Shown: positions 1 to 41,236 of the stretch, piece by piece
Layout: every line of letters begins with the position of its first letter
Numbering within the stretch: the stretch's first letter is position 1
Program-made: the position numbers and the translations under genes
Assembly: GCA_018649245.1 (NCBI GenBank)
Contig: JABIIH010000286.1
Span: forward strand, 1 to 41,236
Direction: 5' to 3'
From: Rhodospirillaceae bacterium
GTDB taxonomy: Bacteria; Pseudomonadota; Alphaproteobacteria; Rhodospirillales; UBA2165
Length of the DNA stretch: 41,236 nucleotides
The notes under the pieces: generated by a model
Told to the model about the DNA's origin: nothing
What the model saw: the letters and a program-made list of their open reading frames with translations, nothing else
Database searches by the model: none

Positions 1-1665
1 CATATTGGTCGAGCGGTACATGGTGCAGCGCTCACTATCGGGCTTCCAGGTTTCGTAGCCGTTAAAAATCACTTTATCACCGTACGGGATGGCGCCGCAG
101 GGACATTCGCGGGCGCATTTAACACATTTGGAGCAAAACTTCTGGACGCCAAAATCAATTGGCTGGTCGGGCGTTAACGGCATATCGGTGGTCAGCACGG
201 CAGTTTTAAAGCGCATGCCGAGAAATGGATTAATGGCGCTTTCGCCGACCCGACTTTGCTCACCGCATCCGGCTGCCAAGACCATCGGCACATGCAGAAC
301 GTGGCTGTCGAGATTGCTGTGGGCGCGGGCGCCGTAGCCCATTTGCCGGATCATTTCCGCCATCACGCCGACGATCTCACCGCCTCGCAAATAAGCCCGC
401 ATCGATTGCGAGCCGGATATCCAGTCATTACCGCTGGCGCCCAAAAACGTCTCATAGCCCTGGTCAATCAACACCACCAAACCGTATTTGTGATAAGGCT
501 CAATCGGCTGGCCGCGCTTATCGTGAGAGTACCAGCAATAATCTGGAATTTCACAAATGCCGGTGATCACCGAGCCCAAATAATGGCTGAGCGCTTTGAG
601 GGCTTTGCTGTTATCGCTGCCGTTCTCACTATCAGGCGCGGTGCCGGGTGCGGTCTGGCCTTCCTGTAAGGGTTTGATTGCCCAGCTTGGCCGGACGATA
701 CCTTGCGATACCGGGTGTTTCTGTGACCAGCGGTCGGCTTCACGCTTGGTTTTGCTACTGAGATCGCCCAAGGCACTGCGCATATACATATTGGCGCGGC
801 TCGGTACGCGGGGCACCTCGTCGTCGAATACTTCGGTGGTTAGGCGGTCGACGCGTTTCAAGGTTTCGACCGGATAGGGCCCGAGATGAGAGGGCCGCTT
901 CTTGACCCGCCAGCGTTCCAGGCCGGAAACCGCGCCGCTGAGACCGAGCTGATAGTTGAGATCACGGCCATTGCGGGCTGAACTATGGAGCGGCAAATCA
1001 ATGGCGAGGGCGTAATCGGTGGTGACCACAGCGACGGCAAACTTATCATCGACGTAAGGGTTGATCAGCTGGTCGCCATCTCTGATAGCGAGCCCTGCCA
1101 AGACCGTCACCATATCCAAATCAATATCGGTCGCGCCAGTCCAGTGAACTCGGCTTTGAAATCCCATCGAGGAAATCTGACCGCTGTTATCAATGGCGAT
1201 TTCAGCGGCGCGCAAGGTCGCCAATAAGTGCTCGTTGCCGGCCACCCAGGCGGCAGCTTTGTTATCGGCATCTATCGGATTGCTGTACTCAACCAGTACG
1301 ACGACGGCATGGCTGTGTGAGGAGTTGGCATTGTCGAGCCTGGCGTTTGCCGGTATTTCGCAAATCCCCACCATTGAAGCATCGAGAAAATAGCCGGCCC
1401 CTTTGATGTCGGTACTGCGACGGGCGAGGTCATCCGGCACCGGTGCTTTTTGGTGGAAGGGTTCGGGCTGCCGTAGTTTTTCAAAGGCGTTCAGATGAAT
1501 GTTGGTGCCGTCGATAAGATATTTATTTTCCCCAACCGGCATGGGACCCGGAGAAGTTGCGGCGCGCGTCGCCTCGGTCTCAATGACAGCAGCATCGCGG
1601 CGCAACCGTTCCAGCGGATAGGGGCCGAGCTCAACCGGCCGGGTGCGGCGTTTGCTGTTCAACAT
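1..1665 (-). CDS. Reductive dehalogenase-like protein (RdhA family, cytoplasmic catabolic type), N-terminal 555 aa; C-terminus lies beyond the window start
   Basis: Not in the supplied ORF track because it has no in-window stop. My reverse-complement translation from ATG 1665-1663 (GGAG 8 nt upstream) stays open to base 1: MLNSKRRTRPVELGPYPLERL...FCSKCVKCARECPCGAIPYGDKVIFNGYETWKPDSERCTMYRSTNM. It has a CxxCxxCxxxCP ferredoxin motif near the end and two tandem homologous halves. All listed ORFs in 89-1728 are short and overlapping. Confidence 0.75.
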   Translation of the reverse strand, partial: MLNSKRRTRPVELGPYPLERLRRDAAVIETEATRAATSPGPMPVGENKYLIDGTNIHLNAFEKLRQPEPFHQKAPVPDDLARRSTDIKGAGYFLDASMVGICEIPANARLDNANSSHSHAVVVLVEYSNPIDADNKAAAWVAGNEHLLATLRAAEIAIDNSGQISSMGFQSRVHWTGATDIDLDMVTVLAGLAIRDGDQLINPYVDDKFAVAVVTTDYALAIDLPLHSSARNGRDLNYQLGLSGAVSGLERWRVKKRPSHLGPYPVETLKRVDRLTTEVFDDEVPRVPSRANMYMRSALGDLSSKTKREADRWSQKHPVSQGIVRPSWAIKPLQEGQTAPGTAPDSENGSDNSKALKALSHYLGSVITGICEIPDYCWYSHDKRGQPIEPYHKYGLVVLIDQGYETFLGASGNDWISGSQSMRAYLRGGEIVGVMAEMIRQMGYGARAHSNLDSHVLHVPMVLAAGCGEQSRVGESAINPFLGMRFKTAVLTTDMPLTPDQPIDFGVQKFCSKCVKCARECPCGAIPYGDKVIFNGYETWKPDSERCTMYRSTNM

Positions 1666-1717
1666 TGCTTTCTCTCCTCTGGTCGATCACTCGTATTGCC
1701 CGAGTATTCAAAAAATG

Positions 1718-1731
1718 ATATCATATGATAT
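1718..1731. promoter_or_regulatory. Perfect 14-bp palindrome ATATCATATGATAT, candidate MarR operator in the divergent promoter region
   Basis: Read directly. It lies in the 92-nt gap between the rdhA-like start (1665) and the preferred MarR start (1758). Dyad symmetry and size fit a winged-helix dimer site. Function is inferred only. Confidence 0.4.
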
Positions 1732-1757
1732 TAATTTTAGCTAGAGGAATATTCTCG

Positions 1758-2219
1758 ATGCCATTTTCAGCCACACCTGCCGCTCAGCTAGGACCAAACG
1801 ATCACGTCCTAACGCTCTGTCACATGCTGGCCAACCGGATCGGCAAGGCCTTTGCGTCTGAGTTGGAAAACCAAGATATGACAGTCGCTGAATGGCGGGT
1901 GATGTTGACACTGGCGCAGCATCAAAACGCCTCGGGTCAAGAAATTACCGGCCGCTGGGCGATGGATAAAATGGCGGTCAACCGGGCGATCAGTAGTTTG
2001 GATCAGCGCGGGCTTATCAGGAAAATGCGCAGCAATGAAGATCGCCGCACGATTAATTTGCAGCTCACCGCAGCAGGCCGGAAAATGTATGACGCCTTGC
2101 TGCCGATGGCCAATGACCGCTACCATGAACTGCTGTCAGGTCTCGATAAAAATGAAGAAAAGCAGTTGCGCCAGACCTTGCTCAAATTAATCACCCATAC
2201 AGATTCACTTATTGACTAA
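1758..2219 (+). CDS. MarR family transcriptional regulator
   Basis: ORF track gives 1725..2219. I prefer ATG 1758 (AGAGGA about 10 nt upstream, MPFSATP...). MarR-type winged-helix block: VAEWRVMLTLAQHQNASGQEITGRWAMDKMAVNRAISSLDQRGLIRKMRSNEDRRTINLQLTAAG. Confidence 0.85.
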   Translation: MPFSATPAAQLGPNDHVLTLCHMLANRIGKAFASELENQDMTVAEWRVMLTLAQHQNASGQEITGRWAMDKMAVNRAISSLDQRGLIRKMRSNEDRRTINLQLTAAGRKMYDALLPMANDRYHELLSGLDKNEEKQLRQTLLKLITHTDSLID

Positions 2220-2273
2220 GTGGCTTAAACTTTCCCAGTATTAGGTTAGTGAACACCGGGGAAAGAAAACAAC

Positions 2274-3542
2274 ATGTCGCGATCTGACTACCGCCGTTAT
2301 ATGCCGACGCCTGAGACGGCGAAAGCGCGTGGTGAAACCGCACGGCAGCACGCCGCCAACATGGCCAAGATACCGCTGATCCAGAACATTCTGGCGGGCT
2401 GGCAGGAAATGTTCAATGAGCCGTTCAAAGGCCTAACCACAGACGGCACGATTATTCCCAATTTATTTAAACTGGCGCCCGAGAGTGCACCAGTCGAGCC
2501 CGCCATTATCGCCGCCAATCATTTGCTAAGTGAACTCACTGATGAGCAAAAGGCTGCCGCTGTCTTTGATCTGCACTCAAAGCAATGGCGCAACTGGCAG
2601 AACACCGAAATCTATCTGGAAGATTATGGGCTGCGGCTGGCCGAAGTTTCTGACACCGTGCGCGAAGCCATTCTCGAAATCATGCGCGCCAGTTTGAGCG
2701 CCAGTGGCTTTGACAAAACCCGTGGCGTCATGAAGCTCAACGGCTTTCTCGGTGAGCTGGTAAAAAGCCCCGCGATCTTGGGCGAATTTTCCTACCTCTT
2801 CAATTTGTTCGGCACACCGTCCTCGAGTGAGCCCTGGGGCTGGCAAATCTTTGGTCATCATTTGGCCCTCAACTGTGTTTTTATCGGTGGTCAAATGACC
2901 GTCACGCCAACCTTCATGGGGGGCGAACCCTGCATGGCCGATACCGGACCGTTGACGGGCTTGAGTATTTTTGATGATGAGGAACGTCTCGGCCTTGAAT
3001 TGATGCGGTCTTTTTCAGCAGACCAGCAGGCCCAGGCTTCGATGGCTAATTCGATGGTCGGCGGTGATCTGCCGGAAGGCCGCCGCATCCATCATGACGG
3101 GTTGCATTTGGGTGGTGCTTATTGCGACAACCGGATCGTACCTTATGAAGGTTTGCGGGGCGATGATTTCTCTAAGCTACAACGCCGTAATCTGCTGGAT
3201 TTGATCGAGGAATATCTCGGCACCTTGCCGGCAGGACCGCTCGCCGCCCGGATGAGCGATGTCGAGCGTCACTTTGCTGAGACGCATTTTTGCTGGATTG
3301 GTCCCCGCGAATTGGACAGCGCCTTTTACTATCGCATCCAAAGCCCGGTGACGTTGATCGAGTTTGATCACCATGCTGGCGTGTTTTTGACTAATCCAAC
3401 ACCAATGAATTTTCATGTCCACACTTTGGTCAGAACGCCGAATGGCAATGATTTTGGCGTTGACCTTATTCGCCAGCACTATGAAAATGCCCCCCACCAT
3501 AAAAAACACCCGGGAGGGCATCACTTTCACGGGGAAGAATGA
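2274..3542 (+). CDS. DUF3500-like protein with His-rich C-terminal tail
   Basis: 422-aa ORF with GGGGAAAG upstream. The block WGWQIFGHHLALNCVF...TPTFMGGEP is what I recall as the DUF3500 signature. No signal peptide. Tail is APHHKKHPGGHHFHGEE. Family assignment is from memory. Confidence 0.6.
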   Translation: MSRSDYRRYMPTPETAKARGETARQHAANMAKIPLIQNILAGWQEMFNEPFKGLTTDGTIIPNLFKLAPESAPVEPAIIAANHLLSELTDEQKAAAVFDLHSKQWRNWQNTEIYLEDYGLRLAEVSDTVREAILEIMRASLSASGFDKTRGVMKLNGFLGELVKSPAILGEFSYLFNLFGTPSSSEPWGWQIFGHHLALNCVFIGGQMTVTPTFMGGEPCMADTGPLTGLSIFDDEERLGLELMRSFSADQQAQASMANSMVGGDLPEGRRIHHDGLHLGGAYCDNRIVPYEGLRGDDFSKLQRRNLLDLIEEYLGTLPAGPLAARMSDVERHFAETHFCWIGPRELDSAFYYRIQSPVTLIEFDHHAGVFLTNPTPMNFHVHTLVRTPNGNDFGVDLIRQHYENAPHHKKHPGGHHFHGEE

Positions 3543-3560
3543 GAATAGGGGAGCGAAACC

Positions 3561-5192
3561 ATGCTTGGCAAAATGATGGATATGCCGCTGACGATCACCT
3601 CACTGATCCAGCACGCAGCAAATTTTCACGGTGATACCGAAATAGTCTCACGCAGTATTGAAGGGCCCATTCACCGCTATACCTATAGTGATGCCTATCA
3701 ACGCGTGCAGAAAATGGCGAATGCGTTTATTGAATTAGGGGTTAAGCCGGGGGACCGGATCGCTACCCTGGCCTGGAACGGCTATCGCCACTTAGAGCTT
3801 TATTTTGCCACCTCCGGCATTGGAGCAGTCTGTCATACCATTAATCCCCGTCTGTTCGGCGATCAGATCGCCTACATCATCAATCATGCCCAGGATAAAA
3901 TCATCTTTGTCGATCTCAGCTTTGTGCCGGTCTTGGAAGGCATTAAGGACAAAATCGACAGCTCGGCAAAAATCGTCGTTATGACGGATCAGGAGCATCT
4001 GCCGGATTGCGAATTAGATGATGTTTTATGTTACGAGGATTTACTGGCCGGTCGATCCGATCATTATAACTGGCCGGACTTAAACGAAAATACGGCCTGC
4101 TCTCTGTGCTACAGCTCAGGCACAACCGGCAATCCAAAGGGTGTATTATTTAGCCACCGCTCCACAGTGCTGCATGCCTGGGCAGCTGTTGCAAAAGATA
4201 CTCTCGGCATTTCCGCTCAGGATGCAGTCTTGCCCGTAGTACCGATGTTCCATGTCAATGCCTGGGGCATCCCCTATGCCAGCGCCATGGCCGGCGCGAA
4301 ACTGGTATTTCCGGGTGCCGGTATGGATGGCGCCTCGGTCTATGAATTGCTTGATCAAGAAGAGGTTTCGTTTACCGCCGGCGTGCCGACGGTATGGTTG
4401 CTGCTGCTGCAATATTTGCAGGAAAGTGGCAACAAGCTGCCTCATTTGGAACGCATGGTGGTGGGTGGCGCCGCACTGCCGCCGTCAATTATCGAAGCAT
4501 TTGAAAATGACTATGGCTGTGATTGTGTGCATGCCTGGGGCATGACCGAGATGAGCCCGCTTGGCACCGTCGGTTATCTCAAGCGCAATATGAAAGATTT
4601 GAGCGCTGAAGAAAAGATGTCCTACAAAGTCAAACAAGGCCGGGCGGTCTATGGCGTCGAGATGAAAATCGTCGATGATGACGGCAACGAATTACCGCAT
4701 AATGGCCAGGATTTCGGCGAACTTGTGGTGCGGGGGCCCTGGATTACCAATGGCTATTTCGAAGATGACGAAGCCACGGCTGAATGCATTAATGATGATG
4801 GCTGGCTTCGTACCGGTGACGTCTGCACTATTGATGAGCGCGGGTTCATGCAAATTGTCGACCGCTCAAAAGATGTCATTAAATCCGGCGGCGAATGGAT
4901 CAGCTCCATTGAACTGGAGAACATCGCCGTCGGTCACGCCGATATTGCCGAGGCTGCTGTGATTGGTCTTTCTCACCCCAAATGGGATGAACGGCCACTG
5001 CTGATCTGCGTCAAAGCTGAAGGGGCCGTAGCCACAGGTGATAACGTGCTGAAATTTTTCAAAGGCAAAGTGGCCGATTTCTGGATACCCAATGAGATCG
5101 CTTTTGTCGACGAATTGCCACATACCGCGACGGGCAAACTTTTAAAGACGGAGCTCAGGAAACAATTTGCTGATCATACCTTTGCCGATTAA
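3561..5192 (+). CDS. AMP-dependent acyl-CoA synthetase/ligase (fatty-acid or aromatic-acid CoA ligase family)
   Basis: 543 aa. AMP-binding motif [34 protein letters not shown]. The N-terminus [15 protein letters not shown] resembles the clade that includes MMPA-CoA ligase-like enzymes (weak recollection). GGGGAG SD 8 nt upstream. Confidence 0.9.
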
Positions 5193-5266
5193 GTTGCATT
5201 TATTCCATTATTGGTGATGATTGGAACCTATAAAATCAGTTTAATAAAATTCGGGGAGAATAATAA

Positions 5267-5935
5267 ATGTCGGAACAAATGATCAAGGTGACAGCGGAAG
5301 ATGGCAACACTTTCGATGCCTTTCGCGCGACACCGGATGGTGAGATAAAAGGCGGCTTGGTCGTCCTGCAGGAAATATTTGGTATGACCGATCAGCTCAA
5401 AAATGTGACGCGGTCCTGGGCAGCAGACGGCTACGATACCATCCTACCGGCGATGTATGACCGCATTAAGCCAAATAGTGTTATCGCTTTTGATGATATG
5501 GAAAATGCCCAAGGCATGATGAAGCAATTTGATCCTGATGGCGTGGTCGCCGATATTCGCGCCGCGGTGGCTGCAGTTGATGGTGGCAAGGGCGTTTCAG
5601 TGGTTGGGTTTTGCTGGGGCGGTGGTGCGGCTATGCGGATGGCGAGCACGCTCGATTTAACAGGCGCAATTTCATATTACGGCACGATGCTGGCGAACAA
5701 TGCAGCAGGCGGCGCCAATTGCGCGACTTTGTTCCATTTCGGTGAAACTGATCAACATTCACCACCTGAAATTATTGACGGTGTTAAGCAAAATATCCCG
5801 GATGCTGAATCCTATGTTTATGATGCCGGGCACGCCTTTGCCAATGACGCCAGGCCGAACTTTTATGTTGAAGATGCCGCCCTTTTGGCGCGCCAGCGAA
5901 GTCTCGAATTCTTAGACCGAATTCACGGGGCGTAA
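5267..5935 (+). CDS. Dienelactone hydrolase family protein (carboxymethylenebutenolidase-like)
   Basis: 222 aa. GLVVLQEIFG, nucleophile motif GFCWGG, C-terminal DAGHAF. Typical DLH size. Confidence 0.8.
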   Translation: MSEQMIKVTAEDGNTFDAFRATPDGEIKGGLVVLQEIFGMTDQLKNVTRSWAADGYDTILPAMYDRIKPNSVIAFDDMENAQGMMKQFDPDGVVADIRAAVAAVDGGKGVSVVGFCWGGGAAMRMASTLDLTGAISYYGTMLANNAAGGANCATLFHFGETDQHSPPEIIDGVKQNIPDAESYVYDAGHAFANDARPNFYVEDAALLARQRSLEFLDRIHGA

Positions 5936-5941
5936 AATCTA

Positions 5942-6835
5942 ATGGCTGATAGTGAGGCAGGGCCTTATAAGTCCTGCCAACCCCCGGATCCAAACCCGAA
6001 AAAACCACTAGCGACCTTGCCGCCCGGGGCCTGTGATGCGCATTGCCATATCTTTGGACCAGGCGATATATTCCCTTATCATCCGTCTCGTTCCTATACG
6101 CCGCCGGATGCCTCGCGCCAGACTTTAAAAAAGCTGCATGATTTCTTAGGTATCGAACGCGCGGTTATCGTTCAGGCGAGTTGCCACGGTCCTGACAACA
6201 CGGCGCTGCTGGATGCGATCGCACACAGCAACGGTAAGTATCGCGGTGTCTGCCATATCGATGAAAGCTACGGCGAAAAGGAACTGCAAGCGCTTCATGA
6301 CGGCGGCGTGCGCGGCGTGCGCTTTAATTTCGTCAAGCATCTGGGCGGCGCGCCGGATATCGACTTTTTGCGGCAGACGGTGAACGCCATCCGCGGTCTT
6401 GGCTGGCACTTGGTGTTGCATTTCGATGCCGCCGATTTGCTTGAGTACAAAGAACTACTCAGCGAGTTCAATATACCGATCGTGATTGATCACATGGGCC
6501 GCCCGGTTGCGGCAGAGGGCGTCGAGCAAGCGCCGTTCCAAACTTTGCTCGAATTTATGAAAGATGAAAATTACTGGGTCAAAGTCTGTGGCTCGGAACG
6601 AATATCGTCCGCCGGTGCACCGTTTCATGATGCTGTTCCCTTCGCTCAAAAGCTTATAGCGGTGGCGCCCGACCGGGTTATCTGGGGCACCGACTTCCCA
6701 CATCCTAATATCAAAGGAGATATGCCAAACGACGGCGATCTGGTAGATTTGATGGCGTTAATCGCTCCGGAAGAAAGCCAGCGGCAAAAATTACTCGTCG
6801 ATAATCCAGCGCGACTGTATGGCTTTGAAGGCTAG
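5942..6835 (+). CDS. Amidohydrolase-2 family protein (LigI / 2-pyrone-4,6-dicarboxylate lactonase-like)
   Basis: 297 aa. CDAHCHIFGP near the N-terminus, IDHMGRP, WGTDFPHP. These are the metal-independent lactonase-like amidohydrolase motifs as I recall them. Confidence 0.75.
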   Translation: MADSEAGPYKSCQPPDPNPKKPLATLPPGACDAHCHIFGPGDIFPYHPSRSYTPPDASRQTLKKLHDFLGIERAVIVQASCHGPDNTALLDAIAHSNGKYRGVCHIDESYGEKELQALHDGGVRGVRFNFVKHLGGAPDIDFLRQTVNAIRGLGWHLVLHFDAADLLEYKELLSEFNIPIVIDHMGRPVAAEGVEQAPFQTLLEFMKDENYWVKVCGSERISSAGAPFHDAVPFAQKLIAVAPDRVIWGTDFPHPNIKGDMPNDGDLVDLMALIAPEESQRQKLLVDNPARLYGFEG

Positions 6836-6840
6836 TTAAC

Positions 6841-7911
6841 ATGCAGAAATCCATTCCCTGCACGATGATGCGAGGTGGTACCTCGAAAGGGGCGTACTTC
6901 CTCAAATCAGACCTGCCTGAGAATGAGGCCGAGCGGGATCGGGTCCTGTTGTCGGTTATGGGCTCGCCCGATGACCGTCAAATCGATGGTCTCGGTGGAG
7001 CCAATCCGTTAACCAGTAAAGTCGCTATTGTCAGTAAGTCCGACGAGCCCGATGTCGATATCGATTATTTATTTGCCCAAGTCGTCGTTGATCAGCCGGT
7101 CGTCGGCTATGGCCAGAACTGCGGCAACATTCTGGCAGGCGTCGGTCAATTCGCTATTGAGAAAGGCTTGATTGAAGCGAACTCGCCAACAACGGAAGTT
7201 GCTGTCTTAATGCTCAATAGTGGTGACAAGGCTGTTGTGACCGTACCGACACCGAATGGCGAAGTGAGCTACGAGGGTGATGCCGAGATTGATGGTGTGC
7301 CGGGATGTGCCGCACCCGTGCCGTTAAACTTTCTAGAGACCGCCGGCTCGCTCTGTGGTGCTTTACTGCCAACTGGCAATGTGGTCGATGAAGTCGATGG
7401 CATCGAGTTGACGCTCATCGATAACGGCATGCCGGTCGTGGTTATGCGGGCCCGAGATTTCGGCGTCGAGGGCACTGAAACGGTCGATCAGTTGGAAGCC
7501 AATGAAGATTTGAAAAAACGCCTTGAGAGCATTCGTTTGCAGGTCGGGCCGCTGATGAATTTGGGCGATGTAACGGATAAAACCGTACCCAAAATGACGC
7601 TGGTATCCGCGCCCCAAAGTGGTGGCGTGATTTCCACGCGATCTTTTATCCCCCATCGCTGTCATTCGACCATCGGTGTGTTTGCTGCTGTGACCGTAGC
7701 GACGGCCTGTTTGATACCGGGCACACCCGCGGCTGAAATCGCCGGCGACTTAAGCACTGCCGGCCCGCAATTGCTGATCGAGCATCCCAGCGGCGCCATG
7801 GCCGTCGATATCGAGGTCGAGCAAAGCGACGGAGAGATCACGCTTAAACGCTCCGGCTTTATGCGCACAGCCCGCAAACTCTATGAAGGCCAGGTTTTTA
7901 TTTCTGAGTAG
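6841..7911 (+). CDS. PrpF family isomerase (4-oxalomesaconate tautomerase / LigU-GalD-like)
   Basis: 356 aa. N-terminal IPCTMMRGGTSKGAYFLKSDLP is the PrpF-family hallmark. Confidence 0.8.
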   Translation: MQKSIPCTMMRGGTSKGAYFLKSDLPENEAERDRVLLSVMGSPDDRQIDGLGGANPLTSKVAIVSKSDEPDVDIDYLFAQVVVDQPVVGYGQNCGNILAGVGQFAIEKGLIEANSPTTEVAVLMLNSGDKAVVTVPTPNGEVSYEGDAEIDGVPGCAAPVPLNFLETAGSLCGALLPTGNVVDEVDGIELTLIDNGMPVVVMRARDFGVEGTETVDQLEANEDLKKRLESIRLQVGPLMNLGDVTDKTVPKMTLVSAPQSGGVISTRSFIPHRCHSTIGVFAAVTVATACLIPGTPAAEIAGDLSTAGPQLLIEHPSGAMAVDIEVEQSDGEITLKRSGFMRTARKLYEGQVFISE

Positions 7912-7925
7912 AAGGAGTTTTTATT

Positions 7926-8531
7926 ATGCCGAGAGGTGTGATTGATATCGAAGGTATCCAGAGTGCGGAAATGCAGGCCTTGAAAAATCAAGTGACGCCG
8001 GGGGATATGCCATTCAATATTACTAAAATCGGTCATGTCGTTTTGCGCTGCACCGATATGGTGGCGTCCGTTAAGTTCTATACGGAGGTTCTGGGCTTTC
8101 GTGTTAGCGATGTATATCCAGACAGTATGATTGACGGCAAAATGGTGTTCATGCGCTGCAATAATGATCACCATGGAGTGGCGCTGGTCGGCGGCGCGAC
8201 GCATAAATCTGAAAACATCGAACTGCATCACATGGCGTTTGAAGTTGATAGTTTGGACGAAGTGATGCGGGCACGAGAACATCTCAACAAACATAATGTC
8301 GAAATCCTGTTTGAAGGCCGCCGCCGGGCCGGCGTGCAGATCGCAGTTGAATTTCTCGACCCCGATGGCCATTGGCTGGAAATATTTTGGGGCTTGGATC
8401 AGGTTGGTCCGACGGATAAAGCCCGCCCCCCGGAACAATGGGTGGAGGAATTTTCGCTCGAAGACGCCATCGACAGTGCGCCGGTCGGCCAAGACACCAC
8501 TTTGGCTGATCCCAGTTTGCTGAAAGACTAA
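7926..8531 (+). CDS. VOC superfamily, one-domain type I extradiol ring-cleavage dioxygenase-like
   Basis: 201 aa. Candidate His/His/Glu metal triad in IGHVVLRC, HHMAFEV, DPDGHWLEIF. AAGGAG SD 9 nt upstream. Confidence 0.75.
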   Translation: MPRGVIDIEGIQSAEMQALKNQVTPGDMPFNITKIGHVVLRCTDMVASVKFYTEVLGFRVSDVYPDSMIDGKMVFMRCNNDHHGVALVGGATHKSENIELHHMAFEVDSLDEVMRAREHLNKHNVEILFEGRRRAGVQIAVEFLDPDGHWLEIFWGLDQVGPTDKARPPEQWVEEFSLEDAIDSAPVGQDTTLADPSLLKD

Positions 8532-8537
8532 TTTAAG

Positions 8538-9416
8538 ATGACAAAAATTGCCTTTATCGGCTTTGGCGAAGCGGCTGGATTGTTAACCGATGGTCTAGCG
8601 GAGGCGGGCGCTGACGTTGCGGCGACGTTCGATATTCTTATCAACAATCCTGACAAAGCAATCGCGCATAAAGAAAAAGCCGGCAGCAAAGGCGTGCTGG
8701 CAGCAAAGGATGCCGAGCAGGCGGTACAAGCGGCTGATATTATAATTTCAGCTGTAACCTCAAAAGAAATTCTGATTGCCGCCAAAAATGTCGCACCGCA
8801 CCTAACCGCCAGTCAAATTTATATGGATATCAATTCAGCTTCGCCGGATGCGAAACAGGAGGCGGCTAAAGTGATTGAGGCAAGCGGTGCCGATTTTGTT
8901 GAGGCCGCCGTGATGGATCTGGTGCCGCCGCATGGTCATAAAGTGCCGATGTTATTGGCCGGTGCAAAGGCTGAGACACTGGCTGAGACCTTGAGCACCT
9001 ACGGCATGAACGTTAAAGCTATCGGTAGCGAAATCGGCAACGCATCATCAGTCAAGATGGTGCGGAGTGTCTTTATGAAGGGATTTTCGGCGATCCTGCT
9101 GGAAAGTTTGGTGGCGGCGCATAAACTCAATGCCGCTGATGCCGTGCTCGATTCTCTGCAAGTGACCTATCCTCAAATGAACTGGCATGAACTTGCGGGT
9201 AAATCGATGAGCCGCTTGATCCAGCATGCAAAACGCCAGTCTGAAGAGATGAGCTCGGTGGCGGCGACGCTTGAGAAGTTGGGTGTTGAGCCCATCACGG
9301 CCAAGGCGACCGGTGCTCGACTTGGCTGGCTCGCCGATTTAGAATTGGCTAAAGCCTCGGATAGCCTACCGGAAACTTATGATGAATTTTTGAAAATTCT
9401 CGACCAGCATAGTTAA
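8538..9416 (+). CDS. NAD(P)-dependent oxidoreductase (6-PGDH-type NAD-binding domain plus DUF1932-like C-terminus)
   Basis: 292 aa. Rossmann motif KIAFIGFGEAAG at the N-terminus. C-terminal half recalled as DUF1932-like. Confidence 0.7.
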   Translation: MTKIAFIGFGEAAGLLTDGLAEAGADVAATFDILINNPDKAIAHKEKAGSKGVLAAKDAEQAVQAADIIISAVTSKEILIAAKNVAPHLTASQIYMDINSASPDAKQEAAKVIEASGADFVEAAVMDLVPPHGHKVPMLLAGAKAETLAETLSTYGMNVKAIGSEIGNASSVKMVRSVFMKGFSAILLESLVAAHKLNAADAVLDSLQVTYPQMNWHELAGKSMSRLIQHAKRQSEEMSSVAATLEKLGVEPITAKATGARLGWLADLELAKASDSLPETYDEFLKILDQHS

Positions 9417-9421
9417 AAAGC

Positions 9422-10312
9422 GTGACCAATCAGCAAACTCAACCTACTCAAAGCAATATTCTCCTTGGCATTCTCTTGACCATTGCCGCTGGTAGCGCGA
9501 TGGCGATCATGGATGCGATTAGCAAACATTTAACCGGCTCTTTTAATGTCGTGCAGGTGCTCTGGAGCCGCTATTTTTTTCATGCCATTATTGTTGTTGT
9601 TTATCTTTTGGCGACCCGCTCACGCTCGGTTTTCAAATCTAACCGGCCGGTGACCCAACTGCAAAGATCGTTTGCGCTATTTGCCGCCACGGCAGCGATG
9701 TATACGTCTCTGGTCTATCTGCCCTTGGCTGATGCCGCTGCCGTACAGCACGTTGCCCCGATTTTGGTGACAATCATATCCGCCATATTTTTGGGCGAGA
9801 AAGTTGGGCTCAGGCGTTTTGGCGCCGTTGTCGCCGGCTTTATTGGTGTGCTGATCATTATTCAGCCGGGTGCGGAGTTTCAATGGCCGATTTTACTGCC
9901 GCTCATCACGGCGGTTATGCTGGCGATATTCTTAATCCAAACTCGGACGCTGCAAGAACATGATGATGCCTACACCACGCTGTTTTATTCAACACTTGTC
10001 GGTGTGGTTGTGTTTATCGCCATCGTGCCCTTGGTGTGGCGGCAGCCGACGCTTGATGAATTTTTATTGATGTGCGTTCAAGGCAGCCTCGGCGCAATTG
10101 GGCATCTTATGCTTATAAAGGGCTTTAAATACGCTTCTGCCTCGGTGCTGGCGCCGTTTCTCTATTCACAGTTGCTGGTGTCGGTGATCCTCAGCGTGAC
10201 ATTCCTCGCCGATCCGCTAACCGTCATGATGCTTGCTGGGGCCAGCCTCATCGTCGCCAGTGGTATCTACATCTGGCATCGTGAAGTCTATTTGGCGGCG
10301 CATGCTACTTAA
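9422..10312 (+). CDS. DMT superfamily (EamA-like) transporter
   Basis: 296 aa with GTG start. About 10 hydrophobic helices in two EamA-like halves. Last gene of the plus-strand operon. Confidence 0.85.
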   Translation: MTNQQTQPTQSNILLGILLTIAAGSAMAIMDAISKHLTGSFNVVQVLWSRYFFHAIIVVVYLLATRSRSVFKSNRPVTQLQRSFALFAATAAMYTSLVYLPLADAAAVQHVAPILVTIISAIFLGEKVGLRRFGAVVAGFIGVLIIIQPGAEFQWPILLPLITAVMLAIFLIQTRTLQEHDDAYTTLFYSTLVGVVVFIAIVPLVWRQPTLDEFLLMCVQGSLGAIGHLMLIKGFKYASASVLAPFLYSQLLVSVILSVTFLADPLTVMMLAGASLIVASGIYIWHREVYLAAHAT

Positions 10313-10808
10313 AATAAATCGACTTGGTTGTCGGATCGAAACCGACGACGGCGATCTCGCCCGGTTTTAATTCGATTTTTTGCGCGAATTTATACTGCGC
10401 TCCTGTGGCAGTCTCGGCTTCATACAGTTGCACCAGAACTTCATGACTACCGGCGGGTACGGGGAAGCGTTCGTAAAATAAAGAGCGCCCATCATTGGAG
10501 AGACCGGAGGGTTCTGAAACTGCTTCGAAAACTGTTTTGCCGTTGATTTTAAGTTGAACGGTCACCGGATGGCGCTCGCGTGGACAGTCCATGAGTTTAC
10601 GGGCAGTCTTAGGAATATTGCGTTGATGATCGATGGCTCGCTCTGTGCAAGGATGTATACGTTGCCCAGGATGACTGATCGCGAGCTTAACCAGTGCCTG
10701 ATCTTCGCCGAACGGGTGGTAGGTAGGCTGGCTGGCAAAATAGCCAATTCCCAAGGCAAAAAGGAAATAGGCAAAACCCTGGCCTAGGATATCTAACAAG
10801 CGTTTCAT
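10305..10808 (-). CDS. Hypothetical membrane-anchored protein, translationally coupled to the cyt b-FeS fusion gene
   Basis: 167 aa. One N-terminal TM helix (FAYFLFALGIGYFA) followed by a soluble domain with two Cys. Its start overlaps the upstream stop by 4 nt (ATGA). No family recognised. Confidence 0.6.
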   Translation of the reverse strand: MKRLLDILGQGFAYFLFALGIGYFASQPTYHPFGEDQALVKLAISHPGQRIHPCTERAIDHQRNIPKTARKLMDCPRERHPVTVQLKINGKTVFEAVSEPSGLSNDGRSLFYERFPVPAGSHEVLVQLYEAETATGAQYKFAQKIELKPGEIAVVGFDPTTKSIYFK

Positions 10809-12376
10809 TCGGCAGCCTCCTGCCCAGTCTTTCCACTAACATGCGGCAATTGCCGAAGATGTTCGGTAAAGGCAGCGATCTCGTCACTCAGCTTAGCGCC
10901 ATCGGTGACCGCACCCCAGCAGGTCCAAACCCGCTCCCTGGGCACCCGCTCGCGTAGATAAGGATCACGCTCACCAGTTAGCCGCTGCTCGGTCCAATTG
11001 ATGCCGAAGCGATGGTAGCAATCTCCTTCCCGGCAGCCGGTGAGCAACACACCATCGGCCTTATCACGCATCAGAATATAATCAATAAAAGACGGCGGCA
11101 GCATTCCAATACAGGGCAGACGGGTGACGACGACATTGGCGTCTTTGATTTGCTCGACATCGATACCAAAATCGCAGCCATAGATGATAATCCGGGGTGT
11201 ACCCGGCGGCAGAATTTTTGGTAATTTGGCGAGCGAAGCATCGGTATCGGCGCGTAACTCGGTCAGACGGAAATGCGGCAGATCAATCCCGGTCACCAGC
11301 ATGTCAGCGCTTCTGAACGGTGTTGCGGTCGGACACGCTCCGACACAAATACCACAGGATGTGCAAATATCCGGATCAACAGAGGCAATGCTGGGATAAG
11401 GCCGACCATCTGTTCTTGGCTGCATGGTTACCGCCCCGAATGGGCAATCGGCATAGCATCTCGAACAGCCATTACAGTTGAGGTTATCAACTTCGGCGGC
11501 CTCTTTGATTTTGAGACTTGGCATCCACGGCAGCCAGCAGACAAAGACGGAAAGAGTTATGGCGATGAGCCAAAGTGCGCCGGCACCCCACATATCAAAT
11601 AGGGGGTAGGCGAGGGCGTAATACCAATCCAGATCAACAGTGGTGACGACTTTATCAAGATTGGCCGGGCCATGACTAATAGCGGGTTTAACCAGTGATA
11701 GTGCCAATAGCATCAGCAATGTGCCGATGGCCAAGCCGCGTGGTGGATTAATGCGGGGCCGGCTGATTTTGACGACATGAACAAAGCAAGCTATCAATAA
11801 AAACAGCGGGATGGCGATATGCAGAAACAGCAAAAGCGAGAACATGCGGTCGCTGAAGCTTGCTGGTGTCAGAAAGTTGTTAGCCAGCGGCTCACCAAAT
11901 ATGCCGAGCCAATCCAACCATTCTGACGAGGCGATCATGAGATATTGCGCGAGTTCATCCCAGACCAGCCAATAGCCACCGATGCCCGAGGCATAGAGCA
12001 GCCATATGATGGGCACACCGGAGACCCAGGTAAACCACCGGACTCCGCGGTAACGGTCCATGATGAACTCCCGGCCCATATGAATGAAAGTCGTCACCAC
12101 CATGGCGTCGGAGGCATAGCGGTGAAAGCTGCGCATAATGCCACCAGCATACCACTGATCATGGGTCATGCTTTCCACCGATTGGAAGGCCCCGGTGACG
12201 CTGGTTTCAAAAAAGATGTAGACGTAGATGCCACTGACCGCGACGATCCAGAAAAAGTAAAATGACAAGGCGCCAAGATGACGCAAAGGGTTCCATTCCG
12301 GACCAAAAGGGCGATCGAACCAACCTTCAAATTTCAGCAGAACTGCTTGAAGGGGACGCTGAATATTTTTGAGCAT
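10805..12376 (-). CDS. Fusion protein: dihaem cytochrome b-like membrane domain + 2x[4Fe-4S] ferredoxin + MvhD/FlpD-like domain
   Basis: 523 aa. Two H-x13-H pairs in TM helices (FHRYASDAMVVTTFIH, LHIAIPLFLLIACFVH). CNGCSRCYADCP and CTSCGICVGACP. C-terminal YGCDFG...LPCIGMLPP...KADGVLLTGCREGDCYHRFG. Confidence 0.75.
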   Translation of the reverse strand: MLKNIQRPLQAVLLKFEGWFDRPFGPEWNPLRHLGALSFYFFWIVAVSGIYVYIFFETSVTGAFQSVESMTHDQWYAGGIMRSFHRYASDAMVVTTFIHMGREFIMDRYRGVRWFTWVSGVPIIWLLYASGIGGYWLVWDELAQYLMIASSEWLDWLGIFGEPLANNFLTPASFSDRMFSLLLFLHIAIPLFLLIACFVHVVKISRPRINPPRGLAIGTLLMLLALSLVKPAISHGPANLDKVVTTVDLDWYYALAYPLFDMWGAGALWLIAITLSVFVCWLPWMPSLKIKEAAEVDNLNCNGCSRCYADCPFGAVTMQPRTDGRPYPSIASVDPDICTSCGICVGACPTATPFRSADMLVTGIDLPHFRLTELRADTDASLAKLPKILPPGTPRIIIYGCDFGIDVEQIKDANVVVTRLPCIGMLPPSFIDYILMRDKADGVLLTGCREGDCYHRFGINWTEQRLTGERDPYLRERVPRERVWTCWGAVTDGAKLSDEIAAFTEHLRQLPHVSGKTGQEAAE

Positions 12377-12390
12377 GTTATTTTAAATCT

Positions 12391-13326
12391 TTATATCGTC
12401 GAGCCGTTCGAAGTCTCGGAGTGTTGGTCGGCGGGCTTAAACCATAAGCGCCAGATATTTTTAACCAGGAAACTGCCTATCAATAAAAGGACAACAGCGC
12501 TGAGGAACATACCGATAAAGAATGAATAATCAAACCGATATTTACCGGCATAGGGATCGTAAATAGTGCAAAATAATTTTACCTGGTTGAGCAGAGAGTC
12601 AAAGCTTGTCAAAGACTTGGCAGTGCCGAGCAGTAATTGTTTAAGCGGTTCGGTAAGCCGTGTGGCTTCGAAGTCCTGGCCGTAAATCTGTGCATAAACT
12701 TCACCTTTGGCATCAATTAATGTGGTTTGAGTGAGGTGATCAAAGCCTTTAGGTGAGGTGAAATAGATAAAACCGGTATCGGCAGAGAGGCGTTCGACAA
12801 CATCTGGTTTGCCGCTTAACACCTGCCAGTTCGCATCACCGACAGCTTGTTGCTTGGCAAATGATTTCATCGCGCGCGGCGTATCTCGAAGCGTGTCGAA
12901 ACCAACTGAGATTACATTAAAATCTGCAGATCCGAGAGCCTCGCGGGCATCTTTGACGGCATCCATTAAATTCTGGGTCATCACAGGGCAGGTATGGGCA
13001 CAGCTTGAATAAACCATACTAAGCACCAATGGTTTACCCAGATATTGATTAAGATTAACAATTTTATTTTCTGTACTGATGAACTTGTAATGTCCAACTG
13101 TCTTACCGATGGCGGATTGACTGTAATTGTAAGCTGCTTGGGGTTCGAACTTGGCAGCGCCGGGGAAAGATTCTTTGGTGACGGTTCGAGCTGATTGACC
13201 CGGCTCCTGATGAGAGGATTTTGCACTATCATCATGCGCTTGGACAGGCGTTGCAGCAATAAGGCTCATTACAATTAGAATAATGATAACCCATAAACCG
13301 CTTATTTTTTTCGCCCGTAAATTCAT
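12391..13326 (-). CDS. SCO1/SenC family copper chaperone / thiol-disulfide oxidoreductase
   Basis: 311 aa. Thioredoxin-like CxxxC in VYSSCAHTCP, downstream FDHLTQT His. N-terminal signal-like peptide (…ATPVQA/HDD) and a C-terminal TM helix (FFIGMFLSAVVLLLIGSFLV). Confidence 0.85.
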   Translation of the reverse strand: MNLRAKKISGLWVIIILIVMSLIAATPVQAHDDSAKSSHQEPGQSARTVTKESFPGAAKFEPQAAYNYSQSAIGKTVGHYKFISTENKIVNLNQYLGKPLVLSMVYSSCAHTCPVMTQNLMDAVKDAREALGSADFNVISVGFDTLRDTPRAMKSFAKQQAVGDANWQVLSGKPDVVERLSADTGFIYFTSPKGFDHLTQTTLIDAKGEVYAQIYGQDFEATRLTEPLKQLLLGTAKSLTSFDSLLNQVKLFCTIYDPYAGKYRFDYSFFIGMFLSAVVLLLIGSFLVKNIWRLWFKPADQHSETSNGSTI

Positions 13327-13364
13327 CTGGTGTTCCCGTTTTTTTTTAGATTTTGGAAAGAACT

Positions 13365-13392
13365 CCGACGGACGGGTAGGAACGTCCGCCGG
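13365..13392 (-). other. Intercistronic stem-loop between oxidase subunit I and SCO/SenC genes
   Basis: CCGACGGACG-GGTAGGAA-CGTCCGCCGG: a 10-bp GC-rich stem with one mismatch and an 8-nt loop. There is no U-tract after it on the transcribed (minus) strand. Confidence 0.35.
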
Positions 13393-13421
13393 ATTTCTTC
13401 ATTGAGGTCTTACGTAACTAG

Positions 13422-15116
13422 TTAACTGAGGCCCCAAGTGGAGGCTAGGAATTTCCAGTTAACAAAGAAGTACAGCACAAACACGGCCAGGAATATAAGG
13501 GCCAAGGTGAAGGTGCCGGATACATTGGCAACGCCTGCGCTGCCATGTGCCGTCATTGCAGATGGTACATCAGCGACGGGTGGCTCTGGTGCCGCTGCTG
13601 CCGGAACCTCGTCACGGTTTTTACCCCATAACAACGAACCAACAATCACGACCACGAACATCACGCCGCCGATCGTTGCAATCGTTGCAAAGACGCCATT
13701 GATGCCCATCATCAGATGTGCCAGTGCCGGATGATCAAACTTAATCGCCGCATCGGCGTAGGTGATATCCCAGTGACGGCGGGAAATACCCAAAGTGCCG
13801 GCACCCATCATGGCAAGCGAGATACCTGCAACGCCTAAGCCGAAGAAGTATGGCTGCCATTTAGCCCAACCCGGCAAGATGAGTTCACGCCGGAACAAGA
13901 CTGGCACCAGCCAATAGGTGATCGCCATAAACGCCAAGGTCGTACCCGCGGCAACTGTGCCATGGAAGTGACCCGGTACATAAAGCGTATTGTGGACAAT
14001 GATATTGACCTGTTCTTGGCCCATGATCACGCCAGTAATACCACCCAGTACGCCAAACAACACCAAGGAGATGAACATGCCCGAGAACACCGGGTTACCC
14101 CAAGGAGCTTTACGGAGCCATTCAAACAGCCCGTTGGTGTAGCCTTTTTTGCGTTGAGCTGCTTCGATCGCACCTGGTACCGTCAGGCCGTGGATCATAC
14201 TAGCCATCACTGCGAGATAGAGCAGATAGCTGGTATTGACGATCTTCCATTCCGAGCTTAGCCCCGGTTCCACCAGAAGATGGTGAGCCGATGCTAATTG
14301 CAGGAACAAGATGTACATCAGGAAGGCAAAGCGGCTAACTTTTTCCGACAGTGGTTTTGCACCGAACAGAATAGCTGCAATGGCGTACCAAACCGCAATA
14401 TGAGCGGCGACGTTGATTTGCTGGGATGAGTGACCCATTGCCCACCAAATTACTTTGTACATCAACGGATCAATGTAAGCGATCAAGCCCACCGACCAAA
14501 GGAAGGTCGGGATTAAAATTACGGCACCCGAGGCAATAGTGAAAACGGCGATAATAGCTGCCGTCATTGCTCCGAAAGTGACGAGCGGGATTGAGCCTTC
14601 ATAGGTCTTTTCAGCTTTAGCGATTACCAAAGTGGCGAAGAAGACTGCACAGCCACACAAAGCACCGACAGCAAAGACAATGATGCCGATATAGAACAAT
14701 GGATCGGCCTGCATTGGCACATACGAGGTGAACATAACATTCGATTCACCTTGCAAGACAATAACCACTGTCAGCAAAGCACCAATTGTCATCAGCCAGT
14801 AGCCGAGCCAGGCCAGTTTTGGCAGCGCCAATCTCACATTCAGCAATATAGAGGATGCAAAATAAAGCAAGGCCATCTCAAAATAGATGAGCCAAACCAG
14901 CAAGATGACAATGCCATGGGCGGTTAGCACCATGTAAAAATCATCGGCACCCAATAGATGGATTTCAGGCCATCTGGTTAACGCGACAAGAAAGCCGAGC
15001 AAACCACCAATTGCCAAAAAGACAATACTGGTTACGGCATTCCACTTAATTAGTTTTTCGCCAGCGAGATCGACTTTAAAGCCGGTGTCGGGGCAAATGC
15101 GATAAGGACTAGTCAT
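13422..15116 (-). CDS. Heme-copper oxidase subunit I, B-family-like, lacking the His-Tyr cross-link tyrosine
   Basis: 564 aa, about 13 TM helices. Haem ligands LTAHG and VHNTLYVPGHFHG. CuB ligands GH(229) and ASAHH(278/279)LL. Collinear by eye with ba3-type subunit I, but GHSSQQ replaces GHPIVY. Confidence 0.9.
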   Translation of the reverse strand: MTSPYRICPDTGFKVDLAGEKLIKWNAVTSIVFLAIGGLLGFLVALTRWPEIHLLGADDFYMVLTAHGIVILLVWLIYFEMALLYFASSILLNVRLALPKLAWLGYWLMTIGALLTVVIVLQGESNVMFTSYVPMQADPLFYIGIIVFAVGALCGCAVFFATLVIAKAEKTYEGSIPLVTFGAMTAAIIAVFTIASGAVILIPTFLWSVGLIAYIDPLMYKVIWWAMGHSSQQINVAAHIAVWYAIAAILFGAKPLSEKVSRFAFLMYILFLQLASAHHLLVEPGLSSEWKIVNTSYLLYLAVMASMIHGLTVPGAIEAAQRKKGYTNGLFEWLRKAPWGNPVFSGMFISLVLFGVLGGITGVIMGQEQVNIIVHNTLYVPGHFHGTVAAGTTLAFMAITYWLVPVLFRRELILPGWAKWQPYFFGLGVAGISLAMMGAGTLGISRRHWDITYADAAIKFDHPALAHLMMGINGVFATIATIGGVMFVVVIVGSLLWGKNRDEVPAAAAPEPPVADVPSAMTAHGSAGVANVSGTFTLALIFLAVFVLYFFVNWKFLASTWGLS

Positions 15117-15128
15117 AATCTTTTTCCC

Positions 15129-15674
15129 CTACTTGCTGTCTTTGACATACATTTTGCCGACCATGGTATGGTGACCAGAGCCGCAAAATTCGTTACAGAT
15201 AATGCCAAATTCACCGGAACTCGTTGGTGTGATGGTTACGACCATGTCGTAATTTGGATGAACTTGCAGATTGATATTCTCCGGTTGCAGCGAAAAGCCA
15301 TGCTGGTAATCCAAGGAAGAAAGATGCAATCGATAGCTCTTACCTTTTTCGAGTTCCAGAATTGGCCACCAATCCCACAAACGAGCCAGCATATAAACGT
15401 CGCTGCCAGCAGGTGGTTTAACTACTGGGACATCGTTGTCGCCTTCGACTCTTACTTGATATTTTTTGGCAAAAGCCTCAGTTTTCTCAGCATATTTGTC
15501 GGCGGTTATTTTATATGCTTCGTTAGATAAATTCTGGTCGCCTGTCAGATGCCAGTACGGCATCATGAAAAACATGATCAAGCCCCAGATAAAAGCAATG
15601 GTAACCCAAAGCACTTCGGTTTTTTCTACCGGCTTTGACCACCATATGCGATCTTCAGGAGGATAAATTGACAT
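15129..15674 (-). CDS. Heme-copper oxidase subunit II with CuA centre (short, single-TM, ba3-like)
   Basis: 181 aa. One TM helix (VLWVTIAFIWGLIMFFMMPYW). Full CuA motif: H in YQHGF plus CNEFCGSGHHTM (CxExCGxxHxxM). AAGAGG SD upstream. Confidence 0.9.
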   Translation of the reverse strand: MSIYPPEDRIWWSKPVEKTEVLWVTIAFIWGLIMFFMMPYWHLTGDQNLSNEAYKITADKYAEKTEAFAKKYQVRVEGDNDVPVVKPPAGSDVYMLARLWDWWPILELEKGKSYRLHLSSLDYQHGFSLQPENINLQVHPNYDMVVTITPTSSGEFGIICNEFCGSGHHTMVGKMYVKDSK

Positions 15675-15736
15675 AGTTATTACCTCTTAAATGTAAAACG
15701 GATATTTTATTAAACAGAACATGAAGCCTCAGCGCT

Positions 15737-15907
15737 CTATGGAGCGAGAGGGATGGCGGTGATTTCAATAATTCCCCAGATGATGTAAACCACCGTCGGA
15801 ATTGCAACGCCCAAAAACAAAAGTAAGAAATGATTATCCAAGAACCGCTGCATGAACGGAATATCCGCATCTGATGCAGGCGGTGATGGTTGATCTGAAG
15901 GTGTCAT
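15737..15907 (-). CDS. Unlisted 56-aa single-TM peptide upstream of the oxidase genes
   Basis: My codon-by-codon translation gives MTPSDQPSPPASDADIPFMQRFLDNHFLLLFLGVAIPTVVYIIWGIIEITAIPLAP, then TAG. GGGGA lies 7 nt upstream of the ATG. It is below the apparent size cutoff of the ORF track. It sits 62 nt upstream of subunit II on the same strand. Confidence 0.45.
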   Translation of the reverse strand: MTPSDQPSPPASDADIPFMQRFLDNHFLLLFLGVAIPTVVYIIWGIIEITAIPLAP

Positions 15908-16079
15908 AATTGGTCCCCTTTAATGATATTTCTCAAGCGATCCGCTTAAATTTCATAGACGAATCGCGCACCTCATCAGGAGACCATAGCTTAAGCTGGC
16001 TGTCCTTAACTGTGGTTAGTTCCAATTAGTCGCAGAAATCGGCGTTTTTTTTGGATGGTTAAATAATTCAAATGGTGTT

Positions 16080-16093
16080 TTGACGTAGATCAA
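16080..16093. promoter_or_regulatory. FNR/DNR-type box TTGAC-GTAG-ATCAA
   Basis: 9/10 match to the TTGAT-N4-ATCAA consensus. It lies in the 248-nt divergent region, about 62 nt upstream of the Crp/Fnr regulator start and about 173 nt upstream of the 56-aa ORF. Confidence 0.55.
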
Positions 16094-16155
16094 AAGCAAA
16101 TTACGAAATTCGGTATAGGATAGCGGAATTAAAAGTTTTAATTTCTGGAGAATAT

Positions 16156-16860
16156 GTGGTTATGCGCGATAGTGATCGACACTATTTTAATCAGCATCCG
16201 TTGTTCAATCAAATCGATGACGAGTCATTGGATCGGATCATTGCTGGCAGCTCTGCTACTGATTATGCCAAAGGTCAGACTATCTTTCATCGTGGTAACC
16301 CGGCAGATGTTTTTTATTTTGTGCTCGAAGGCTGGGTTAAAGTCTATCGCAGTACAGCTGAAGGCGATGAGGCAATTGTCCATATATTTAGCGCAGGTGA
16401 AACCATTGCTGAAGCCGTTGCCTTTGCTGGTAAAAATTATCCGGTCAGTGCGCAAGCGGTGGAGCATTCTCGGGTCGTGCCCATCTTGACCAAACGGCTG
16501 GTTGCTGAATTGTCGCGGTCACCAGAACTCGCCTTGTCTATTATGGGTTCTTTGTCACTTCAGCTACACAGCATGGTAACCGAGATCGAACAATTGAAAA
16601 CCCGCACTGCTACCCAACGAGTCTGCGATTTCTTCATCCGGCGCTGCACTGTTGATGAGGGATCAGTCGTTATTTCCCTGCCTTATGACAAAGTGATTAT
16701 TGCGTCACGTCTTGGCATGAAACCGGAAAGTCTGTCTCGCATTCTAAATCGGCTGCGGAAAATCGGTGTGAGAACCGAAAATGGCCGGGTTGCGATTGCC
16801 GATGTCGAGGCTCTCATCCGGTTTAGCGATGGCGAGTCAGCGATATCTCTAACCGGCTAA
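16156..16860 (+). CDS. Crp/Fnr family transcriptional regulator (Cys-less, Dnr/NnrR-like)
   Basis: 234 aa (GTG 16156, alternative ATG 16162; GGAG at 16146-16149). cNMP-binding-like beta-roll (GQTIFHRGNPADVFYFVLEGWVKVYR). HTH with E--SR recognition motif (MKPESLSRILNRLRK). No N-terminal Cys cluster of true FNR. Confidence 0.85.
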   Translation: MVMRDSDRHYFNQHPLFNQIDDESLDRIIAGSSATDYAKGQTIFHRGNPADVFYFVLEGWVKVYRSTAEGDEAIVHIFSAGETIAEAVAFAGKNYPVSAQAVEHSRVVPILTKRLVAELSRSPELALSIMGSLSLQLHSMVTEIEQLKTRTATQRVCDFFIRRCTVDEGSVVISLPYDKVIIASRLGMKPESLSRILNRLRKIGVRTENGRVAIADVEALIRFSDGESAISLTG

Positions 16861-16993
16861 TTCACCCAGCTACTTTTCCCCTATATTATTTTAAGTAAGC
16901 TTGATTGATGCCAATTTGGGCAGCACAATCAGCACGAATTGTAGACGAAGAGTCTGCGACTAAAAAAATAATGATTCTTCAGGAGTTTCAGGG

Positions 16994-17383
16994 ATGGGAA
17001 AAGGTAAACCACATTTAGAATTTGCGCCTTTGGATATGGACGAAGGCTGGGAAGTGCCGGAAGGTTATCCCGAAGGTATGGAGCAAAAAGTACTGACATC
17101 CGATTTGGATGAAGCAGGCAAAACCGGTAGCCGATCGCGTTTTCTGCGCATAAAGCCTGGCGTTTATTCGACCGAACCATTTGTTCACGAACATTGGGAA
17201 GAAGTCTATCTCTGTGAAGGCGACATGATTGTCGGCAATGACGAAAACGGCGAAGGCGGTGAGAAATTTCAAGCGCCAACTTATGCCTGCCGTCCACCGG
17301 GAGTATTTCATGGGCCATTTAAGTCTGAAGGCGGCTGCGTCATGTTTGAGCTGCATTACTTCTATAAAGCCGATGCCGAGTAG
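16994..17383 (+). CDS. Cupin domain protein
   Basis: 129 aa. Cupin-like motifs FVHEHWEEVYLCEG and RPPGVFHGPF. AGGAG SD about 9 nt upstream. Preferred over the antisense 142-aa ORF. Confidence 0.75.
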   Translation: MGKGKPHLEFAPLDMDEGWEVPEGYPEGMEQKVLTSDLDEAGKTGSRSRFLRIKPGVYSTEPFVHEHWEEVYLCEGDMIVGNDENGEGGEKFQAPTYACRPPGVFHGPFKSEGGCVMFELHYFYKADAE

Positions 17384-17442
17384 ATAAAAAGTTACAAAAA
17401 TAAAGTCTCCCGGGACGCAATAATATAATAGGGAATATAACA

Positions 17443-18903
17443 ATGCTGAAAACAGGTAAGGAACATCTTGAGGGCCTGAGAGATGGCCGCACGGTTTTTA
17501 TTGGTAAAGAAAAAGTCGATGACGTCACCACCCATCCAGCCTTTAAAAATGCGGCGCAGACAGTAGCTGATTTATACGATATTAAACACGATCCCGAACA
17601 CCGTGATACCATGTCATTTGAAGAAGATGGCGAGCGTTATTCAATGTGGTTTCTGCGCGCTAAAAGTCAGGATGATCTTCGTCAGCGCACGCAGGCTCAC
17701 AAAAAAATTGCTGATCTGTCTTGTGGTTTGTTTGGTCGCTCACCCGATCACGTATCGAGCTTCGTCACCGGCATGTCGACCAACCCATCGGCGTTCGATT
17801 CGGAAGAAAACAAGTTTGGCGACAATCTGATGAACTACTACGAACATATGCGTAAAAACGATATTTTTGCGACTTATGCCGTGTTGCCGCCGCAAGCTGC
17901 TCGCAATCCTGAATTTTATGAATCGCAAAATCTTCCAGTACCTACTTTACGCGTTGTCCGGGAAGACGATGATGGCGTCGTTATGTCGGGGATGAAAATG
18001 CTGGCGACCAGCGCCGTCTTTTGCGATGAAATTTGGGTCGGTAATCTGCTGCCCTTGGCGCCTAATCAATTGAAGGAATCGATCACCTGTGCGATTCCTT
18101 GCAATGCCGAAGGCTTGTCGCTCTGGATGCGCCAACCAATTTCGTTGAACGCGGCCAATGAATTCGATAGTCCATTAACCTGGAAATACGACGAGACCGA
18201 CGTGTTGGTTTTATGTGACGAAGTTAAAGTGCCGTGGGAGAAAATCTTTGTCATGGATGACACCGTTCGATCACGCGGGGTCTATACAGAAACGCCAGGG
18301 CATTGTTACGGCAATCATCAATCGAATGTCCGGTTTTGGTCTAAAATGCAGTTGATCCTTGGTCTTTGTTCAAAAGTAGCCCAGGCCAGCGGTGCGAATG
18401 AAATTCCTGTCGTGCGTGAGACTATCGGCCGCATGGCAGCGCTCGAGGCGACTCTCGCGGGTATGATTCACGGCCAGATTGAAGCGGCCGAAGAATGGCC
18501 GGCGGGCTACAAAACCTACAATCGCCGGATGATGTATGCGGCGCTCAATTGGTGCACCGAAAGCCATTCGCAGATCGTTGATGTTTTACGCGAGCTGTGC
18601 GGTGGTGGCGTGTTTCAAATGCCGGCTAGCGTCGATATTATGCATGATGCCGAACTTAAGGCAGATTTTGAAAAATATTTCCAAACGCCACAATTGGCTG
18701 CCCTTGACCGCATGAAATTGTTCCGGTTGGCCTGGGATTTTGTTGGTTCTGAATTTGCCGGTCGGCAACAGCAATATGAAAAGTTTTATGCCGGGGCGTC
18801 CTTTATCGTGCGCAGCCACTCGCACCGCGAAGCTGATTGGGACTTTTTTGATGGTATTGTTGACAATATCATGGCGGATTATGACGTGCCGGAACCGGTT
18901 TAA
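17443..18903 (+). CDS. HpaB-family (group D) flavin-dependent monooxygenase, oxygenase component
   Basis: 486 aa. The N-terminus EHLEGLRDGRTVFIGKEKVDDVTTHPAFKNAAQTVADLYD closely parallels E. coli HpaB as I recall it. The C-terminal LAWDFVGSEFAGRQQQYE block also matches. Confidence 0.85.
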   Translation: MLKTGKEHLEGLRDGRTVFIGKEKVDDVTTHPAFKNAAQTVADLYDIKHDPEHRDTMSFEEDGERYSMWFLRAKSQDDLRQRTQAHKKIADLSCGLFGRSPDHVSSFVTGMSTNPSAFDSEENKFGDNLMNYYEHMRKNDIFATYAVLPPQAARNPEFYESQNLPVPTLRVVREDDDGVVMSGMKMLATSAVFCDEIWVGNLLPLAPNQLKESITCAIPCNAEGLSLWMRQPISLNAANEFDSPLTWKYDETDVLVLCDEVKVPWEKIFVMDDTVRSRGVYTETPGHCYGNHQSNVRFWSKMQLILGLCSKVAQASGANEIPVVRETIGRMAALEATLAGMIHGQIEAAEEWPAGYKTYNRRMMYAALNWCTESHSQIVDVLRELCGGGVFQMPASVDIMHDAELKADFEKYFQTPQLAALDRMKLFRLAWDFVGSEFAGRQQQYEKFYAGASFIVRSHSHREADWDFFDGIVDNIMADYDVPEPV

Positions 18904-19002
18904 GCAGCTTTATAACAATCAATAAAATTGTGGTTTTAAATGCCTTTTCATTCTGCCTCCACCTTTGTATCGTATTTCCGCTCAGGGAAGGTATAGATCA
19001 GT

Positions 19003-21141
19003 ATGGAAAGATCGTTTCACAGGGAAATAGAGCAGCTTCGCCAAGGCGATAACGGTAAATTTCAAGGCGAAGGTATTCTGGCTGTTACCAAAGCAATCCT
19101 ACAGTCCGGCGTCGGCTATGTCGGCGGCTATCAAGGTGCGCCGGTCTCTCACCTGCTAGATGTGCTGGTTCAAGCCAAAGATTTGATGGCTGAGCTTGGT
19201 GTTCATGTCGAAGCGAACTCCAATGAAGCGTCGGCGGCTGCCATGCTGGGCGCTTCAATCAATTATCCGATCCGCGGTGCCGTTACTTGGAAATCAATTG
19301 TCGGCACCAATGTTGCCTCTGATGCGCTGTCTAATCTGGCGAGCCCTGGCGTCAAAGGCGGCGCGATGATTATCTCAGGCGAGGATACCGGCGAAGGGGC
19401 CAGTGTTATTCAAGAACGCACCCACGCCTTTGCCATGAAATCGTCTTTGTGGCTGCTCGATCCGCGACCAAACTTGCAAAGCATGGTCGATATGGTGGAA
19501 CACGGCTTTCAATTGTCTGAGGCCAGCAACACTCCGGTGATCCTAGGACTCCGTATCCGGGCCTGTCATGTGCAAGGTGATTTCACCACCAAGAACAACC
19601 AAAAATCTCCGATCAATACCATCGACAAAGCTGATCATCCGGCGGCGTTTGAATATGATCGTTTGGCCCATCCGCCAGCGACCTATGCTCAGGAAAAGAA
19701 AAAAGTTGAGGAACGATTGCCGGCGGCGCGGAAATTTATTGTCGACCGTCAGCTCAATGAGTTTTTTGATGGCCGTTACAATAATCTCGGCATCATTCTT
19801 CAAGGCGGGCTCTACAATACGCTGGTTAATCGCCTGAACGTCTTAGGCTTGGGCGATCAGTTCGGCAATTCAGACATTCCCCTGATGGTGCTAAACGTGA
19901 CTCATCCTTTAGTGCCGGATCAAATCACCGAATTCTGTGCCGGTAAGGATGCGGTCATGGTGCTGGAAGAGGGTAATCCTGAATTCATTGAGCACCAGAT
20001 TCACACTATGCTCAGGAAAGCCGATATCCAAACACGCGTTTTCGGTAAAGATATTTTTCCGACCGGCGGCGAGTACAATGCCGAGGCAATTACTAAGGGT
20101 TTGGTCGATTTCCTGGGCGAAGTTGAACCACTGGCAATTGATCAGGAAGCCTTGCGGGATAAAGCCGCTCAACTCTTTAACGATAAAGCAGCTGGCCAGG
20201 AGGTAATGGATATTGCCTTGCCGCCGCGCCCGCCGGGATTTTGCACCGGCTGTCCGGAACGCCCTGTCTTCACAGCGATCAAGATGCTCAAAGAGGAAAT
20301 TGGCGATATTCATATTGCTGCTGATATTGGCTGTCATGCCTTTGCAACCTATGCGCCGTTTAGTATGGGCAACTCGATCTTGGGTTATGGCATGGGGCTA
20401 GCCAGTGCTTCGGCTGTTGGGCCGATGCTCAAAAAGCGCACCATCAGCATTATGGGCGATGGTGGCTTCTGGCATAACGGCTTGCAAACAGGCGTGTTGT
20501 CAAATTTGTTCAATGAAGGCGATGGCCTCTTGATCATCATGCAAAACGGCTACGCTTCGGCAACCGGTCAGCAATATATTCCATCCTCGACGGTGGGTTC
20601 CGATACCACGCCGATGACCAGCGAAATTGAGCAAACTCTCAAGGCACTTGGTGTTAAATGGCTCCGGACCGTACGTACTTACGGGGTGAGCCGGATGCTG
20701 GATACTTTACGGGAAGCCATGACGACCGAACAAAAAGGTCTCAAAGTTATTATTGCTGATAGTGAGTGCATGCTCGCCCGCCAGCGCCGCATTAAAGGTG
20801 AAAATGCCGAAAAACTCAAACGTGGCGCTGAGGTGATCGTGCCGCGCTTTGGCGTTGATGAAGAAATTTGCACTGGTGATCATTCCTGTATTCGCCTGTC
20901 GGGTTGTCCATCTTTGAGCCTTGCCGATAATTCAGATCCGCTTCGGGATGAGCCGGTCACCCAAGTGATCGATAGCTGCGTCGGCTGTGGTCTCTGTGGT
21001 GAGGTGGCTCATGCGGCACAACTCTGTCCGTCCTTTTACCGGGCCGAGCGCATTCAGAACGCCGGCGCATTTACCAAAATGATGGCGGGGTTCAGAAACG
21101 GTGTCATTGGCTGGCTTGCTGGATCGGAGCGGCCCTCATGA
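19003..21141 (+). CDS. iorA: Indolepyruvate/2-oxoacid:ferredoxin oxidoreductase alpha subunit (TPP- and FeS-binding)
   Basis: 712 aa. TPP motif IMGDGGFWHNG...MQNGY. C-terminal Cys clusters CTGDHSCIRLSGCP and CVGCGLCGEVAHAAQLCP. Confidence 0.85.
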   Translation: MERSFHREIEQLRQGDNGKFQGEGILAVTKAILQSGVGYVGGYQGAPVSHLLDVLVQAKDLMAELGVHVEANSNEASAAAMLGASINYPIRGAVTWKSIVGTNVASDALSNLASPGVKGGAMIISGEDTGEGASVIQERTHAFAMKSSLWLLDPRPNLQSMVDMVEHGFQLSEASNTPVILGLRIRACHVQGDFTTKNNQKSPINTIDKADHPAAFEYDRLAHPPATYAQEKKKVEERLPAARKFIVDRQLNEFFDGRYNNLGIILQGGLYNTLVNRLNVLGLGDQFGNSDIPLMVLNVTHPLVPDQITEFCAGKDAVMVLEEGNPEFIEHQIHTMLRKADIQTRVFGKDIFPTGGEYNAEAITKGLVDFLGEVEPLAIDQEALRDKAAQLFNDKAAGQEVMDIALPPRPPGFCTGCPERPVFTAIKMLKEEIGDIHIAADIGCHAFATYAPFSMGNSILGYGMGLASASAVGPMLKKRTISIMGDGGFWHNGLQTGVLSNLFNEGDGLLIIMQNGYASATGQQYIPSSTVGSDTTPMTSEIEQTLKALGVKWLRTVRTYGVSRMLDTLREAMTTEQKGLKVIIADSECMLARQRRIKGENAEKLKRGAEVIVPRFGVDEEICTGDHSCIRLSGCPSLSLADNSDPLRDEPVTQVIDSCVGCGLCGEVAHAAQLCPSFYRAERIQNAGAFTKMMAGFRNGVIGWLAGSERPS

Positions 21142-22625
21142 GTGAAGCGAAGACAGTTAAAATTCTGATTTGCGCCATGGGCGGTGAAGGTGGCGGCGTG
21201 TTGATGAATTGGATCGTCAATGCGGCGTGGCGCAAAAGCTATCCGGTACAGGCAACTTCGGTGCCGGGTGTTGCCCAACGCACCGGGGCGACAACCTACT
21301 ATATTGAACTGCTGCCTGAAGCCGTGCCACCCGGAGCTGTTAAACCCGTCTTTGCCTTAATTCCCACAGCTGGTGAAGTTGATGTTTTGGTTGCGACCGA
21401 GGCCGCCGAGGCCGCGCGGGCTGCCGGTAATGGGTTCATTTCGCCTAACCGTACCCATCTTATTGCCTCAACGTCCCGGGTTTATCTGATGCCGGAGAAA
21501 ATGGCCATGACCGATGGCCGGGTTGATGACGATGAGCTGGCCGATGTCATGGCTAAAAGTGCCCATAAATCGGTACTGTTTGATGCCAATGAGGCTGCCA
21601 AGGAAGCTGGCGCCATCGTCAATGCGATTATGTTGGGTGCTGTTGCCGCGACGGGTGTTATTGGCATTGAACTAGATGACTTTATCGACGCGATCACAGA
21701 TGAAGGTAAAGCTGTTGAGTCTAATATTGCCGGTCTTAGAAGTGGCTTTGAGATTGCCAGCGGTCAAAAGAAAACTGAAGACCAGCCGGACAATGTCGTA
21801 GCCTTATCCGAAGCCGGTACTCAATCTAAATTTCCTGACAGTGTTCAGCCCGTGTTAGATCATGCAACTAAGCGGCTGGCTGATTATCAAAATGAGGCTT
21901 ATGTGGCGAGCTATCTAAACCGCCTCGAAAATTTCAAAGACCGTGATTCAGACTTACTGGAAGTCGTTGCCAAACAATTGGCGCTTCGGATGTCTTATGA
22001 AGATATCATCCGCGTCGCCCAGGCTAAAATTCGCGCCGAACGATTTGAGCGTATCAGAAATGAAACCGGAGCAAATGCAGATGATATCGTGATTGTCACC
22101 GAATTCTTTAAACCTGGCGTCGCTGAAATTAGTGATCTCCTGCCGAGCGGTCTGGCCAAAAGTCTCATCGCTTGGGGTGAGAAAAATAATAAGATGGATA
22201 ATTTTGGCTTTGGCATGGAGGTGAAGACCTCGACCATAACCGGATTTTTGAAATTATGGTCTCTGGCCAAGCTTAAATGGTGGCGGCCAAAATCCAATCG
22301 CTGGCAAGTTGAACAAGCCAATATCGAGGATTGGCTGGAATTAGTGGAGTCGGCGTCTGTTCTCAATGTAAATTTCGCTGTTGAAGTAGCAGAGCTTGCC
22401 CGCCTGATCAAAGGCTATGGCAGCACCTACCGCCGGGGGATGCGCAATTATTCCCGTATCGTTGAAGAATATGTCCGGCCACTGGTGGCGGCAGGTGCCG
22501 TATCAGGCGAGGCAACGGAACAGGTAAGACGGGCCCGCGATGCTGCAACCTCCGATCCGGATGGCGCAGATTTAAATAAAATATTGTCAGATATTCAAGT
22601 TCCAGGAACGATCGCCGCAGAGTAG
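21138..22625 (+). CDS. iorB: Indolepyruvate oxidoreductase beta subunit with extended C-terminal domain
   Basis: 495 aa. 4-nt ATGA overlap with iorA. N-terminal ILICAMGGEGGGVLMNW (gamma/beta-subunit GGxGG loop). The long C-terminal extension is typical of proteobacterial IorB-like proteins. Confidence 0.8.
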   Translation: MSEAKTVKILICAMGGEGGGVLMNWIVNAAWRKSYPVQATSVPGVAQRTGATTYYIELLPEAVPPGAVKPVFALIPTAGEVDVLVATEAAEAARAAGNGFISPNRTHLIASTSRVYLMPEKMAMTDGRVDDDELADVMAKSAHKSVLFDANEAAKEAGAIVNAIMLGAVAATGVIGIELDDFIDAITDEGKAVESNIAGLRSGFEIASGQKKTEDQPDNVVALSEAGTQSKFPDSVQPVLDHATKRLADYQNEAYVASYLNRLENFKDRDSDLLEVVAKQLALRMSYEDIIRVAQAKIRAERFERIRNETGANADDIVIVTEFFKPGVAEISDLLPSGLAKSLIAWGEKNNKMDNFGFGMEVKTSTITGFLKLWSLAKLKWWRPKSNRWQVEQANIEDWLELVESASVLNVNFAVEVAELARLIKGYGSTYRRGMRNYSRIVEEYVRPLVAAGAVSGEATEQVRRARDAATSDPDGADLNKILSDIQVPGTIAAE

Positions 22626-22653
22626 CCTCACAATATTCTCACTGCGAAGTGAT

Positions 22654-24129
22654 TTGGCTTCCGGTACTCAACTCTTTATCCACGGCTTTATGTTTGAAAA
22701 TTCCCTCTCTTGGCTGGCAATGCTGGCCTATGGCGTGATTGTCTGGCAGTTCGCCCCCAAGCGGGTGTCGATCAAAGGCTTCTTTACCGGCTCAGATGAT
22801 GGCGAAGGCATCAAAGGAAGTGCGCCCGGATTATGGCTCCTCGTGGCCAGTGCGGCGATCTCTTGGATTTTTGCCAAGTCCATCGCCAACGCAGCCAGTC
22901 TCGCCCAAGCTTTTGGTCTCTCCGGATCAATCGGTTACGCTTTTTATTATCTGAGTTTTCTGGTTGCCGGTGTGGTGATTTATATCATCCGGACCAAGGG
23001 CGGTGATCAATCATTGCCGGCTTTTTTGATCCGCAAATATGGCACGCTCTGCGCTAAGCTTTTTGTCGCTGCGATTGCGATCCGTCTGTTCAACGAAGTG
23101 TGGTCCAATACAAAAGTCGTCGGCCTTTATTTTGGCGATGAAGGCAGTGCTGGCTATTGGGCATCCGTAGCGGCTGTAACCGGCTTCACGGTATTTTATT
23201 CTTGGCGCGCCGGCTTGCGTGGCAGTCTGTTGACCGATGGTGGGCAGATGATCCTGGCCTCGGTATTACTCGCTGGAATTCTCCTATTTATCATGCCGGA
23301 ATTTGCCGCCCGTGGTCTCCCTCAATTCCCTGAAGCCGCGAGCATGGCCGGCTGGACTTTTGCCGGGCTCGCCTTGGTGCAAGCCTTTAGCTATCCGTTC
23401 CATGACCCGGTGTTGACCGACCGCGGCTTTATTACCTCACCCAAAACCATGCTCAAGGGATTTATCCTGGCGGGCCTGATCGGCGGTGGCTTTATCTTTC
23501 TGTTTGGCTTCGTTGGTATTTATGGCGCACTCGAAGGCTTGGGCGGCAATCCATCCCTGGCGGTGCCGGCAAGCTTCGGCATCACGATGCTGCTAATCGT
23601 CAATGCGATTATGATGACCAGTGCCGGCTCGACACTCGATTCGACTTTTGCCAGTACCGCCAAGCTGACGGCACGCGATTGGTCGGGTGCAAAAGACGCG
23701 CCGACCGAGCGCCAACTCACCACCGGACGAAAAGCCGTTATCATTATTGCAGTGCTGGGCAATTTGCCGTTGTTTAGTTTGTATCTCGGCGCCGAAGTCG
23801 GCCCGGCGGTGATTGCGGCAACGACGATCAGCGGCACCATGGTCATGGGTCTGGCGCCCATCTTTATCCTTGCTTTTCTACCCGGAGCCGGGCGCTGGAG
23901 CTTTCATCTCGCCTTTTGGCCCGGCATTTTTTTTGGTGTCATCATGACCCTGGAAGGGGCCATGGGTTTGCAAATTGTGCCAGCCTGGATCGATATCGGT
24001 GTTGGTAAATATGCTGATGATCTTGGTGTCAATCTCTGGGGTGTCGGCCTTTGCACCGTTGGATTCCTCGCCGGTTGTGCAATCGAGCTCATAATTCCTA
24101 AAAAAAGTTTGGTCGCGACCCCCGCTTAA
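22654..24129 (+). CDS. Sodium:solute symporter (SSS) family-like transporter
   Basis: 491 aa, about 12-13 TM helices. SWRAGLRGSLLTDGGQM-type segment. The start is uncertain (TTG 22654 or ATG 22690), with no convincing SD for either. Confidence 0.7.
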   Translation: MASGTQLFIHGFMFENSLSWLAMLAYGVIVWQFAPKRVSIKGFFTGSDDGEGIKGSAPGLWLLVASAAISWIFAKSIANAASLAQAFGLSGSIGYAFYYLSFLVAGVVIYIIRTKGGDQSLPAFLIRKYGTLCAKLFVAAIAIRLFNEVWSNTKVVGLYFGDEGSAGYWASVAAVTGFTVFYSWRAGLRGSLLTDGGQMILASVLLAGILLFIMPEFAARGLPQFPEAASMAGWTFAGLALVQAFSYPFHDPVLTDRGFITSPKTMLKGFILAGLIGGGFIFLFGFVGIYGALEGLGGNPSLAVPASFGITMLLIVNAIMMTSAGSTLDSTFASTAKLTARDWSGAKDAPTERQLTTGRKAVIIIAVLGNLPLFSLYLGAEVGPAVIAATTISGTMVMGLAPIFILAFLPGAGRWSFHLAFWPGIFFGVIMTLEGAMGLQIVPAWIDIGVGKYADDLGVNLWGVGLCTVGFLAGCAIELIIPKKSLVATPA

Positions 24130-24143
24130 GCTAAAACCGCTAC

Positions 24144-26150
24144 ATGTGTGGAATTGCAGGTATTTTAAGAACTGCCGGTGAACAGCCCGTAGACCGTTCC
24201 ATTTTGGCGGCGATGAACCAATCGATGGTGCATCGTGGCCCGGATGGTGAAGGCATTTGGCTGTCACCGGATCAACAGGTCGGTCTTGGCCATCGCCGCC
24301 TTTCGATTATTGATTTGTCGAATGATGCCGGCCAACCGATGGCAAATTCAGATGGCTCTATCATCGTTACTTTCAATGGCGAGATTTATAACCACGTGGC
24401 GCTGCGCCAAGAACTGCAGGCGGCGGGTTATCAGTTTGCCACCGATCACTCAGATACCGAAGTGCTGGTCCATGGCTTTCAAGCCTGGGGGATTGCCGGC
24501 TTGCTGCCGCGTCTCGAGGGCATGTTCGCCTTTGCCGTTTGGGAGGAAGCTAAGAAAAAACTGACAATTGCCCGGGACCGGGTCGGCATTAAACCGGTTT
24601 ACTTCACCAAACGCGATGGCTGGTTTTTGTTCGCTTCGGAAATAAAAGCTCTGCTGTGTCATCCCGCCGTGCCCAGGCGCGTGGGCAAGCTGGCGCTCTA
24701 TCATTATTTAACTTACCTGACGACGCCGGCCCCGCTGACGATGTTTGACGGTGTCTATAAATTACCGGCCTCAACTTATATGGAAATCGATCAAACTGGG
24801 CAGATTAGGTCTGAACGTTACTGGGATGCAGTACCGGGAAAAAGCGGCATCGAGGGTGAGCTATCGGGCTTGAGCGAAAGGGCGCAAGAGGACTTCTTTA
24901 TTGAAGGCGTTCGCAATCGTCTCAATGATGCGGTCGAAAAACGTATGATGTCGGATGTGCCTTATGGTGCCTTTCTATCTGGTGGTATAGACTCATCGGT
25001 CAATGTCGCGCTGATGGATCGCTTCACCGATGAACCCGTAAATACTTTTACGGTCGGATTCAAAGATCACGAACATCTTAATGAGCTCGATTACGCGACC
25101 AAAGTCGCCAAGCTGTTCAACACCAATCATCACGAAGTGCTGGTCGGTGAGGACGATATGGTCGGTTATCTCGATGATCTTATTCATTACCAGGATGAGC
25201 CGCTGGCCGATTGGGTCTGCATCCCGCTGCATTTTGTCTCCAAGCTGGCTGCGGAAGCGGGTGTCAAAGTCATTCAAGTCGGAGAGGGCTCAGACGAGCA
25301 ATTTTGCGGCTATAACAGCTACATGATGTATCTCAAATTACATCAACACTGCTACGGACCGTTTCAAAAGTTCCTGCCGAAACCGTTGCAGCGCGCGGCG
25401 GCTGGGGCTGCGCAGGGGATCGCTCGTCTCAAGCCGAGCTTTGGTCTCTATGCCGATGCGGTCGAGCGCGCCGCCGAAGACCAGGAAGCTTTTTGGAGTG
25501 GCGCCATTGCATTTTGGGAATCGCAAAAGAAAGATATCCTGCCGGCGATGGGCGTAGAACTGCCGCATGGTGCTCAGGAGATGGTCGAGGCCGGTCTCTT
25601 AGCAGATGATATATTGGTGCCGGATAGTTTCGCTGTAGCCAACGACACATTGTCTGAATTTGATCGTGCTCATCCCGGACGGGATCAGCTAACACGAATG
25701 ATCCACAATGAATTTCGGCTGCGCCTGCCAGAATTGTTACTGATGCGGGTCGATAAAATTACCATGGCGCAATCACTAGAGGCACGCGTGCCGTTTTTGG
25801 ATCATGCCCTGGCCGAATTCACCATGGATATGCCGCAAAGTGCCAAGATTAAAAATGGCGTGGCCAAACACATACTTAAAAAATCCGTTGAGGGGATCAT
25901 TCCGGACGATGTGATCTATCGTAAAAAAATGGGCTTCAATGCGCCAATGGCGGAATGGCTGCGGGGTGATTTTGGCAGTAAGGCCGAGGCGGGAATTATG
26001 AACTCACCATTATTGGATCAAATCGGCTTTGACCGCGAGCAGGTTGCTGGTCTTATTTCCGATCATCGCCAAGGCCGCCGCGATACCTCATTGATGGTTT
26101 GGGTGCTCTATAATCTGACCGCCTGGCACTCCCATTGGATCGAAGTTTAG
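24144..26150 (+). CDS. Asparagine synthase-family glutamine amidotransferase (AsnB-like, glycan-locus type)
   Basis: 668 aa. Ntn nucleophile MCGIAGI. PP-loop FLSGGIDSS. Longer than housekeeping AsnB (about 550 aa). Confidence 0.9.
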   Translation: MCGIAGILRTAGEQPVDRSILAAMNQSMVHRGPDGEGIWLSPDQQVGLGHRRLSIIDLSNDAGQPMANSDGSIIVTFNGEIYNHVALRQELQAAGYQFATDHSDTEVLVHGFQAWGIAGLLPRLEGMFAFAVWEEAKKKLTIARDRVGIKPVYFTKRDGWFLFASEIKALLCHPAVPRRVGKLALYHYLTYLTTPAPLTMFDGVYKLPASTYMEIDQTGQIRSERYWDAVPGKSGIEGELSGLSERAQEDFFIEGVRNRLNDAVEKRMMSDVPYGAFLSGGIDSSVNVALMDRFTDEPVNTFTVGFKDHEHLNELDYATKVAKLFNTNHHEVLVGEDDMVGYLDDLIHYQDEPLADWVCIPLHFVSKLAAEAGVKVIQVGEGSDEQFCGYNSYMMYLKLHQHCYGPFQKFLPKPLQRAAAGAAQGIARLKPSFGLYADAVERAAEDQEAFWSGAIAFWESQKKDILPAMGVELPHGAQEMVEAGLLADDILVPDSFAVANDTLSEFDRAHPGRDQLTRMIHNEFRLRLPELLLMRVDKITMAQSLEARVPFLDHALAEFTMDMPQSAKIKNGVAKHILKKSVEGIIPDDVIYRKKMGFNAPMAEWLRGDFGSKAEAGIMNSPLLDQIGFDREQVAGLISDHRQGRRDTSLMVWVLYNLTAWHSHWIEV

Positions 26151-27412
26151 ACATTTCGTCTGCTGGTCACCAAAGTCAGGCCGAGACATAAAAATTGCGT
26201 GGCGATCCACCAGCTTTGCCAAGCGCCAAAGCTGATGAAATTAAAAGCTAAGATCGAGATAACGACGCCAAATATAACCGGATCGGTATGCATGTTCTCC
26301 AGTTTTCTAATAAACAACCAGCCAAAGACAGCGACGATTAGAGCCCCCACCGCGCCGAGCTCGAGCCAAATTTGGAGAGCTGCATTGTGCGGATGGAGCG
26401 GCATATAAGACTCTCTAAAAAGGACAATATTTTTGCCGGTTGGTGTGACTACTTTTAGCGTATATTTTTCGCCGCTGTCAGGAATCTTTCGTGCCATATT
26501 CATGCCCCAGCCGAAGAATGGTTTTTCAAAGATGTGCTGAGCAGCAAATTGCCAAATTATGAGGCGGCTGGTAGCGGAATTCGGCAACTTCAAATCGTAT
26601 GAAAATTGGCCAATTTCTTGAACATTTTTCCCCGCCGTGACTTGGTGGACCAAGAACGGCGCTCCAAGGAGTAAGATTACGAACATGCTGCCAACAATCA
26701 AGCTGGCTAGTTTGCGGCGAGAACTGGCGAGGCCAATACCGATCCCGCCAGCAATTATGGCAACAAGCGCGGTTGTGGAGGAAAAACGAAAAACCAAATA
26801 TATTGTCAGAACTAAAAATAAGGCTGCTCCAAGAAAATGTCGCTGCCGCGTTAATGCCGACAATATTGGCCACATCAGGATTGTTAAAATAACAACGCCA
26901 TTTCTCAAAAAAGCTTCGATGTTAATACCGCCCGTTTGAGGATTAATTACTTCGTACCAAGGCAGACCGCGGCCAGTACGGGTAAGCCAGGCGCCGGTGA
27001 CAGATTCAAATAAAAGCAAGGCAATGGTTATTGCAGCGCCCCAGATCAGTAATTTTTCTGTTATGGCGCGGGCTGAATGGGGGATATAATTTATTTCCCT
27101 TAGGACAAATACACCCAAGCCAAAAAGCGCTGTAAGTGGCAGGATCAGTTTGCTGCTGGTGCCAAAGTCAAAACTCCACAGCGAACTGGCAGCCGCCCAC
27201 AGCAGCAAGAATAGAAAAGCTATCGCTGGCAGCTTCGGTAACGAAAAACTGCGGTTTTTATCGGCGACATTCAACGCTATTAGAGCCAATGCTAACAAAA
27301 TAAATAACGGCGCCATCGCTTTGGACGAGAATATGGCTATTGGCAGGATCAGCAATGCTGTTAAACAGACTGCAAATTTCCGCCAACCGTTTTTGTTCTG
27401 CCAATTAAGCAT
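26147..27412 (-). CDS. O-antigen ligase / polymerase-like membrane protein (Wzy_C-type)
   Basis: 421 aa, at least 10 TM helices. Periplasmic-loop motif PLHPHNAALQIWLELGAVGALIV is typical of WaaL/Wzy-like proteins. Confidence 0.8.
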   Translation of the reverse strand: MLNWQNKNGWRKFAVCLTALLILPIAIFSSKAMAPLFILLALALIALNVADKNRSFSLPKLPAIAFLFLLLWAAASSLWSFDFGTSSKLILPLTALFGLGVFVLREINYIPHSARAITEKLLIWGAAITIALLLFESVTGAWLTRTGRGLPWYEVINPQTGGINIEAFLRNGVVILTILMWPILSALTRQRHFLGAALFLVLTIYLVFRFSSTTALVAIIAGGIGIGLASSRRKLASLIVGSMFVILLLGAPFLVHQVTAGKNVQEIGQFSYDLKLPNSATSRLIIWQFAAQHIFEKPFFGWGMNMARKIPDSGEKYTLKVVTPTGKNIVLFRESYMPLHPHNAALQIWLELGAVGALIVAVFGWLFIRKLENMHTDPVIFGVVISILAFNFISFGAWQSWWIATQFLCLGLTLVTSRRNV

Positions 27413-28643
27413 TAGCTGAATCGTTTTGTTTATTCGCCACGTTCAAGAATATTTCTTCTAATTTTTTTGCCTGTGATTCCCACGTGAGCGCTTTTAATCC
27501 ACCATCTTCTTGGATATTGATTAGACCGATGTTTAAACTTTGATCAAGTGCCTCGGAGACTTGCTCCGGACTATCGCAAGAGAATAAGGGAACGCTTGTT
27601 GATTGTGATATTTCAACTGCTTCTTCAGTTTCCTCGGGATAACAAATCAGAGGCCGACCAGCCGACAGCATTTCAATGGTTTTATGATGAAAGGTGAGAT
27701 TGCTTTTAATGTATAAATTGGCAATAGCACGGCGATGAATGTGTCTTAATTCTTCAAGCGGGATAAAGCCTTTTATATCGATCCGGCAAATTGTAGATAA
27801 GTCCATAGTTGCGGCAGCAACTGCATCCGAATCCTGTCCGGCATATATGAAACAAGCGTTCGCTCGTTTTTTTTCCGGTAATCCTATGAGCCAGGATTTA
27901 ACTCCCTGAATTAATTGCGTCAATGCCTGTTGATCATAAATGGCCCCAGTGAGGCTGATGGTCATTTCATCTGGATTTAGTGGTGTTGATGGTGCCGCCT
28001 GATCGGTCGAGAATCCGCTATAGACAACAGATGCCTCTCTGCCAAAGTACTTTTGTATATCGGCGACATGAAACTTGGAAAAAGCCGTCATGGCAGCGCT
28101 ATCACCATAATATTTGGCGAGATAATTTCGAAATATTGTTGGGATGAAATTTTGCCAAGGGTCTTTGGCATCGGCTATCCATGGGCAAATTGCCGCTTGG
28201 GCCAGATCGCGAGCAATATTCCAGCAATCGGTATTGCCAAAAGTTGCCCAAACCAAATCCGGATTAAAATGGTCGACGATAGAGGAATAATACAGCTGAC
28301 TACCGGCTCGCCAATCAGTAAAAACACCTTGGTGTCGGAGATAATACCAGACGACCACTAACTGCCTCAGGCCCCACGGCAAAGTTCGGGCGCGCAGACT
28401 TTTTATTAACGGATGACCTTTTGGCTCACTCGCCAAATTTAGCGGTGTGCTGAAATCGTGATCTTGTATGGCTCGGGCTGCTTGGTCTGGGGTTATATCC
28501 GTCGGCTGGCCCGCCAAAGTTTCGGTAAGTAAGATCACTTCATGTCCGAGCTTCGAAAGCACCTTACTATATTCCCGCATTCGAGTGGCGCAGACATGCG
28601 GTGTCTCTGGATGACAGTGATTGACTAAAACCACGCGCATCAA
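27405..28643 (-). CDS. Putative GT-B fold glycosyltransferase (divergent)
   Basis: 412 aa. N-terminal VVLVNHCHPE...LGHEVILLTE resembles GT4 N-domains. No canonical EX7E motif. Overlaps both neighbours (4 nt and 8 nt), implying an operon. Confidence 0.6.
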   Translation of the reverse strand: MMRVVLVNHCHPETPHVCATRMREYSKVLSKLGHEVILLTETLAGQPTDITPDQAARAIQDHDFSTPLNLASEPKGHPLIKSLRARTLPWGLRQLVVVWYYLRHQGVFTDWRAGSQLYYSSIVDHFNPDLVWATFGNTDCWNIARDLAQAAICPWIADAKDPWQNFIPTIFRNYLAKYYGDSAAMTAFSKFHVADIQKYFGREASVVYSGFSTDQAAPSTPLNPDEMTISLTGAIYDQQALTQLIQGVKSWLIGLPEKKRANACFIYAGQDSDAVAAATMDLSTICRIDIKGFIPLEELRHIHRRAIANLYIKSNLTFHHKTIEMLSAGRPLICYPEETEEAVEISQSTSVPLFSCDSPEQVSEALDQSLNIGLINIQEDGGLKALTWESQAKKLEEIFLNVANKQNDSANA

Positions 28644-30544
28644 GTCGTCCCTTCAAAGATTGCAATTTTCTTTGCTGAATTAATACGATCAAGAAAATGA
28701 GTGCGCCAAGCTTCTTCGATGACTGGCCGCCATAACATACTGGCAAGATGCGTCTCTCCGGCGTGAAATCTGTTCAGCGCCGACAGCCACCAATTTTTGC
28801 GCCAAATGCCAGATTGCTCAAACGTTGAACTGGTGATGATTTCACGCACATGATCACCCAATGACTTCTTAAACCAATCAGCTTGGGGCGGTAAAAATCC
28901 TTGCTTGTTCCAGCGCGTTCTAACTGGTTCGGGCAATATACCTTTCATTGCTCCTCGCAGCAGGCGCTTGGTTTCTGCTCCGCCCATCAAATATTCCGGC
29001 GGCAGAGAAAACGTAAACTCGGCCAGGCGATGGTCACAAAACGGCAGGCGAACTTCGCGCGAATGAGCCATCGAATTACGGTCACCGTAGCGCATGAGCA
29101 CCGGTAAATGGGTGTAGAGCATTTCCTGATACAAAGCGCCGGCTAAGGGGTGAAAGGTGCTCGCTCCGCGGGGTGGTGGCGGCAGGTTTGCGAACAGTTT
29201 GGTTGCATGTGATTTAGTCAGACCAAAGGAAAAGTCGCTGCCCCGACCAGTTAAGCCAGCCAAAAAATGACGTAGGCCATGGGGTAATTGGCTTTTTGCG
29301 GTTTGAGACCTTGTCAGCAGACCGAGCGGATAACGTTCCTCAATTTTATCGCGTTCACTACTTGTATTCGTCACTAGGCTAGCGAGATATTTTTCAAAAT
29401 ACTGCTCGTACCCGCCTAACAGCTCATCGCCGCCCTGGCCGTCGAGTAATACCGTGATGCCAGCTTCCTTGGCGAGACGAAAGACGCACCATTGGGCATA
29501 TTGGCTGGAACTGCCAACCGGGAGTTCGTTGTGCCACATGAAATCAGCGAGCTCTGACTGGAAATTATCGACACTTGGTTCGGTGATGTGGGACGTTACC
29601 TGGGTGAGACTGATGATTTTTTCCGCCCACGGCCATTCATCGGCCTCTGAATTGGGAAAACGTCCGGTAAACACATCGTAAGCTTCATCGTTGCCCCGAA
29701 GCTCTCGGGCGATGCAGACAATGGAGCTTGAATCCAAACCACCTGATAGGCAGGAACCCAAGGGCACATCGCTGCGCATACGCAATTTAATCGCATCTTC
29801 AAAGAGTTCGCGGAAATGAATTTGCGCGTCCTGTTCGCTCATTGTGGTGAAATTGTTATCAGGTTCAATATCCCAATAACGTTGGATCTGATAATCTAAG
29901 CTATTGCAATCTAGAGTTAGACTGTGGCCTGGAGGCAATTGTTTAATATCGTTGAAAACGGTCTGAATATCGTCATCCAGACCCCGTGTCGGATGATAAA
30001 GAAAGCGTAATATGCGGTCCTGATCATAAGCACTATCAATATTATTCAAGGCCAATAAGGCCTTATATTCTGAAGCAAAGGCAAAACATTCGTCGCTGCT
30101 ATGAAATAAAAAAGGCTTCTCGCCAAATCTATCGCGGGCGCAAAAAAGACGGTGTTGATTGGCGTCATAAATAGCAAAGGCAAACATACCGTTTAATTTG
30201 CCTAAGGCTTCGTCACCCCAAGTTTGATAGGCTTTGAGCAACACTTCGGTATCTGAAGAAGTCTCGAGTTCAACACCTGCCGCCTTTAGTTCAGCGCCGA
30301 TTTCAAGGTAATTATATATTTCACCGTTAAAGGTGATGACGTGAGAATCGATTTCCATCGGCTGATGACCGGCGCTGCTGGTGTCAATAATTGAAAGCCG
30401 TTGATGGCCGAAGACAATATTTCCCTCAGTTGATTTCCATACACCTGAATCATCCGGTCCGCGGTGCTCTTGTAATAAGTTCATATGCTCAACTGCATCA
30501 GAGTTGACGCGTCGATTACCTATGATTCCCGCTATGCCACACAT
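28640..30544 (-). CDS. Asparagine synthase-family glutamine amidotransferase (second AsnB-like paralogue)
   Basis: 634 aa. MCGIAGIIG N-terminus. PP-loop CLSGGLDSSS. Confidence 0.9.
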   Translation of the reverse strand: MCGIAGIIGNRRVNSDAVEHMNLLQEHRGPDDSGVWKSTEGNIVFGHQRLSIIDTSSAGHQPMEIDSHVITFNGEIYNYLEIGAELKAAGVELETSSDTEVLLKAYQTWGDEALGKLNGMFAFAIYDANQHRLFCARDRFGEKPFLFHSSDECFAFASEYKALLALNNIDSAYDQDRILRFLYHPTRGLDDDIQTVFNDIKQLPPGHSLTLDCNSLDYQIQRYWDIEPDNNFTTMSEQDAQIHFRELFEDAIKLRMRSDVPLGSCLSGGLDSSSIVCIARELRGNDEAYDVFTGRFPNSEADEWPWAEKIISLTQVTSHITEPSVDNFQSELADFMWHNELPVGSSSQYAQWCVFRLAKEAGITVLLDGQGGDELLGGYEQYFEKYLASLVTNTSSERDKIEERYPLGLLTRSQTAKSQLPHGLRHFLAGLTGRGSDFSFGLTKSHATKLFANLPPPPRGASTFHPLAGALYQEMLYTHLPVLMRYGDRNSMAHSREVRLPFCDHRLAEFTFSLPPEYLMGGAETKRLLRGAMKGILPEPVRTRWNKQGFLPPQADWFKKSLGDHVREIITSSTFEQSGIWRKNWWLSALNRFHAGETHLASMLWRPVIEEAWRTHFLDRINSAKKIAIFEGTT

Positions 30545-30587
30545 ATAATTTCATTTCTTAGGATCACGTTATTTGGCTTTTCTCTTT

Positions 30588-31658
30588 TTAAATCAATAAT
30601 TTCCGACAGGCCTCGATCACCTCATCATGTTTGATCGAAAGGATAGACGAACCAGCGGTCCGAAACCCAGCTTTGTTGCTTACACTATCTGCCATTTCCC
30701 AGGGATAAAATATATGATGATTGTCACCATGTGGAAACCACGCTCCTGGTTTCGCTCGAGCACTAAAAAGTGCGATGCAGGGAACTTCCATCAAAGCTGC
30801 TAAATGCATGGGGCCGCTGTCATGACCCAAATAAAAAATCGCCTGCTTCATCGCCAGAGCACTGAGACGTGGTTTGGTCTTGCCGCACAAATTTAATACC
30901 GGGCCGCGCCAATTTTGAGCAAGCGCAGCACTACGCACGCTTTCATCCTCGGCACCGATGAGTAAAAGACCTAGAGATGGATTTGCGGCTGACAATTTCT
31001 CTAAAACGAAACTCCAATTTGCGTCGCCCCAATCTTTATCTGGAAGCTTGCCGCCGATGCTAAAGGTGATAAATGGATTTCCGGTGATTTTATCTGTAAT
31101 AATTTGTTCGGCTTGATTTTGTTCTTCGTCGCTGAAATTGATCTCTAACTTTGCTGGCCAGGGTAATCCAACTGCACGCAATAGCCGTTCGCTTTCTGAT
31201 TCCCAAATATTGTCAGATTTGGGCTGATATTCACGTAACGATTGGGCAAAAGGCATGGCTTCGATATTTTTTATGCCGCAAGCTTTAAAAAATAAATACT
31301 CCTTCAGCAGGGAAATTATAGACGAAGGTTCTGACAAATAGATCAACTTGTCGGGAGACCATGACTTTATCGCAGATCGAACTTGACGCATCGACGAAAT
31401 GCCACCACCGCCCGGCGGCAGAGAAAAATATTCAGAAATCAAGTCAGCGCGGCCTAAAACCGCTTCAATATGAGCGGCCCGGCCCATAACCGGCGCATTG
31501 GTTAAAATTGCGAGCTCGGCTTCAGGCGAGCGATCACGAATGGCAGATAGCGCCGGCAGGGATACCACTGCATCGCCGATACTGCCGCGCCGAAAAATTA
31601 ACGTTCTTTGAACCATAAAGTCTATATTTGGTATTGGAGGGAAACTACTATATATCAA
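30588..31658 (-). CDS. Glycosyltransferase family 9 (heptosyltransferase-like)
   Basis: 356 aa. FRRGSIGDAVVSLPAL near the N-terminus and DSGPMHLAALMEVPCIALFS near the C-terminus are GT9 hallmarks. Confidence 0.8.
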   Translation of the reverse strand: MIYSSFPPIPNIDFMVQRTLIFRRGSIGDAVVSLPALSAIRDRSPEAELAILTNAPVMGRAAHIEAVLGRADLISEYFSLPPGGGGISSMRQVRSAIKSWSPDKLIYLSEPSSIISLLKEYLFFKACGIKNIEAMPFAQSLREYQPKSDNIWESESERLLRAVGLPWPAKLEINFSDEEQNQAEQIITDKITGNPFITFSIGGKLPDKDWGDANWSFVLEKLSAANPSLGLLLIGAEDESVRSAALAQNWRGPVLNLCGKTKPRLSALAMKQAIFYLGHDSGPMHLAALMEVPCIALFSARAKPGAWFPHGDNHHIFYPWEMADSVSNKAGFRTAGSSILSIKHDEVIEACRKLLI

Positions 31659-31745
31659 ATTTACTAATTGCTAGCATGGCTTTATTATCACGGCAAATTT
31701 GTAAATCCCAGGGTGGTGGGAAACATTGAGAGACATTAGGACGCG

Positions 31746-32912
31746 ATGAGTCAAAAATTCCTTCAGAGTGACCGCCTCCGGGTATTGGTCAACGGTATTC
31801 ATGCCAAGAGTGGCGGCGGCGTAACCTATTTACGAAATATTTTGCCGTTATTGGCCAATGATCCTGAACTGGAAATTCATCTGTTTTTGCATCGCGATCA
31901 ATTTGAGCTTTTTGGTGTAATAGATGAACGTATTCGAGTTCATCTTTTGAATTTCAATAGTGGTTTTTTTTCCAATCTTTTTTGGGAGCAGTTTGCGCTC
32001 CCAATTTTGGCTAAAATTATGTCGGTGGATGTAACCGTGTCGCCAGCAAATTATGGCCCTTTGGTAGCACCTGCCCAGATAATTATGCTGCGCAATTCCC
32101 TGGCTGTCGCGGGTAAGGAAACACGGCCGATTAAACGCCTCTATTGGGCCGGCTTAACGATAATGACAGCTCTCTCTCTTTTAACCTGTCGTCGTGCCAT
32201 CGCCGTTTCAGATTATGCCCGCAAAGCCCTGACCTTCGGGCTGGGTAAACGTTTTCAGAAAAAGGTCGTCGTTGTGCATCACGGTGTTGGCGAACAATTT
32301 AAAGCTGATGACAGCATCGAACGGCAAAACTTTCTCTTGGCGGTATCTGATATCTATGTTCAAAAAAATCTGCATACCCTCGTTCAGGCTTTGGCTGAAG
32401 TGAGAAAAAAATATCCAGATGTGAAATTAAAGATTGCCGGCAAGGCTATCGATCGAGGATATCTCCAGGAAATTAAGCAGGTTCTTGATTACGCCAAGTT
32501 GACTGATGCGGTTGAATTCTTGGGCGAAAAAGACGTCGGCGAATTACTGGTCTTATATCAAGAATGTAAATTGTTTGTTTTTCCGTCGACGGTTGAAACA
32601 TTCGGCAATCCATTGGTTGAGGCGATGGCTTGCGGGGCGCCTATCGTCTCCTCGAATACGGCTGCAATGCCAGAAGTGTTGGGTGAGGCAGGACGGTATT
32701 TCGACCCGCTAAATGTTCGCGATATGGCTGAGCAAATAATTATTTTACTCGAAGATGATGAGGCCAGATTTGAACTAGGCAAACGGGCCGTTCAGAGGGC
32801 TCATTTGTTTTCACGGGACGCTACTGCGGCGGAAACTGCAGAAGTTATTAAATCGGTTGCTCCTGAACGCTATGCCCAAATTTCTCCCAGTCAGTTACAG
32901 ACGTCATCGTGA
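31746..32912 (+). CDS. Glycosyltransferase family 4
   Basis: 388 aa. EX7E motif in FPSTVETFGNPLVEAMACGAPIV. Confidence 0.85.
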   Translation: MSQKFLQSDRLRVLVNGIHAKSGGGVTYLRNILPLLANDPELEIHLFLHRDQFELFGVIDERIRVHLLNFNSGFFSNLFWEQFALPILAKIMSVDVTVSPANYGPLVAPAQIIMLRNSLAVAGKETRPIKRLYWAGLTIMTALSLLTCRRAIAVSDYARKALTFGLGKRFQKKVVVVHHGVGEQFKADDSIERQNFLLAVSDIYVQKNLHTLVQALAEVRKKYPDVKLKIAGKAIDRGYLQEIKQVLDYAKLTDAVEFLGEKDVGELLVLYQECKLFVFPSTVETFGNPLVEAMACGAPIVSSNTAAMPEVLGEAGRYFDPLNVRDMAEQIIILLEDDEARFELGKRAVQRAHLFSRDATAAETAEVIKSVAPERYAQISPSQLQTSS

Positions 32913-34030
32913 CAATCAAACTTCTTTATTTCGTCAGTCACCCTATTCAGTATCAGGCGCCCCTGTTGCGACGAATTTCTGCAGAACCTGAGATCGATCT
33001 CGAAGTTATTTTTGAATCCGATTTCTCTTCAGAGAGCTATTTTGATCAGGGTTTTGGCGTTGATGTAAAATGGGATATCCCTTTAAGAGAAAGCTATAAT
33101 AGTCATTTGTTGAGCGAAGTCGATATTGATCAGCGTATTAAGAGTGTTGACGCAATTTGGTTCCACGGCTGGCAAAGCCGCATGTTTAAACAACTTCTTA
33201 AGGCGGCAAATAATACTGGCAAACCGATATTGATGCGGGGCGAAAATTGGCTCGGGGCGATGCCCGACGGCACAGGTATCAGGGGCTGGTTGAAACGCCG
33301 GTACCTGAGTAATATTTTCTCCAAATGTGATGCGTTCTTGGCAATCGGCAGCGCCAACCGTCAATATTATTTGGATCACGGCATTCTCCAGGATAAAATC
33401 TTTAATATGCCCTACGCGATTGACAATTCCTTTTTTGCTCAACCCAGCGAGGCCACTTCACCGCTAGAATTTCGACAAGAAATTGGTATTGAGGCGGCGC
33501 AAAAAATTATCCTATTTGCTGGCAAAATGACTGCCAGAAAAAATCCCGATGTTCTACTCTCTGCCTGGAGCCAGGCAGACTGGGTTGATCACGACCGACC
33601 TGCCTTGGTATTTGTCGGCGATGGTGAGCTAAAGCAGCCTCTCATGACAGAAGTTGATCAATTGACAAATCGACAGGATGTTTATTTTACCGGCTTTCGC
33701 AATCAAACGGAATTACCAGCGATTTACAAAGCTGCCGATATATTTGTTTTAAATTCCGAAAAAGAACCCTGGGGATTAGCGATCAATGAAGCAATGGCTT
33801 GTGGCACAGCGGTGATTGCTTCTGATCAATGCGGCGCAGCTTTTGATTTGGTGGACGGAGAAACGGGTGTCGTTGTCAAAGCTGGAGATACAGCTGAGTT
33901 GGTTGTTGCATTAGGCAAGGCTTTAGAGAAATCTGTCGAAATGGGTGAGGCCGCTCAACGTAGAATATCCAGCTGGGATTTTGAGGCTGATTTGGTGGGT
34001 CTTAAGGCTGCATTGGAATTTGTTTTATGA
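32909..34030 (+). CDS. Glycosyltransferase family 4
   Basis: 373 aa. EX7E in SEKEPWGLAINEAMACGTAVI. 4-nt overlap with the upstream gene. Confidence 0.85.
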   Translation: MTIKLLYFVSHPIQYQAPLLRRISAEPEIDLEVIFESDFSSESYFDQGFGVDVKWDIPLRESYNSHLLSEVDIDQRIKSVDAIWFHGWQSRMFKQLLKAANNTGKPILMRGENWLGAMPDGTGIRGWLKRRYLSNIFSKCDAFLAIGSANRQYYLDHGILQDKIFNMPYAIDNSFFAQPSEATSPLEFRQEIGIEAAQKIILFAGKMTARKNPDVLLSAWSQADWVDHDRPALVFVGDGELKQPLMTEVDQLTNRQDVYFTGFRNQTELPAIYKAADIFVLNSEKEPWGLAINEAMACGTAVIASDQCGAAFDLVDGETGVVVKAGDTAELVVALGKALEKSVEMGEAAQRRISSWDFEADLVGLKAALEFVL

Positions 34031-35079
34031 CTCCGGCATCTATCTTATTTGTTGGACAGACAGTCGCCGGTTCAAGAACCAAGCAACGGATCAAGGCGCT
34101 TGAGAATTTGGGCTGCCGGGTGGAGGTCATAGCGACAAGTTTGCCGGGCGCGAGTTACGAGGATAAACCGAGCCTCATGACCCGGTTGCGCTATCGCTTG
34201 CGCTATCCTGCTGATGCCGCCGGAGCGAATGGCAAAATCTTAAATCGGCTGAATGAAAACCAGTTCGATGTATTGTGGCTCGAACGGGCGGTGGAAATTG
34301 GGGCCAACACTCTGCGTCGCGCTAAGCAACTAAACTCTATAATTAAAATTGTTTGGTATGCTGAGGACGATATGATGAATCCACGCCACCGGACCCGGCA
34401 AGTGGAAGCGGCGATGCCATATTACGATCTATGGGTGACAACCAAATCCTTTAATGCTGAGCTAAATGAGGTGCCGACATTTGGGGTCAAAAATATCTTA
34501 TTTGTTAACAATTCCTACGATCCCTCCCTCCATCGGCCGATCAATCCAAGTGAACAGGACAGGACTGACTTTGGCTCAGAAGTAAGTTTTGTTGGCACGC
34601 ATGAAAAAGACCGGGCAGATAGTTTGATTTATCTGGCCCAGCAAGGCGTCCCGGTCAGAGTATGGGGCAACGGCTGGACAGCCTATAAAGACCAAGTGCC
34701 TGGCCTTCTAATTGAAGGCCGTCCGGCTTATGATGATGAGTATGTCAAAGTAATTTGTTGTAGCGAAATAAATCTCTGTTTTTTACGCAAAGAGAATCGT
34801 GATCTCCAAACTTGTCGCTCAATTGAGATTCCTGCCTGCGGCGGATTTATGCTACATGAACGTAATGCCGAAATGTCAGCTATCTTCAAAGAAGATAGTG
34901 AAGCAGCATATTTCACCAGTGATCAGGATTTACTTGAGCAATGTAAGAAGTGGTTGATGGATTCCACGGCGCGGGGAGAGGTTGCGAAAAATGGATTGGG
35001 CAAGGTGACAAAAGGTACTTTTAGTCATGATGACCGTCTGCGGGAAATACTTGATGCCACAAGTCAGGTAGGCAACTAA
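34027..35079 (+). CDS. CgeB-like / Glyco_trans_1_2-type putative glycosyltransferase
   Basis: 350 aa. C-terminal RSIEIPACGGFMLHERNAEMSAIFKEDSEAAYF resembles the CgeB/YkvP-type domain as I recall it. 4-nt overlap upstream and 1-nt overlap downstream. Confidence 0.6.
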   Translation: MTPASILFVGQTVAGSRTKQRIKALENLGCRVEVIATSLPGASYEDKPSLMTRLRYRLRYPADAAGANGKILNRLNENQFDVLWLERAVEIGANTLRRAKQLNSIIKIVWYAEDDMMNPRHRTRQVEAAMPYYDLWVTTKSFNAELNEVPTFGVKNILFVNNSYDPSLHRPINPSEQDRTDFGSEVSFVGTHEKDRADSLIYLAQQGVPVRVWGNGWTAYKDQVPGLLIEGRPAYDDEYVKVICCSEINLCFLRKENRDLQTCRSIEIPACGGFMLHERNAEMSAIFKEDSEAAYFTSDQDLLEQCKKWLMDSTARGEVAKNGLGKVTKGTFSHDDRLREILDATSQVGN

Positions 35080-36212
35080 TGAGAGTTCTCGTTAACGCCC
35101 TGTCTGCCCGCAAAGGCGGTATTGTCACCTACACCAATAATCTTCTGGCAGCCTTTCAAAAACGTGGCATCGATATCAATATAGCGGTATCCGAAGATTT
35201 TGAAACCGAGTACGACCAATCGATTAGCCGGCTTAACGTGGCCAGATTTTCACCATTGCAAAGATTGATTTGGGAGCAAACGTCCTGGCGAAAATTTGTC
35301 AAAAACTATAATCCTGACATTCTTTTTTCATCAGCTAATTTTGGTCTACTTAATTGTCCAGTAAATCAAATCCTGTTGCTGCGCGAGGGCGGATTATTTG
35401 ATCCTTTTTATCTCGCTAATATGACCGCGCCGCTTGGTGTTTGGAACGGCATTAACCGGTATTTTCGCCGTCGCCTGATGCTGCTTTCGGCAATGTCGGC
35501 CAATCAAATTATTACGCCCACCAAAGCTATGCGCGATATGGTCTCGTTATGGCATCCGGAAATTACAGAGAAATGCAGTGTCAATCCATATGGCACAATT
35601 AATGATGCGTTTAAGCCTAGGACCGACCAACGGAAATGGCGGGAAGATGGCGTCTGCCGGTTGATTTATGTGTCAGTTTATTATCCCCACAAAGTCCCGC
35701 GCCTGCTGTGTCAGGCGGTCGATCAGCTAATAGAAACAGGCTTTGATTGTCACGCCACGATAACCATGGCACCGAGTGAATTTGCCGAAATGCAGGGTAG
35801 CGATCTTGATGAAGTTATTGTCAGTGATGCTGCCCGGCGCGGTATCGTTTCGTTGGGAAATTATAAATACGACGATTTGCCTGAATTATATCGTTCTCAA
35901 GACGTTTTTGTTTTTCCGTCGGTCTCAGAAACATTTGGTCATCCGATGGCAGAAGCGATGAGCAGCGGGTTGCCGGTGGTGGTGGCCGATACACCGGTCA
36001 ATCGCGAAATCTGCGGTGATGCTGCATTATATTTTGAGCCCTTTTCGGTGACCGGTCTGGTTGATTGTATCCAACAATTGGATGGTGATAAAAATTTACG
36101 GGACAGCCTGCCTAAAATCGGACGCGAGCGGGCGCTTGAGCGGTTTGGCTGGGAGGATCACGTCGACCGCTTGATTGAAACGATGGAAAAAATGCTGAGT
36201 AAGCAGGCCTGA
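35079..36212 (+). CDS. Glycosyltransferase family 4
   Basis: 377 aa. EX7E in FPSVSETFGHPMAEAMSSGLPVV. Confidence 0.85.
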   Translation: MRVLVNALSARKGGIVTYTNNLLAAFQKRGIDINIAVSEDFETEYDQSISRLNVARFSPLQRLIWEQTSWRKFVKNYNPDILFSSANFGLLNCPVNQILLLREGGLFDPFYLANMTAPLGVWNGINRYFRRRLMLLSAMSANQIITPTKAMRDMVSLWHPEITEKCSVNPYGTINDAFKPRTDQRKWREDGVCRLIYVSVYYPHKVPRLLCQAVDQLIETGFDCHATITMAPSEFAEMQGSDLDEVIVSDAARRGIVSLGNYKYDDLPELYRSQDVFVFPSVSETFGHPMAEAMSSGLPVVVADTPVNREICGDAALYFEPFSVTGLVDCIQQLDGDKNLRDSLPKIGRERALERFGWEDHVDRLIETMEKMLSKQA

Positions 36213-36217
36213 AATTC

Positions 36218-37384
36218 ATGAATGAGCAAGAGCCAGACCCCTTAAAAATTGTGGTTTCGGTACATGGCCGCTGGCACGGCTTTGACCTAGCGGATGGCCT
36301 GCATCAGCGGGGATATCTGGCTCGTTTGTTGACAACTTACCCGGCCTCGGTGGCGGCAAAATTTTTACCTTTGGGCGTGCCCATAATGACCGCACCCTGG
36401 CTTGAGTTACGGCGCCGGTTTTATGACAAATTCCCACTTGGTCGAAAACCCGATTTAGCGATCGCCAAGGCTTTTGCTAATTTTGCCTGCCGTCATGCGA
36501 TTGGCAAGGTTGATGTACTGGTTGGTTGGAGCTCTGCCACACTGGAAGCCATTCCACCGGCTCATGAGTTTGGCACGAAAGTAGTGATTGAGCGCGGTTC
36601 CAGCCATATAGTCCATCAGACCGACGTTTTGACCGCTGCCTATCAGGAGTTCGGGTTGAATTTTGCCGGCACCCACCCTGAGATAATCGCACGAGAGGAG
36701 CAGGAATATGCCGCCGCCGATGCGATCGCTGTGCCGACCCAATTTGCCGCCTCTACCTTTGCCGAGCGCGGCTTGGGTGAAAAGCTCATCGTTAATCCCT
36801 ACGGCGTCGACTTAACCCGATTTTCGCCACCTGCTGAACCGAACCGAAATACCAAGCCACGCATTCTGTTTGTTGGCAGTGTCGGTATTCGGAAAGGCGT
36901 GCCGTGGCTGCTGCGCGCTTTTGCCGGGCTTTCAGATATCGCTGAGCTGCATCTTATTGGTCCGGTGGAGAAGGGCTTTGAGAAAATATTGGCCCAACAT
37001 AAACTGGCCGGCGTGACCCTGAGAGGGGCGCTTCCGTCGGGGCAATTGCCAGCCGAATTGAAGGCCGCTGATGTTTTTTGTCTGCCCTCGCTGGAGGAAG
37101 GTTTCCCGTTATCTATGTTGCAAGCGATGGCCAGTGAGTTGCCGATCGTAACAACCAAAGAAGCTGGGGTAGAAGATATTATTGAGCCAAATATTGAGGG
37201 CCTGATCGTGCTGTCTAAAGATAGCGCTAACTTGGCCGAAGCACTTGGCCAACTGGTTAATGATGCGGATCAGCGACGCCAACTGGGCATCGCCGCCCGC
37301 CGCCGCGTTGAGCAGGGCTTTAGCTGGGATGATTATATCGACCGCGCAATTACGGCTTATCATGCATTGGCAGCAACGACATAG
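36218..37384 (+). CDS. Glycosyltransferase family 4-like (variant EX7Q motif)
   Basis: 388 aa. LPSLEEGFPLSMLQAMASELPIV has Gln in place of the second Glu of EX7E. Confidence 0.75.
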   Translation: MNEQEPDPLKIVVSVHGRWHGFDLADGLHQRGYLARLLTTYPASVAAKFLPLGVPIMTAPWLELRRRFYDKFPLGRKPDLAIAKAFANFACRHAIGKVDVLVGWSSATLEAIPPAHEFGTKVVIERGSSHIVHQTDVLTAAYQEFGLNFAGTHPEIIAREEQEYAAADAIAVPTQFAASTFAERGLGEKLIVNPYGVDLTRFSPPAEPNRNTKPRILFVGSVGIRKGVPWLLRAFAGLSDIAELHLIGPVEKGFEKILAQHKLAGVTLRGALPSGQLPAELKAADVFCLPSLEEGFPLSMLQAMASELPIVTTKEAGVEDIIEPNIEGLIVLSKDSANLAEALGQLVNDADQRRQLGIAARRRVEQGFSWDDYIDRAITAYHALAATT

Positions 37385-37417
37385 TGGCTCGGCTCTACAC
37401 CGGCAGACTGGAAGGTC

Positions 37418-37705
37418 TCATACAGCTCGTCTTTCAATGCGCCCTGCATCATTGTGCGCGGCGTGAATAAGCTCGACCCGGAAAGATAACAGTCGCTCAT
37501 CTATCGCTGCCTGGACAACGCCGATCTGAGCAAGACGCGTAAGTGCGTCTTCACCGGAGGCCATATAAACTTCGGCGTTTTCGGGATAAAGCTCGGCGAG
37601 ATTGGTATATTGGGTTAGCAAGGCTTCCGTGCTGATGGCGCGCTCACCGGCGCGGCCAGCCTGTTCGCCGAGGATGGCGCGATTGAGAGTTAGCTTAATG
37701 TTCAT
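37418..37705 (-). CDS. Hypothetical 95-aa soluble protein (orphan)
   Basis: The track ORF 37418..37789 begins at TTG. I prefer ATG 37705 (AGGA 8 nt upstream; MNIKLTLNRAILGEQ...). No TM helix and no family recognised. Confidence 0.45.
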   Translation of the reverse strand: MNIKLTLNRAILGEQAGRAGERAISTEALLTQYTNLAELYPENAEVYMASGEDALTRLAQIGVVQAAIDERLLSFRVELIHAAHNDAGRIERRAV

Positions 37706-37840
37706 GATATGCATCCTAAATTTTCTGGTGTATTCATTAGGATATAAAAGTTTCGCTCGACTACAACGGAATTCAACATTAGAGGTCAATTTTATTTATA
37801 ACCAACTGAAATAACATGATAAAACAGTTCATATTTTTTC

Positions 37841-37856
37841 AATTTCCAGGGAAATT
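37841..37856. repeat. 16-bp inverted repeat AATTTCC-AG-GGAAATT in an AT-rich spacer
   Basis: Read directly. It lies inside the roughly 190-nt AT-rich gap between the fcl stop (37982) and the orphan ORF. Function unknown. Confidence 0.5.
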
Positions 37857-37981
37857 CGTTGTTTAAATTCCAACTTTTTACAGGTATTACGAGAATATAT
37901 TTGATTAAATGGCATTTTTGGAACATCTGGCTAACAAGTTGTCATCGTCCCAGAATTTCATCGGGTATTTGCGACCGCAAT

Positions 37982-38959
37982 TTAAGCAGTATTTTCGAGA
38001 AACCACTGATAGGTGGTGGCCAGTCCGGCCTCGAGTGATGTCGTCGAAGTCCAACCGAGCGCTTGCATGCGGGCTGGATCGAGTAATTTCCGCGGTGAGC
38101 CATCGGGCTTTGAGGTGTCAAATTCCAACTCGCCTTCAAAGCCGACGACCTTGGCAATCAGTTGAGCCAGCTCTTTAATCGTCACTTCCTCGCCGGTGCC
38201 CATATTGACGTGAATGGCACCGCTGTAATGTTTGATCAAATGGACCAGCGCATCTGCGCAATCATCGACGTGGAGAAATTCGCGGTACACTTTGCCGGAG
38301 CCCCAAATAGGCATCGTTTTGTCACTGTTGATTTTGGCGAGATGGGCTTTGTGCATCAGTGCCGGAATAACATGACCGCCTTCAAGATCGAAATTATCGC
38401 CGGGGCCGTAAAGATTGTTGGGCTGGGCAGAAATATAGTCACAGCCATATTGCTGCCGGTAGGCTTCACACAATTTGATGCCGGCGATCTTGGCGATGGC
38501 ATACCACTCGTTGGTCGGCTCGAGCGGTCCGGTTAGCAGGGCTTCCTCAGCCATCGGCTGGGCGGCTTCACGGGGGTAGATGCAGGCCGAGCCCAAAAAC
38601 AACAATTTCTCGACGTTATGTTGATGCGCGGCGTGGATGATGTTGCTTTCAATCGCGATATTATTATAGATGAACTCCGCCGGCCGGGTGGAATTGGCGA
38701 GAATACCGCCGACTGTCGCAGCAGCAATAACGACGACATCAGGTTGATTTGCCGCCAGCCATTGCTTGACGGCGGCTTGGTTGATCAAATCAAGCTCACT
38801 GTGTGCGGGGGTCAGAATGTCACAGTCTTCGCTGGCCAATCTCCGCACCGTGGCGCCACCGACCATACCTGAGGCGCCAGCGACCCAGACTTTTTTGCCG
38901 GCCAAATTGAAGGGTTCGGCAAGCTTAATATCAGTTACGCTACTGTTCATCGCCACCAT
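37982..38959 (-). CDS. fcl: GDP-L-fucose synthase (GDP-4-keto-6-deoxymannose 3,5-epimerase/4-reductase)
   Basis: 325 aa. [14 protein letters not shown] Rossmann motif, YAIAKIAG (YxxxK). Immediately downstream of gmd and overlapping it (start ATG 38959 or 38950). Confidence 0.9.
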
Positions 38960-39998
38960 TCCGCATCAATTCCAGATCACTTTTCACCATGTCGCTGACC
39001 AGTTCTGAGAAGGGCGTGGTGTGCTGCCAGCCTAGCTTTTCACGGGCTTTCGACGGATCACCCAACAGGGTTTCAACTTCGGTCGGGCGGAAATAGCGGG
39101 GATCGATCTCCACCAGGACATCGCCCGTGTTGTCATCGACGCCTTGCTCCTCAATACCACTGCCGCGCCAAATTATTTTGCGGCCGATCTCGGCAAAGGA
39201 CAGCTCGACAAACTCCCGGACAGAATGCTGTTCGCCGGTCGCCAATACATAATCATCCGGTTCATCTTGCTGGAGCATGCGCCACATCCCTTCAACATAA
39301 TCCCTGGCATGACCCCAATCCCGAAGGGCGTCGATATTGCCGAGATAAAGCTTGTCGTCGAGAGCAAGCTCAATGGCAGCGACGGCACGGGTAATTTTGC
39401 GGGTGACAAATGTTTCGCCGCGGATCGGGCTTTCATGATTAAACAAAATACCGTTCGATGCATGCATGCCATAGGCTTCCCGGTAATTAACCGTGATCCA
39501 ATAGCCATAGAGCTTGGCGGCGGCATAGGGGCTGCGCGGATGAAAGGGCGTGGTTTCCGACTGCGGCGTTTCGACAACTTTGCCGTAGAGCTCGGAGGTT
39601 GACGCTTGATAAAACCTGGCAGTTTTTTCGAGACCCAAAATTCTAATCGCCTCAAGCAGACGCAAGGGGCCGATACCATCCGAATTAGCGGTATATTCCG
39701 CGGTCTCAAAACTCACCTGGACGTGGCTTTGGGCCGCGAGATTGTAAATTTCATCCGGCTGAACCGCCTGGACGAGCCGGATCAAATTAGTAGCGTCCGT
39801 CATATCGCCGTAATGCATGAAAAAATTGGTGCCTTCGATATGCGGGTCAGTATAGAGGTGATCGACACGGCCAGTATTGAACGACGACGAGCGGCGCTTG
39901 ACGCCATGCACTTCATAGCCCTTGGTCAGCAGCAATTCAGCGAGATAAGCCCCGTCCTGTCCGGTAACCCCGGTGATAAATGCTTTTTTTTGGGTCAA
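38940..39998 (-). CDS. gmd: GDP-mannose 4,6-dehydratase
   Basis: 352 aa. [44 protein letters not shown]. Canonical Gmd sequence blocks. Confidence 0.95.
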
Positions 39999-40023
39999 TT
40001 TTAGTTACTCCCAAATTGTAAAA

Positions 40024-41236
40024 TTATAATCTCTTCTGCCAAATGCCGCGGGTATCTAAAATGTTTTTGCCGTCCAATGCCGCTGTCTGATCCATTGCTT
40101 TAAATTCACGGTGGTCCGTCAATAAAAGCACCGTCTCCGCATTTTGCACGGCTTTTTCATAAGGTAAAAGTGTTACGTTTTTATGCGCTGCCAAAGCAGG
40201 AGGCAGTTCAGTTATATTTGGCTCTGCCACCAAAATCTCGCCCGTGTGCTGACCCGCCAGTTGTTCGACAATCGCCATTGCCGGACTTTCCCGCAAATCA
40301 TCGATATCAGCTTTATAAGCGAGGCCGAGACAGGCGATGGCGGAATTGGCTGGCGCGGCTTTGAGAGTTTGCTCGATTACCCAGACGGGTTTGCCGTCAT
40401 TGACTTGGCGGGAGGCTTGAATAAGCGGCGTTTGTTCAGTGGCCGAATCGACAATAAACCAGGGATCAACCGCAATACAGTGGCCGCCGACGCCGGGGCC
40501 TGGTTTTAATATTTCGACCCGGGGATGAAGATTGGCAAGATCGATCATCTGCCAGACATCAATATTCAGCTGATTACAGACTAGCGACATTTCATTGGCA
40601 AAGGCGATGTTGGTATCGCGGTAGGCATTCTCGGCGAGTTTTACCAGTTCAGCGGTTTGCGCGTTGGTTAAATGGCAGGAGCCATTAACGAACAGACTAT
40701 AGAGATCGCGCGCCCGTTGGCTGCACATATCAGAAAGCCCACCGATCACCCGGTCATTGTCGACAAGCTCAATCAGCACCCGGCCCGGCAACACGCGCTC
40801 CGGGCTGTGAGCGATGTTAATATCAGGATCGCTATTGTCAGAGGCGGGAAAGCTTAGGTCGGGCCGGGCTTCAGCTAGCCACGCAGCAATCTGCGCCGTT
40901 GTACCAACCGGTGAGGTCGATTCAAGCACAACAAGATTACCTTTGACCAATACCGGTGCCAGCGCGTTCGTCGCTTGCTCCAAAAATGTCAGATCGGGTT
41001 TGTTGTTCGCTTTGAAAGGCGTCGGCACGGCAATGATAAAAGCATCGGCCGGCTCAGGTGAGGTGGCGGCGCTTAGTTTGCCGGAGCTGACGGCGCTTCG
41101 AACCAAAATATCCAAGTCCGGCTCGACGATATGGATATCGCCCTGATTGATGGTCTCGACGATTTCGCTATTTACATCGACACCGAGCACATCAATGTCG
41201 CGATTGGCGATAACGGCGGCGGTGGGTAATCCGACA
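40024..41236 (-). CDS. wecC: UDP-N-acetyl-D-mannosamine dehydrogenase (nucleotide-sugar dehydrogenase), N-terminus beyond the window end
   Basis: The frame stays open to the window edge (…VGLPTAAVIANRDIDVLGVDVN…). Near-collinear with E. coli WecC as I recall it: IHIVEPDL, IIAVPTPF, LESTSPVGTT, GPGVGGHCIAVDPWF, DDLRESPA. Confidence 0.85.
   Translation of the reverse strand, partial: VGLPTAAVIANRDIDVLGVDVNSEIVETINQGDIHIVEPDLDILVRSAVSSGKLSAATSPEPADAFIIAVPTPFKANNKPDLTFLEQATNALAPVLVKGNLVVLESTSPVGTTAQIAAWLAEARPDLSFPASDNSDPDINIAHSPERVLPGRVLIELVDNDRVIGGLSDMCSQRARDLYSLFVNGSCHLTNAQTAELVKLAENAYRDTNIAFANEMSLVCNQLNIDVWQMIDLANLHPRVEILKPGPGVGGHCIAVDPWFIVDSATEQTPLIQASRQVNDGKPVWVIEQTLKAAPANSAIACLGLAYKADIDDLRESPAMAIVEQLAGQHTGEILVAEPNITELPPALAAHKNVTLLPYEKAVQNAETVLLLTDHREFKAMDQTAALDGKNILDTRGIWQKRL

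What the first reader, a model, noticed from the sequence alone, without database searches (positions are those of the whole stretch)
10305..15907. Six-gene oxidase module matching the poorly characterised sNOR-type (norS-norY-senC-orf1) arrangement
The minus-strand order is: 56-aa TM peptide, CuA subunit II, Tyr-less subunit I, SCO/SenC, cyt b-FeS-MvhD fusion, 167-aa anchored protein. Gaps are small or the genes overlap. There are no subunit III/IV genes, haem A/O synthase or cytochrome c genes. From memory, ammonia-oxidiser genome papers describe a norSY-senC-orf1 cluster proposed to encode a heme-copper NO reductase (sNOR). To my knowledge its activity, electron donor and orf1 role have not been resolved biochemically. 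Here the same order occurs next to heterotroph-type catabolic genes and under a DNR-like regulator. That offers a tractable context to define the system, including two extra small components.
Basis: partly seen in the sequence, partly recalled or inferred. Interest (0 to 1): 0.7.

Follow-up and report, generated by a model that had tools for sequence, protein, structure and literature searches.

The report
eNOR-type nitric oxide reductase operon
The six genes are real, but they form an ordinary member of the already described eNOR family of nitric oxide reductases, not the sNOR of ammonia oxidisers; the only open question is what the conserved cytochrome b/iron-sulfur partner gene and its small neighbour do.

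Summary
Six co-oriented minus-strand genes at 10305-15907 encode a small TM peptide, a CuA subunit II, a Tyr-less heme-copper subunit I, SCO, a cytochrome b-2x[4Fe-4S]-MvhD fusion and a 167-aa anchored protein. A divergent CRP/FNR regulator and an FNR-type box lie upstream.

The sNOR label does not hold. The cross-link tyrosine position carries Gln (GH-SS-Q-Q), the published eNOR diagnostic; sNOR has Asn. The serine equivalent to ba3 S309, reported missing in sNOR, is present.

The closest named relatives come from genera reported to carry eNOR: Paramagnetospirillum (71% identity) and Ca. Accumulibacter (64%). The gene set matches the 'very common' eNOR operon described for Ferrigenium. One eNOR, from Rhodothermus marinus, was shown in 2024 to reduce NO and not O2.

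The module order is conserved in about 65 of 67 related loci, often beside nirS or nosR genes. Marine metatranscriptomes show that it is transcribed.

Two points go beyond the literature I read. The cytochrome b-FeS-MvhD gene is near-universal in the proteobacterial eNOR operons sampled. The 167-aa protein is fused to its C-terminus in at least two lineages, so the two probably act as one unit. Their function is uncharacterised.

Verdict: a new member of a known kind, of moderate interest.

The parts
16156..16860 (+). Divergent CRP/FNR-family regulator (234 aa). It has no N-terminal Cys cluster and an E-SR recognition helix, so it is DNR/NnrR/FtrB-like.
   Evidence: Pfam cNMP_binding 1.5e-19 and HTH_Crp_2 7e-12. 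The best NCBIfam match is FtrB at 137 bits, below the 211-bit cut-off. A similar regulator lies near the operon in 20 of 81 loci and in the 96%-identical relatives.
16080..16093 (.). FNR/DNR-type palindromic box TTGACGTAGATCAA (one mismatch to TTGAT-N4-ATCAA), in the divergent intergenic region.
   Evidence: Boxes with at most one mismatch occur upstream of the operon in 35 of 76 related loci, at 0.87 per kb against 0.02 per kb in control sequence. The upstream limit of the RNA contig is 16039, about 47 nt downstream of the box centre.
15737..15907 (-). Small single-TM peptide (56 aa, or 38 aa from an internal Met). It is positioned like subunit IIa of ba3-type enzymes.
   Evidence: ORF. TM segment at 29-47. 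tblastn gives 46-76% identity at the same position in most related loci. An RNA contig covers it.
15129..15674 (-). eNOR subunit II: one TM helix plus a cupredoxin domain with a complete CuA site.
   Evidence: Motifs DYQHGF...CNEFCGSGHHTM read from the sequence. Weak CoxB and NosZ C-terminal hits. Present in 81 of 81 loci.
13422..15116 (-). eNOR subunit I. All six canonical His are present (H67, H229, H278, H279, H383, H385). Gln233 replaces the cross-link Tyr. The K-channel-like residues S306, T312 and Y244 are kept.
   Evidence: PF00115 at 4e-66. Best solved structure is T. thermophilus ba3 at E 1e-45, and that alignment gives Y237->Q, S309=S306 and T315=T312. Family alignment and tree.
13364..13393 (-). 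Stable RNA hairpin in the 95-nt gap after subunit I. It has no U-tract. It is probably a 3' stabiliser or partial stop that sets the ratio of structural to accessory transcripts.
   Evidence: Folding energy -27.8 kcal/mol, z-score -2.6. Metatranscriptome contig depth falls from about 18 to about 5 across it. In 59 of 81 relatives a heme O synthase gene occupies this position instead.
12391..13326 (-). SCO/SenC copper chaperone with an N-terminal anchor, a CxxxC motif and an extra C-terminal TM helix. Presumed role is CuA assembly.
   Evidence: PF02630 at 1e-13. TM segments. Present in 79 of 81 loci.
10805..12376 (-). Six-TM cytochrome b (bc1/b6 type, helices A-F) fused to a cytoplasmic 2x[4Fe-4S] ferredoxin domain and an MvhD/FlpD [2Fe-2S]-type domain.
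   Evidence: Pfam and NCBIfam hits. Conserved in 63 homologues: two His pairs spaced 14 residues apart, a PEWY-like D250-W-Y-Y-x3-Y motif, two CxxCxxCxxxCP motifs and four MvhD Cys. Present in 65 of 67 loci with enough flank. Among plasmids, the full-length fusion occurs only on the one eNOR plasmid.
10305..10808 (-). 167-aa protein: an N-terminal TM anchor (positive-inside) and a probably periplasmic beta-sandwich with two conserved Cys (C54, C75). Its start overlaps the cyt b gene by 4 nt.
   Evidence: No family match. Only 17 word-based homologues, all unnamed. AF2 pLDDT 81.6. No PDB fold match below E 1e-3. Homologous to the C-terminal extension of longer cyt b fusions in L086 (E 6e-14) and L061 (E 2e-32).

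Best explanation
This is an operon for an eNOR-family nitric oxide reductase, a branch of the heme-copper superfamily derived from B-type oxygen reductases, in an uncultured marine proteobacterium. Its closest relatives are labelled Rhodospirillaceae.

Shown:
- Subunit I keeps all heme and active-site His ligands but carries Gln where oxygen reductases have the cross-linked Tyr.
- Subunit II carries a CuA site.
- A small TM peptide precedes subunit II.
- SCO is present.
- A cyt b-FeS-MvhD membrane protein and its translationally coupled 167-aa partner complete the cluster.
- The gene order is conserved across Alpha-, Beta-, Gamma- and delta-type proteobacteria.
- The cluster is transcribed in seawater.
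- An FNR-type box lies upstream.

Inferred from the characterised Rhodothermus enzyme and the family's frequent linkage to nirS and nosR:
- The enzyme reduces 2 NO to N2O at a heme/non-heme-metal site.
- Electrons enter through CuA and protons through a K-type channel.
- It is induced at low O2 or by NO through the CRP/FNR regulator.
- Here it would serve NO detoxification or partial denitrification, because no nir or nos genes lie in the window.

Inferred, weaker:
- The cyt b-FeS-MvhD protein plus the 167-aa protein form one membrane redox module.
- That module links the quinone pool and/or a cytoplasmic reductant to eNOR, as its dedicated electron-input partner.
- SCO loads CuA.
For: - Diagnostic residue. 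The alignment to ba3 gives Y237->Q233 with no gap, and the GHxxQQxN motif is invariant in the clade. Published tables give eNOR = Q and sNOR = N. 'Characteristic Gln' is the criterion used for eNOR trees.
- Relatives. At least 586 species genomes carry the motif. The best 80 include Paramagnetospirillum caucaseum (71% identity) and Ca. Accumulibacter (64%). The M. magnetotacticum enzyme and Accumulibacter genes are named as eNOR in PMC11214002.
- Operon. The Ferrigenium eNOR operon is described as II, I, heme O synthase, sco1 and a scaffold protein, plus cyt b-FeS genes. The same set is found here and in 65 of 67 loci.
- Function. R. marinus eNOR reduces NO and cannot reduce O2. In related loci the neighbours include nirS (25 loci), a nirJ-like gene, nosR-like genes, ApbE and CtaA.
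- Phylogeny. The Gln clade is separate from the ba3-type GHPxVYFWL clade and is sister to a Tyr-bearing archaeal clade.
- Expression. Four marine metatranscriptomes hold the sequence. Contigs bridge p56->II and II->I, and the flanking genes have no coverage.
- Regulation. An FNR-type box is enriched about 44-fold upstream of the operon across loci.
- Module unity. The 167-aa protein is fused to the cyt b protein in L086 and L061. The two genes overlap by 4 nt here.
Against: - I never aligned the window protein with the R. marinus eNOR or with any AOB NorY. Family assignment rests on the published diagnostic residue, on relatives in genera reported to carry eNOR, and on operon content.
- The NJ bootstrap for the whole Gln clade is only 60.
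- The window has no heme O or heme A synthase gene and no nir or nos genes, so the heme type and the physiological role are open.
- Thermus and haloarchaeal eNOR-like loci lack SCO, the cyt b fusion and p167. The catalytic core therefore does not strictly need them.
- RNA contigs do not bridge the subunit I->SCO junction, and depth falls there.
- Contig depth is a poor measure of expression.
Confidence: 0.78

Rival explanations
1. It is an sNOR (norS-norY-senC-orf1) cluster like that of ammonia-oxidising bacteria.
For: The order is superficially the same: subunit II, subunit I, SCO/SenC, then a membrane protein. In N. europaea this is NE0684-NE0681. Both families are Tyr-less, CuA-containing and B-family-related.
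Against: The residue at the Tyr position is Gln, not Asn. The S309-equivalent serine is retained, whereas sNOR is reported to lack it. The nearest named relatives are in genera reported to carry eNOR. Operon content matches the described eNOR operon.
Confidence: 0.03
2. The enzyme is mainly a high-affinity terminal oxygen reductase induced at low O2, with NO reduction as a side reaction.
For: It is a heme-copper enzyme and its closest solved structure is ba3 oxidase. The FNR-type box suggests low-O2 induction. The same argument has been made for AOB sNOR.
Against: It has no cross-link tyrosine on helix VI, and no Tyr six residues before the HH pair on helix VII, where I recall the C-family tyrosine lies. 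R. marinus eNOR could not reduce O2 with several donors, and the M. magnetotacticum homologue lacks cytochrome c oxidase activity. Relatives are frequently linked to nirS and nosR.
Confidence: 0.07
3. The downstream genes (SCO, cyt b-FeS-MvhD, p167) are a separate functional unit that merely travels with eNOR. For example, they could be an independent quinone:ferredoxin-type oxidoreductase rather than an electron-input partner of eNOR.
For: There is a hairpin and a 3-4-fold drop in RNA depth after subunit I, and no contig bridges that junction. A heme O synthase gene is inserted at this point in 59 of 81 loci. Thermus and haloarchaeal eNOR-like loci lack these genes.
Against: Co-occurrence in the same order in 65 of 67 loci across classes, at 51-82% subunit I identity. 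Among 72,556 plasmids the full-length fusion occurs only on the one eNOR plasmid. SCO has an obvious client in the CuA subunit.
Confidence: 0.12

Closest known systems
eNOR family of heme-copper NO reductases (Hemp & Gennis 2008; Murali et al. 2024, PMC11214002). [quoted passage not shown]
   Same: Gln at the cross-link Tyr position, a CuA subunit II and K-channel-like residues. Relatives occur in Magnetospirillum-group bacteria, Accumulibacter, haloarchaea and Thermus. The operon carries SCO, and most relatives also carry heme O synthase.
   Different: This locus lacks heme O and heme A synthase genes and the hemerythrin gene found after p167 in 54 of 81 relatives. It is not next to nir or nos genes. 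I made no direct sequence comparison with the R. marinus enzyme.
Ferrigenium straubiae eNOR operon (bioRxiv 10.64898/2026.01.22.701106)
   Same: eNOR II, eNOR I, sco1, a protein of unknown function and a cyt b + [Fe-S] protein lie in one cluster.
   Different: That preprint calls the cyt b genes 'rather unusual'. Here the cyt b-2x[4Fe-4S]-MvhD gene is near-universal in the proteobacterial eNOR loci sampled. The second Ferrigenium-type paralogue (cyt b + 2Fe-2S + FAD + NAD(P)H) is absent from the window but present in Accumulibacter L079.
sNOR (norSY-senC-orf1) of ammonia oxidisers
   Same: Tyr-less, CuA-containing and B-family-derived, followed by a SenC/SCO gene and a further membrane protein gene.
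   Different: The diagnostic residue is Asn in sNOR and Gln here. sNOR is reported to lack the S309 equivalent, which is present here. sNOR activity is still unproven, whereas one eNOR has been characterised.
ba3-type (B-family) cytochrome c oxidase of Thermus thermophilus
   Same: It is the best solved-structure match (E 1e-45). The His ligands are the same, subunit II has a single TM helix plus a separate small TM subunit (IIa-like), and the K-channel Ser, Thr and Tyr are shared.
   Different: Tyr237 is replaced by Gln. The helix VI motif is GHSSQQINV instead of GHPIVYFWL. The protein falls in a separate clade.
Cytochrome b of bc1/b6f complexes, and MvhD/FlpD of Hdr-linked hydrogenases
   Same: Two His pairs spaced 14 residues apart on helices B and D, and a PEWY-like [DE]-W-Y-[FY]-x3-Y motif between TM5 and TM6. 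The MvhD-type domain has four Cys, and there is a 2x[4Fe-4S] ferredoxin domain.
   Different: No Rieske protein or cytochrome c1/f gene is present. There are only six TM helices. The FeS domains are fused on the cytoplasmic side. It is encoded in an NO reductase operon and is sometimes fused to the p167 beta-sandwich.

Membership tests
eNOR | Heme-copper superfamily subunit I with the six canonical His ligands | tested here: met
   H67, H229, H278, H279, H383 and H385. PF00115 at E 4e-66.
eNOR | Cross-link tyrosine (ba3 Y237) replaced by glutamine | tested here: met
   Q233 aligns with Y237 without gaps. It is invariant in the clade. The criterion comes from PMC8756737 Table A4 and its Fig. 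6 legend.
eNOR | CuA-binding cupredoxin subunit II encoded immediately upstream | tested here: met
   H...C-x3-C-x3-H-x2-M in the 181-aa protein. Weak CoxB and NosZ C-terminal hits.
eNOR | K-channel residues like those of the B-family, including the S309 equivalent | tested here: met
   S306=S309, T312=T315 and Y244=Y248 in the ba3 alignment. S306 and Y244 are invariant in alignment A1. T312 of ba3 is His here.
eNOR | Groups with recognised eNOR sequences (R. marinus, M. magnetotacticum, Accumulibacter, haloarchaea) | tested here: inconclusive
   Clusters with Paramagnetospirillum (71% identity), Accumulibacter (64%), a haloarchaeal sequence and a Thermus sequence. These are genera or groups reported to carry eNOR. 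The reference proteins themselves (R. marinus, M. magnetotacticum McaI) were not available to align. Whole-clade bootstrap is 60.
eNOR | Heme As in both heme sites; heme O/A synthase genes often in the operon | not testable with these tools
   The window has no cyoE or ctaA gene. Of 81 relatives, 59 have heme O synthase and 14 have CtaA nearby.
eNOR | Catalyses NO reduction to N2O and not O2 reduction | not testable with these tools
   Known only for the R. marinus enzyme.
sNOR | Cross-link tyrosine replaced by asparagine (same active site as bNOR) | tested here: not met
   The residue is Gln233. The nearby Asn235 is two positions further on and aligns with ba3 W239.
sNOR | S309 equivalent missing, with a conserved Glu in a different location | tested here: not met
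   S306 is present and invariant. An invariant Glu (E80, helix II) exists, but its equivalence to the sNOR Glu is unknown.
sNOR | Groups with AOB NorY; the gene after senC is homologous to AOB orf1 | not tested
   No AOB locus could be retrieved. The genome scan returned only the best 80 loci, and two other routes failed.
B-family O2 reductase (ba3 type) | His-Tyr cross-link motif GHP-x-V-Y on helix VI | tested here: not met
   The motif here is GHSSQQINV. The protein lies in a clade separate from GHPxVYFWL sequences. A true B-family example for contrast is the M. radiotolerans plasmid.
FNR/DNR-regulated promoter | TTGAT-N4-ATCAA site upstream, plus a CRP/FNR regulator with an E-SR helix | tested here: met
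   Box at 16080-16093 with one mismatch. Enriched across loci. The regulator domains and the ESLSR helix are present (sequence). NO or O2 sensing itself is not testable.

The most novel reading that the evidence does not exclude
The conserved cyt b-2x[4Fe-4S]-MvhD protein and its p167 partner may form a Rieske-less, bc-type module that docks onto eNOR. It would have a Qo-like pocket (the PEWY-like motif) on the periplasmic side and an FeS outlet or inlet on the cytoplasmic side. Proteobacterial eNOR would then be a self-contained supercomplex. One version wires quinol directly to NO reduction. The more radical version splits quinol electrons between the very oxidising NO/N2O couple and a low-potential cytoplasmic acceptor. 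The paralogue with FAD and NAD(P)H domains in Accumulibacter and Ferrigenium would be the NAD(P)-linked version of the same device.
Probability: 0.2. Interest if true: 0.75.

Novelty: new member of a known kind. Interest (0 to 1): 0.38.

Why it matters
eNOR is reported to be the most abundant and most transcribed NO reductase clade in estuarine and coastal sediments (PMC13592168). Correct labelling of such loci therefore matters for N2O budgets. [quoted passage not shown]

For this window the correction removes most of the claimed novelty. The family is described, and one member has been characterised biochemically.

What remains open is the physiological electron donor of eNOR. In the proteobacterial loci sampled, a cyt b-FeS-MvhD protein and a small beta-sandwich protein accompany the enzyme almost invariably, and the two are sometimes fused. 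This points to a defined candidate that can be tested in tractable relatives such as Magnetospirillum.

Tried and rejected
- Retrieving an AOB sNOR locus for direct comparison failed by three routes. The 1.84-billion-representative search gave unnamed sequences and many fragments. Cluster look-up of ten representatives named only archaeal or Dehalococcoidia MAGs. A homologue search seeded with the 51%-identical representative P0121 returned 'Deltaproteobacteria' MAGs, not AOB. The single genome-contig scan kept only the best 80 loci, all at least 64% identical.
- Candidate sNOR-like plasmid hits were checked. The Methylobacterium radiotolerans and Burkholderia contaminans HCOs keep the helix VI tyrosine (GHPIVY and LHAIVY), so they are ordinary Tyr-bearing B-family oxidases. 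The Cupriavidus record has no annotation.
- The supplementary alignments of Murali et al. are not held. The sNOR and eNOR residue definitions therefore came from secondary sources.
- p167: no Pfam or NCBIfam family. Only 17 word-based homologues. The AF2 model is a generic beta-sandwich with no PDB match below E 1e-3, so no function could be inferred from the fold.
- Rfam found nothing in 9800-17000.
- The hairpin after subunit I is not a canonical intrinsic terminator, because it has no U-tract.
- No convincing -10 hexamer lies at the ideal class II distance from the FNR box. The promoter assignment rests on the box, its conservation and the RNA contig limit only.

Full report

- Subunit I (564 aa) matches PF00115 at E 4e-66.
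- The 311-aa protein matches SCO1/SenC at E 1e-13.
- The 523-aa protein combines Cytochrome_B (3e-16), a 4Fe-4S dicluster (3e-10) and FlpD/MvhD (1e-12).
- The 56-aa and 167-aa proteins match no Pfam or NCBIfam family.
- Subunit II gives only weak CoxB and NosZ C-terminal hits, but its sequence carries a complete CuA motif (DYQHGF...CNEFCGSGHHTM).

Hydropathy gives one TM segment in the 56-aa peptide and one in subunit II. SCO has an N-terminal and a C-terminal TM segment. The cyt b fusion shows four hydrophobic peaks above the threshold; counting cyt b helices B and C, which the Pfam cytochrome b match spans, I read six TM helices. Gaps between genes are 62, 12, 95, 14 and -4 nt.

The flanks are aromatic-acid-type catabolic genes (HpaB, PrpF, amidohydrolase_2, dienelactone hydrolase, AMP-ligase, an EamA transporter) and a polysaccharide biosynthesis cluster. 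The 41 kb hold no nir, nos, heme O/A synthase or cytochrome c genes.

**Which family.** The best solved structure is T. thermophilus ba3 oxidase (E 1e-45). In that alignment the helix VI motif GH-PIV-Y of ba3 pairs without gaps with GH-SSQ-Q of the window, so Tyr237 corresponds to Gln233. S309, T315 and Y248 of the ba3 K-channel correspond to S306, T312 and Y244.

All six canonical His are present: H67, H229, H278, H279, H383 and H385.

The literature gives the family diagnostics. A table modified from Hemp & Gennis lists sNOR = Asn, eNOR = Gln, gNOR = Asp and bNOR = Asn at this position (PMC8756737). Heylen & Keltjens describe Asn in the Bacillus enzymes they equate with sNOR. A published eNOR tree uses 'the characteristic Gln' as its criterion. 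Murali et al. state that the S309 equivalent is missing in sNOR but present in the B1 subfamily, eNOR and bNOR. On both residues the window protein fits eNOR and fails sNOR.

**Relatives.** An exhaustive search of 1.84 billion representatives shows a compact group with GHxxQQxN. Next to it is a Tyr-bearing archaeal group with GHxxQYxN (Hodarchaeales, Thermoproteota). Only then come ba3-type sequences with GHPxVYFWL. This fits the published statement that eNOR clusters with the K-family oxygen reductases.

They are Rhodospirillaceae, Thalassospiraceae and Woeseiaceae MAGs, Sulfuricaulis, Halioglobus, Steroidobacteraceae, Paramagnetospirillum caucaseum SO-1 (71%) and several Ca. Accumulibacter (64%). 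Murali et al. name the M. magnetotacticum 'cytochrome a1-like' hemoprotein and the Accumulibacter genes as eNOR.

In an NJ tree the Gln clade is monophyletic. Bootstrap is 60 for the whole clade and 100 for the proteobacterial part. The clade is separate from the ba3-type clade.

**Operon conservation.** tblastn of the six window proteins against the 80 loci, and clustering of all ORFs, show the same order almost everywhere: small peptide, II, I, SCO, cyt b fusion, p167. Of 67 loci with at least 7 kb downstream, 65 have the cyt b fusion by clustering. One more (L042) has it by tblastn. Sixty-three have a separate p167.

Common additions that the window lacks:
- a heme O synthase gene between subunit I and SCO (59 of 81 loci);
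- a hemerythrin gene after p167 (54 of 81 loci).

Frequent neighbours are nirS (25 loci), a nirJ-like radical SAM gene (12), ApbE (10), a NosR-like gene (9) and CtaA (14). A Defluviimonas plasmid carries the whole set plus cyoE and hemerythrin.

This is the composition that a 2026 preprint describes as 'very common' for eNOR operons (II, I, heme O synthase, sco1, a scaffold protein of unknown function). That preprint adds two cyt b-FeS genes which it regards as unusual.

A 96%-identical relative in marine assemblies shares the entire window synteny, including the regulator and the catabolic genes.

**The accessory module.** Across 63 homologues the cyt b fusion conserves the following:
- two His pairs spaced 14 residues apart, on helices B and D;
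- a [D]-W-Y-Y-x3-Y motif between TM5 and TM6, which matches the spacing of the PEWY Qo-site motif of cytochrome b (from established knowledge of bc1);
- two CxxCxxCxxxCP motifs;
- four Cys in the MvhD-like domain.

With six TM helices and the N-terminus inside, the FeS domains are cytoplasmic. This topology is an inference.

The 167-aa protein evolves fast. It has only 17 word-based homologues, all unnamed. Its AlphaFold model (pLDDT 81.6) shows an N-terminal helix and a beta-sandwich with no significant PDB match. Two Cys are invariant in the close set.

In a 'Deltaproteobacteria'-type MAG locus the subunit I is only 51% identical. There the cyt b-Fer4-FlpD protein is 715 aa long, and its C-terminal 165 residues are homologous to p167 (26% identity, E 6e-14). 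That locus also carries napA, napD and nirS. A gammaproteobacterial locus (L061) has the same fusion (36% identity, E 2e-32). Five further loci have cyt b ORFs that run about 220-240 residues beyond the MvhD motif, against 52 here.

These fusions, together with the 4-nt gene overlap in the window, argue that the cyt b protein and p167 act as one unit.

Accumulibacter L079 additionally encodes a paralogue with cyt b + 2Fe-2S + FAD-binding + NAD-binding domains. This is the type noted in Ferrigenium.

The linkage is not universal in the family. Thermus (45% identity; it has Lys in place of the second low-spin heme His, a feature reported for some eNORs) and a haloarchaeon (39%) have only subunits II and I, plus the small ORF in Thermus, without SCO, cyt b or p167. 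Among 72,556 plasmids the full-length fusion occurs only on the one plasmid that carries the proteobacterial-type eNOR.

**Expression and regulation.** Four marine metatranscriptomes hold the sequence. In the best run, contigs cover 16039 to 13339 at word depth 12-18 and bridge the p56/II and II/I junctions. Coverage of SCO, cyt b and p167 is patchy, at depth 3-10. The EamA gene and the regulator have no coverage.

The step in depth coincides with a stable hairpin at 13393-13364 (-27.8 kcal/mol, z -2.6, no U-tract). Co-transcription of the first three genes is therefore supported. Read-through into the last three is plausible but not shown. Contig depth is only a rough guide.

An FNR/DNR-type box, TTGACGTAGATCAA, lies at 16080-16093 between the operon and the divergent CRP/FNR regulator. 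Such boxes occur upstream of the operon in 35 of 76 loci, at 0.87 per kb against 0.02 per kb in control sequence. The regulator lacks an FNR-type Cys cluster and has an E-SR helix (sequence). Whether it senses NO cannot be tested here.

**Mechanism.**

Shown: the anatomy, its conservation, transcription, and the conserved FNR-type box.

Inferred from the family: R. marinus eNOR reduces NO at about 0.7 per second and cannot reduce O2, and the M. magnetotacticum homologue lacks oxidase activity. On that basis the window enzyme most likely reduces NO to N2O. Electrons would enter through CuA and protons through a K-type channel, under low-O2 or NO control. Without nir or nos genes nearby, the role would be NO detoxification or a partial denitrification step.

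Inferred more weakly: the cyt b-FeS-MvhD/p167 unit links quinol and/or a cytoplasmic reductant to CuA. I cannot distinguish a donor role from a bifurcating or reverse-flow role.

**Comparison and novelty.** The locus is a typical proteobacterial eNOR operon. The family was proposed in 2008, and one member was validated biochemically in 2024. It is reported as the most abundant and most expressed nor clade in coastal sediments. It is not an sNOR cluster, and the claim that activity is unresolved does not apply to this family.

Two points are not in the papers I could read. The cyt b-FeS-MvhD gene is near-universal in the proteobacterial eNOR operons sampled. It is recurrently fused to the 167-aa protein.

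**Limits.**
- I could not align the window protein with the R. marinus, M. magnetotacticum or AOB reference proteins.
- The tree is NJ with modest support at the deepest node.
- The synteny survey covers only the 80 closest species genomes plus five more distant loci.

Noticed in passing
window 13320-13430 (minus strand): A stable hairpin without a U-tract lies in the 95-nt gap after subunit I. It coincides with a 3-4-fold drop in metatranscriptome contig depth. In most relatives a heme O synthase gene sits at this position.
   Followed up: partly
L079 16466-18379 (Ca. Accumulibacter): A second cytochrome b paralogue downstream of p167 carries 2Fe-2S, FAD-binding and NAD-binding domains in place of the 4Fe-4S and MvhD domains. 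The membrane module therefore comes in an NAD(P)H-linked version in some Betaproteobacteria.
   Followed up: partly
L086 5844-7337: In the delta-type MAG, a further weak COX1-like gene (497 aa) lies directly upstream of the small-peptide/II/I genes. It is next to nirS, a multiheme cytochrome and napDA. Its identity was not examined.
   Followed up: no
L002 7983-9665 (Thermus thermophilus plasmid pHB5018d): This eNOR-like subunit I has GHFK instead of GHFH, so a Lys replaces the second low-spin heme ligand. It is followed by an Rrf2 regulator and a DUF542 gene. A multicopper oxidase domain gene (possibly NirK-like; not checked) and a cytochrome c gene lie upstream. No SCO or cyt b genes are present.
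   Followed up: partly
window 1725-9416 and 16994-24129: An aromatic or organic-acid catabolic neighbourhood. It includes MarR, DUF3500, an AMP-dependent ligase, dienelactone hydrolase, amidohydrolase_2, PrpF, a glyoxalase-type dioxygenase, an NAD-binding reductase, a cupin, an HpaB-type monooxygenase, and a two-gene TPP/POR-DUF6537 2-oxoacid:ferredoxin oxidoreductase-like pair. The same genes flank the operon in a 96%-identical relative (L089).
   Followed up: partly
window 24144-41190: A surface-polysaccharide cluster. It has two asparagine synthase paralogues, a Wzy-type ligase or polymerase, a heptosyltransferase-family gene, five or six GT4 glycosyltransferases, GDP-mannose 4,6-dehydratase, an epimerase and a UDP-glucose/GDP-mannose dehydrogenase. 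GC content is lower around 27-35 kb (0.44-0.48).
   Followed up: no
window subunit I residues E80 and Y268: An invariant Glu in helix II (the FFE motif) and an invariant Tyr ten residues before the HH pair are shared by the Gln clade and the neighbouring Tyr-bearing archaeal clade. Both are absent from ba3-type sequences. Their role is unknown.
   Followed up: no
related loci, downstream of p167 (for example L001 13523-13927): A hemerythrin-family gene follows p167 in 54 of 81 related loci but is missing from the window. It may be an O2, NO or iron-related accessory of the operon.
   Followed up: partly

Follow-up and report, generated by a model that had tools for sequence, protein, structure and literature searches.

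A cytochrome b, iron-sulfur, and MvhD-like fusion protein encoded beside an eNOR-type nitric-oxide reductase, a candidate electron conduit

In the stretch of DNA analysed here (the window, 41,236 nucleotides in full), one gene next to those of a heme-copper enzyme appeared to join a di-haem cytochrome b, two [4Fe-4S] motifs, and an MvhD/FlpD-like domain in a single polypeptide, which raises the question of what such a protein does for its neighbour. A previous interpretation from the letters alone (the sequence-only reading) had suggested a dedicated electron-input wire for an oxidase.

Modules of the fusion protein

The gene lies on the minus strand (10805 to 12376), starts with ATG, and encodes 523 aa comprising cytochrome b helices A to F, two [4Fe-4S] motifs, and an MvhD/FlpD-like domain with a predicted [2Fe-2S] cluster, as indicated by the open reading frame, Pfam and NCBIfam matches, conservation, and the AlphaFold (AF2) model (mean pLDDT, 93; pTM, 0.90). 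All motifs quoted in the sequence-only reading were found in this minus-strand frame, and the plus-strand translation of the same interval contained many stops. The proposed three-module fusion proved to be real: Pfam Cytochrome_B, Fer4_7, and FlpD all scored above their gathering cut-offs, and the domain scan supported each of the three assignments. It is not a frameshift artefact, a worry raised earlier, because thousands of database proteins have the same architecture. Matches to the protein comprised >5,900 clusters when clustered at 90% identity and, with E ≤ 1e-30, 520 when clustered at 50%; among the 120 best matches listed in the 90%-identity search, the FlpD and Fer4 families were present in all 120 and the cytochrome b family in 119, the exception being a partial record of 361 aa. 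A homologue in Magnetospirillum (P0061) was 57% identical. Across 56 relatives down to 26% identity, four His residues, the eight Fer4 Cys residues, C401, and C422 were invariant, and C448 and C453 were at least 90% conserved. The sequence-only reading knew of no biochemical description of such a wire, and our literature search likewise found neither a biochemical description of nor an experiment on any member of the family.

The membrane domain (aa 1 to 290; 11507 to 12376, minus strand) was delimited by hydropathy, DSSP of the model, Foldseek, phmmer, and the invariance of D250. Its haem ligands are H85-x13-H99 on helix B and H186-x13-H200 on helix D. Pfam Cytochrome_B (PF00033) matched residues 33 to 204 with 60.4 bits against a cut-off of 27.2, and phmmer matched cytochrome b6 chains at 1e-15. 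In the model, this part superposed on the cytochrome b of complex III over about 290 columns (Foldseek), with TM scores by target of 0.55 to 0.58 for the matches to bc1 cytochrome b. Between helices E and F lies a Qo-like motif, L-D-W-Y-Y, at residues 249 to 253 (D250-W251-Y252-Y253); D250, at the PEWY position, was invariant, and the consensus was LDWFY. We take LDWYY at this position to resemble the PDWY variant. Helices G and H, or helix G of subunit IV, were absent, with six helices only before the FeS domain and no Pfam match to Cytochrom_B_C. Hydropathy and the model both gave six helices with the N terminus inside, so the FeS/MvhD part, whose location the sequence-only reading had left to topology prediction, is predicted to be cytoplasmic. 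The Rieske motif CxHxGC...CxCH was not found in the 89 fetched loci plus the window (904 kb); the same pattern recovered the Rieske gene of the genome's own bc1 complex on contig C176. A Rieske partner does not appear to be encoded with the fusion, which probably falls outside the Rieske/cytochrome b complexes.

The two-[4Fe-4S] ferredoxin domain (aa 294 to 352; 11321 to 11497, minus strand) carries two C-x2-C-x2-C-x3-C-P motifs with invariant cysteines (C301, C304, C307, and C311; C338, C341, C344, and C348), and Pfam Fer4_7 matched residues 300 to 351 with 40.8 bits against a cut-off of 27 (3e-10). The C-terminal domain (aa 395 to 510; 10847 to 11194, minus strand), recognised by FlpD, phmmer, and NCBIfam, has the four conserved cysteines C401, C422, C448, and C453. 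Pfam FlpD (PF02662) matched residues 413 to 510 with 48.6 bits against a cut-off of 22.3 (9.8e-13), phmmer matched the solved MvhD chains 9sw2_D (7.6e-11) and 5odc_D (2.4e-6), and C422, C448, and C453 aligned with cysteines of solved MvhD. The domain thus has both the profile and the Cys ligands of MvhD/FlpD, and its cluster is predicted to be [2Fe-2S]. Furthermore, residues 293 to 511 matched the last 200 residues of the NCBIfam HdrA2 model (1.6e-19). In the metagenome-assembled genome (MAG; 69% complete), this FlpD domain was the sole one, no [NiFe] hydrogenase or HdrA-type flavoprotein lay near the fusion gene, and no gene for a cytoplasmic partner of the MvhD domain was identified.

The neighbouring enzyme and the distribution of the fusion gene

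Subunit I of the heme-copper enzyme (13422 to 15116, minus strand; Pfam COX1, 4.4e-66) has the six His ligands, which align with those of Thermus thermophilus ba3, and its G-H-S-S-Q-Q aligns with H233-P-I-V-Y237, placing Gln at the Tyr237 position. The same Gln was present in every full-length subunit I encoded beside a fusion gene, distant ones included, and is the eNOR criterion in the diagnostic-residue table for NOR families (PMC8756737). Subunit II (15129 to 15674, minus strand) has one membrane helix, NCBIfam matches to CoxB/NosZ C-terminal models, and a complete CuA site, the ligands of which (H125, C160, C164, H168, and M171) were invariant in 37 homologues. The enzyme is an eNOR-type nitric-oxide reductase by these residues, its activity being predicted, and not the oxygen oxidase that the sequence-only reading had assumed. 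NO reduction without O2 reductase activity has been demonstrated for the R. marinus eNOR only (PMC11214002). The sNOR of ammonia oxidisers (norSY-senC-orf1) was rejected as an identity for this operon, since the residue there is Asn and the fourth gene in the sNOR/bNOR clusters of Bacillus and Nitrosomonas is described as encoding a 6-TMH protein of ~190 aa (PMC3475470), unlike the fusion.

Between subunit I and the fusion lies a SCO1/SenC copper chaperone gene (12391 to 13326, minus strand; Pfam SCO1-SenC, 9.5e-14) with C109-x3-C113 and hydrophobic N- and C-terminal segments. The 14-nt gap to the fusion gene given in the sequence-only reading was correct (12377 to 12390); a specific functional tie to SenC, considered in view of this spacing, was dropped, with the fusion gene and its downstream partner lying 12 kb to 930 kb from norS-norY-ctaB-senC in one family. 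Directly upstream of subunit II, a 56-aa frame with one hydrophobic helix (15737 to 15907, minus strand) was read from the sequence as a possible small subunit; it was covered by metatranscriptome contigs, and genes of 40 to 58 aa adjoin the subunit I/II genes in related clusters. The divergent promoter region contains a putative FNR/Dnr-type box, TTGACGTAGATCAA (16080 to 16093), recognised by its consensus match, with one mismatch to TTGAT-N4-ATCAA; sites with at most one mismatch numbered only 7 in 41 kb. A divergent Crp/Fnr-family regulator gene follows (16156 to 16860, plus strand; Pfam cNMP_binding and HTH_Crp_2; FtrB-like by NCBIfam, 5e-40). Crp/Fnr-family genes occurred within ±7 kb flanks in 13 of 39 related loci and were divergently adjacent in both closest relatives (L001 and L002). 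Metatranscriptome contigs gave strong coverage of norS-norY and weak coverage of senC, the fusion, and the downstream gene, and both operon flanks were silent. The MAG also carries a nirS cluster and only two other heme-copper genes, both high-scoring COX1 matches and presumably ordinary oxidases; a further NOR-type heme-copper gene was not detected in this 69% complete assembly. The operon is surrounded by genes of aromatic and acyl-CoA catabolism.

Among 401 genomes of the phylum, which are related and not independent, the full-length fusion was present in 53, eNOR subunit I in 50, both in 49, and neither in 347. The four genomes with a fusion and no eNOR were all incomplete or fragmented MAGs, and in the single opposite case the contig stopped right after senC. 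None of the complete genomes searched had the fusion and its partner gene without eNOR. Wherever the flanks allowed, the order norS-norY-(ctaB)-senC-fusion-orf167 was kept in 39 of 39 related loci (45 to 97% identity), and relatives of 28 to 56% identity in other phyla lay beside COX1 and SCO1 genes, some with UbiA/CtaA. In addition, one family of small genomes carried the fusion gene in tandem duplicate. The fusion is therefore very tightly linked to a Tyr-less heme-copper enzyme, as suspected in the sequence-only reading, in gene order and across genomes, and it accompanies eNOR in essentially every eNOR genome searched.

The partner protein, module exchange, and possible functions

The downstream gene, orf167 (10305 to 10808, minus strand), overlaps the fusion gene by 4 nt and went unmentioned in the sequence-only reading. 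Gene pairing, tail variants, and its AF2 model (pLDDT, 93) indicate a 167-aa protein with an N-terminal membrane helix (residues 2 to 25) and a periplasmic beta-sandwich. It followed a fusion gene in all loci with enough downstream flank, mostly directly and in a few after a second tandem copy or a hemerythrin gene, and the pairing was kept even where the two were detached from norSY. In 64 of 150 representatives at 50% identity, orf167 formed a C-terminal tail of the fusion behind a seventh helix. The invariant unit is the pair, so that orf167 is an obligate partner, and on sequence grounds we take fusion plus orf167 as the functional unit. Neither Pfam nor NCBIfam contained a family for orf167, even at E = 10, and Foldseek returned generic beta-sandwiches only (CBM20/41, PepT, and HGSNAT luminal domains; TM ≤ 0.4; E no better than 1e-3), so the fold reveals neither a cofactor nor a function. 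Only G102 and G120 were invariant in the domain, which has no conserved metal ligands; a role as Rieske substitute or metal site was dropped, the two Cys and nearby His being unconserved in distant tails.

Several homologues exchanged or rearranged modules. In P0159 and P0161, a cytochrome b of 48 to 52% identity is joined not to FeS/MvhD but to FAD and NAD-binding domains preceded by Fer2 or flavodoxin, respectively; P0159 occupies the exact senC-X-orf167 position, and the eNOR cluster around P0161 additionally encodes the FeS/MvhD form and NnrS. In other phyla, the chain is divided otherwise, e.g., as FlpD plus tail or Fer4 plus FlpD plus tail. P0258 has SCO1 fused ahead of cytochrome b, P0239 has cytochrome b fused to a COX1-like domain, and P0256 and P0267 bear a CxxCH cytochrome c domain on the tail, which indicates that the tail is periplasmic.

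Given the observed architecture, ligand conservation, predicted topology, orf167 pairing, and eNOR co-occurrence, we see a roughly even chance that the pair serves eNOR as a dedicated transmembrane electron conduit that lacks a Rieske protein and is fed by a cytoplasmic reductant, with the fusion as its membrane-plus-cytoplasm subunit and orf167 as its periplasmic part. Cofactor occupancy, direction of flow, donor, acceptor, and physical contact with eNOR are what we infer in the following scheme. The MvhD-type [2Fe-2S] cluster would be reduced by a cytoplasmic donor, and the two [4Fe-4S] clusters would relay the electrons to the haem b on the n side. Transfer to the p-side haem b would take them across the membrane, and from the periplasmic face they might reach CuA of eNOR subunit II directly, via a cytochrome c, or via a quinone in the retained Qo-like pocket. 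In this way, cytoplasmic reductant could support NO reduction with the bc1 complex bypassed. The outward direction is favoured because homologues replace FeS/MvhD with NAD(P)H-flavin modules, which as a rule pass electrons to haems, as in P450 reductase, phthalate dioxygenase reductase, and the NOX/FRE flavocytochromes. If this holds, N2O production would be wired unlike textbook denitrification, independently of bc1 and nearer to Hmp/NorVW detoxification. Against the conduit, the CuA of eNOR could simply take electrons from the cytochrome c of bc1, the MvhD domain has no recognised cytoplasmic partner, and most of the neighbouring genes encode assembly factors (SenC, CtaB, CtaA, PCuAC, and CtaG).

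As purified, the R. marinus eNOR consists of two subunits and reduces NO with TMPD/ascorbate (PMC11214002; bioRxiv 10.1101/2021.10.15.464467), so the conduit would be neither a tightly bound subunit nor required for in vitro catalysis. Isolation of eNOR without the fusion protein (same bioRxiv report) would also suit a biogenesis factor, which we consider unlikely, one that exports electrons to the periplasm or membrane for eNOR maturation and not for turnover. Its task could be to reduce Cu(II) or SenC/PCuAC thiols in CuA assembly or Fe(III) for the non-haem site, or to feed haem A synthase. Parallels exist in the eukaryotic FRE metalloreductases and in the ferredoxin that feeds Cox15. Such a role would fit the adjoining assembly genes (SenC in the window; UbiA/CtaB, CtaA, LpqE-like [PCuAC], and CtaG in relatives), the SCO1 fusion of P0258, flavin variants that follow NOX/FRE reductase logic, and metatranscriptome coverage of fusion and orf167 far below that of norS-norY; it would mean a new maturation requirement within the heme-copper superfamily. 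However, the pair is unlinked from senC/ctaB in one family and hence not tied to them, the haem-c tails and the cytochrome b-COX1-like fusion look like turnover electron transfer, and a protein with five cofactors, kept in every eNOR genome, would be heavy machinery for a chaperone. To our knowledge, the A- and B-family CuA enzymes need no such fusion protein, which also counts against an assembly role.

The invariance of D250 points to a working quinol site, and the conduit could oxidise quinol instead of taking cytoplasmic electrons. A bifurcating version, in which quinol is oxidised at the Qo-like pocket, with one electron passing to the very high-potential eNOR and the other through the two haems to FeS/MvhD or flavin, seems to us quite unlikely, and equally so its supposed product, a low-potential reductant (ferredoxin or NAD(P)H) by which NO reduction would pay for reverse electron flow. 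MvhD domains work in bifurcating Hdr complexes, and this precedent, the bc-type cytochrome b with its invariant acidic residue at the PEWY position, and the tandem duplication in small genomes all speak for it. A Ferrigenium preprint also proposes quinol:NAD+ reduction coupled to NO reduction, for a cytochrome b-FeS-FAD-NAD protein (bioRxiv 10.64898/2026.01.22.701106). Yet no Rieske protein or other obvious first acceptor was found next to the pocket, orf167 has two invariant glycines but no conserved metal ligands, and electron transfer would have to run far uphill and counter to the membrane potential. Moreover, the organism appears to be a heterotroph, because catabolic genes surround the operon, with no obvious need for reverse electron flow. 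That the pair is specifically a Rieske-less Qo-type bifurcator, splitting quinol electrons between the strongly oxidising NO/N2O couple at eNOR and a cytoplasmic low-potential FeS/MvhD (or flavin) outlet, we find more doubtful still; if true, NO respiration would directly yield reductant at the level of ferredoxin or NAD(P)H, denitrification would gain a new mode of energy coupling, and the pair would offer a natural minimal model for the bifurcation step of the Q cycle.

Electrons might also run inward from quinol oxidised on the periplasmic side to a cytoplasmic reaction, as in Nar, with the eNOR link regulatory or ecological only. Known di-haem b/FeS pairs (NarI-NarH, HdrE-HdrD, and QmoC) do run inward, and the pair can be transcribed separately from norSY, but a catalytic cytoplasmic domain is absent, almost every eNOR genome of the phylum sample (49 of 50) has the fusion as well, and the periplasmic partner and haem-c tails would go unexplained; we regard this arrangement as very improbable.

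Comparison with known systems

In one survey, eNOR is among the commonest nitric-oxide reductases in nature (PMC11214002), which makes it a source of N2O, a greenhouse gas. Because a five-cofactor membrane protein attends it in essentially every genome searched, that protein is the obvious missing piece for its physiological electron supply. The fusion has been noticed in print only in passing. It is absent from the main text of PMC11214002, the eNOR paper; a protein of the same kind (RME88945.1) is in the 2022 appendix of PMC8756737, and the 2026 preprint (bioRxiv 10.64898/2026.01.22.701106) describes cytochrome b-[Fe-S] genes in the eNOR operon of Ferrigenium straubiae as "rather unusual," reports their proteins in the proteome, and speculates on a supercomplex with eNOR. 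The Ferrigenium proteins are, by description only, of the same kind and operon type as ours; beyond that preprint, the present analysis places the fusion in essentially every searched eNOR genome, adds its periplasmic partner, and reveals the exchange of modules.

The membrane domain is homologous to bc1 cytochrome b and to b6 plus subunit IV of b6f in helices A to F and bis-His ligation of two haems, sharing the bc1-type 13-residue His spacing on helices B and D, with an acidic-Trp-Tyr sequence at the place of PEWY. Unlike those complexes, it has no Rieske protein, cytochrome c1/f, or helices G and H, and its C terminus runs into cytoplasmic FeS domains exactly at the Qi face; unlike stand-alone complex III, it is encoded with an NO reductase. 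The C-terminal part matches the ferredoxin plus MvhD module at the C termini of HdrA2 and QmoB and the free MvhD of Mvh-Hdr, without the hydrogenase, HdrA flavoprotein, or heterodisulfide reductase of those systems, and, in contrast to Mvh-Hdr, the module is covalently joined to a membrane cytochrome b in an aerobic or denitrifying alphaproteobacterium.

In NarI-NarH, HdrE-HdrD, DsrM-DsrK, and QmoC, as proposed for the fusion, two stacked haems conduct electrons across the membrane and so link a quinone site to a cytoplasmic FeS chain, and QmoC likewise combines di-haem b and FeS in a single chain. Cytochromes b of the NarI/HdrE type are unrelated to that of the fusion, so this is analogy and not membership, and such conduits serve cytoplasmic reductases, whereas the fusion stands beside a periplasm-fed heme-copper enzyme. 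The NOX/FRE flavocytochromes b have the same plan as the flavin-bearing sister variants, from cytoplasmic NAD(P)H to an outside acceptor, but their membrane domain, of the ferric reductase fold, is unrelated to the bc-type domain of the fusion, which has FeS/MvhD in place of flavin.

A three-module protein and its conservation

The minus-strand interval 10805-12376 was found to be one ORF of 523 aa, and its plus-strand translation had stops throughout. All motifs listed by the sequence-only reading lay in this ORF: two haem-ligand pairs (H85-x13-H99 and H186-x13-H200), a C-x2-C-x2-C-x3-C-P motif occurring twice (residues 301-312 and 338-349), and four additional Cys in the C-terminal part (C401, C422, C448, and C453). 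In the domain scan proposed with that reading, Cytochrome_B (residues 33-204), a 4Fe-4S dicluster domain (300-351), and FlpD (413-510) all scored above the Pfam gathering score, and residues 293-511 matched the C-terminal ferredoxin and MvhD part of HdrA2 in NCBIfam (1.6e-19). Solved MvhD chains have Cys aligned with three of the four C-terminal Cys, which, together with the FlpD match, bears out the MvhD/FlpD-like C terminus proposed in that reading.

Hydropathy and an AlphaFold model (mean pLDDT, 93; pTM, 0.90) indicated six membrane helices and, after them, a compact alpha/beta region. Complex III cytochrome b superposed on the membrane part of the model over ~290 columns, and this part therefore corresponds to helices A-F. 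Cytochrome b6 has its N terminus inside; with six helices and the same orientation, the FeS/MvhD region is predicted to be cytoplasmic, which supplies the topology that the sequence-only reading had left to prediction. At the site between helices E and F that carries PEWY in bc complexes, the fusion has L-D-W-Y-Y. An invariant Asp at the PEWY position, and a proposal made in the Ferrigenium straubiae preprint (10.64898/2026.01.22.701106), favor a quinol-bifurcating role of the fusion, which we consider quite unlikely. No Rieske motif was found in the 89 fetched loci plus the window (904 kb in total) with a pattern that does detect the genome's bc1 Rieske gene.

A word-indexed search matched the fusion to >5,900 clusters at 90% identity. 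Among the best 120 of these matches, the FlpD and Fer4 families occurred in all 120 and the cytochrome b family in 119, upholding the claim of a single polypeptide. An exhaustive HMMER search gave 520 clusters at 50% identity (E <= 1e-30). Among 56 sequences, the most distant at 26% identity, the four haem-ligand His, all eight ferredoxin Cys, C401, C422, and D250 were invariant, and C448 and C453 were at least 90% conserved. Judged by its sequence relatives, the fusion is neither a chance joining nor an artefact.

The gene cluster and its heme-copper enzyme

The cluster lies on the minus strand and comprises, in order, a 56-aa ORF (15737-15907), subunit II (15129-15674), subunit I (13422-15116), SenC (12391-13326), the fusion, and a 167-aa ORF, orf167 (10305-10808). 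The gaps are 12 nt between subunits II and I, 95 nt between subunit I and SenC, and 14 nt between SenC and the fusion, the last exactly as first described; the fusion and orf167 overlap by 4 nt. The stop region of orf167 and the end of an EamA-family transporter gene convergent with it (9422-10312, plus strand) share 8 nt (10305-10312), leaving no space for a terminator between them. The unlisted 56-aa ORF, directly upstream of subunit II, encodes one hydrophobic helix, and similar genes of 40 to 58 aa adjoin subunit I/II genes in related clusters. By analogy with the small subunit IIa of ba3 oxidases, its product may be a small third subunit.

The CuA site of subunit II is complete and invariant in 37 homologues, and subunit I keeps all six His ligands. 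In the alignment, Gln occupies the position of the cross-linked Tyr237 of Thermus thermophilus ba3 (G-H-S-S-Q-Q versus H-P-I-V-Y), as in every full-length subunit I found beside a fusion gene, very distant ones included. In the family-diagnostic residue table of PMC8756737, Q denotes eNOR, N denotes sNOR and CuANOR, and D denotes gNOR. By this residue, the enzyme next to the fusion is assigned as an eNOR, neither an oxidase nor an sNOR; the sequence-only reading was right that it is Tyr-less but not that it is an oxidase. An sNOR, as in the norSY-senC-orf1 arrangement of ammonia oxidisers, was ruled out by Gln instead of N, and is also at odds with the fourth gene, described as a 6-helix protein of ~190 aa in sNOR/bNOR clusters (PMC3475470) versus the fusion here. 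A gene of the UbiA family (haem O synthase-like) and CtaA are frequent additions in related clusters, the latter in keeping with ctaA being present in many eNOR operons (PMC11214002). An assembly-factor role of the fusion toward eNOR, which we regard as unlikely, is favored by the number of maturation genes in the vicinity, by the purification of R. marinus eNOR as two subunits, and by FRE-like logic.

The host MAG (2.85 Mb, 295 contigs, 69% complete) carries a nirS cluster on another contig, C11 (7735-13493), with three cytochrome d1-domain genes, and the organism can thus make NO. It has one bc1 cytochrome b and two further heme-copper genes that score highly against COX1 and are taken as ordinary oxidases; nirK, another NOR-type heme-copper gene, and a second FlpD domain were not found in this 69%-complete MAG. 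A Crp/Fnr-family regulator gene is transcribed divergently from the cluster, and the shared promoter region contains an FNR-type box with one mismatch to the consensus. The flanking genes are unrelated catabolic genes. Two adjacent genes at 19003-22625 (plus strand), with TPP_enzyme_C and POR + DUF6537 domains, resemble indolepyruvate/2-oxoacid:ferredoxin oxidoreductases, and an HpaB-type hydroxylase is encoded next to them (17443-18903); it may be a coincidence that a ferredoxin-reducing enzyme lies 7 kb away from the eNOR cluster. When contigs of four marine metatranscriptome runs were mapped to the region, norS-norY (the heme-copper subunit genes) were covered along their full length (word depth up to 18), coverage of senC, the fusion, and orf167 was patchy (depth 2-10), and the flanks on either side had zero coverage. 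This suggests that the cluster is transcribed in situ, its distal genes at a lower level, with DNA carry-over a possible source.

Co-occurrence with eNOR and pairing with orf167

Species-representative genomes yielded 41 loci, of which 39 hold the fusion (45-97% identical), all with the gene order of the window wherever the flanks reach; they came from Rhodospirillaceae, Hyphomicrobiales, Woeseiaceae, Thiogranum, and other Gammaproteobacteria MAGs. More remote members (28-56% identity) were followed into further assemblies, one of them a Methylomirabilis MAG, and every one adjoins COX1 and SCO1 genes. The co-occurrence survey envisaged in the sequence-only reading was run on an even sample of the phylum (401 genomes, including the host's). 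A full-length fusion and eNOR subunit I (matches counted at E <= 1e-170, with none between that and 1e-60) occurred together in 49 genomes and apart in 5, with the fusion alone in 4, subunit I alone in 1, and neither in 347; these counts are descriptive, with no statistical test, because the genomes are related. The four genomes with the fusion alone are MAGs that are incomplete or highly fragmented, and the single eNOR-only contig stops just past senC. That the fusion is a Nar-like inward conduit with no relation to eNOR is highly improbable.

In one family of this sample, norS-norY-ctaB-senC and fusion-orf167 form separate units, 12, 13.5, 20, or ~930 kb apart or divergently adjacent, and even there the fusion and orf167 are never apart. 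The real unit is the fusion-orf167 pair, often as a single chain: 64 of the best 150 representatives are ~690 aa long, the extra C-terminal 170 residues being a seventh helix and the orf167 domain. An ESM Atlas structure search showed further splits, with the tail joined to FlpD only or to Fer4 and FlpD. In two representatives (P0256 and P0267), a CxxCH cytochrome c domain extends the tail, which indicates that the tail must be periplasmic, in line with the predicted topology. The C-terminal ~100 aa of both are a mono-haem cytochrome c (Pfam Cytochrom_C matched for P0267), and in locus L082 a second cytochrome c gene follows. The orf167 protein was modelled as one membrane helix and a beta-sandwich (pLDDT, 93); it matched no Pfam family, a fold search with the model gave generic matches only, and the invariant residues of the domain are two Gly only. 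We interpret the domain as serving for docking or as a scaffold rather than as a redox centre.

Several variants of these clusters were observed. Tandem full-length fusion paralogues followed by one orf167 occur in G069 (contig C1; L079:6666-9853) and ~15 other genomes of family f38; they are 43-51% identical to the window protein, and both have all haem and cluster ligands. In genome G086, the cd1 nitrite reductase gene nirS (L075:6813-8558, plus strand) is convergent to a detached fusion-orf167 pair. Hemerythrin-domain genes lie inside or near eNOR clusters (L085:3828-4220 and L087:16056-16520), the one in the Methylomirabilis MAG being placed between the fusion and orf167; their products may sense or buffer O2/NO.

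Exchangeable modules and a candidate electron path

Two homologues, P0159 and P0161, share 48-52% identity with the window fusion in the cytochrome b part and carry different cytoplasmic modules. P0159 (L088:956-2893) has plant-type [2Fe-2S] (Fer2), FAD, and NAD-binding domains in place of FeS/MvhD, and its gene is flanked by SCO1 and a homologue of orf167 (34% identity, E 4.5e-35), the exact position of the window fusion. P0161 (L087:8001-10484) has flavodoxin, FAD, and NAD-binding domains instead, in a cluster that also encodes an FeS/MvhD-type fusion and the 167-aa partner of that fusion, along with eNOR subunit I, UbiA, PCuAC, CtaG, SCO1, and NnrS. As candidates for a membrane donor that links NAD(P)H to eNOR, P0159 and P0161 are the easiest family members to assay. 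In further variants, cytochrome b is fused to a COX1-like domain (P0239) or preceded by SCO1 (P0258). A short COX1-like paralogue of 459 to 498 aa (L079:10392-11777, L081:5323-6759, L083:1237-2655, L085:4902-6281, and L087:4020-5516), which has G-H-x-L-Q-F/Y and lacks the His-His metal ligands, appears fused behind cytochrome b in P0239; none was found in the window genome.

Our favored reading, to which we give an even chance, is that the fusion, with orf167, forms a conduit across the membrane by which eNOR is fed from the cytoplasm. A cytoplasmic donor would reduce the MvhD [2Fe-2S], from which electrons would pass through the two [4Fe-4S] clusters to the n-side haem, across the membrane to the p-side haem, and via the periplasmic face (the orf167 domain, sometimes haem c) to CuA. 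We infer outward flow because NAD(P)H-flavin modules, which give electrons to haem in known flavocytochromes, are interchangeable with FeS/MvhD, because haem-c tails occur, and because outward transfer is thermodynamically downhill and helped by the membrane potential.

Databases name the fusion "cytochrome b N-terminal domain-containing protein" or "hydrogenase iron-sulfur subunit," and a literature search found no biochemical study of it. A conserved-domain table in the appendix of PMC8756737 lists RME88945.1 as a cytochrome b6 + DMSOR-beta-like + FlpD protein. The 2026 F. straubiae preprint (10.64898/2026.01.22.701106) describes two cytochrome b/[Fe-S] genes in an eNOR operon, terms them unusual, reports the proteins in the proteome, and speculates on a supercomplex. 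The fusion shares the theme of di-haem cytochrome b/FeS conduits and is a new variation on it: compared with the known systems, it uses a bc-type cytochrome b, lacks a Rieske protein, and is devoted to a heme-copper NO reductase.
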